Of a stretch of 24,251 nucleotides of DNA, positions 1 to 24,251 are shown one piece after another. The translations under genes were made by a program, and so were the position numbers. The notes under the pieces were generated by a model that saw only the letters and a list, made by a program, of their open reading frames with translations, searched no databases and was not told where the DNA came from. The DNA is from Pirellulaceae bacterium (GTDB lineage Bacteria > Planctomycetota > Planctomycetia > Pirellulales > Pirellulaceae). Numbering within the stretch: the stretch's first letter is position 1; each line of letters opens with the position of its first letter. The DNA is taken from contig JAGFJK010000232.1 of assembly GCA_024102795.1 (NCBI GenBank), forward strand, positions 1 to 24,251, written 5' to 3'.

Positions 1-323
1 TGGCCGCGGGGATCGACGCCGACGAGGTGGTCAGTCCGACGTTTGTTCTTTGCCAGCAGTACGAGGGCCGGCGACGGCTGGTCCACCTGGACGCCTACCG
101 CCTGCGGGACGACGACGAGTTCCTGCAGCTTGGTCCGGAAGAATACTTCGAGTCGGACGCGATCACGCTGATCGAATGGGCCGACAAAGTGCGGGCCTGC
201 CTGCCGCGCGACTACCTGGAGATCGAACTCGAAGTCCTGGGCGAAACGGCTCGCCGATTCACGTTCCGCAGCCACGGCCCGCGCACCGCCGAGTTGCTGG
301 AGCTGCTGGCAAAGACATCCTGA
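1..323 (+). CDS. tsaE: tRNA threonylcarbamoyladenosine (t6A) biosynthesis protein TsaE, C-terminal part; the 5' end lies outside the window
   Basis: The frame is open from nt 3 and reads AAGIDADEVVSPTFVLCQQYEG...VHLDAYRL...EYF...ITLIEWADKV. The SPTF, H-x-D-x-YRL and IEW motifs are characteristic of the C-terminal half of TsaE/YjeE. The gene ends with a stop at 321-323. Confidence 0.72.
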   Translation, partial: AAGIDADEVVSPTFVLCQQYEGRRRLVHLDAYRLRDDDEFLQLGPEEYFESDAITLIEWADKVRACLPRDYLEIELEVLGETARRFTFRSHGPRTAELLELLAKTS

Positions 324-367
324 AACTCACAGCTTGCAGTAGAGCTGGAACAGGCCCCGATTCAGCT

Positions 368-730
368 TCAGCGCCGCCAGGTCGGCTTGCGGCGCCGCGC
401 CTTGGGATGGCGCGGTTCCGGCGTCTGCTCGACCTCGTCCAGACTGACTCCCGGCAGCTTGTCGATCAACTCCACCAGCCGCGCTCGCGGCTGCACGGCC
501 GCTGCCGACCGCTCGGACGGCTCGTCGTCCGGGTGTGGCCGGCGTCGAGCGAACTGCGGATCGGTGTCCACTTCCAGGTCGTACTTCACCGGTTGGCCCG
601 CCTGGATGTCGGGCACCGCCTGGCACGCGCCCAGCGAGGAAATGTGAAAGAACACATCCGGTCCGCGCTCCGGACGGATAAAGCCGTAGCCCTTCTGCGG
701 GAAATACCGAATCACAGTGCCATATTGCAT
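368..730 (-). CDS. Cold-shock domain (CspA-family) protein with a C-terminal basic extension of about 55 aa
   Basis: An ATG at 730 (revcomp of cat 728-730) starts MQYGTVIRYFPQKGYGFIRPERGPDVFFHISSL...GQPVKYDLE, a canonical cold-shock domain with RNP1-like KGYGFI and RNP2-like VFFH motifs. The rest of the 171-aa track ORF upstream of this Met is unlikely to be coding. The stop is at 368-370. Confidence 0.75.
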   Translation of the reverse strand: MQYGTVIRYFPQKGYGFIRPERGPDVFFHISSLGACQAVPDIQAGQPVKYDLEVDTDPQFARRRPHPDDEPSERSAAAVQPRARLVELIDKLPGVSLDEVEQTPEPRHPKARRRKPTWRR

Positions 731-734
731 ACGA

Positions 735-2114
735 CTACTGCTCCGCGGCCGCGCGGACACAGTACAACCGGTCGCCGCGGCGAAGGACCAACTGGTCTCC
801 AGCCGCCGCGACCGCGTACAGGACCGGTCCGCCAAAACCCATCGCATCCGGCCGGCCCGCCGTTCCTTCCGGCCGCTCGGCATCCCACAACCGGTTTTCG
901 CTCACCTTGGTAAACTCCGCGGCCGACTTCAAGACGCTGGTCGTGCCGTCGCGCCCGAACAGGTAAACGTGCGGACCGGCGGCCAGCGGCGTGGCCCAGA
1001 CGCTTCCCGCAGTTCGTTCGGCGTAGCGTTCCTCGCCGGTCGCCAGGTCCAGGCAATAAACCACTCCCGCGCGGCTCACAAAATACGCCAGGCCAGCGTG
1101 GGCCAGCGGTGATCCGAACGAACAGGTGGCCTTTTCCGCTCGCCAGACAAAACGGGCTCGAAATTGCCCGTCCTCGCCGCGCTCGATTTGAACCAGCCCG
1201 TTCGACTCCGCCGCCCCGCGGCCGCCCGCGTCGCCGCCCTCGCCCCGCCCCTCGGTCGCTCCGATCAGAAACCGTCCGTTGTCCACCGGGATCGGCGTGG
1301 GAGTGGAGTTGTTGGCAATCTGGTCGAACAGCCAGAGCCGCCGACCCGTGGCCGGGTCCACACCGGCCAGGCGACCGATGCCGCTCAGCACCAGGTGGTC
1401 GCCGCCAACCACCGGCACCACGCGAGGGCTGGCCCAGGAGGTCGCTCCCAATCCCTCGGCCTTCCACAACGTCTCGCCCGTTGCTTTGGCCACCGCCAGC
1501 AGGTACGGTTCGGTCTGCCTTTCGATCCAGACAAACACCTGCTTGTCGTCCTGTTCCAGCGACGCGGCCAGTCCGTGCCGGGAATCGATCGGGCCGTATT
1601 CCTTGACCAGGTCGCGCTGCCAGCGCAGCTGGCCGTCATGCGTCAAGGACAGCAAGTTGCCGCCCTCGAACAACACGTACAAGCCATCGGCATCCACCAC
1701 GGGGCTGGGCGCCGCCTTGCTGACATAGTTGTTGTTTTCGGCCTGCGACGCGGCAGCCTGGTCGTACTGCCAGAGCTTCTCGCCGCTGGCTAGCTCGAAC
1801 GCGGCGACGTGGCAGTTCTCTTTCATGCCGCCCGACACCGAAGTCACGAACACTCGTCCATCCCAGATCACCGGACTGGACTGGCCGTAGCCTGGCAGCG
1901 GTACCGACCAGGCGATATTCTGGGTCGGCGACCAGACCCGCGGCAGTTTTTCGCTCGCGCTGCGCTCCAGGCGCGGGGGCCCTTGAAAACCCGTCCAGTG
2001 CTCCGCCGCCCAGCAGGCTGCCGGCGGATGGCTTGCCGTCTGGCAAACCACCACCGCGACCGCCAGACCAACAGCGATCCGGCGGATCCGGCCCCAAGTT
2101 GAGGTGCGAGACAT
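735..2114 (-). CDS. Secreted PQQ-like beta-propeller repeat protein (BamB/PQQ-enzyme-repeat family)
   Basis: The 459-aa ORF has an N-terminal signal peptide (RIRRIAVGLAVAVVVCQTASHP). Repeated motifs spaced about 40 aa apart (G-LY/V-G-DG-LY-ALDA-TGE-LW) are typical of PQQ/WD-like beta-propellers. The gene ends 4 nt before the csp start and runs in the same direction. Confidence 0.8.
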   Translation of the reverse strand: MSRTSTWGRIRRIAVGLAVAVVVCQTASHPPAACWAAEHWTGFQGPPRLERSASEKLPRVWSPTQNIAWSVPLPGYGQSSPVIWDGRVFVTSVSGGMKENCHVAAFELASGEKLWQYDQAAASQAENNNYVSKAAPSPVVDADGLYVLFEGGNLLSLTHDGQLRWQRDLVKEYGPIDSRHGLAASLEQDDKQVFVWIERQTEPYLLAVAKATGETLWKAEGLGATSWASPRVVPVVGGDHLVLSGIGRLAGVDPATGRRLWLFDQIANNSTPTPIPVDNGRFLIGATEGRGEGGDAGGRGAAESNGLVQIERGEDGQFRARFVWRAEKATCSFGSPLAHAGLAYFVSRAGVVYCLDLATGEERYAERTAGSVWATPLAAGPHVYLFGRDGTTSVLKSAAEFTKVSENRLWDAERPEGTAGRPDAMGFGGPVLYAVAAAGDQLVLRRGDRLYCVRAAAEQ

Positions 2115-2252
2115 TGGATGTTCCTCGTGTCGGTCTTGACGGACGGTGTTCCTGGAATCTCGAGTCTGGCATTCAATGTAACCGGCAGCGCAGGCGAGGC
2201 AATGCCGGTAACCAGTTCCCGTCCTGGCGATGCGGGGTAAGTTCCTGCCCTC

Positions 2253-2290
2253 GCTACTTTCGCCATAGTCGCCTTTCGCTCCGCGAAAGT
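2253..2290. repeat. Short dispersed palindromic repeat, inverted copy (GCTACTTTCGC-CATAGTCGCCTTTCGCTCCGCGAAAGT)
   Basis: Its reverse complement, ACTTTCGCGGAGCGAAAGGCGACTATGGCGAAAGTAGC, matches the direct copy at 2361-2392 and the copy at 7997-8029. Both local copies are preceded by CTGCCCTCGCT, and the core carries an internal hairpin CTTTCGC-GGA-GCGAAAG. Confidence 0.7.
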
Positions 2291-2360
2291 TGCGGAATGC
2301 GCGAACCGGGCCCGCGAATCGCCAACAGCCGATCGTGAGACCCCAACCGCTGCCCTCGCT

Positions 2361-2411
2361 ACTTTCGCGGAGCGAAAGGCGACAATAGCGGAGCGGAAGG
2401 CAACACTGGCG
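2361..2411. repeat. Short dispersed palindromic repeat, direct copy plus a degenerate tandem half-copy
   Basis: ACTTTCGCGGAGCGAAAGGCGACAATAGCG is followed by a degenerate half-copy, GAGCGGAAGGCAACACTGGCG. It is nearly identical to 8000-8029. The repeat lies between the helicase stop (2413) and the PQQ-protein start (2114). Confidence 0.7.
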
Positions 2412-2412
2412 C

Positions 2413-4563
2413 TCAATACTCCCAGACTGTGTGGTAGGCCCCGATCAGCTCAAAGTACTCCAGCAACCGGTGGTAGAACGGATGCCCGGCAATCGTGGCG
2501 CTGTCCCCGACAACGATCAGCTTGCGGCGAGCGCGCGTCAAGGCGACGTTCATCCGCCGCGTGTCGGCCAGAAAGCCGATCTCGCCCGTGCTGTTGGAGC
2601 GGACCAGCGAAATGATGATCGCCTCCTTTTCACGACCCTGGAAACCGTCCACGCTGTCGACTTCCAGCCCGGCGTGCCGCAGTTGCTGCCGCAGCAGGCG
2701 GACCTGGGCCGCGTAGGGCGTGATCACGCCAAGCTGCGTGGCCGGCAGGCCGGCGGCCAGCAACTCCTCGGCCTGCCGCACGACGAACTCCGCCTCGCGC
2801 AGGTTCAAGCGGCTCTCGCCGTCCGCCTCCTGTTGTTCGTCATAACCCGCGCCCGCCGTATCGATAAAGTGTACTGGCGAGGTAGACAGTTCCGTGGCCT
2901 GCACGCCGGGCAAGCCCTGCCGCGGCCGTTCAACGCTGGCCAGCAGATGCTCTCGCACGCTGTCGTCCGCCACCAGGCTGCCTTCGTAGAATTCGTCTGA
3001 CGAAAACTCCATGATCTGCTGATGCATGCGGTATTGGCGGGTGAGCTGGCGTGCCAGCCGGGGTCCTTCGCGGTCCATCAACCGTTCCAGCAGGCTGACG
3101 CCGAACCCTTCGCGGGCGGCCGGCTGAGAGACCACGGTCGGCGGCAACTGGCAATGGTCGCCGGCCAGGATCAAGCGTTCGCAGCGCAGCAGCACGGTCC
3201 AGCAGCCAGGCTCCGTGGTCTGGCACGCTTCATCGACCACCGCCAGGTCGAATCTCCGCTGGCCGAGATGCCGGGAGTCGAGCCCGGTGGTGGTGGCGCA
3301 GATCACCGTGGCCTGGTCCAGGATCTGCTGGACGGCCTGGCGTTCCAGCCGGCGAGCGTCGTCGAGCAGCGTGCGGGCCTCGTCGCGCATTTCCCGCTTG
3401 GCTCCCGGCAGCGGTTTGGCCCGCGTGTACCGCGACGCGCGATCCCGCAAGCCGTCGGCCTGCCGGATCAGCTTCTGAGCAAGGCGCGCGTCGGGGTGCT
3501 TGTCCACCAGGTAATCCAGCGTGGCGTCGCGCAAGTGCGGCAGCACCCGGGCCGGATGCCCCAGGCGCACGGCGCGTTCCCCGTGGCTCAGCAGCCGTTC
3601 CAGCATGTTGTCCACACCCAGGTTACTGGGCGCGCAGGCCAGCACCTGTTCGCCGCGCAGCACGGCCTGGCGGATCAGTTCCACCACCGTCGTCGTCTTG
3701 CCGGTACCGGGCGGACCATGAATCAGCGCCGTGTCCACGGCCGACAACGCGAACCCGACCGCCTCGCGCTGCGGCTCATTCAACGACTGGTCCAAAATGG
3801 CCAGCGGAACCTTCAGCGGCTGGAAACGGAACTGGCCGCCCTCGACCAGCAACTGCCGCAACTCGGCCAGGCGGTCCCCGCGCGCCGCGGCCGCTCGCTG
3901 CAACGCCTCGCGCTGCCGGCGGCGAGCGACTTCGTCGAACGCCAGGTCCACTCGGAACGTGCTTTCGCCCAGCTCCTCCGGCTCCTGCTCGAACGCTACC
4001 TGCACTAGCTTGCCTTGCCGCCGGCTGATCACGCCCCGCCAGTTCGCGCGAGGCGTTTCGACTTCGGGTGACAGGACGACCGGCGAACCGGCGTCGAGTC
4101 GCGTCCAGGGCAGCTCCTCGCGGTCCTTGCGGACCAGCGTCACCAGCGTGCGGTTGCCCAGCCCCGCCTCGATGTCCTCGACCACCAGACGGATCAGCGT
4201 GGTCCCGGCCCGCTGCGCGTCCTCGCCGGACATCCGCTGCGTGGCCAGCAGCAACTGCTCGGCCTCCGCCTCGGCTTCCATGTCCAGCAGGCGAGCCAGT
4301 CGCTGAAAGTGGTCTTCGTCTCCCGGCTTCTTGGCGATCTGGTACCAGGCTCGGATATGGTAGTGGTCCAGTTGCGTGCCATCGAGCGCCCGCACCAGAT
4401 CGTCCAGCGACCGTTGCGGCACCTCGATCGTCGCCTCGCGGCCGTGAACCTCGATCGCTCCCAGCTTGGCCTTGGCAATGCCGCCGACCTGCACCAGCAG
4501 ACGGACCAGCGTCCCGCGCGTGGTGCGGGGCGGGAGCGAGCCAAGATGCAGGAGAGCGTTCAC
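2413..4563 (-). CDS. Superfamily-1 helicase of the Upf1/IGHMBP2/DNA2-like family with an N-terminal DbpA-like RNA-binding domain
   Basis: Over 716 aa the protein shows Walker A (GPPGTGKTTT), Walker B/motif II (VVDEACQ), LILAGDHCQLPPTV (motif III), and the C-terminal motifs VDGFQGREKEAIIIS and TRARRKLIVVG (motifs V/VI). The N-terminal 80 aa (GTLVRLLVQVGGIAKAKLGAIEVHGREATIEVPQ) resemble the DbpA RNA-binding fold. Confidence 0.85.
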   Translation of the reverse strand: MNALLHLGSLPPRTTRGTLVRLLVQVGGIAKAKLGAIEVHGREATIEVPQRSLDDLVRALDGTQLDHYHIRAWYQIAKKPGDEDHFQRLARLLDMEAEAEAEQLLLATQRMSGEDAQRAGTTLIRLVVEDIEAGLGNRTLVTLVRKDREELPWTRLDAGSPVVLSPEVETPRANWRGVISRRQGKLVQVAFEQEPEELGESTFRVDLAFDEVARRRQREALQRAAAARGDRLAELRQLLVEGGQFRFQPLKVPLAILDQSLNEPQREAVGFALSAVDTALIHGPPGTGKTTTVVELIRQAVLRGEQVLACAPSNLGVDNMLERLLSHGERAVRLGHPARVLPHLRDATLDYLVDKHPDARLAQKLIRQADGLRDRASRYTRAKPLPGAKREMRDEARTLLDDARRLERQAVQQILDQATVICATTTGLDSRHLGQRRFDLAVVDEACQTTEPGCWTVLLRCERLILAGDHCQLPPTVVSQPAAREGFGVSLLERLMDREGPRLARQLTRQYRMHQQIMEFSSDEFYEGSLVADDSVREHLLASVERPRQGLPGVQATELSTSPVHFIDTAGAGYDEQQEADGESRLNLREAEFVVRQAEELLAAGLPATQLGVITPYAAQVRLLRQQLRHAGLEVDSVDGFQGREKEAIIISLVRSNSTGEIGFLADTRRMNVALTRARRKLIVVGDSATIAGHPFYHRLLEYFELIGAYHTVWEY

Positions 4564-4601
4564 GCGGTGGGCCTTCGGATTGCCATGCGCCGGCCGCCAT
4601 G

Positions 4602-5411
4602 CTACCAGTGCATGACCTGGCCGCCATCGACGTTCAGAGTTTGACCCGTGATGTTACGCGCTCGCGGCGAAGCCAGGAAGACGGCCAGCGCCGCCACGTC
4701 CTCCGGGTCCTGCCAGCGGCCCAGTGGCGTCACGCGACGGATCTTCTCCTCGGCCCACTGCTGGTACGACTGCCGCCGCTCGGCCGGCTGCCGCTCGCTC
4801 CAGGCCTCCCACACCGACCGGTTCAGTTCGGTCCGGATCATGCCCGGACAGATCGTGTTCACTCGGACATCGTAGGCCGCCAGATCCTTGGCGGCACACT
4901 GAGCGAAATTGATCACGGCGGCCTTGGCCGCACTGTACGGCGGGTCGGTCTGCGAACCGATCTGGCCCGCGATCGAAGACAGCAGCAGCAGTGTGCCGCG
5001 CCGGGCTTCGATCCAGTGCGGCACGACGGCGTGCGTCACATGCACCGCTCCCAGCAGGTTCACTCGCCACACCCGGTCCCAGTCCGCGGGCTCCAGATTC
5101 CAGAACGGAAACCCATACTTGCCCGAACCGGCGCCCGCGGCGTAGACCGCGTGGGTGCAACCGCCCCACCGCCGCAGCACCTGGTCGATGACGCGTTGCA
5201 CCGCCGCGTAGTCGGTCGCGTCGGCTTCGATGCTGTAAACGTCTTCTGGGCTTTTGGCGCGCAGCGTTCGAGCCGATTCATGCACAGCCGGCCGGACATC
5301 GACCGCGGCCACTCGGCAGCCCTGCCCGGCAAACTCGTCGGCAATCGCTCGCCCGATCCCGCTGGCCGCTCCCACCACCAGCGCCACGTCGCCATCAAGT
5401 TGCAGATCCAT
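4602..5411 (-). CDS. Short-chain dehydrogenase/reductase (SDR) family oxidoreductase
   Basis: An ATG at 5411 starts MDLQLDGDVALVVGAASGIGRAIA, which carries the TGxxxGxG NAD(P)-binding motif. The catalytic YxxxK (YSAAK) and an NAG-like motif are present. The track ORF start at 5447 is a TTG 12 codons upstream and is the less likely start. Confidence 0.85.
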   Translation of the reverse strand: MDLQLDGDVALVVGAASGIGRAIADEFAGQGCRVAAVDVRPAVHESARTLRAKSPEDVYSIEADATDYAAVQRVIDQVLRRWGGCTHAVYAAGAGSGKYGFPFWNLEPADWDRVWRVNLLGAVHVTHAVVPHWIEARRGTLLLLSSIAGQIGSQTDPPYSAAKAAVINFAQCAAKDLAAYDVRVNTICPGMIRTELNRSVWEAWSERQPAERRQSYQQWAEEKIRRVTPLGRWQDPEDVAALAVFLASPRARNITGQTLNVDGGQVMHW

Positions 5412-5801
5412 GCCGACAAGTCCTTTGAAACCGGGAGCCTGGCGCAATTCAGTTTGCCTCAGACAGTTACTATATTCATCTTACCCACCAGCAACGGCGA
5501 GGTGGTGTTAGGGCCTGCCATACAATAAGTTTGCGAATCGTGGTCGTTGTGAAATTGCCAATGCTGGCTCTCGATCCGCAGGTGCCTCGGGTACCTCATC
5601 GACCACAATCTGTTCCGCATTCAAAGGCTCCACTTGATGTCCCTCGGGCTCCCTCCCCGGCTTCCGAGATCGTGCAGCCTTTAAGTTGAATTAAAGCAGT
5701 GGTTTACGGTGGGGCGCCACCGTTTGAGGTCGAAACGTTCAAAAATCCTCGCATTTCGACTTCTGGCGCTGTCTTTACGCCGCAGGCGTTAAACAACCCA
5801 G

Positions 5802-5833
5802 CCCAGGGTCGCCCGCTTCGGGCGCACCCTGGG
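5802..5833. other. Very stable GC-rich hairpin in an intergenic region (14-bp stem with a 1-nt bulge and a triloop)
   Basis: CCCAGGGT-CGCCCG-CTT-CGGGCG-C-ACCCTGGG. The outer 8 bp and inner 6 bp are perfectly complementary. No U-tract follows on either strand, so this is not a classic intrinsic terminator. Confidence 0.6.
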
Positions 5834-5924
5834 TACACGAAAGCCTTGAGGCCCCTTTACGCCGAAGGCGTTGCACAAGGCGCCTTGTGGAACATCGGCG
5901 GCGCGCGGGAGTTCTCGAAATCAT

Positions 5925-6010
5925 CGTCACGCCCAGTTTCACGGGCTGGAAGCCCATGCTACGTGTACGTCACGCCCAGAATCACGGGCTGGAAGCCCAT
6001 GCTACGTGCC
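5925..6010. repeat. 43-bp direct tandem repeat, 2 copies, each containing a hairpin
   Basis: Copy 1 at 5925-5967 is CGTCACGCCCAGTTTCACGGGCTGGAAGCCCATGCTACGTGTA and copy 2 at 5968-6010 is CGTCACGCCCAGAATCACGGGCTGGAAGCCCATGCTACGTGCC, about 93% identical. Each unit carries CACGGGCU-GGA-AGCCCAUG, an 8-bp stem with one G-U pair. Confidence 0.85.
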
Positions 6011-6077
6011 AAATCGACCCCAGAGGTCAATGGTCCTGTCGGCTGCGGAAGCCGTGAGCCCGCCGCCTCCATGCGCG

Positions 6078-6443
6078 TCACGGCGGCGTGCACAGTTCAA
6101 TGGTGTGCCCGTCCGGATCCTGCAGAAAGACCTGGTACGCGCCATCGGGACGAGTGCGGCGGGGCTGATAGGCCACTCCCAGTCGCTGCAAGTGCCGCTC
6201 CCAGGCATCCAGGTCGTCGACCATCAGGGCGTAGTGGTTTCCGCGACTGGCTGAAACAACCGGTTGCTGCCGGTCGCCAATCAGGTGCAGCTCCTGATCG
6301 CTGCCCAACTGAAACCAGGCGCCCGGAAAGCTGAACGCCGGCCGAGGCAGCTCGGCCAGTTGCAGCACCTCGCGGTAGAACTGACAACTGCGCGGGACGT
6401 CTTGCACGTGCAGGGCCACGTGGTTGAGTTGCAGAGTCTTCAT
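6078..6443 (-). CDS. VOC-family (glyoxalase/bleomycin-resistance/dioxygenase fold) protein
   Basis: The 121-aa ORF begins MKTLQLNHVALHVQDVPRSCQFYREVLQL, a typical VOC N-terminus with a metal-binding His. The C-terminal HxxE-like residues (DPDGHTIELC) are present. Confidence 0.8.
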   Translation of the reverse strand: MKTLQLNHVALHVQDVPRSCQFYREVLQLAELPRPAFSFPGAWFQLGSDQELHLIGDRQQPVVSASRGNHYALMVDDLDAWERHLQRLGVAYQPRRTRPDGAYQVFLQDPDGHTIELCTPP

Positions 6444-6469
6444 GGGTGAGTCGTTCCTCGATCGTTCCT

Positions 6470-8056
6470 CTATCGAGCGGGCGGTGGCGATCCGGCGGCC
6501 AGCAGCGGGTCGCCCGCCGCTCGCTGCTCGGCCTCCAACTGCGTTCGCAACAGTCCGAACCGCTCGGCGTGTCGCGGATCGGCCGACAAATCGCGCAGTT
6601 CCAGCGGGTCCTGCCGCAGATCGAACATCTGGTAACGTTTGGCCTGGGGATAATGGATCAACTTCCAGCGGTCGTCGCGGATCATCCGCTGCGAGTCGCG
6701 GAAGTAGCAGAACACGTGCGCGTAGAGCGAGTCTTCCTCGCCCCGCAGTACGGGCAGCATGCTGCGCCCCTCGACCTGCCGCGGTACCTCAATGCCGCAC
6801 AACTGGCACACCGTCGGATATAGATCGCGGAGGTAGACCTGGGCGTCGCGGCGGACGCCCGCGGGCAGTCCCGAGCCGGCCAGCACCAGCGGCACGCCCA
6901 CCGTATGCTCGTACATGTTCTGCTTGCCGCGCAGCCCGTGGCTGCCGATCGCCAGGCCATGATCGGCCGTGAACACGATCAGCGTGTCTTCCAGCCGGCC
7001 CGCGTCGCGCAGGGCGTCGAAAATGCGGCCGATCTGCTGGTCCAGGTGGGCGATCACGGCGTAATACACGGCCAGCTCCGCGCGCACGTCCTCGGCCGTC
7101 CGCGGCCAAGGCCAGAGCTGTTCGTCACGGCCGCGCAAGTTGCCATGGTCGAACGGATGCTCGGCCAGAAAATTCCCCGGCAGCGGCATCCGCTCGGGCG
7201 GATACTGGTCGCGGAAGCCAGGCGGCCAGAGCAGCGGATCGTGCGGGGCCGTGAAGTTGACGTGCAGGAAGAACGGCCGCTCGCCGGGACGACGAATCAG
7301 CTCGATCGCCGCGTCGGCGAACCGTCGGCTGATGTCGGGAGTCAGTCCCACGCCGTGTGCCGGAAACAACTGGCCGTCGTCGGTCTGAAAGATCCAGCCG
7401 CGATAGCCCGTCACTTCATGTCCGTTGGCGTCCTGCCGCGGTTGCCAGAACTGGCCGCCCCCGCCCGCGTACAAACCGCGGCTCTCCTCGTAGCCTCGCA
7501 AGTTCGGGCGGCCGTCGTTGTGCCACTTGCCCACGTACCAGGTGTGGTAGCCCGCCTGCCGCATGGTGTGAGCCCAGGTGGGTAACGACGGGTCAATCTG
7601 CCGAGCGAAATCCAGCACGCCGTTGCGGAAGCCGCTGCAGCCGGACAGGATCTCCGCGCGGCTGGGTGTGCAGATCGGGTTGGGGCAGACGGCACGAGTC
7701 ATCAACACGCCTCGGCGAGCCAGCGTGTCCAGGTGCGGCGTCTTGATCGGCGCCTGGTTCAGGATGCCCAGCGCATCCGGCCGCATGTCGTCGGCCACCA
7801 GCAACAGCACGTTAGGCCTCGGCCGCTGTTCGGCCAGCGCGGTTCTGGCCGCCCACGGCAGATGGGCCAGAAGTAGCCCGGCCAGCAGTGGTGCGAGGAA
7901 GCAGCGGGCGAGTGGCGTGCCGGTTGCGGTGCGCGCCGCGGGCGAGGCGGGAAGGAGGCTTGAAGAAGTGTTGGGGTGAAGCGTGCGCCGGGGCACGCTA
8001 CTTTCGCGGAGCGAAAGGCGACAATGCCGGGGCGAAAGGCGACAATGGCGCGTCAT
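6470..8056 (-). CDS. Sulfatase (formylglycine-dependent arylsulfatase family), secreted. The start codon is uncertain, and the annotated N-terminus overlaps a repeat element.
   Basis: It has the sulfatase signature [11 protein letters not shown] (C-x-P-x-R), [11 protein letters not shown] metal-binding residues, and GKWH, a signal-peptide-like hydrophobic stretch ([26 protein letters not shown]). The ATG at 8056 overlaps the upstream ABC ATPase stop as ATGA, but the first 20 or so codons translate the dispersed repeat ([12 protein letters not shown]), so the true start may lie downstream. Confidence 0.82.
7997..8050. repeat. Short dispersed palindromic repeat, direct copy plus a half-copy, preceded by the hairpin GCGTGC-GCCGGG-GCACGC
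   Basis: GCTACTTTCGCGGAGCGAAAGGCGACAATGCCG is followed by GGGCGAAAGGCGACAATGGCG. It is nearly identical to 2361-2392. It sits at the junction between the ABC ATPase and the sulfatase. Confidence 0.7.
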
Positions 8057-9150
8057 AGCGCGGCTCCTGTGTCGTTGTCGAACAGGTGAGCGTGGGTGGC
8101 GTGGAAGTGCAGCGTGAGCTGATCGCCGCGCTGGAACCGCTGGTGCGAGTCCACTCGCACAACCAGCTCATGCGCTCCGCAGACCGCGTCCAGGATCGTC
8201 TCCGCTCCCAGCGGCTGAGCCACCACGACCTGGCCCGAGGCGGAGCTCCACCCGCCTTCCCGCGCCGCGCCGTTGCCGCAGGCCATGTGTTCGGGCCGGA
8301 TCCCCAGCGTCACCCGCTTGCCGGCCCAGGGACGGTAACGCTCTTGCCGCTCGGCCGGCAGCTCCAGCGCCAGCGACTCGGTGCGGAACGTCCAGCGGTC
8401 CTGTTCCACCCGCAGCTCGCCCTCCAGAAAGTTCATCGGCGGGCTGCCGATAAACTCGGCCACGAACTTGTTTCGCGGTGCGTCGTAGACTTCGAGCGGC
8501 CGGCCCACCTGTTGAATCCGGCCCTGGTGCATGACCACGATGCGGTGCCCCATCATCATCGCCTCGGTCTGGTCGTGCGTCACATGGATGCTGGTCGTCT
8601 GCAGCCGCTGGTGCAGCTTGACCAGTTCGGTCCGCATGGTCACTCGCAGCCGGGCGTCGAGGTTGCTGAGCGGTTCGTCGAACAGGAACACGGCCGGATC
8701 GCGGACAATGGCCCGCCCGACCGCGACCCGCTGCCGTTCGCCGCCGGACAGTTGCGCCGGTTTGCGGTGCAGCAGGCCCTCGATACCCAGGATGGCCGCC
8801 GCCGCCCGCACGCGCTGGTCGATCTGGGCGCGCGGGACGCGCCGCATCCTCAGGCCGAACGCCATGTTCTTGTAGACGTTCATGTGCGGATACAAAGCGT
8901 AGTTCTGAAAGACCATGGCGATGTTGCGGTGGCGGGGCGCGACATGGTTCACGACCTGCGGCCCGATCTGGATGGTGCCGCCGTCCAGATCCTCGAGCCC
9001 CGCGATCAGCCGCAGCGTGGTCGATTTTCCGCAGCCCGAAGGTCCGACCAGCACCAGCAGTTCGCCGTCCTCGACGCGCAAGCTCATGTCCTCGACCGCC
9101 GTCGTTTGACCATACCGCTTGGTGACGTTCTGCAGCGTGACTTCCGCCAT
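8053..9150 (-). CDS. ABC transporter ATP-binding protein of the MalK/UgpC type with a C-terminal TOBE-like domain. It is an orphan, with no permease or solute-binding protein adjacent.
   Basis: An ATG at 9150 starts [14 protein letters not shown]. Walker A (GPSGCGKST), ABC signature ([10 protein letters not shown]), Walker B ([11 protein letters not shown]) and H-loop (THD) are present. The 712-aa track ORF extends it artificially across the plus-strand PilT gene. Confidence 0.85.
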
Positions 9151-9336
9151 CGGCAACTGCTGGTTTCCGAGATGTTCTGGCAGGTCGCGGCCGTTTCCGC
9201 CAACTCGGCCCCTGCGCCCGCGGCCGCCCCAATGTAACATAGAGCCTGGCCCACAACCGCTACCCTTGACCAGCTCCGGCGCGGTCGGCCCGTGCCCCCC
9301 CTGCCCCGCGGAGACTCGACGCGAGATGAGTGAACG

Positions 9337-10413
9337 ATGAGCGGACAAACCGTCGCAACAACCGAACCGGTTCCCGACCGGTTGCGGCAGTGGTTGGCCG
9401 CGGCCGTGCGGCAGGAGGCGTCGGACCTGCACCTGGTGCCGCATTATCCGCCCATGCTGCGGGTCCACGGCCTGCTGGTGCCGATCGAGGAGGCCGAACT
9501 GCCCGCGGACGAGGTGACTCGGCTGCTGGCGGCCGTCTGCTCGCCGCGCAACCAGCAGCGGTTCGAGAGCCAGAAGAACATCGACTTCTCGCTGGACGTG
9601 GAGTTGCCCGGCGGCCGGCGGCGGTTCCGCGCCAACTACTTTCTCAGCGGCGGGCAACCTGGCGCCTGTTTCCGAGTCATCCCCGACTCGATTCCCAGTT
9701 TCGACTGGGCCGGCTTTCCCTGGGAGGTGGCCGAACGCCTGGCCCACTTCCGCAATGGCCTGGTGCTGGTGTCCGGCGTGGCCGGCTCCGGCAAGACCAC
9801 CACGCTGGCCATGATCATCCACCTGCTCAACCAGGAAGGCGGCTACCGGATCATCACCGTGGAGGAGCCGGTCGAGTATCTGTTTCCTCGCATGCCGGGC
9901 TCGCTGGTCACCCAGCGCGAAGTGGGCGAGGATGTGGCCTCGTTCGCCGATGGTCTCAAGTACGGGCTCCGCCAGGATCCCGACGTGATCCTGGTGGGCG
10001 AGATCCGCGACCAGGAAACCGCGCAAATGGCGCTCAGCGCGGCCGAGACGGGACACCTGGTCTTCGCCACCTTGCACACGCGCGACGCCAAGGGCGCCAT
10101 CTCCCGCTACGCCGACGTGTTCCCTCAGCACGTCCAGGCCGATGTCCGGGCCCAGTTGGCGCTCAGCCTGCGGGCGGTGATCAGCCAGCACCTGCTGCCG
10201 GGCATCCGGCCGGGCGAGAAGCGCGAGCTGGCGCTGGAAATCCTCTACAACACGGCCCCGATTGCCAGCGGCATTCGTCTGGGCAAGCTGGAGTCGATCG
10301 ACAACAACATCCTGACCGGCCGCGCTCAGGGCATGATCACGCTGGCCGAATCCGTCAAGCGGCTGCTGGCCGCCGGGCGGATCACGCGAGCCACGGCCGA
10401 ACGCTTCGACTGA
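9337..10413 (+). CDS. pilT: Type IV pilus retraction ATPase PilT-family protein (twitching-motility ATPase family). It is an orphan.
   Basis: The 358-aa ORF has Walker A (GVAGSGKTT), Asp box/Walker B ([10 protein letters not shown]), a His box (ATLHT) and a PilT N-terminal domain (LHL...PMLRVHG). No other pilus genes are in the window. Confidence 0.8.
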
Positions 10414-10443
10414 AACAAGAGACGAGGGTTATCGTCCGGGAAT

Positions 10444-10998
10444 TCACCCCGGCTGCCTTGTCGCGAGCCACTTCAAGAGCTGTTCCACGGTGGCCACGTC
10501 GGCCGAATGCTGGCCGCGGAGGGCCTGGCGGACCACGCCCGAAGTGTCGACCAGGAAGGCGCCCTGCAGTTGCCGCACGTCGCCGACCGGCAGCCCAGCG
10601 CCGCCGCGGACCAGCGCTCGCATGGCCGGCGCCCAGACCCGCAAGCCCGCCACCTGGCTGACCCCGGCCAGCGGAATCTGCCAGGCCTGGTAAGCGATCC
10701 GCTGGGGATCGGCCAGGCACGAGCACGGCAGTTTCAACCGCTGGCGAAAGTCGGCCGCTTGAGCTGGACTGCCCATGGTGACCGCCACCACCTGGCCGCC
10801 CGCCGCTTGAATCCGCTGGTAAGCGTCCCGCACGTCGACCACGTGCTCGCGGCACAGCGGTCACCCGAAGTGCCGGACGAACAACAGCACGGTCGGCCGC
10901 TGGCGCCAGAAATCGGAGAGTTGCACCGTTGTGCCCGTGTCATCGGTCAGGGTAACGTCCGGCGCATCCTCGCCCGGCTGGGGATGAGCGACAGGCAT
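10444..10998 (-). CDS. Peroxiredoxin-like (AhpC/TSA or PRXL2-type redoxin) protein with an in-frame TGA at 10861-10863 in place of the first Cys of the CxxC motif. It is a candidate selenoprotein (UxxC), or alternatively a pseudogene.
   Basis: An ATG at 10998 starts MPVAHPQPGEDAPDVTLTDDTGTTVQLSDFWRQRPTVLLFVRHFG-[TGA]-PLCREHVVDVRDAYQRIQAAG... and the frame continues unchanged into the 132-aa track ORF (10444-10842). The redoxin family motif is FxRHFGCxxCR, so the TGA sits exactly at the catalytic Cys position. A hairpin (GCACG-UGGUCGA-CGUGC) lies about 12 nt downstream of the UGA. Confidence 0.55.
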
Positions 10999-11076
10999 GA
11001 GCGGACTCCTTCCTGAGTTCTCGGCGGCAGGAAAAGGCGGCCTGGACGGCGCCGCTTTGAGCGTCGGTCTTGGTGG

Positions 11077-11082
11077 ATTATA
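11077..11082 (-). promoter_or_regulatory. Perfect TATAAT hexamer (minus strand) about 80 nt upstream of the peroxiredoxin-like gene start. It is a possible -10 element.
   Basis: The minus strand reads ...GCGCGCCGGGCTATAATCCACCAAG... within the 148-bp gap between the giant gene stop (11147) and the prx-like ATG (10998). There is no convincing TTGACA at -35. An AT-only hexamer is rare in a sequence with this GC content. Confidence 0.2.
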
Positions 11083-11146
11083 GCCCGGCGCGCGACCGAG
11101 GGGAGCACACGCGCGGCACGCACGACAAGGCAGTGGCGCCGGCCAA

Positions 11147-14100
11147 CTACGACTGCTGGTGGGTACCGGTTCCGGCCTGGGTCCGCGTGCCGGGCTGCCG
11201 CTGGCTGGCGCCCTCCAGGTCGCCGATCAGCACGCGGTAGCTCGCCAGGCACTGCTCCAGCGACTCGCGCAACTGCCGGATATCGGACTGCTGTTGCTGG
11301 GACGCGGACAGCAGCGGCTGCAGCCAGGACTGCATCAGTTCGAACTGGCTGTGCATCACGTCCAGGATGGAGCGGGGCACTTTGTGCATGACCGAGATGC
11401 GCTGCAAGGGGCGATTCGTGTCGACCGGGACCGCTCCGGTGGTGAGCGCCCGCAGCTCCTCGCTCAGCTTCAGCATGGCGTCGGCGGCCAGCGCCGCGGC
11501 CCCGTGCGACGGGTCGTGCGAGTTCCCGTCCGCGGGCCGCTCGGCGACGGCCGCCGACAGCGCCTGGCCGATCGACTGCAGTCCTTCGCGGACCGCACCG
11601 ACATTGTCGACCAGTTCTCGCAGTTGCTGCTGCTGTTGCTGTTCGGTCGCGCCGCGGTCCCCGGCCAGCGCGGTGATGCCATCCGAGAGCGTCTGGCGGA
11701 GATGGTGCAGGCCATCGCTGAACGAACTGAGCTGGGCCACGACCAGGCCGACCTTATCGTCCGGGGCCACGCCCCGCAGCTTGACGTTCTGCTGGAACGT
11801 GCGGCAGATCTCCTCCCAGCGGCGGGCCTCGGCCGGACTGAGCAGCCCCAGCATTTCCTTCAGCTTCAGCAGATTCGACTCGGTGTCCGAAGTCAGCGTC
11901 TGGGCGTCGTTTTCATAGCTGGAGAGGATGAGCGTTTCCAGTTCCTGGTCATTCATGATCGGCACGACCCGCTCGGCGATGCGGTTCATGTTGCGGTACG
12001 AGCCCTGCAGCTTGAACGGCGGTTCGGTCCGGTAGTCGTCGGACTGGGCGGCCGAGCGGATGTACTGGCGGTTGACCCGCAGGATGACGTCCCGCACGCG
12101 GAGCAGCTTTTTCATCGTGGCGACCATCTCGTCGAGTTCCTCGAGCGAGTAGTTGCCTTCCAGTTCGATCCCCTCGCGGGCATCGCGCTGGGCCATTTTG
12201 ATCACGGCATAGACGTCCTGCTGGCTGCGGCTGGCCAGCTTGTTCAGGACCGGGTTGCTGGTCAGGGCGTTCTCCAGATAACTCAGCTCGAACGCCTCGG
12301 CCGTGTCGCCGATGATTTCCCCCAGGTTGTAGACGTCGGCCCGGTTCGAGAGCATGTCGGGAATCTGGAACCGCTGCCCGCTTTCGGTGTAGGGGTTGCC
12401 GGCCATCACCACCACCACCTTCCGACCTCGCAGGTCGTAGGTCCGCGTGTGGCCCTTGTACACGCCTTCGATCTTCCGCTGGGCATCGCAAAGTGAAATG
12501 AACTTCTGCAGCAGTTCGGCGTTGCAGTGCTGGATGTCATCCAGGTAGATCATCACGTTGTCGCCCATCTCGAAAGCCAGGTTCAGCTTCTCGACCTCCT
12601 CGCGGGCCGCCGCGTTGGGCGCCTCGGCCGGATCGAGCGACGTCAGCCGGTGCCCCAGGGCCGGGCCGTTGATCTTCATGAAGATGATGCCCAGGCGATT
12701 GGCAATGTATTCCATCAGGGTCGTCTTGCCGTAGCCCGGCGGCGAGACCACCAGCAGCAGGCCCATCAAATCGGTCCGCTTCTGTTCGCCGACCACGCCG
12801 ATCTGCTTGGCCAGGTTGTCGCCGATCAGCGGCAGGTAGACCGAGTCGATCAGCCGGTTGCGGACGAACGAGGTCAGCACGCGGGGCCGGAACTCCTCCA
12901 GGCGCATGTCGGCGCGGGCCTGTTCGAGCAGTTGCTTCTTGAGCTGCACGGACTGCTGGAAGCGGGGAACCACCTGGGTGGCGAACGCGTGGAGCTTGCG
13001 GAGGAATTGGTTGTAATGCAGCCGGTAGCGCCCGCTTTCGATGACCTGGTGGACGCCGGCCAGTCCGGTCAACTCCCGCTCGGCGTGCCCCTCGACAATC
13101 AGCGCCGGATCGAACTTGCCGCGCAGCAGCAGCAACGCCAGTTCATCGGCGAATTCGCCGCGCTGGCCGGCCGACTGGCCGGCGGGTTGACTGGCCGATT
13201 GGCCGGCGGACTGGCCCGCCGCCTGTTGCTGGATGAAGGCCCGCGCCCAGTCGCGCAGCAGCACGAAACGTCCCCGCGCGTCGCCCTGCACGGCGGCCAG
13301 CGACTGCTGGAAGTGGGCGGAGTAGTTGTTCACCCTCAGGTGACGCTCGAACGCCTCGCACAGTTCGGCGGCCGTCCGGCTGACGACAAAATCCTGGCGG
13401 CCGCTGAGTTCGAGGAACAGGTATTCGGCCGCTTCCTCCACCAGGTCATCCGGGAACAGTTCCCAGCGGAGGCAGAAATCCCGCAGCAGCTCGCCGAGTT
13501 CCGCCACGTAGTGCGCCCGCTCGGTGGCTTGCGGGAACAGCCGGGCGACGGTGCCGGCTCCGCGGAGCTTGTCGGCCCAGGTGCCGCGACGGTCCGGGTC
13601 CACGAACAGCAGCCAGCCGCAGACGGCCAGGGCCCGGGCCCGCGTGTCGAAGCGCAACAGGCCCAGCTCGGACTGCATTTCCAGCAGGGCCGTGAGGATC
13701 TTCGCGGCGTCCTGGTCGCTGACGCCCTTGACGTACGATTCGTCGTAGCGGGGCGCCATGAACTGCTGCACCAGGGCCAGCCGATCCTCGGCCGCCAAAC
13801 GCAGCACGCGCTCCTGCTCGGCCGGCGGTTGCGCTCGCAGTTGTTCGAACAGCAGCCAGGCCAGGTATTCGCCGCGATAGACTTGCCGGTTCTCGCTGAC
13901 CAGCAGTTGATCCCAAACCTCGCGCGTGGCCAACAGCCGCTCGTCCCGAATCGGCTCGAAGAACCGCGTGCCGGTCAGGTGCAGGCACAATTGATCCTCG
14001 TGCAGGACGCACGTCAGATCCAGGGCCTGGACGTTGACCGAGAAATTGTGGCGGCCCAGGCGGATCACGTTCTCGCCGCCGACGAACAGCTCGCGGCGGT

Positions 14101-16627
14101 CCTTCAACTGGCGGACGGCATCCTCGCGGATCGTCTTCAGCCGGCTCTGGATGTCGTCCACCTTGACCGAATCGTCCAGTTCCTGCAGTTGCCGCACGAG
14201 ATCCCGGACCTTGTCGATCATCAGGTCGGCGGCGAAGTAGGCGTGAATCTCGTTGACGGTCTGCAGTTGATCGACGCGGGACTTGATGCCCTTGAGGATC
14301 CGATCGGCCGCTCCGCTCAGCGCCGCGGCCCGCCGGTTACGGGCCTCCACCAGTTGCAGCTTGCGGGTTTCAAACGCCGCGTAGACTTCCTCCCGCTTGT
14401 CGGTCAACTGCCCGACAAACTCGTCGAATTCCGCGAACCGCCCTTCCAGCTCCTCGATCTGCACCATCAGCCTGGTGAGGAACTCCTCGCACTTCTCCGC
14501 CGTGTCGGCGATGTCCAGGTAGTTGACGACGGCCTGGCCGAGCAGTTTCAGTTGCGAGGTGAATTCGGCGACCCCTTCCACCGCCAGCAGCTCGCGGATC
14601 TTGGTCTTCAGTGCCGCGCGGGCCACGTTGACCTGCGAGAAGATCGTGGAGATGTTGTCGATGATCCGCGTCCGCTGCGTGGCGTCGTCGATCTTCAGAT
14701 TGCCGACCACGTCGATCAACATTTCCAGTTCGCCGGCCGACTGCTGCACCTGCTCCTCCAGCGCCCGAGCGTCGGTGACCTTCTTCAGGCCCTCGACCGC
14801 CTGCTGCTGGTCCGCCACGCGACGCGCGTAGGGTGCCAGGGCATCGTCGCGCAGCAGGAAAGCCACGCAGCGGCGGGCGAGCTGGTCGGACTGCTGGACC
14901 ACCTGCTGCTCCAGGTGCTCGATGCGGGCCGTGTCGGCGTAGCGCAGGTCCCGCAGCGCGACGATCTCGCCGCGGGATTGCCGCAGGCGGCCCAGCGCGG
15001 CGACGAACTCCAGGATCTGCTCGAACCGCTGGCGGTGGATCGCGGCCAGGTTGCTGGCCGTCTCCTGCTCGATACGCGCCATCTGGCTGGCCGTGTTCTG
15101 CTTGACGCGGACGACCTTCTCGAACTCGTTGACGGCCGACGCGGCGGCCTCCTTGATCTGTTGCAGCACCTCCTTCAGCTGGAACGTTTCGGGTTTGTCC
15201 AGCCAGAAATACGAGTCGATGATGTCCTGCGACAGCTTGACCAGGTCGACGTACAGGTCGGCGTAGGTGTCTTCCTTGTCGATCAGGGCCAGCAGCTCGT
15301 GGCACTCCGCCATGCCCCGCACGATGTCGCGGTTGCCGATCTTGTAGAGCAGCGAGTCGGATTGCTGGACCGGCACGTAGCTTTCGCCGACGTAAGGAGT
15401 GCGCCAGATCTGGATGGCGTGGTGCTTCTGCGGCTCCTCGTGGCGTTTGAAGCAAGTCAGCTCGCCGCCCTCGAACAGCGTGAAGCCGTGACAGACCAGC
15501 GGCGTGTCGACCCGCTGTTCGATCACGTTGTAGCGCAGCAGCACGTAGCTGCCTTGCTCGCGGTTGGTGAAGACGTACAGGTAGTCTTCGCCGTTGGGAG
15601 CGACGATCCGCCGTTCGAACTGCATCCCCTGCTGGTCGCTCTCGAACGTCTTGTACTGGCCGTTCTGCAGGTAGTAGCCGTTGGCGAAGATCAGTCCCTG
15701 GTCGTCCGGCAGCAGCACGCAGGCGTGGGCGATAGAATCGATGCGGCGGGCCGTGCGGGTCTTTTCGTTGTAGACGATGTGCCGGAAGTCGCGCTCCTGG
15801 TAGGGGCGGATCTTCAGCAGGATGATATGCCCGACGATGGCATAGTAGATCTCGGCATCGTCCAGCGTCTGGTCGGCATTGTCGACGTCCTCGCGGTAGA
15901 TGCCTTCGCCCGAATCGGTGTTGTTTTCGATCTTGATCGTCAGGTCGCCGCCCACGGTTTCCACGAACAGCCGGTCGCGGATCGAGATGTGGGGAAACCT
16001 GCCGGCCTGGTGGGCGTCGCGCGTGGTGCGGATCCACTCGAAGTCGTGCTGCGGCGGGTTCCGCACTTCATGATCGCTGCGGTTGTCGACGTATTCCAGC
16101 CGGTCGTCCCGCCGCAGCCACTTGAGCGCCTTGATGTCGGCGGCCGTCTTGCCCACCTGGAACACCAGGTACAGGTAGGGTCCCTGGCTGAAGAAGCGGG
16201 CGAACTGCGACGTCTTGTAGTAGCGGTAAATCTCGCGGAACTCCCGCCCGAACTGCTCGTTGCCCAGCAGGTCCAGCGACAGTTCGTGAAACGTGCCCTC
16301 GGCGAACCGATAGACCGAGAACACGTCGGCCAGCTCCGTTTCGGTCTTCAGGCCCAGGTGCACGTTGTAGCCGAACAGAAACACCTGGCCGAAGGCGACC
16401 ATGTCCCGCGGCACGCAGTTGTGCGCCGTGGTGATCCGCTCGGTGCCCAGCAGGGCCATATCGATCGAACCGAAGACCTCCTTGCGGGCGGCGTTGAGCT
16501 GCTGCAGCCGGCCGCGCAACTGGCCGGCCTGCGCCAGCAGCCGCTGGCGGATGATCTCGTAGGTTCCGCCTTCCAGCGCCGCCGCGGCGGAGCCTTCGGG
16601 CGTTTGAGGCGAGTCGGCTTGAGCCAT
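11147..16627 (-). CDS. Giant (1826 aa) uncharacterized protein with an N-terminal beta-rich region, extensive coiled coil, a MoxR/AAA_5-like AAA+ ATPase domain and a Q-rich C-terminus
   Basis: An ATG at 16627 has a GGGGAG Shine-Dalgarno-like motif 8 nt upstream and lies 16 nt after the flotillin stop. Walker A is LLVVSPPGYGKTTL (nt about 12719-12745). Walker B is VMIYLDDIQH (nt about 12535-12550). A sensor-1-like VVVMAGNP and IPDMLSNRADV resemble the MoxR-type LPEALLDRF motif. Residues 480-1000 are heptad-rich (EQ/LR-rich) coiled coil. Confidence 0.85.
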   Translation of the reverse strand: MAQADSPQTPEGSAAAALEGGTYEIIRQRLLAQAGQLRGRLQQLNAARKEVFGSIDMALLGTERITTAHNCVPRDMVAFGQVFLFGYNVHLGLKTETELADVFSVYRFAEGTFHELSLDLLGNEQFGREFREIYRYYKTSQFARFFSQGPYLYLVFQVGKTAADIKALKWLRRDDRLEYVDNRSDHEVRNPPQHDFEWIRTTRDAHQAGRFPHISIRDRLFVETVGGDLTIKIENNTDSGEGIYREDVDNADQTLDDAEIYYAIVGHIILLKIRPYQERDFRHIVYNEKTRTARRIDSIAHACVLLPDDQGLIFANGYYLQNGQYKTFESDQQGMQFERRIVAPNGEDYLYVFTNREQGSYVLLRYNVIEQRVDTPLVCHGFTLFEGGELTCFKRHEEPQKHHAIQIWRTPYVGESYVPVQQSDSLLYKIGNRDIVRGMAECHELLALIDKEDTYADLYVDLVKLSQDIIDSYFWLDKPETFQLKEVLQQIKEAAASAVNEFEKVVRVKQNTASQMARIEQETASNLAAIHRQRFEQILEFVAALGRLRQSRGEIVALRDLRYADTARIEHLEQQVVQQSDQLARRCVAFLLRDDALAPYARRVADQQQAVEGLKKVTDARALEEQVQQSAGELEMLIDVVGNLKIDDATQRTRIIDNISTIFSQVNVARAALKTKIRELLAVEGVAEFTSQLKLLGQAVVNYLDIADTAEKCEEFLTRLMVQIEELEGRFAEFDEFVGQLTDKREEVYAAFETRKLQLVEARNRRAAALSGAADRILKGIKSRVDQLQTVNEIHAYFAADLMIDKVRDLVRQLQELDDSVKVDDIQSRLKTIREDAVRQLKDRRELFVGGENVIRLGRHNFSVNVQALDLTCVLHEDQLCLHLTGTRFFEPIRDERLLATREVWDQLLVSENRQVYRGEYLAWLLFEQLRAQPPAEQERVLRLAAEDRLALVQQFMAPRYDESYVKGVSDQDAAKILTALLEMQSELGLLRFDTRARALAVCGWLLFVDPDRRGTWADKLRGAGTVARLFPQATERAHYVAELGELLRDFCLRWELFPDDLVEEAAEYLFLELSGRQDFVVSRTAAELCEAFERHLRVNNYSAHFQQSLAAVQGDARGRFVLLRDWARAFIQQQAAGQSAGQSASQPAGQSAGQRGEFADELALLLLRGKFDPALIVEGHAERELTGLAGVHQVIESGRYRLHYNQFLRKLHAFATQVVPRFQQSVQLKKQLLEQARADMRLEEFRPRVLTSFVRNRLIDSVYLPLIGDNLAKQIGVVGEQKRTDLMGLLLVVSPPGYGKTTLMEYIANRLGIIFMKINGPALGHRLTSLDPAEAPNAAAREEVEKLNLAFEMGDNVMIYLDDIQHCNAELLQKFISLCDAQRKIEGVYKGHTRTYDLRGRKVVVVMAGNPYTESGQRFQIPDMLSNRADVYNLGEIIGDTAEAFELSYLENALTSNPVLNKLASRSQQDVYAVIKMAQRDAREGIELEGNYSLEELDEMVATMKKLLRVRDVILRVNRQYIRSAAQSDDYRTEPPFKLQGSYRNMNRIAERVVPIMNDQELETLILSSYENDAQTLTSDTESNLLKLKEMLGLLSPAEARRWEEICRTFQQNVKLRGVAPDDKVGLVVAQLSSFSDGLHHLRQTLSDGITALAGDRGATEQQQQQQLRELVDNVGAVREGLQSIGQALSAAVAERPADGNSHDPSHGAAALAADAMLKLSEELRALTTGAVPVDTNRPLQRISVMHKVPRSILDVMHSQFELMQSWLQPLLSASQQQQSDIRQLRESLEQCLASYRVLIGDLEGASQRQPGTRTQAGTGTHQQS
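13163..13222. repeat. In-frame imperfect 12-nt tandem repeat (about 5 units) inside the giant CDS, encoding (A/P)GQS repeats
   Basis: The units are CTGGCCGGCCGA, CTGGCCGGCGGGTTGA, CTGGCCGATTGGCCGGCGGA and CTGGCCCGCCGC. On the minus strand they translate to QQAAGQSAGQSASQPAGQSAGQR, a low-complexity linker. Confidence 0.7.
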
Positions 16628-16643
16628 GCGGCGTACTCCCCAG

Positions 16644-18746
16644 CTACTTGGAACCGTTACCGGCCTCGGCCGGATTCAGGCGGAGCGCCGAGACGCGCTG
16701 GCCGGAGAGCCCCGAATCGGCGGCCATCCCCAGCAGCCTGGCCAGCTCATGGCGCGTCTCATCCGACCCGGTCAGCCCCATCAGCTTGGCGATCAGGGCG
16801 GCGATCGACAGGTCCTTGATGTCGTCGAAGCTGAGGTTGAACGTGCCGACCAGCTCCTGCAGCTTGTCGCGGAAGTAGTCGGGGTTGCCGTTGAAGAACG
16901 TGTTCTTGACGTCGGTCAGCACTTCGCTGTTGTGGACGAAGCGATCGACGGCCTTGCCGCCCTTGATCGAGTCGACGATCTTGTCGAAGAACGCCGTCTC
17001 GCCGCCGACGATGTCGATGCGGGCGGACTTGAGCGCCTGGCCGACGATATTCGACTGGGCCTCGGCGATCTGCCGCTGGGCGTCGATGGCGGCGATCTCG
17101 ATGTCCTTGTCCTTGTTCAGCCGCAGCTTGAACTCCTCGTGCTCCTTGCCCACGCCGTCGAACAGCTTCATGGCGTTGGCCTTTTCCTCGATGCCGGCGG
17201 CCTCGCTGTGGAACTTGAGCTGCATCACGTTGGCTTCGGCCGTGCCCTGCTTCTCGACCGCCGTGGCCTTGGCTTCCAGGCCGCGGGCCTCGGCCACCGC
17301 CTTGCGTTCCAGCACGTTGGCTTCGGCCGTGCCCTGCTTCTCGGCGGCGTCGGCCTTGGCGACCAGCACGTGCGCTTCGGCCAGTCCGCCGGCGGCCTGG
17401 TCGGCCGTCTTGGCTTCGGCCAGCATCTTGGTGGCCTGCGTCTGCTTCTCGGCCGCCTGCCGGTTGGCTTCGGCCTCGATCACCACCTGGTCGGCCAGCA
17501 GCGCGGCGGCCTGCTTGGCCGCCTCCGCCGCCTTGACTTCCTTGATCAGGGCTTCCTGGGCGGCCTTTTCGGCCAGCGTGATGGCGACCTTCTTCTGGCG
17601 GTCGGCGGTGGCGAACTGCTCGGTGTCGTAAATCCGCTGCTGCTCTTCCACCACGGCGCGTTCCACGACCACGCGTTCGCGGATCACTTCCTGGATGTTC
17701 CGGTTCTCGACTTCGATCGCCTTTTCCTTTTCGACCTGGGCCACGCCCACCAGCCGTTCCCGCTCGGTCACTTCCATCAGGCGATCCTTCTCCACCCGCT
17801 CGGTCTCGACCGCGTCGGTCCGCTGGCGGTTCTTCAAGGCCACGATGATCTGCCGGTTCTTGTTCTCCTCGGCCACGCCCACCTGCTCGTCGGTCTGGAT
17901 CCGAGCCTGCTCGGCCTTGAGCCGGTTCTCCTCCTGGACCTGGAGCGCCTGGGCCCGTTCGCGGGCCGTGATCTCGGCGATCTGCCGCTCCTGCCGCTGC
18001 ACCGCCTCGACCCGCTGCCGCTCCAGTTCCAGGATCGCCTCCTGCGCCTCGACGTCCTGCTTCTTGATGGTCTTTTCCTTCTCCCGCGTGAAGAAGTTCT
18101 CCTTGATCTTCTCGGCGGCCGTCAGCTCGGTGATCTTCTTGATCCCCTCGGCGTCCAGGATGTTGCCCGGATTGAGCAGTTCCAGGCGCGTCTGTTCCAG
18201 GTAGTCGATGGCGCAGTCGTCCAGCCGGTACCCGTTCAGGTCGACGCCGATCACCTTGATGATCTCGGCCTTGAACTGCTCGCGCTTGTCGTACAGGTCG
18301 ACGAAATCGAACCGCTTGCCGACCGTCTTCAGCGCCTCGGAGAACTTGGCGTCGAACAGCTCGACCAGCGTCCGCTCGTCCGAAGCGCGGTTGCAGCCGA
18401 TCGACTGGGCCACTTCCTTGATCTTTTCCGGCTCCTTGTCGACCCGCACGAAGAACGCCACCTTGATGTCGGCCCGGATATTGTCCCGGCAGATCAGGCC
18501 GTCGGAACCGTCCCGCTTGATCTCGATCCGCTTCAGCGTCAGATCCATCTGATCCACTCGATGGGCGATCGGAATCACCCACATCCCGGCGCCCGTGGCG
18601 ACCTGCATGTGTCCCCAGCCGGAGCGGACCAGCGCCTCTTCCGGACCGACCTTGCGGTAGAACTTCGAGAGCATCGCGCCGAAGGCGATCGCCAGGAAGA
18701 TGAAGATGCCAAAGGCAATCAGGCCGGTAACCAGGATGTCATTCAT
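16644..18746 (-). CDS. Flotillin-family SPFH/band-7 protein (YqiK/FloT-like)
   Basis: An ATG at 18746 (MNDILVTGLIAFGIFIFLAIAFGAML...) has a GAGGA motif 7 nt upstream. There is an N-terminal TM helix, an SPFH domain, then a long EA/AEA-rich flotillin coiled-coil region (...AEANVLERKAVAEARGLEAKATAVEKQGTAEANV...). The track start at 18752 is a TTG two codons upstream. Confidence 0.88.
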   Translation of the reverse strand: MNDILVTGLIAFGIFIFLAIAFGAMLSKFYRKVGPEEALVRSGWGHMQVATGAGMWVIPIAHRVDQMDLTLKRIEIKRDGSDGLICRDNIRADIKVAFFVRVDKEPEKIKEVAQSIGCNRASDERTLVELFDAKFSEALKTVGKRFDFVDLYDKREQFKAEIIKVIGVDLNGYRLDDCAIDYLEQTRLELLNPGNILDAEGIKKITELTAAEKIKENFFTREKEKTIKKQDVEAQEAILELERQRVEAVQRQERQIAEITARERAQALQVQEENRLKAEQARIQTDEQVGVAEENKNRQIIVALKNRQRTDAVETERVEKDRLMEVTERERLVGVAQVEKEKAIEVENRNIQEVIRERVVVERAVVEEQQRIYDTEQFATADRQKKVAITLAEKAAQEALIKEVKAAEAAKQAAALLADQVVIEAEANRQAAEKQTQATKMLAEAKTADQAAGGLAEAHVLVAKADAAEKQGTAEANVLERKAVAEARGLEAKATAVEKQGTAEANVMQLKFHSEAAGIEEKANAMKLFDGVGKEHEEFKLRLNKDKDIEIAAIDAQRQIAEAQSNIVGQALKSARIDIVGGETAFFDKIVDSIKGGKAVDRFVHNSEVLTDVKNTFFNGNPDYFRDKLQELVGTFNLSFDDIKDLSIAALIAKLMGLTGSDETRHELARLLGMAADSGLSGQRVSALRLNPAEAGNGSK

Positions 18747-18756
18747 GAACAAGTCC

Positions 18757-19374
18757 TCAGTTGGCTTTCGAGATCAGATACGTACGTGACTCGTGGTCGT
18801 AGTCGACGATTTCCGCGCGATCTCCTTTCGCCAGCGTCCCTGCCACCGTCCGCACATCCAGCAGCAGCGGAGCTCCATCGGTCTGGAACCGGGCTTGCCC
18901 GGATTCCGAGGTGGCCTCCCAGGTCGACACCTCGCAGTACTTTCCAATCAGGCTTTCCGCCGTGTATTCCGGCGGTTGATCAAACACGTGGATCAGGGGT
19001 TGCGTGGCCAGCTTGGTCAGCACGACACTCAAGGCCACGTTCCTCAACAGAAACTGCGAAATATGCCACCAGCCCGGTTCGTACTGGGCCTCGTCCCAGA
19101 GAAACCAGAAGAACATCGACAGCACCCACAGGATCGCGGCGAATACGCTGACCCAGACCATCAGCGGCACGCGACCCAGGTTCAGGAACCGCAGCCCCAG
19201 GAACCCGACGCTGAGCGGCGAATCGGGCTGCCCGTCCAGGTCCAGGTCGAAGTCCAGGAACTCCAGGTCCAGCGCGCCGACCAGTAACAGCAGCCAGTAG
19301 CCGACCACGAGCCCCAGCAGCAGAGTCGCGGGCAGGTTGGCTCCGGTCACGCAGTGCTGCAGATACTCGTTCAT
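18757..19374 (-). CDS. NfeD-like (YqiJ-type) membrane protein with a C-terminal OB-fold domain, the usual flotillin partner
   Basis: An ATG at 19374 starts MNEYLQHCVTGANLPATLLLGLVVGYWLLLLVGALDLEFLDFDLDLDG, with TM helices. The C-terminal EVSTWEATSESGQARFQTDGAPLLLDVRTVAGTLAKGDRAEIVDYDHESRTYLI is a beta-barrel like the NfeD C-terminus. The stop lies 10 nt before the flotillin ATG. An alternative TTG start is at 19425. Confidence 0.78.
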   Translation of the reverse strand: MNEYLQHCVTGANLPATLLLGLVVGYWLLLLVGALDLEFLDFDLDLDGQPDSPLSVGFLGLRFLNLGRVPLMVWVSVFAAILWVLSMFFWFLWDEAQYEPGWWHISQFLLRNVALSVVLTKLATQPLIHVFDQPPEYTAESLIGKYCEVSTWEATSESGQARFQTDGAPLLLDVRTVAGTLAKGDRAEIVDYDHESRTYLISKAN

Positions 19375-19556
19375 GGGGTGATCACTTTTTGTCCGTTGGA
19401 AACATATCGAATCGTACCGCGGCAACCGGCTCGGCGATTTGAATTTCCGGCCGGGGATTCTGGCGAGACTTCGGCGGTCATGCGGGCTGTGTCCGTGATC
19501 GGGTTTATGAGGATCAGGGACTTTTTCATACTTGCGACGATCCTGACGATTCGCTC

Positions 19557-19652
19557 GTGTCCTTCACCAGTGCTGCCTCGCTGACGCGTCGGGCTACATG
19601 GGTCGTGTCGTTCACCAGCGCTGCCTCCCTGGCGCGTCGGGCTACTTTCGCT
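19557..19652. repeat. 48-bp direct tandem repeat, 2 copies, related to the dispersed repeat family
   Basis: GTGTCCTTCACCAGTGCTGCCTCGCTGACGCGTCGGGCTACATGGGTC is followed by GTGTCGTTCACCAGCGCTGCCTCCCTGGCGCGTCGGGCTACTTTCGCT, about 85% identical. It contains the CTGCCTCGCT and GCTACTTTCGC motifs shared with 2245-2392 and 7997-8029. It lies upstream of the NfeD gene and overlaps the kinase 3' end. Confidence 0.75.
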
Positions 19653-21942
19653 CCGGCGGCGGCCGGATTGGTTGCTGAAAAAATCGCCGCGCCGCGGGGT
19701 GGAAGTGAAACACGGACCAGTCCGCGGCCTGTTCTCGGGGGATCAAGTCGAAGCGCGCGACCAGGTGGCCCTCGTACAGCGTTTCCAGCAATTGCCGCAC
19801 CAGCCGGTCCGACGCCTCGGCATGGACGGCCAGGAATGTAGTTGTGGCAATCGTGGCGATGTCCTGTCCCGGCACGTCGGCCGAGCCGTCCGGCGAGCGC
19901 AGGTAGCAGCCTTGGGGAATCGTGCCGGGATGGTAGGCGGCGGGATTCAGGCGGCGATCGGCGGTCACTGGCAGCAGGTCGTAGTCGCCGCTGGCCAGCA
20001 GCCGCCGGAGGTCCGCGTTCGCCGTGCCCGTCGTGACAATCGCACCATCCAGGTCCGGGTCGTGGAAGAGTTTGACGAAGTGCTGATCCGACTCGGACAA
20101 GGTCCGCGGATCGATGCCGCAGGCCTGCAGCAGCTTGATGGCCGTTTGTTGCATGCCCGAACCGGATTCGCCCAGGGCAATGCGTTTGCCGGCGAGGTCT
20201 TCCAGGCGGGCGATGCCGCGACCGCGGCGGATGACCACGTGCACGAAGTCGTCGTAGAGCGGGGCGGCGACGGCGATCGAGTCGGAGCCGACGGCGCTGG
20301 CCTGCAGCAGCGCCAGGTGGCTCTCGCCGTTGGCCAGCCGCCGGACATTGTCGACCGATCCGGCCGTGGCGATTACTTCCGCCGCCAAACCGGTCCGTCG
20401 CCGCCAGGCGTCGGCCAATGCCAGTCCAAAGTCGTGGTATTCGCCGCCCGGCACGGCGGTGGCGATCCGCACCTTGGATGGTACCTGGTAGTGGCGATAC
20501 GTGCTGCTGGCCGCCAGCCCCATGACCACCAGCAAAGGCAGCGCCAGCAAGGCCCAGTTGGCGCGCCGTTGCCAAACTGTCGGTTGATGCACCCGGCGGC
20601 CGAACAGCGCGGCGACCAGCGGAATCCGGGCGACCCACTCGACGCCGCGGCGAAAGCGGCCTGCCGGGCGAGCGGCAATCGGCTCGCCGGCCAGAAACCG
20701 CCGCAGATCGTCGGACAAGGCCGCCGCGGTCGGGTAACGTTCGGACGGCTCCTTTTTCAGACACTTCAGACAGATGGTTTCCAGGTCCGCGCTGATTCCG
20801 GACCGCAGGCTGCGCGGCGCGGGCGGGTCGTCGTGGATCACCCGCATGATCGTTTCCATGACCGTACGGCCGTAGAACGGCGGCTGCCCGGTCAGGACCG
20901 CGTACAGGACGGCTCCCATCGAATACACGTCACTGGCCGGCCCCATCTCATCATGCCGGCCCGCCGCTTGTTCGGGAGCCATGTAGCCGGGCGTTCCCAG
21001 GGCGGTGCCTGAAGCCGTCAGGCCCGTGTCCTGGTCCATCAACTTGGCCAGGCCGAAGTCGGTGACATGAGGCCGGTCGGACTTGTCGATCAAGACGTTG
21101 GCCGGCTTGAGGTCGCGGTGCAGGATCCCGCTCTCGTGGGCGTGCTGGATCGCGTCGGCGACCGTCAGCAGGTACAGCGCCGCCCGCTGATCGGTCATCC
21201 CCGGACTTCCTGCCAGCTCCGCCAACGTCGTGCCTTCGATATAGTCCATCGAGAAATAGTGGTGGCCGTCCACCTGGCCCATCTGATGGACCGTGACAAT
21301 GCTGGGGTGGCCCAGTCGCCCCGCCGCCTTCGCCTCGTTGTAGAACCGCAGCAGGTCCTCGGGCGTGGCGAACTGCCCGGCGCGAATCATCTTCACCGCC
21401 ACGACGCGGTTGATCGATCGTTGCAGAGCTTTATAAACCACGCCCATCCCGCCTTGTCCCAGCAGGCTCAGCAGCTCGTAATCGCCAAAGCGTCGCGGCT
21501 GAAAGGGCTCGTCCTGGCCGGGCGGCGACACCCCGGCTTCCGAACCGCCACGGGTGCGGGTTGCCGTCGAATCACCCGGCGCCAGCGTCTCGGCCTGGGC
21601 CAGCCGGGCGACTTCGGACGGGTCCCGCGGAACGTGCGGCAGCGTGGTCGGTACGACCGCGCTGGGGGGCGACTTGGCCCGTGGCGATCCCCCGCCCGGC
21701 CAGTCGTCGGTCGTCGCGTCCAGCGCCGCTCGCTCCGGCTCAACCGGTCCAGCCATCGCATCGACCTGGCTGGCCGTCCGCAACAATCGCAGCAGCTCAT
21801 CGGCCACCGCTGGATAGCCGCTGGCGAACCGCGTCGGTTCGGGTTGCTGGCCGGCGTCGACCAGCCCCAGGTACTCGGCCAGCGCCCGATCCAGTTCGGC
21901 TTCCCGTTGCTCCCGTTCGCCGGTTGAGGTCGTGGTATTCAA
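19642..21942 (-). CDS. Ser/Thr protein kinase with one TM helix and a C-terminal periplasmic TAXI-family (TRAP-type) solute-binding-protein-like domain
   Basis: The Hanks kinase motifs are GQGGMGVVYKA (G-loop), VAVK, HRDLKPANVL (catalytic loop), DFGLAK (DFG) and GTPGYMAPE (APE). A hydrophobic segment (WALLALPLLVVMGLAA) follows. The C-terminal 300 aa (KVRIATAVPGGEYHDFGLALADAW...GSVDNVRRLANGESHLALLQ) resemble a TAXI SBP. The predicted start is a TTG overlapping the sigma-factor stop as TTGA. Confidence 0.82.
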   Translation of the reverse strand: MNTTTSTGEREQREAELDRALAEYLGLVDAGQQPEPTRFASGYPAVADELLRLLRTASQVDAMAGPVEPERAALDATTDDWPGGGSPRAKSPPSAVVPTTLPHVPRDPSEVARLAQAETLAPGDSTATRTRGGSEAGVSPPGQDEPFQPRRFGDYELLSLLGQGGMGVVYKALQRSINRVVAVKMIRAGQFATPEDLLRFYNEAKAAGRLGHPSIVTVHQMGQVDGHHYFSMDYIEGTTLAELAGSPGMTDQRAALYLLTVADAIQHAHESGILHRDLKPANVLIDKSDRPHVTDFGLAKLMDQDTGLTASGTALGTPGYMAPEQAAGRHDEMGPASDVYSMGAVLYAVLTGQPPFYGRTVMETIMRVIHDDPPAPRSLRSGISADLETICLKCLKKEPSERYPTAAALSDDLRRFLAGEPIAARPAGRFRRGVEWVARIPLVAALFGRRVHQPTVWQRRANWALLALPLLVVMGLAASSTYRHYQVPSKVRIATAVPGGEYHDFGLALADAWRRRTGLAAEVIATAGSVDNVRRLANGESHLALLQASAVGSDSIAVAAPLYDDFVHVVIRRGRGIARLEDLAGKRIALGESGSGMQQTAIKLLQACGIDPRTLSESDQHFVKLFHDPDLDGAIVTTGTANADLRRLLASGDYDLLPVTADRRLNPAAYHPGTIPQGCYLRSPDGSADVPGQDIATIATTTFLAVHAEASDRLVRQLLETLYEGHLVARFDLIPREQAADWSVFHFHPAARRFFQQPIRPPPERK

Positions 21943-22571
21943 AGCGGCTCCTCATCCAGTATCTCGCGCAGTTTCCGCAGTCCCCGCTTGAGCAATCCCG
22001 CCACGGCCAGTTCCGAACGCTCGAGCTCCGCGGCCAGCTCGGCCAGCGTCCGCCCTTCCAGATGCCGCAGGCGAACGGCCCGGCGCTGGTCGGGCGGCAA
22101 GCCTTCCAGGGCCTGGGACAACCGGATCGCGTCTTCGCCCAGCATCACTCGGCGACTGGGCGACGATTGCGAGGCCGGCAAATCGGGCCCCAGGTTGTCA
22201 TGCGATCCGTCGCCCGGATCGATCCGCCGCTCGCGGTCCACGCTACGGCGCTGAGCGAACACGTGCTGCTGCAGCGTCTGCGACACGTTATGCCGCAGGA
22301 TTTGCCGCAGCCAGGCCACCAGTTCCGCTTCCACGCTGCCGCGGAACTGGGCCAGGTCCCGGTAGGCCTCCAGACAGGTCTGCTGGACCACATCCGAGGC
22401 GTCCGCGCGGACCCGGACCTGGGAATCCAACTCGCGTTCGGCCAGCACCCGCAGGTAGGGCCGGTAGTTGTTGAGCAGTCTGCCGAGCGCTTCCGCATCG
22501 CCCTCCCGCGCTCGGGCCAGCAGTTCGGGTACGTTGAGCGAGTCCATCGACTCTCGGCTCTCCGAGGACAT
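21939..22571 (-). CDS. ECF-type RNA polymerase sigma-70 family factor
   Basis: An ATG at 22571 starts MSSESRESMDSLNVPELLARAREGDAEALGRLLNNYRPYLRVLAERE. This is sigma-70 region 2, with the VQQTCLEAY region. Region 4 is the helix-turn-helix LSQALEGLPPDQRRAVRLRHLEGRTLAELAAELERSELAVAGLLKRGLRKLR. Confidence 0.82.
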   Translation of the reverse strand: MSSESRESMDSLNVPELLARAREGDAEALGRLLNNYRPYLRVLAERELDSQVRVRADASDVVQQTCLEAYRDLAQFRGSVEAELVAWLRQILRHNVSQTLQQHVFAQRRSVDRERRIDPGDGSHDNLGPDLPASQSSPSRRVMLGEDAIRLSQALEGLPPDQRRAVRLRHLEGRTLAELAAELERSELAVAGLLKRGLRKLREILDEEPL

Positions 22572-22642
22572 AGGGCGGCTAAGGACCGCGGCCGGGGCGC
22601 GCCGCGGCGAAAAAAGTTCGACCATTCACCCGGCCGGCGCGG

Positions 22643-23500
22643 TCAGCGGCCCGTGGGAATCTGTCCGCTCTGGAACGGTTCGCCACACTGGAGCACGCGG
22701 CAAGCTTGCCCCAGCCGGCGCGCCGCTTCCACGAACGTCCGCGGATCGGCCGTGTTGAAAGTGAACATGTCGTAGTGGCAGGGGATGACCAGCCGTGCGG
22801 CCAGATCGTGTGCCAGCCGCGCGGCTTCCTCGCCATTCAGGTTGCCCGCCACGCGCCGCTCGGGTGCCCGACCGTTGATCGGCAGAAGGGCCAGATCGAT
22901 ATTCCAGGCGGACAACCGAGGCAGCATGTCGGCGTAGCGCAGCGTATCGCCGCTATGATACACCGTCCAAGGTCCGAATTGCACGACAAAGCCCAGAAAC
23001 AGGCAACGACCCGCCGCGTCCCGCTCGACGGTCTCGTGAGCGGCCGGGACCGCGTGCAACGTGAATCCGGCCAACTGGCAGCTTTCCCCGTCGTCGATCC
23101 CGATCAGCCGCTCGGCCGCCACTCCAAGTCGCCCGGCGGCAAAATCCCGGTTGGCCGCCGGCACCACGACCTGCACCTGGGGGCTGGCGGCCAGCAGCGG
23201 GAGCAGCGTGTCGGCGTCCAGGTGGTCCGTGTGATTGTGGCTGGAGGTGACCACGTCGACGAAGTCCAACCGCGCTGGATCGACCGCCCGGCGCGTCATC
23301 CGCACATGGGGCTTGTCGGTGGCGGCATACTTGCGCGTCAGCGAGTCGGACAGGTAGGGATCCAGCAGCAAGTGCCGGCCCCGCCACTTCAACAGGAAAC
23401 CACTCTGCCCCAGCCACCAGAGCCAGAAGTCGTCGCTTGAGTCGCCCACCGAACGGATCTGGTCCAGCAGGGCGTCGTCGGCCAGCAGCGGCTCGATCAT
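22643..23500 (-). CDS. MBL-fold metallo-hydrolase
   Basis: An ATG at 23500 (MIEPLLADD...) overlaps the upstream gene stop as ATGA. The motifs are WLGQSGFLL, the HxHxDH metal-binding motif (SSHNHTDHLD), later His residues (HAVPAAHE, YHSGDT) and PCHYD. Confidence 0.8.
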   Translation of the reverse strand: MIEPLLADDALLDQIRSVGDSSDDFWLWWLGQSGFLLKWRGRHLLLDPYLSDSLTRKYAATDKPHVRMTRRAVDPARLDFVDVVTSSHNHTDHLDADTLLPLLAASPQVQVVVPAANRDFAAGRLGVAAERLIGIDDGESCQLAGFTLHAVPAAHETVERDAAGRCLFLGFVVQFGPWTVYHSGDTLRYADMLPRLSAWNIDLALLPINGRAPERRVAGNLNGEEAARLAHDLAARLVIPCHYDMFTFNTADPRTFVEAARRLGQACRVLQCGEPFQSGQIPTGR

Positions 23501-24251
23501 GCGTCGCTCGGCTCCCAGCCCAATTCGCGCCGGACTTGCCGCACGCCGGCTACCAGGTTGGCCAGCTTCTGGCGAGCGGCCCAGCGCGCCGTCTGGCTGA
23601 GCCCGCAATCGGGCGCCAGTGCCAGCCGCTGGGCGGGCACGTAATGCAGGCAGCGCCGCACGCGGTCCGCCACGTCCTCGGCGGTTTCCACGTAGTAGCT
23701 CTTGACGTCGATCACGCCCACCGCCACGTCATGCCTTGCGGCAAGCCGTTCGATCAGATCGAGCTCCGCGAATTCGCGGCTGGCCATTTCCACATGGATT
23801 TCATCCAGGTGAAAGTCCAGGAAGTCGGGGAACATCGGCGCGTAGCTCCGCGGTCCCACCGCGCGTCCCTTGTAGTTGCCGAAGCAGAGGTGCGTCGAGA
23901 GTCGGCAGCGGCCGAACACGCCCTCCACCGTGCGGTTGAAGATGTCGACCAGCCGCCGCCGGTCGGTGCGATGCGCGTAACAGCTCATCGACGGCTCGTC
24001 CACGGTCAGTTCGCGGCAGCCGGCCGCCACCAGCCGCTCCAGTTCGCCGCGCACCAGCGGCAGCAGCGCTTCGGTCACCGCGAAGCGGTCGGCGTACAAT
24101 GGTTCCGGGACCAGGCGGCCGGCCAGGGTGTAGGGACCCGGCACACTGGCCTTCAGCGTCACGCCGGCTGGGGCTACCTGCCGCAGCCGCTCGAACTCCT
24201 CCACCGCGCCCAGGCCGCGCGGGGCGCTGAGCGGGGCGACGACCCGGTGGC
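23497..24251 (-). CDS. Cobalamin-independent methionine synthase (MetE) C-terminal-domain-like protein of the UroD/MetE superfamily. The N-terminus runs past the window end.
   Basis: Motifs matching the MetE C-domain zinc and substrate sites are TVDEP, THLCFGN (His-x-Cys), VIDVKSYYVETAEDV and LALAPDCGL (C-terminal Cys). The reading frame is still open at 24251. Confidence 0.7.
   Translation of the reverse strand, partial: HRVVAPLSAPRGLGAVEEFERLRQVAPAGVTLKASVPGPYTLAGRLVPEPLYADRFAVTEALLPLVRGELERLVAAGCRELTVDEPSMSCYAHRTDRRRLVDIFNRTVEGVFGRCRLSTHLCFGNYKGRAVGPRSYAPMFPDFLDFHLDEIHVEMASREFAELDLIERLAARHDVAVGVIDVKSYYVETAEDVADRVRRCLHYVPAQRLALAPDCGLSQTARWAARQKLANLVAGVRQVRRELGWEPSDA

Follow-up and report, generated by a model that had tools for sequence, protein, structure and literature searches.

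The foot of classical REPs is typically GT[AG]G, and REPs normally differ between species or genera. In the E. coli REP/BIME–TnpA-REP system (PDB 4ER8) and in the REPINs of Pseudomonas, the repeat is a hairpin with an unpaired 4-nt foot on its 5′ side. In REP/REPIN-RAYT systems, such repeats are dispersed, mostly extragenic and often located just past stop codons, most copies form inverted doublets of one fixed orientation, and they bracket a cognate Y1 HUH gene whose product contains HUH, WQ, and YI..N motifs. REPs have also been described in planctomycetes: Planctomyces brasiliensis harbors a repeat of the form GTAG-GGTCCGC-TCC-GCGGACC (Quentin et al. 2018, PMC6006769, Table S1), and R. baltica is reported to contain several families of GTAG-20/21/22 REPs together with many tyrosine transposase genes that have corresponding flanking repeats (Di Nocera et al. 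2013, PMC3733652).

Most of the features listed above for REP/REPIN-RAYT systems recur in a repeat family that we found in a 24,251-nt contig of a Pirellulaceae bacterium (GenBank assembly GCA_024102795.1, contig JAGFJK010000232.1; this whole stretch is referred to below as the window) and then followed into other genomes. The family differs from classical REPs in that its foot is GTCG and its 22-nt core is essentially identical over several planctomycete orders. Its stem and foot sequences also differ from those of the planctomycete REPtrons (PMC6006769, PMC3733652), although the P. brasiliensis REP has an equal design of foot, 7-bp stem, and TCC loop and an identical loop-proximal CGC-TCC-GCG. 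We consider it very probable that the repeat, as a REP/REPIN family, forms a planctomycete REP-RAYT system together with its cognate RAYT.

The repeat unit and its copies in the window

On the strand that carries the TCC loop, the unit reads 5′-A-N-W-GTCG-C / CTTTCGC / TCC / GCGAAAG-3′ and is composed of an unpaired foot, a 7-bp stem, and the loop. The internal hairpin that the original prediction had placed in the core was recovered as the CTTTCGC/GCGAAAG stem, and a single DNA strand folds into it, as is characteristic of REPs, at −8.3 to −9.4 kcal/mol with z about −2.9 (left arm of the window doublet: −8.3 kcal/mol, z = −2.8; right arm: −9.4 kcal/mol, z = −2.9; cf. Table 1). Among the matches listed, the foot residues G-T-C-G were kept in 96 to 99% of copies, with C at foot position 3 in 98%, A was present at position −2 in 85%, and loop and foot together were fixed at 94 to 99%. 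Compensatory double changes of the stem were found 22 times among the 109 non-exact copies in the same set, and in one locus (L117) a C-G to T-A stem variant was present on all four arms. Outside the main family, TCC-loop hairpins showed only a modest excess over hairpins with other loops. Because its foot is GTCG instead of the unpaired GTAG, the main family lies outside the GTAG-tagged REP superfamily.

The 29-nt core, GCTACTTTCGCGGAGCGAAAGGCGACAAT, occurs three times in the window versus 0 copies expected by chance, and none of 100 dinucleotide-preserving shuffles contained any core match. Two copies are exact (2358–2386(+) and 7997–8025(+)), while the third is on the minus strand (2265–2293) with two mismatches, which confirms the predicted arrangement of one inverted and two direct copies. 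The degenerate half-copies thought to follow the direct cores also proved to be real (GGAGCGGAAGGCAACACT at 2390–2407 and GGGGCGAAAGGCGACAAT at 8029–8046) and correspond to 21-nt tandem units; for the half-copy at 8029–8046, Tandem Repeats Finder (TRF) gave period 21 with 2.0 copies and 95% matches. Tandem half-copies like that at 2390–2407 were also present in four other loci (L008, L046, L102, and L105). The truncated half at 2253–2263 is preceded by CTGCCCTC, an identical flank is found at 2350–2357, and the junction of the truncated half with the full copy (GCTACTTTC/CATAGTCGCC) recurs in locus L116. The two arms of the inverted pair (2261–2294 and 2357–2390) are 91% complementary and separated by 62 nt, and the region 2230–2415 folds as RNA at −105.9 kcal/mol (z = −7.7). 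Measured from core to core (2290–2361), the spacer of this doublet is 72 nt, which falls in the long tail of the family distribution.

Both repeat blocks occupy gaps between genes, as originally proposed. The helicase and ABC ATPase genes are on the minus strand, and the blocks are found upstream of the gene for the PQQ/BamB-like protein and of the sulfatase gene, separated by 5 nt (2408–2412) from the helicase TGA (2413–2415) and by 6 nt (8047–8052) from the ABC ATPase TGA (8053–8055). The ABC ATPase–sulfatase gap holds one single unit with a half-copy. The helicase–PQQ gap is 298 nt long in the window versus 62 nt in L123, a syntenic locus of a relative that is devoid of the repeat, and in L124, from a second syntenic relative, no repeat was found within 84 nt after the helicase stop. 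Since both loci lack the cluster after the same helicase gene, the window cluster represents an insertion or a presence/absence difference. The sulfatase ORF in the window runs through the repeat and translates REP sequence as peptide.

Scanning the window against Rfam gave 0 matches at gathering thresholds. A permissive scan of 2180–2460 returned mir-2071 (20.5 bits versus 100), which we regarded as spurious and as a reflection of the long inverted repeat. A terminator scan indicated no terminator-like site at either repeat locus, the hairpins being devoid of a trailing T tract, and promoter consensus scans of the same loci found nothing.

The window contains two further repeat families. One of them (5940–6005) is a canonical REP family with a GTAG foot, and its relatives in L059, L103, and L018 show compensatory stem changes. 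The other is the tandem pair at 19557–19652, which had been described as related to the core; this turned out to be wrong beyond about 15 nt, as only 19641–19655 (GCTACTTTCGCTCCG) resembles a half REP, and this short segment overlaps the kinase stop and supplies the C-terminus ...ERK. The pair matches a palindromic repeat, TAGCCCGACGCGCAAGCGAGGGC, present in L031, L054, and L098, does not fold (z = +1.6), and was rejected as a member of the main family.

Table 1 Repeat features of the window
Feature	Position	Strand	Remarks
Truncated left REP half, GCTACTTTCGC	2253..2263	+	Abuts next full copy
Full REP, left arm of REPIN-like inverted doublet	2265..2294	+	ATA-GTCG-C foot, CTTTCGC, TCC, GCGAAAG, TTGCG
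Spacer of doublet, non-repeat sequence	2295..2357		Between annotated arms
Full REP, right arm of doublet	2358..2386	-	Foot-stem-TCC-stem form on minus (coding) strand; exact core match
Degenerate tandem half-copy, foot and left arm only	2390..2407	-	5 nt from helicase TGA
Second REP family, two tandem copies, 43-nt period	5940..6005	-	GTAG-CATGGGCT-TCC-AGCCCGTG; TRF score 154
Single full REP	7997..8025	-	Between ABC ATPase stop and sulfatase gene; exact core match
Tandem half-copy, 1 mismatch	8029..8046	-	6 nt from ABC ATPase TGA
Third, unrelated planctomycete repeat family, 48-nt tandem pair	19557..19652	-	No structure

Distribution and genomic context of the family

A search for further copies, whose failure would have pointed to a mere local duplication, revealed the exact 22-nt core in more than 113 genome stretches, and all 113 matches listed were from Planctomycetota. 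The carriers include Pirellulaceae, Thermoguttaceae, Planctomycetaceae (Fuerstiella and Schlesneria), Gemmataceae, and Isosphaeraceae, and the core is shared by Pirellulales, Planctomycetales, Gemmatales, and Isosphaerales. The loci among the matches listed, together with the window, gave a set of at least 241 copies, in which 166 of 241 (69%) were members of inverted doublets with the feet outward. Adjacent pairs had their feet outward in 83 cases versus 2 in the opposite arrangement, and the doublet spacers ranged from 3 to 118 nt with a mode of 6 nt. Some short-read assemblies break at the repeat (e.g., L119).

Random placement in coding sequence was contradicted by the data, as crude ORF calls contained 37% of repeat clusters in the loci among the matches listed versus 80% of positions drawn at random, and the ORF-internal clusters were mostly located in ORFs that are short or whose 5′ ends are over-extended. 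Numerous copies begin 0 to 20 nt past a stop codon. Crude ORF calling is noisy, with spurious long ORFs in GC-rich DNA, and these figures support only a qualitative depletion and proximity to stops. In the same loci, the flanking genes were convergent in 14 cases, tandem in 35, and divergent in 16, and the neighboring genes were unrelated from one locus to another. The exact sequence of the family had no match in indexed papers, and the literature found on RAYT or REPIN together with Planctomycetes consisted of two general surveys only.

The linked HUH transposase

The first lead to a transposase came from a tblastn search with an E. coli RayT query, which gave a weak match (E = 0.33) to a repeat-flanked ORF in L007; subsequent comparisons with NCBIfam, Pfam, PDB, and Foldseek validated this lead. 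The ORF encodes a conserved HUH/tyrosine transposase of about 216 amino acids, which matched NCBIfam REP_Tyr_transpos with E = 1e-12 (48 bits, below the curated cut-off of 80) and Pfam Y1_Tnp with E = 1e-3 (19.4, below the curated cut-off of 23). Its best sequence match in PDB was TnpA-REP (4er8_A, E = 0.029), with the HUH, WQ, and YI..N motifs aligned. Foldseek likewise placed 4er8_A on top (E = 3.7e-4, probability 1.0), ahead of IS200, IS608, and ISDra2 transposases; the AlphaFold model used was of moderate quality (mean pLDDT 68), with a TM-score of about 0.4 to 0.5 to 4ER8. Across 17 homologues, PNHVHL, FWQQEPFDH..R, and Y..L..YI..N were invariant or nearly so. The protein thus combines the RAYT motifs (NHVH, FWQQ, and Y..YI..N) with a predicted HUH fold. 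A regular expression for HUH...Y..NP applied to all locus ORFs yielded one false match but passed over the true RAYT, whose motif is YI..NG.

The repeat was present on both sides of the transposase gene, within about 5 to 110 nt, in 8 of 8 independent genomes (L007, L114, L115, L116, L117, L120, L121, and L122; L118 contains the L117 protein from another sample). In three of these eight homologues, the TAG stop of the transposase overlaps the foot of the repeat (ATAGTCGCC). Beyond these copies, the repeat was absent from 20 kb of flanking sequence in both L120 and L121 and from 12.5 kb of L122, and L102 contains a decayed, truncated transposase remnant between repeats. The transposase is conserved at 61 to 76% identity. 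Blastopirellula sp. J2-11 (CP097384), Roseiconus lacunae, and Pirellulaceae SH501 (CP197422) are among its carriers. The window, a single 24-kb MAG contig, does not include a RAYT gene.

Of the five residues reported to contact the guide sequence (W, Q, E/D, H, and R), W, H, and R are invariant and identical here, whereas E is replaced by D and E. coli Q95 aligns to the second Q of the invariant WQQ. The planctomycete protein is longer than E. coli TnpA-REP (about 216 versus 165 amino acids of chain 4er8_A): approximately the first 116 profile positions have no counterpart in 4ER8 in the sequence alignment, and the model predicts several helices before the HUH strand. With its NHVH, WQ, and YI[RA][DE]N[GP] motifs and D in place of E100, the transposase looks nearest to subclass 2.7 or 2.4 and not 2.2, as far as a comparison of motifs can indicate. 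It also resembles the IS200/IS605 transposases (IS608 and ISDra2) in its predicted Y1 HUH fold (Foldseek matches 2 to 30) and, presumably, in recognition of a subterminal hairpin. The present system departs from that family in that repeats are by far more numerous than the gene, copies of a single hairpin stand on either side of the gene in place of distinct left and right ends, and the transposase has WQ and YI..N, the motifs by which RAYTs are marked.

Interpretation and alternative explanations

Judging from E. coli TnpA-REP and the IS200/IS605 transposases, the repeat most likely spreads through the HUH/tyrosine (Y1) enzyme, which would bind the hairpin folded in single-stranded DNA along with the unpaired foot on its 5′ side and would cut and rejoin DNA at the hairpin. 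Such activity could disperse single units and, chiefly, inverted doublets (REPINs) into intergenic DNA, with truncated and tandem half-copies as its by-products; in the window, one doublet with partial units would have been inserted into the helicase–PQQ gap. Transcribed hairpins may, in addition, affect mRNA 3′ ends. Among the readings offered originally, that of a lineage-specific REP/BIME-like element is upheld by the restriction of the matches listed to one phylum, the oriented doublets, the depletion in ORFs, and the RAYT-type gene flanked by the repeat in all eight genomes.

An alternative is that the repeat is primarily a host-selected RNA element, whose hairpins, transcribed just past stop codons, would serve to terminate transcripts or to stabilize mRNA by protecting its 3′ end, with the transposase linkage being secondary. 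Such roles have been hypothesized for REPs of other bacteria (PMC3733652), and they would suit the copies that begin shortly past stop codons, the very stable RNA fold of 2230–2415, and the near-invariance of the repeat across the phylum, which fits functional selection. Single stop-adjacent copies also favor one of the two orientations with respect to the mRNA (15 versus 6), but this bias is not significant. Moreover, no T tract follows the hairpin, neither the terminator scan nor Rfam gave a match, and an RNA structure would allow far more change than is seen in the nearly fixed loop and foot. This explanation, which also leaves the bracketing of the transposase in 8 of 8 genomes and the tandem half-copies unaccounted for, seems to us improbable.

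We hold it very improbable that the repeats serve a transcription factor regulon as operators, with the inverted pair at 2265–2386 controlling the downstream gene. This possibility, raised earlier, is favored by the palindromic sequence and by the placement of the window copies upstream of PQQ and sulfatase genes, but across loci genes face the repeat by their 3′ ends as often as by their 5′ ends, convergent pairs included, and neither the flanking arrangement nor the identity of the neighbors is constant. It is likewise contradicted by the arm spacing of 3 to 118 nt, the common truncated and tandem half-copies, and the syntenic relatives that lack the site. Hardly credible, finally, is descent from a DDE-transposase insertion sequence, which would make the repeat a classical MITE bounded by terminal inverted repeats and target-site duplications: short inverted repeats scattered through intergenic DNA would be compatible with it, but single 22- to 30-nt units are common, the spacer of the doublets varies and lacks conservation, conserved internal sequence is absent, no parent DDE element was seen, and the sole consistently linked transposase is Y1 HUH and not DDE.

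The repeat therefore belongs to a type of selfish or domesticated DNA that is already known and is not a new regulatory system, and no new kind of system is revealed by it. The REP family is unusual in its GTCG foot and in its conservation across the phylum. For genome annotation, recognition of the REP would clean planctomycete gene calls and start choices, as translated REP sequence can pad ORFs. For studies of mechanism, the GTCG foot offers a natural variant with which the reading of the guide tetranucleotide by RAYTs can be approached. As to evolution, the family is a test case for REP-RAYT persistence, with 22 nt retained in four orders beside a transposase conserved like housekeeping proteins. 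A near-identical 22-nt REP over several orders could mean host-level selection instead of, or besides, transposase-driven spread. We therefore tentatively raise the idea, itself rather unlikely, of an exceptionally ancient, vertically co-inherited REPIN-RAYT pair with the GTCG REP over at least four orders, whose sequence would be held by a host-level function and not merely by selfish spread. If such an ancient partnership were true, the host function might be, for example, the shaping of mRNA 3′ ends in a phylum in which canonical intrinsic terminators seem to be scarce.

Repeat units of the window and their fold

Three copies of a 29-nt core were located in the window, two exact ones in direct orientation and an inverted one with two mismatches, and each direct copy was followed by a tandem half-copy, in agreement with the original prediction; no match to the core was found in 100 dinucleotide-preserving shuffles of the window. 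A repeat finder gave 91% complementarity for the inverted pair 2261-2294/2357-2390 and 89% identity over 56 nt for the direct pair 2357-2412/7996-8051. Nearly all genes of the window lie on the minus strand, and the repeat blocks occupy the expected helicase/PQQ and ABC ATPase/sulfatase gaps, 5 nt from the TGA stop of the helicase gene and 6 nt from that of the ABC ATPase gene, respectively, both being upstream of the next gene.

On the strand bearing the TCC loop, the unit reads 5'-A-N-W-GTCG-C / CTTTCGC / TCC / GCGAAAG-3', that is, an unpaired GTCG foot and the hairpin that had been noticed on the opposite strand as CTTTCGC-GGA-GCGAAAG. In 284 copies from the window and related loci, A at position -2 was present in 85%, while the foot bases G, T, C and G were each conserved at 96-99% and stem and loop positions at 92-99%. 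The 109 copies not matching the search seed exactly followed the same pattern at a lower level (60-97% per position) and contained 22 compensatory double changes in the stem, with C10-G18 replaced by T-A ten times and C6-G22 by T-A six times. Folded as DNA, a single unit reached -8.3 to -9.4 kcal/mol (z about -2.9), and the whole cluster at 2230-2415 formed one long hairpin of -105.9 kcal/mol (z = -7.7), as had been suggested for the inverted pair.

Coordinates of repeats and genes in the window and in related genome stretches (L numbers)
Feature	Stretch	Position	Strand	Remark
PQQ/BamB-like gene	window	735-2114	-	
Truncated left half GCTACTTTCGC	window	2253-2263		adjoins first core copy
29-nt core GCTACTTTCGCGGAGCGAAAGGCGACAAT	window	2265-2293	-	two mismatches
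29-nt core GCTACTTTCGCGGAGCGAAAGGCGACAAT	window	2358-2386	+	exact
Tandem 21-nt half-copy after direct core	window	2390-2407		TRF period 21
SF1 helicase gene	window	2413-4563	-	
Short-chain dehydrogenase gene	window	4602-5447	-	
Second, canonical GTAG REP family, GTAG-CATGGGCT-TCC-AGCCCGTG	window	5925-6008	-	two tandem 43-nt copies; hairpins 5940-5962, 5983-6005
Sulfatase gene	window	6470 to about 7950	-	
29-nt core GCTACTTTCGCGGAGCGAAAGGCGACAAT	window	7997-8025	+	exact
Tandem 21-nt half-copy after direct core	window	8029-8046		TRF period 21
ABC ATPase gene	window	8053-10191	-	
Third planctomycete palindromic family, TAGCCCGACGCGCAAGCGAGGGC...GCCCTCGCTTGCGCGTCGGGCTA	window	19557-19652		
Third family	L031	3300-3370, 6060-6130		
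Third family	L054	3645-3715		
Third family	L098	2295-2360		
Kinase gene	window	19642-21942	-	
RAYT candidate ORF	L007	5350-6015	-	222 aa
Further short palindromic families	L041	about 7570-7615, about 7720-7750		
Further short palindromic families	L111	about 4840-4885		
Further short palindromic families	L103	about 3950-3990		
Further short palindromic families	L082	about 3900-4060		

The sulfatase ORF extends across the REP (7996-8056) as far as an ATG that overlaps the TGA of the ABC ATPase gene (ATGA), which yields a REP-encoded peptide. The true start is probably downstream of that ATG, at 7996 or a later codon, so the annotated N-terminus of the sulfatase is doubtful.

Other repeats accompany the main family. 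The copies of the GTAG family lie in a roughly 1-kb stretch (5448-6469) with no Pfam-supported gene, and the relatives of this family in L059, L103 and L018 show compensatory changes in the stem. The tandem pair at 19557-19652, which had been regarded as related to the core, was rejected as a member of the main family, since it matches the third family and gave no fold; of that kinship, only a half-REP likeness at 19641-19655 was retained. The third family forms long palindromes in Schlesneria MAGs and an unstructured 48-nt tandem pair in the window. The kinase ends in ...PPPERK-stop, its last codons (ERK) and TAG stop being provided by the half-REP-like GGAGCGAAAGTAG (19642-19656). Additional short palindromic families with GGA/TCC-type or similar loops, such as CGTTCCCACGCGGGAGCGTGGGAACGAG and GTAG-CACGGCAC-TCC-GTGCCGTG, stand beside the main REP in other planctomycetes. 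Finally, window 16626-19151, adjoining a 1,826-aa DUF3686/AAA ATPase gene (11147-16627), carries long overlapping ORFs of 841 aa (+) and 702 aa (-) with no Pfam match, internal 75-87-nt repeats (families D1 and D3) and a strong AT skew (-0.46 at 17001-18000), and may encode a repetitive coiled-coil-like protein.

Distribution and gene context

When one genome from each of 185,579 species was scanned, the 22-nt core was found in at least 113 stretches, so the search for further copies suggested with the original prediction was positive. All 113 listed records are assigned to Planctomycetota, and the matches listed include Pirellulaceae, Thermoguttaceae, Planctomycetaceae (Fuerstiella, Schlesneria), one Gemmataceae MAG, one Isosphaeraceae MAG and a few MAGs labelled Ca. 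Kuenenia, whose binning is uncertain. These matches and the window hold 241 copies with up to 4 mismatches, in which adjacent pairs with feet outward outnumber the opposite arrangement 83 to 2; thus, 69% of the copies reside in doublets resembling REPINs (inverted REP pairs). Spacers of the outward pairs are most often 6 nt; others group at 15-20 nt, and the 72-nt spacer of the window doublet falls in a tail that extends to 118 nt. Tandem half-copies like those of the window were also present in L008, L046, L102 and L105.

When genes were called greedily as the longest ORFs, the share of repeat clusters inside ORFs was 37%, compared with 80% for random positions, which does not correspond to a random scatter through coding DNA. 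Of the 38 clusters inside ORFs, 31 were within 250 nt of the 5' end or 150 nt of the 3' end, the 5' placement being a sign of an over-extended start, and ten of the 38 ORFs were shorter than 125 aa. A gene 3' end facing a repeat was often 0-20 nt away.

Two relatives retain the surrounding gene order: dehydrogenase, helicase and PQQ in L123 (helicase 64% identical), and dehydrogenase and helicase, followed by the contig end, in L124 (73%). The repeat was absent from the 62-nt helicase-PQQ gap of L123 and from the 84 nt after the L124 helicase stop, while this gap measures 298 nt in the window; the cluster therefore reflects either insertion in the window lineage or loss in the relatives. Moreover, in L119 (Logan, SRR13799154), assembled independently from short reads, the same sequence ends at window position ~2286, inside the REP at 2265-2294, indicating that these repeats fragment planctomycete assemblies.

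A transposase gene bracketed by the repeat

The cognate enzyme was sought by tblastn over the repeat-bearing loci with an approximate E. coli RayT query, which served as a lead only. It pointed to an ORF of Roseiconus nitratireducens (L007), preceded at 65 nt by a REP doublet and followed at 46 nt by a REP. This ORF matched both NCBIfam REP_Tyr_transpos (E = 1.1e-12; 48 bits) and Pfam Y1_Tnp (E = 1.2e-3; 19.4 bits), though below the respective cut-offs of 80 and 23 bits. At E <= 1e-5, the ORF had 2,037 homologues in the database, of which the best 120 are mostly about 216 aa long and, its own entry (100%) aside, 62-76% identical to it; the organisms named among them belong to the planctomycete genera Roseiconus, Neorhodopirellula, Laterigemmans, Stieleria, Blastopirellula and Rhodopirellula.

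An alignment of 17 homologues revealed invariant PNHVHL (HUH motif), FWQQEPFDH..R and Y..L..YI..N. The best solved relative of its profile was E. coli TnpA-REP (4er8_A, E = 0.029), with the HUH, WQ and YI..N motifs aligned, and the same structure was the top Foldseek hit (E = 3.7e-4, probability 1.0) of an AlphaFold model with mean pLDDT 68, followed by IS200, IS608 and ISDra2 transposases. Among the five TnpA-REP residues reported to contact the GTAG guide (W94, Q95, E100, H101 and R104), W, H and R have invariant identical counterparts; E100 is replaced by D, as reported in RAYT subclasses 2.5 and 2.7, and Q95 is unconfirmed, since the profile alignment sets it against the latter Q of the invariant WQQ. 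On motif comparison, not phylogeny, the signature appears closest to subclass 2.7 or 2.4.

The repeat also brackets the gene in all seven further homologous loci, taken from different assemblies (L114-L117 and L120-L122; L118 is the L117 protein from another sample), which is a REPtron arrangement. Upstream, the distance from the end of the doublet or cluster to the called start codon is 5-45 nt; L120 differs in having only a single unit, about 140 nt before the start. The downstream unit overlaps the stop codon or follows by 0-40 nt, and the foot ATAGTCGCC includes the TAG stop in three loci. Since no further copy was found in L120 and L121 (20 kb each) or L122 (12.5 kb), repeat density does not account for the association. 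One compensatory stem variant, C-G to T-A, is shared by all four flanking arms of L117, and a Pirellulales MAG (L102, 3248-3580) has a truncated transposase remnant (about 111 aa, 58% identity) between REP copies.

Origin of the repeat and its alternatives

The best-supported reading is a REP/REPIN family mobilized by its own RAYT on single-stranded DNA, and the REP/BIME-like identity originally proposed is upheld by the repeat structure, doublet orientation, stem covariation and RAYT linkage. If it acts like E. coli TnpA-REP and IS608, the enzyme would recognize the hairpin with its 5' foot, and bind, cleave and mobilize the repeat. An operator pair or transcription-factor regulon fits poorly, because the flanking genes are convergent in 14 cases, tandem in 35 and divergent in 16, unlike promoter-proximal operators; distribution, gene context and transposase linkage likewise disfavor both this idea and a DDE-type MITE, the form in which the MITE-like alternative was considered. 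The location of the units behind stop codons and their very stable fold also make a secondary role in RNA plausible, be it in forming 3' ends or in protecting mRNA; however, the hairpin lacks a following T tract, no terminator consensus was found at the window repeat loci, and the orientation bias of single copies (15 versus 6) is not significant.

In its structure the element agrees with a REP-RAYT system, whose mode of action it would share. The exact repeat sequence was not found in indexed papers, where planctomycete REPs and RAYTs are mentioned in two general surveys only (PMC6006769, PMC3733652): REPtron tables list planctomycete REPs of the same design, e.g., GTAG-GGTCCGC-TCC-GCGGACC of P. 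brasiliensis (PMC6006769, Table S1), and in R. baltica a number of REP families are reported along with many RAYT genes (PMC3733652). Three features of the present family are unusual: its foot is GTCG, not the literal GTAG tag of Di Nocera's superfamily, and the main family is therefore not filed there; its transposase is longer (~216 aa versus 165 aa for E. coli TnpA-REP), the first ~116 profile positions having no counterpart in 4ER8 by sequence alignment; and its 22-nt core is nearly identical across several orders, which is atypical of REPs.

Follow-up and report, generated by a model that had tools for sequence, protein, structure and literature searches.

Described relatives of the locus studied here include the NfeD2-SPFH2 operons YqiJ-YqiK of E. 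coli and YuaF-FloT of B. subtilis (PMC2636767), and neither Hinderhofer et al. 2009 (PMC2636767) nor a survey of the SPFH proteins of P. aeruginosa (PMC13086221) mentions a giant ATPase. A longer arrangement, CesT/Tir-PspA-YqiJ/YuaF-flotillin-AAA+, was described by Ravi et al. 2024 (mSystems, PMC11237479) both with PspA, as in Dokdonia donghaensis, where the example is anchored on PspA ANH61663.1, and in an abbreviated form, PspA-less versions being widespread according to these authors. The operon idea was published as a preprint in 2020 and as a paper in 2024, in each case as a comparative-genomics observation, and the paper gives it one paragraph without structure, linkage counts or experiment (PMC11237479). 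For PspA-linked AAA+ ATPases the same authors drew an analogy with Vps4 and ESCRT-III (PMC11237479). Pairings of an SPFH cage with an AAA+ protease are known from HflK/C-FtsH and from prohibitin with the m-AAA protease (cited in PMC13086221).

The window, which is the whole stretch of 24,251 nucleotides that we analysed from a Pirellulaceae bacterium, carries three consecutive minus-strand genes, for a YqiJ/NfeD2-like protein, a YqiK-like flotillin and a giant soluble ATPase, with the following features.

18757..19374, minus strand: YqiJ/NfeD-like gene, ATG at 19374, stop at 18757, 205 aa
TTG at 19425, minus strand: alternative upstream start of the YqiJ-like gene, which would yield 222 aa
18747..18756, minus strand: spacer from the stop codon of the YqiJ-like gene to the ATG of the flotillin gene, 10 nt, ggacttgttc, read from the sequence
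16644..18746, minus strand: flotillin gene (SPFH2/YqiK-like), ATG at 18746, stop at 16644, 700 aa
16628..16643, minus strand: spacer from the stop codon of the flotillin gene to the ATG of the ATPase gene, 16 nt, ctggggagtacgccgc, including GGGGAG, read from the sequence
11147..16627, minus strand: giant ATPase gene, ATG at 16627, stop at 11147, 1826 aa
15206..16519, minus strand: DUF3686 region (PF12458), residues 37-474 of the ATPase, E 4e-192, 639 bits against a cut-off of 25
14591..14845, minus strand: DUF7902 (PF25472), residues 595-679, E 1.5e-27, 96 bits against a cut-off of 26
12188..12766, minus strand: AAA+ core, approximately residues 1288-1480
12719-12745, minus strand: Walker A motif SPPGYGKTT, residues 1295-1303, Walker A Lys K1301
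12527-12553, minus strand: Walker B motif MIYLDDIQH, residues 1359-1367, with DD and not DE
10444-10998, minus strand: peroxiredoxin-like gene, 148 nt downstream of the giant ATPase gene

When re-read from the sequence, the coordinates, strand and 10- and 16-nt gaps of the first three genes agreed with those given in a preliminary description of this DNA, and both of the Shine-Dalgarno-like motifs it had named, GAGGA and GGGGAG, were located at the two junctions, with GAGGA ahead of the flotillin ATG overlapping the stop codon of the YqiJ-like gene. A sigma-70 promoter scan of positions 10200-19800 returned no site, terminator-like sites were not enriched in the same interval and none fell between the three genes, an Rfam search of the whole window gave no match, and a tRNA scan found none. 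The first two genes are homologous to those of the E. coli and B. subtilis operons and stand in the identical order, but those operons lack the third, ATPase gene. The trio as a whole matches the architecture string published by Ravi et al. 2024 (YqiJ-flotillin-AAA+). Neither a PspA nor a CesT/Tir gene was present in the window (tblastn with Hymenobacter PspA and Tir proteins gave nothing below E 1); the window therefore differs from the full form of the operon and represents the abbreviated form, which Ravi et al. 2024 also described. The machine had been put forward as undescribed, a claim that had to be given up, since the ATPase falls in a PF12458 plus PF25472 family already named by NCBI and the operon is in the literature (PMC11237479).

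The preliminary description had also listed the peroxiredoxin-like gene together with the other three. We rejected it as part of the module: the gene is missing at all 86 of the 86 other loci examined and thus is not a conserved component. It contains an in-frame TGA at 10861-10863, which the preliminary description had passed over, and probably encodes a selenoprotein.

The product of the first gene has hydrophobic segments at residues 17-35 and approximately 64-89 followed by a beta-rich C-terminus, in which the motif G..C.V......GQA.....GAPL.LNVRT.......KG..A.V was kept across 22 orthologues. In Pfam the protein scored 17.1 bits for YqiJ_N, below the cut-off of 23, and did not match NfeD, while among the 22 orthologues five matched YqiJ_N and two matched NfeD. 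Compared with E. coli YqiJ, the family profile aligned over 165 columns (hhalign probability 96.7%, E 3.6e-10), and this profile-level homology takes in the beta-rich (OB-like) domain at the C-terminus as well as the membrane segments, by which we assign the protein to the YqiJ/YuaF-type (NfeD2-like) small membrane proteins. The flotillin is laid out as an N-terminal membrane helix (residues 4-22), an SPFH domain, a long helical stretch rich in Glu and Ala and, at the C-terminus, an extension. As a full-length Pfam query it gave no match, and its isolated N-terminal 231 aa matched Band_7 at residues 32-174 (E 9e-14, 52.4 bits against a cut-off of 23.6). Aligned with E. coli YqiK, it is 30% identical across 462 aa (E 2e-47), a homology that reaches through the coiled-coil region, and an NfeD2-type partner gene lies upstream; on these grounds we class it as SPFH2/YqiK-like. 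The C-terminal extension is common to most ATPase-linked flotillins, although truncated in those of Pseudomonas and Deinococcus, and is absent from YqiK.

Matches to PF12458 (DUF3686), PF25472 (DUF7902) and PF00004 (AAA; E 1.3e-6, 29.3 bits against a cut-off of 21.2) were obtained for the giant ATPase, the first taking in profile positions 2-448 of 448, and these domain matches place it firmly in an established DUF3686 + DUF7902 + AAA family. The DUF3686 region is composed of an N-terminal helix followed by an all-beta domain of about 26 strands which resembles a beta-propeller only loosely. A long helical/coiled-coil region extends over approximately residues 426-900, with DUF7902 inside it; helices were seen at residues 426-610 in the AF2 model, and residues 420-900 have a helix-favouring composition. 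No membrane segment was predicted, and the domain search recovered no protease, nuclease, helicase or DNA-binding domain. The architecture proposed in the preliminary description is thereby roughly borne out: the N-terminus is beta-rich, the helical region is long, the AAA+ module at the C-terminus has MoxR-like neighbours by fold, and a protease domain is absent. Relatives are numerous, with over 4700 of the scored candidates homologous at E<1e-10, at least 593 confirmed matching stretches in a species-representative genome collection, and 288 clusters (50% identity) matching the N-terminal 620 residues at E<=1e-30; full-length relatives measure 1600-1930 aa. 'DNA repair ATPase' is the name used by NCBI and Pfam, and databases also carry the label 'ATPase involved in DNA repair'. 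Neither experimental work nor a relative of solved structure came to light; literature searches for 'DUF3686', and for 'DNA repair ATPase' with flotillin, gave no papers, and flotillin with MoxR gave nothing relevant. The preliminary description had named a strong match to an already characterised family of unrelated role as grounds against novelty; the family matched here is not one with an experimentally characterised role, so this objection does not arise.

Within the AAA+ core, the Walker A Lys, the Walker B motif and the assigned sensor-1 Asn (N1411) are invariant, and R1429 sits in the motif PDMLSNRAD. The DD of Walker B, in place of DE, could point to a switch that hydrolyses ATP slowly and not to a processive motor. 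The clade of the module is ambiguous: by fold, its nearest neighbours are the MoxR-type ATPases NorQ and CbbQ, whereas by sequence its nearest PDB relatives, around Walker A, are p97/Cdc48. A PDB sequence search with a 13-sequence whole-protein profile returned P-loop-level matches only.

We counted linkage at the 63 related loci whose upstream sequence reaches 3.5 kb or more. A flotillin gene lay upstream on the same strand in 60 of the 63, the exceptions being L020, L025 and L041, and a YqiJ-like gene was detectable ahead of the flotillin gene in 51. The linkage between flotillin and giant ATPase far exceeds chance, and these counts decisively contradict the condition under which the earlier proposal would have failed, namely that homologues never adjoin SPFH/NfeD genes. 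The same gene order recurs in Planctomycetota, Bacteroidota, Verrucomicrobiota, Desulfobacterota, Kiritimatiellota, Clostridia, Actinomycetota, Deinococcota and Gammaproteobacteria, for example in Symmachiella, Hymenobacter, Pseudomonas pQBR103, Streptomyces and Deinococcus, and this recurrence in distant phyla, together with the counts, supports the co-function suggested for the first three genes. PspA is added to the operon in 16 of the 63 loci, and also in L003, mostly alongside a CesT/Tir-like gene. Tight coupling of flotillin and ATPase genes is not universal, because in many genomes the gap between them amounts to hundreds of nucleotides or is occupied by unrelated small genes. We considered these inserted genes as a conserved fourth component and rejected the idea, as they vary between genomes (AbiEii, DMP19-like and assorted DUFs). 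The module, conserved in many phyla, is real, and the operon itself was known already.

The three genes may encode one membrane-associated machine in which the ATPase remodels flotillin (and PspA) assemblies under membrane stress, a reading to which we give about even chances. By analogy with solved SPFH complexes, an oligomeric scaffold at the cytoplasmic face of the inner membrane would be built from the YqiJ-like protein and the flotillin, and the giant soluble ATPase would be its dedicated ATP-driven partner. A ring-forming AAA+ module would sit at the tip of the long helical stalk, and the beta-propeller-like head might dock on flotillin, possibly via the C-terminal extension of ATPase-linked flotillins. 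ATP would then drive the assembly, disassembly or remodelling of flotillin assemblies during membrane stress and, in lineages with PspA in the operon, likewise of the ESCRT-III-like PspA assemblies. We infer that the proteins interact physically and that rings form, and likewise what the substrate is, which way remodelling runs and that stress triggers it; the most likely role we infer for the ATPase is that of a remodeller or assembly factor for flotillin/PspA assemblies. The logic would be close to that of Vps4 acting on ESCRT-III/Snf7 (the PspA superfamily), where an AAA+ ATPase is likewise coupled to a membrane-remodelling polymer, the coupling here being genomic (PspA, 16/63 loci), or to that of HflK/C with FtsH minus the protease. 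In HflK/C-FtsH and prohibitin-m-AAA, as in the window, an SPFH scaffold goes together with an AAA+ enzyme, a resemblance that is functional only. FtsH is membrane-anchored and carries an M41 protease, whereas the window ATPase is a soluble, protease-free protein of much greater size that also has a stalk and a propeller-like head; lacking both protease domain and membrane anchor, it was rejected as an FtsH-like protease.

Evidence for the machine comes from the 60/63 flotillin and 51/63 YqiJ-like linkage, the 10- and 16-nt junctions and the PspA context, from the invariant Walker A Lys, Walker B and assigned sensor-1 Asn and the remodeller fold like that of NorQ/CbbQ, from an ATPase free of membrane segment, protease, nuclease or DNA-binding domain, and from the C-terminal extension that most ATPase-linked flotillins share and that is missing in YqiK, which functions with no such ATPase. 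Against it stand the E. coli and B. subtilis flotillin operons, which work without a giant ATPase, the three loci without upstream flotillin, the loose gaps, the Walker B DD, the clade ambiguity and the database name. MoxR proteins are approximately 250-500 aa long and operate with VWA partners, and NorQ/NorD, CbbQ/CbbO and RavA/ViaA act on clients as maturation chaperones. The 1826-aa protein differs in size from the NorQ, CbbQ and RavA class. An alternative is that the ring matures, inserts or activates a client concentrated in the flotillin microdomain, and not flotillin itself. We regard such a MoxR-type chaperone as unlikely: the AAA_5 score of the giant ATPase, 21.2, is under the Pfam cut-off of 22, its Walker A region is nearer p97, no VWA/MIDAS partner was detected among the window genes, the conserved trio or the annotated neighbours of L001-L006, and no candidate client gene is conserved nearby.

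The patchy spread over phyla and the copies on large plasmids (pQBR103, and plasmids of Streptomyces, Deinococcus and Hymenobacter) would also suit a mobile conflict or defence module, anti-phage or abortive, in which sensing of infection would fall to the ATPase while damage to the membrane would be inflicted or contained by the membrane proteins, as would the divergent LexA-family (cHTH+protease) regulator adjoining some Bacteroidota operons, the AbiEii gene inserted between flotillin and ATPase genes in L027, and the identity of PspA as a phage-shock protein. However, a search of the three proteins against PADLOC-DB 2.0 returned only mad8 (E 0.086, 28 P-loop residues), most genes around the loci, on chromosomes and plasmids alike, serve metabolism or housekeeping and do not form defence islands, and the inserted genes change from genome to genome, and we consider this explanation quite improbable. 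Least credible, to the point where we would give it hardly any weight, is a protein acting on DNA or chromatin, its flotillin linkage reflecting membrane tethering of repair or segregation. The database names, the LexA-family regulators and weak RuvB_N/RuvB matches speak for it, but those matches are confined to about 50 P-loop residues around Walker A (22.6 bits against a family cut-off of 282), the searches recovered no domain of DNA-binding, nuclease or helicase type, every conserved neighbour is a membrane protein, and no paper backing the name emerged from the literature search.

Single and multiple SPFH deletions often show no phenotype (PMC13086221), and a conserved, dedicated ATPase partner would offer a concrete handle on the assembly, turnover and stress coupling of flotillin scaffolds. 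Cultured hosts of the giant ATPase include Symmachiella dynata, Pseudomonas fluorescens SBW25 (plasmid pQBR103), Proteus mirabilis, Hymenobacter and Streptomyces. The name 'DNA repair ATPase' is probably misleading and is spreading to thousands of proteins. More speculatively, and with doubts that outweigh our confidence, the DUF3686 ATPase might act on a bacterial flotillin (SPFH) scaffold as a dedicated AAA+ remodeller free of protease, the first of its kind, its head binding the flotillin C-terminal extension and its ring assembling or stripping flotillin (and PspA) polymers. If this were true, flotillin microdomain dynamics would be under ATP control in hundreds of species, and the 'DNA repair' label would be wrong.

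The YqiJ-like, flotillin and giant ATPase genes form a conserved unit, and their linkage is real. In the window, which has a G+C content of 66%, the three genes lie head to tail with gaps of 10 nt (YqiJ-like/flotillin) and 16 nt (flotillin/ATPase), and reading of the junction sequence revealed GAGGA before the flotillin ATG and GGGGAG before the ATPase ATG. The preliminary description had reported these three genes at the same coordinates, and our analysis confirmed it.

Features of the three-gene unit and its surroundings
21939-22625: ECF sigma factor gene, upstream of the kinase fusion gene
19642-21942, minus strand: Ser/Thr kinase with a C-terminal NMT1_3/TAXI-like solute-binding domain, directly upstream of the operon
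19555-19597 and 19603-19645: direct repeat of 43 nt, present twice (91% identity, 48-nt spacing)
19374-18757, minus strand: YqiJ-like small membrane protein, 205 aa
18746-16644, minus strand: flotillin, 700 aa
16644-16980, minus strand: flotillin C-terminal extension (residues ~590-700)
16627-11147, minus strand: giant ATPase, 1826 aa
12527-12553, minus strand: Walker B motif MIYLDDIQH (residues 1359-1367), with Asp-Asp in place of Asp-Glu
11078-11083, minus strand: perfect TATAAT hexamer, in the 148-nt gap (10999-11146) from the ATPase stop to the SelL-like start
10998-10444, minus strand: fourth co-directional gene, peroxiredoxin-like/SelL-like, starting 148 nt past the ATPase gene, with an in-frame TGA at 10861-10863 in the motif HFG-[TGA]-PLC
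8053-10191, minus strand: MalK-like ABC ATPase ORF, 712 aa, with the ABC domain beginning only at residue ~360

A scan with two conserved motifs, using one genome per species, yielded at least 593 stretches confirmed by tblastn, the best 80 of which came from Planctomycetota, Desulfobacterota, Bacteroidota, Verrucomicrobiota, Kiritimatiellota, and Clostridia. The linkage count was limited to the 63 loci with 3.5 kb or more of upstream sequence. In 60 of these a flotillin homologue lay upstream on the same strand (it was missing at loci L020, L025, and L041), in 51 a YqiJ-like gene detectable by tblastn preceded the flotillin, and in 16, most of them Bacteroidota loci, PspA was present, usually together with a CesT/Tir-like gene. 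The three-gene order was kept on the Symmachiella dynata chromosome (about 62% identity) and in distant relatives (38-43% identity) on a Pseudomonas fluorescens megaplasmid, a Streptomyces plasmid, and a Deinococcus plasmid. The counts and the retained order strongly support the functional linkage that had been proposed from the window alone. The median flotillin-to-ATPase gap over the loci was ~140 nt, placing the 16 nt of the window towards the short end, and in some genomes 0.4-2.4 kb separated the two genes, with unrelated small genes inserted (an AbiEii toxin, a DMP19-like gene plus DUF3997, and DUF3592; L027:7273-7941, L022:6609-7695, L075:5862-7762 and similar). No gene family recurred among these inserts.

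None of the flanking genes, which comprise the kinase and sigma factor genes on one side and, downstream of the unit, ABC ATPase and sulfatase genes, was obviously related to the three-gene unit. The kinase fusion could be a regulatory neighbour of the operon. The arrangement of kinase fusion and ECF sigma factor was missing from the Symmachiella locus. Both copies of the 43-nt repeat fall within the 267-nt region between the kinase gene end and the YqiJ-like start; comparable matches were absent from shuffled sequence, and the repeats could act as an operator or other regulatory sequence of the operon, or could be a small repeat element. In the MalK-like ORF, the true start may lie downstream of the listed GTG; otherwise the protein has a long N-terminal part in which no domain is detectable.

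The fourth gene, which the preliminary description had listed together with the other three, was absent from every other locus examined and is therefore placed outside the module. It is probably an unannotated selenoprotein gene, a reading that we consider likelier than a pseudogene or a sequencing error. The TGA occupies the first position of the redox motif (HFG-U-PLC), and with Cys substituted for TGA the 184-aa product matched the NCBIfam profile NF040769 ("SelL-related redox protein") end to end at 138.6 bits (cut-off 120), compared with 78 bits for the fragment past the TGA alone. A hairpin with a GGUCG loop (GCACGU-GGUCG-ACGUGC) starts 14 nt past the TGA, and the folding energy near the TGA was unremarkable for the G+C content (z -0.44). 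Gene callers would split or shorten a gene of this kind. The TATAAT hexamer hints at a separate promoter for the fourth gene, but a sigma-70 consensus scan did not call it, an acceptable -35 element being missing.

The two membrane partners were poorly recognised by family profiles. At full length the flotillin gave no Pfam or NCBIfam match, even at E 10, while its isolated N-terminal 231 residues matched Band_7/SPFH (E 9e-14); we suspect that a Glu/Ala-rich region trips the HMMER bias filter and masks the full-length match. Because the full-length sequence is without a match, automatic annotation leaves such flotillins as "hypothetical protein", the name they bear in the Hymenobacter and Deinococcus records. 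The protein has a single predicted N-terminal membrane helix and aligned with E. coli YqiK over 462 residues at 30% identity (E 2e-47). Its C-terminal extension (FFDKIV..GK.VDR..NS.VL.DVK.TFF.G.P..F...) was kept in most ATPase-linked flotillins of several phyla, whereas the Pseudomonas and Deinococcus copies have it in truncated form and E. coli YqiK lacks it; the extension is a plausible candidate docking surface for the ATPase. In the YqiJ-like protein, hydrophobic segments span residues 17-35 and about 64-89, and the C-terminus is beta-rich and carries the conserved motif G..C.V...GQA...GAPL.LNVRT...KG. Its YqiJ_N Pfam score was sub-threshold at 17 bits, and YqiJ_N and NfeD matches were found in 5 and 2, respectively, of 22 orthologues, but a profile of these 22 aligned with E. 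coli YqiJ at an hhalign probability of 96.7% (E 3.6e-10). Given the homology to YqiK and YqiJ, the pair is of the YqiJ-YqiK (NfeD2-SPFH2) type described by Hinderhofer et al. 2009.

Residues 37-474 of the giant ATPase matched PF12458 (DUF3686, "ATPase involved in DNA repair") at 639 bits, residues 595-679 matched PF25472 (DUF7902), and residues 1291-1411 matched PF00004 (AAA). Domain searches returned no protease, nuclease, helicase or DNA-binding domain, no membrane segment was predicted, and a profile search of PDB sequences gave matches at the P-loop level only, with no solved relative. The family is compact: at E<=1e-30, 288 clusters at 50% identity matched residues 1-620, and the full-length proteins were all 1600-1930 aa. 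AlphaFold2 models of parts of the protein, built from an alignment of 78 homologues, were confident for residues 1-620 (pLDDT 84.5) and 1180-1700 (pLDDT 81). In the N-terminal model a long helix (14-52) precedes an all-beta domain (58-409) of about 26 strands, which is followed by further long helices. The Foldseek relatives of the beta domain were beta-propellers (WD40 proteins, CyRPA, paraoxonase, prolyl oligopeptidase), with E-values from 4e-7 to 1e-4 and TM-scores of only 0.15-0.36, and because of these low scores we call it propeller-like and non-canonical. The Walker A region was closest by sequence to p97/Cdc48 D1 (E about 5e-8). Invariant across five phyla were the Walker A SPPGYGKTT, the Walker B, N1411, taken to be the sensor 1 Asn, and R1429 in PDMLSNRAD. 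AAA+ ATPases usually have Asp-Glu in Walker B, and the Asp-Asp was kept in 13 of 13 cross-phylum sequences and 78 of 78 close homologues, a substitution that may point to slow or switch-like hydrolysis.

Of the three proteins that the unit encodes, two are membrane-scaffold proteins; the other, large and soluble, combines conserved nucleotide-binding motifs with a stalk and a propeller-like head. One major lineage has the unit inside an envelope-stress operon with PspA, of the ESCRT-III superfamily. In general class, the ATPase has about an even chance of being an ATP-driven partner of the flotillin scaffold, which would assemble, disassemble or remodel flotillin assemblies during membrane stress and, where PspA is present, would likewise act on PspA assemblies. 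Such logic would resemble that of Vps4 with ESCRT-III or HflK/C with FtsH, but the protein belongs to neither type; it has no MIT domain, protease domain or membrane anchor.

A MoxR-type maturase acting on some client protein is unlikely; the lack of a VWA partner in the window or in the conserved trio counts against it. A mobile defence or abortive-infection module would fit the patchy distribution, the copies on plasmids and the LexA-like regulators, but PADLOC gave no match and the neighbourhoods were ordinary, making this reading improbable. Least credible is a DNA repair ATPase, the name given to the protein at NCBI (JGI calls its relatives "MoxR-like ATPase"); the sole basis for the label here is a RuvB similarity over ~50 P-loop residues, at 22.6 bits against a 282-bit cut-off, and we regard this function as very improbable.

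Ravi et al. 2024 (mSystems; bioRxiv 2020; PMC11237479) described operons in which CesT/Tir-PspA are accompanied by three further genes, one encoding a 3TM YqiJ/YuaF protein. The order in Hymenobacter (LexA-family regulator, Tir chaperone, PspA, DUF1449, flotillin, DNA repair ATPase) corresponds to this operon gene for gene, so the preliminary description's term "undescribed" has to be withdrawn. The window contains no PspA and no CesT/Tir gene and carries an abbreviated form of the operon. The ATPase is unmentioned in the 2009 SPFH survey (PMC2636767) and in a 2026 paper on P. aeruginosa SPFH proteins (PMC13086221), and our literature searches found no experimental study of it. The unit is a planctomycete example of a published, experimentally untouched operon type and, while of little novelty as a discovery, is a moderately interesting experimental lead.

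Follow-up and report, generated by a model that had tools for sequence, protein, structure and literature searches.

Peroxiredoxin-like (Prx-like) selenoproteins were described in the Sargasso Sea survey as proteins with a UxxC motif in place of TxxU (PMC1088965), and the Prx-like family is likewise represented in Table 2 of the GOS study (PMC2398784) and in a 2026 review (PMC13188914). The SelL protein contains two selenocysteine (Sec) residues arranged as UxxU, which form a diselenide (PMC3316567). In SELU, which is also a selenoprotein in birds and fish, Sec occupies the position where mammals have Cys, and the gene symbol FAM213A was used for it in a turkey study (PMC4466519). Both UxxC Prx-like selenoproteins and bacterial SECIS elements located within the coding region were already reported in the cited surveys, the earliest from 2005, and the locus analyzed here leaves that knowledge of selenoproteins unchanged.

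The gene of interest is located in a stretch of 24,251 nucleotides from a Pirellulaceae bacterium (the whole of this stretch is referred to as the window). It is a previously unannotated member of a known and curated selenoprotein family rather than a system of a new type. As judged from sequence comparison, its in-frame TGA almost certainly encodes Sec in a thioredoxin-fold redox protein. We consider it highly probable that the gene specifies a 184-residue SelL-related redoxin whose UGA codon is decoded as Sec via a downstream hairpin that acts as a bacterial SECIS element. This reading is based on four observations: TGA and Cys codons are paired at a single alignment column, the sequence on either side of the TGA is under purifying selection, a hairpin that covaries lies at a constant distance from this codon, and the protein belongs to the curated SelL-related/Prx-like family.

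Gene structure, annotation and protein family

The redoxin gene and all of its features described here lie on the minus strand. The coding sequence (10444..10998) comprises 184 codons, including that of the predicted Sec46, and ends with a terminal TGA stop (10446..10444). It contains only one internal in-frame TGA, at codon 46 (10863..10861), and the open frame that runs from the ATG at 10998 to the terminal stop is the same before and after this codon, as had been stated in the original prediction. The TGA, the first position of the UxxC motif, was assigned as U46 from the comparison of TGA and Cys forms among homologues. It is found in the context ...LLFVRHFG-TGA-PLCREHVVDVRDAYQ, with read-through giving LLFVRHFG-TGA-PLCREHVVDV and the motif FVRHFG-U-PLC-R. 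The second residue of UxxC, Cys49, is encoded by TGC (10854..10852) and is invariant in the orthologue alignment. The N-terminal 45 codons (10864..10998), which encode the beta-strands running into the active site, are kept in frame in the aligned orthologues and are absent from the public annotation.

The public record of the gene, P0001 ('redoxin domain-containing protein'), covers only the C-terminal 132 amino acids and begins at a GTG (10842..10840) that sits within the downstream hairpin. The true start codon, ATG at 10998..10996, is preceded by the Shine-Dalgarno-like sequence GGAAGGAG (11013..11006, read from the sequence) at a distance of 7 nt, which favours this ATG over the annotated internal GTG as the initiation site. 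In a search of 5.8 billion clusters, the seven nearest database proteins were all 129-146 amino acids in length and started directly after the TGA position, a signature of gene callers halting at a conserved in-frame stop. The GTG start is thus a mis-call and the N-terminal truncation an artefact, since the orthologues were given differing downstream starts by gene callers (GTG, ATG and CTG). The main value of the present analysis lies in the comparative SECIS data and in the correction of this annotation, as the fragments in the public record and the seven closest proteins lack the active site.

A weak terminator-like stem-loop, identified by consensus match, is located just past the stop codon (10420..10437, minus strand), where the redoxin and PilT-like genes converge, and its count is close to shuffle expectation. 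A consensus scan upstream of the redoxin gene gave no sigma-70 promoter match. The 148-nt intergenic region 5' of the gene contains a perfect TATAAT hexamer (11077-11082, minus strand) without a matching -35 box. According to Pfam, the neighbouring genes in the window encode a sulfatase, an ABC ATPase, a PilT-like ATPase, a DUF3686 ATPase and a Ser/Thr kinase. The DUF3686 protein, which comprises 1826 amino acids (11147-16627, minus strand) and is encoded immediately upstream of the redoxin gene, matched DUF3686 ('ATPase involved in DNA repair', E = 4e-192), DUF7902 and AAA domains. In the closely related locus L001, a large cut-off gene occupies the same position and orientation. Long overlapping off-frame ORFs are abundant in the window, as is typical of high-GC DNA; for instance, within the ORF at 8053-10191 (minus strand) the real ABC-transporter ATPase spans only about 8053-9165. 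When the window was scanned for additional candidate selenoproteins, only off-frame artefacts came up apart from the TGA at 10863.

For the read-through protein, the NCBIfam model NF040769 ('SelL-related redox protein') gave 138.6 bits against a cutoff of 120 (E = 1.6e-40), the match extending over profile positions 2-171 of 173. The same model was the best one for all nine other family members tested, representing other subfamilies as well as Cys forms, and seven of the nine scored above the cutoff. When U was replaced by C, Pfam searches matched AhpC-TSA (PF00578; 2e-21, 76.5 bits against a threshold of 26), AhpC-TSA_2 (PF13911; 38.1 bits against a gathering threshold of 27) and Redoxin. The structure of a Cys-form homologue, P0008, which is 35% identical to the window protein, was modelled with a pLDDT of 82. 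In this model the first Cys (C54) caps helix 55-66, following the strand 44-48. Its best fold match in the PDB was human prostamide/prostaglandin F synthase (9usa; TM 0.84, E = 9e-11), which we take to be PRXL2B; in this entry both residues of the CxxC pair are mutated (C44S/C47S). Together with the PF13911 match, this supports the earlier assignment of the protein as PRXL2-like. The gene product is therefore predicted to be a thioredoxin-fold redox protein of 184 residues from the SelL-related/Prx-like (PRXL2-like) family, with the active site U46-P-L-C49.

The position of Sec within the active site differs from the one proposed initially, namely that UGA replaces the resolving or peroxidatic Cys of AhpC/TSA proteins. 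In the phmmer alignment to BCP/PrxQ (2cx3), Sec stands opposite the Ser/Thr of the peroxiredoxin TxxC motif (S-P-V-C in 2cx3), and it is Cys49 that stands opposite the peroxidatic Cys. This alignment identifies the site as a thioredoxin-style UxxC.

Conservation of the TGA codon and the downstream hairpin

Two collection scans with alignment of read-through proteins, for which the search peptides excluded the Sec codon, identified 104 more loci. The homologous codon is TGA in 78 distinct sequences from independent genomes and metagenomes and TGC or TGT in 19 distinct homologues, which answers the question, raised with the original prediction, of whether orthologues carry Cys or TGA at this codon. 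About four in five of the distinct sequences found are thus TGA (Sec) forms. These forms occur in Planctomycetota, Acidobacteriota, Actinomycetota, Myxococcota and Tectomicrobia, and the metagenome-assembled genomes (MAGs) with a TGA form include Vicinamibacteria, Acidimicrobiia and Kofleriaceae besides members of Planctomycetota, Tectomicrobia and Actinomycetota. The Cys forms were seen in Acidobacteriaceae, Nitrospirales, Polyangiaceae and Saprospiraceae. The SelL-related family is spread over Planctomycetota, Acidobacteriota, Actinomycetota and Myxococcota of soil and sediment, and it may consist predominantly of selenoenzymes.

Among individual loci, the DNA shows TGA at the homologous codon in L001 (86% identity), L002, L003-L006, L007 and L008, and the upstream open frame continues in frame wherever the contig reaches it. 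When the C-terminal fragment served as query in an exhaustive search without profiles, truncation at the Sec site was seen in 101 of the 150 best cluster representatives, and 47 were full length; each of the six full-length representatives inspected has CxxC. Pairwise dN/dS was 0.10-0.35 upstream of the TGA (34 codons) and 0.03-0.23 downstream of it (110 codons), with dS ranging from about 0.3 to above 1 (saturation) and no frameshifts. These values point to purifying selection acting on both halves of the ORF in the same frame.

In the metagenome contig Ga0055584_100002133 (L047, from position 3094 onward), a TGA-form SelL-related domain (residues 10-173) and an SDR-type oxidoreductase domain (about 229-475) are present in one 507-aa frame, which may represent a fusion of a Sec-redoxin with a dehydrogenase. 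In L002, the selenoprotein gene is directly followed by a gene with tRNA_Me_trans domains (1545-2672), an arrangement that is absent from the window, L001 and L003-L005. Such domains are presumably those of MnmA-type tRNA 2-thiouridylases, and 2-thiouridine is the substrate for 2-selenouridine synthesis. The adjacency of the two genes in L002 is probably a coincidence.

A bSECIS-like hairpin, GCACGU[GGUCG]ACGUGC, is located downstream of the TGA at 10846..10830 of the minus strand, its 5' arm GCACGU corresponding to 10846..10841, its loop GGUCG to 10840..10836 and its 3' arm ACGUGC to 10835..10830. The palindrome recognized at the outset is therefore present, whereas its geometry had to be revised: the stem comprises 6 bp and the loop 5 nt, and the stem begins 14 nt past the UGA instead of about 12. 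Folding of the downstream sequence had been suggested as a check, and as a single sequence the 67 nt after the UGA fold no better than shuffles (z = 0.29); by itself, the hairpin is accordingly not beyond what is expected by chance in GC-rich DNA. A search of the whole window gave no Rfam matches at gathering thresholds, and a match to mir-230, the only one obtained when 10760-10900 was searched with E values up to 10 admitted, was rejected as spurious.

On comparative evidence, both the TGA and the hairpin are far beyond chance. A covariation test at fixed coordinates was performed on 27 sequences that were picked by peptide (U-P-x-C) and not by structure. In the window subfamily, all 162 of the 162 pair cells are standard pairs, and compensatory double changes are found in four of the six stem pairs. 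The observed covariation values were matched by none of 500 shuffles, pairing dropped to 4-69% when the register was slid, and the same helix was predicted independently by RNAalifold. In every TGA subfamily a hairpin is present at a nearly equal distance from the UGA, with the loop centre at +25/+26 or +29.5/+30. The stem sequences vary between subfamilies, as in GCGCCU[GGUCG]AGGCGC, GCAUCUC[GUC]GAGAUGC, GCACCUG[GUC]CAGGUGC, GCGGGCC[GGUCA]GGUCCGC and, in another subfamily, GUGGCCGA[GUU]UCGGCCGC, while the apical loop is GGUCG, GGUCA, GUC, GUU or AGUU. The proposed fit to the bSECIS model with a G/U-containing apical loop thus agrees with the GGUCG loop, the covarying helix and its fixed distance from the UGA.

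The hairpin also appears to constrain the codons in which it is embedded. In subfamily A, the third-position entropy of codons in the hairpin is 0.46 bits as against 0.99 bits (p = 0.016), and in subfamily B the corresponding values are 0.44 and 1.25 bits (p = 0.003). Four-fold-degenerate codons within the hairpin are essentially fixed, and the tolerated changes mostly create G-U wobbles. In subfamily B the hairpin is 94% paired and the covariation within the subfamily is weak, because the hairpin is almost invariant. The median stability of the local hairpin is -11.8 kcal/mol in the Sec forms versus -7.0 kcal/mol in the Cys forms (Mann-Whitney p = 1e-6).

A stable hairpin, GAGACGC[UGGACC]GGGUCUC, was observed 10-41 nt after the TGC codon in the Cys-form homologues of Acidobacteriaceae (L027-L032; e.g. 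L027:10107-10138). Its centre at +24.5 corresponds to the place of the SECIS element in the Sec forms, and its stability reaches -17 kcal/mol in L027. This structure may be a fossil SECIS element left behind by conversion of Sec to Cys.

Proposed decoding of the UGA codon and alternative explanations

With regard to SelB and SECIS function, the identity of the inserted residue and the catalytic cycle, we infer the following scheme. Translation would start at the ATG at 10998, and the hairpin 14 nt past the UGA would serve as a bacterial SECIS element recruiting SelB carrying Sec-tRNA(Sec). At the UGA (10863..10861), Sec would be inserted without termination, and the ribosome would go on to the true stop at 10446..10444. 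Within the protein, Sec46 is predicted to cap the N-terminus of the first helix and to occupy the nucleophile position of CxxC, from which it would attack an oxidised substrate, either a disulfide or a hydroperoxide/endoperoxide. Cys49 would then resolve Sec46 as a selenenylsulfide, whose reduction by a thioredoxin-type reductant would recycle the enzyme. As the nearest characterised relative of the family is the endoperoxide reductase PRXL2B, one can conceive of its members as bacterial Sec-dependent reductases of lipid hydroperoxides or endoperoxides with a physiological role so far undescribed, an assignment that we regard as rather improbable.

The Sec reading suggests that the Pirellulaceae organism from which the window derives is able to decode selenocysteine. 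Neither the window nor about 770 kb of sequence flanking 112 related loci gave a tblastn hit for selA, selB or selD with the E. coli proteins as queries, and ARAGORN identified no tRNA-Sec in the window or the related loci. These negative results leave some room for the alternative explanation that survives best, although it is very unlikely: the UGA would be recoded by a SECIS-like signal in an organism without SelA and SelD, the inserted residue being Cys, delivered by a tRNA-Sec-like tRNA, or near-cognate Trp. The existence of Cys-form homologues likewise indicates that Cys is functionally acceptable at this site. However, the pairing of Sec and Cys at a redox CxxC motif, combined with an fdhF-like GGUC loop near the distance observed in fdhF, is the canonical signature of Sec, and keeping a UGA and a hairpin merely to insert Cys would be costly when TGC would suffice. 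Moreover, full Sec gene sets have been documented in other Planctomycetes, including a Rhodopirellula (PMC4807772). For some of the lineages it is conceivable, though improbable, that the UGA/SECIS pair is decoded with Cys instead of Sec.

Even less probable is a split gene, in which a 45-residue peptide ends at the TGA, a separate 132-residue protein is made downstream, and the hairpin provides translational coupling or regulation. Precisely this two-ORF picture is produced by gene callers, but it would put the two residues of the CxxC active site on separate products, and the Cys homologues are single full-length proteins. The downstream start is also variable, being a GTG in the hairpin in the window, an ATG at the Met of U-P-M-C in other members and a CTG in P0003, and it is not preceded by a ribosome-binding site, whereas a good one is present ahead of the ATG at 10998.

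A pseudogene or a sequencing error had been offered together with the original prediction as the other way of reading this locus, and an assembly error can be grouped with them. According to this explanation, a TGC-to-TGA change in a Cys-type redoxin has left the gene dead or truncated; TGA is indeed one base away from TGC, the publicly annotated product is a 132-aa fragment, and the sequence comes from a MAG. The comparative data refute it, as the same TGA recurs in the 78 distinct sequences, which were sampled independently and come from several phyla, dN/dS is well under 1 on both sides without frameshifts, even at dS above 1, and the covarying hairpin has been kept downstream, so that the probability left for it is minimal. 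The weakest alternative, in which UGA would be a sense codon throughout the genome (as it is in genetic codes 4 or 25), has nothing specific in its favour beyond the in-frame TGA itself and is ruled out on comparative grounds as well, since TGA is the terminal stop of the window gene and of 47 of the 72 TGA-form orthologues (the others ending in TAG in 21 cases and TAA in 4), translation of the remaining window genes with table 11 yields intact Pfam matches, and the window contains no other credible in-frame TGA. The candidate selenoprotein of the original prediction has thereby become considerably stronger, with 78 TGA against 19 TGC/TGT forms at one codon, dN/dS of 0.03-0.35, a covarying hairpin and membership in NF040769.

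Comparison with known selenoproteins and SECIS elements

The comparative set assembled here, which comprises 78 Sec and 19 Cys forms, all of them distinct, and includes several differing stems at the same position, constitutes a clean training set that may be used for finding and correcting SelL-related genes in planctomycete, acidobacterial and actinobacterial MAGs.

Regarding the hairpin, the SECIS element of E. coli fdhF is experimentally established, and in the annotated genome record its loop GGUC occupies nt 22-25 when numbering begins at the U of UGA. The window hairpin resembles it in following the UGA directly within the ORF and in having GGUC in the apical loop; its loop GGUCG occupies nt 24-28, so that GGUC is shifted by 2 nt. 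In contrast to fdhF, the stem in the window is a perfect 6-bp palindrome and the loop comprises 5 nt rather than 4 nt. The fdhF element presumably also has a bulged U, for which the window stem has no equivalent.

Among eukaryotic proteins, the similarity to PRXL2/SelU includes the PF13911 match, the fold match of a Cys-form member to PRXL2B, and the motif R-x-x-G-C/U-x-x-C-R, in which the first position is Sec or Cys. FAM213A, the symbol mentioned above for SELU, we take to be the PRXL2A gene. However, the identity to these proteins is only about 20-23%, and the eukaryotic SECIS element is found in the 3'-UTR, whereas the bacterial hairpin is located within the ORF. The prostaglandin substrates of PRXL2B are not expected in bacteria.

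The Sec-containing peroxiredoxins (TxxU) share the Pfam superfamily and the fold with the window protein, but their Sec replaces the peroxidatic Cys, while here Sec is three residues upstream and Cys49 is at the peroxidatic position. Assignment to this group was ruled out, since in the alignment with 2cx3 Sec is not at the position of the peroxidatic Cys. The relationship to eukaryotic and marine SelL is expressed in the NCBIfam name and in the common Prx-like thioredoxin fold. Unlike SelL, the window protein has a Cys at the second motif position (Cys49, codon TGC), as does every motif-bearing homologue listed; with one Sec codon and TGC at 10854..10852, SelL proper (UxxU) was ruled out.

The closest correspondence is with the Prx-like selenoproteins, also named Prx-like thiol:disulfide oxidoreductases, which share with the window protein a distant homology to pfam00578, UxxC rather than TxxU, a SECIS element within the coding region, and the presence of both Sec and Cys forms. 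The window protein was matched to them by description, and it may belong to 'Prx-like 1' or to another Prx-like subfamily (a published reference being, for example, WP_010940744.1). The first members reported in the surveys were marine and deltaproteobacterial, whereas those found here are mostly Planctomycetota, Acidobacteriota and Actinomycetota of soil, sediment and freshwater.
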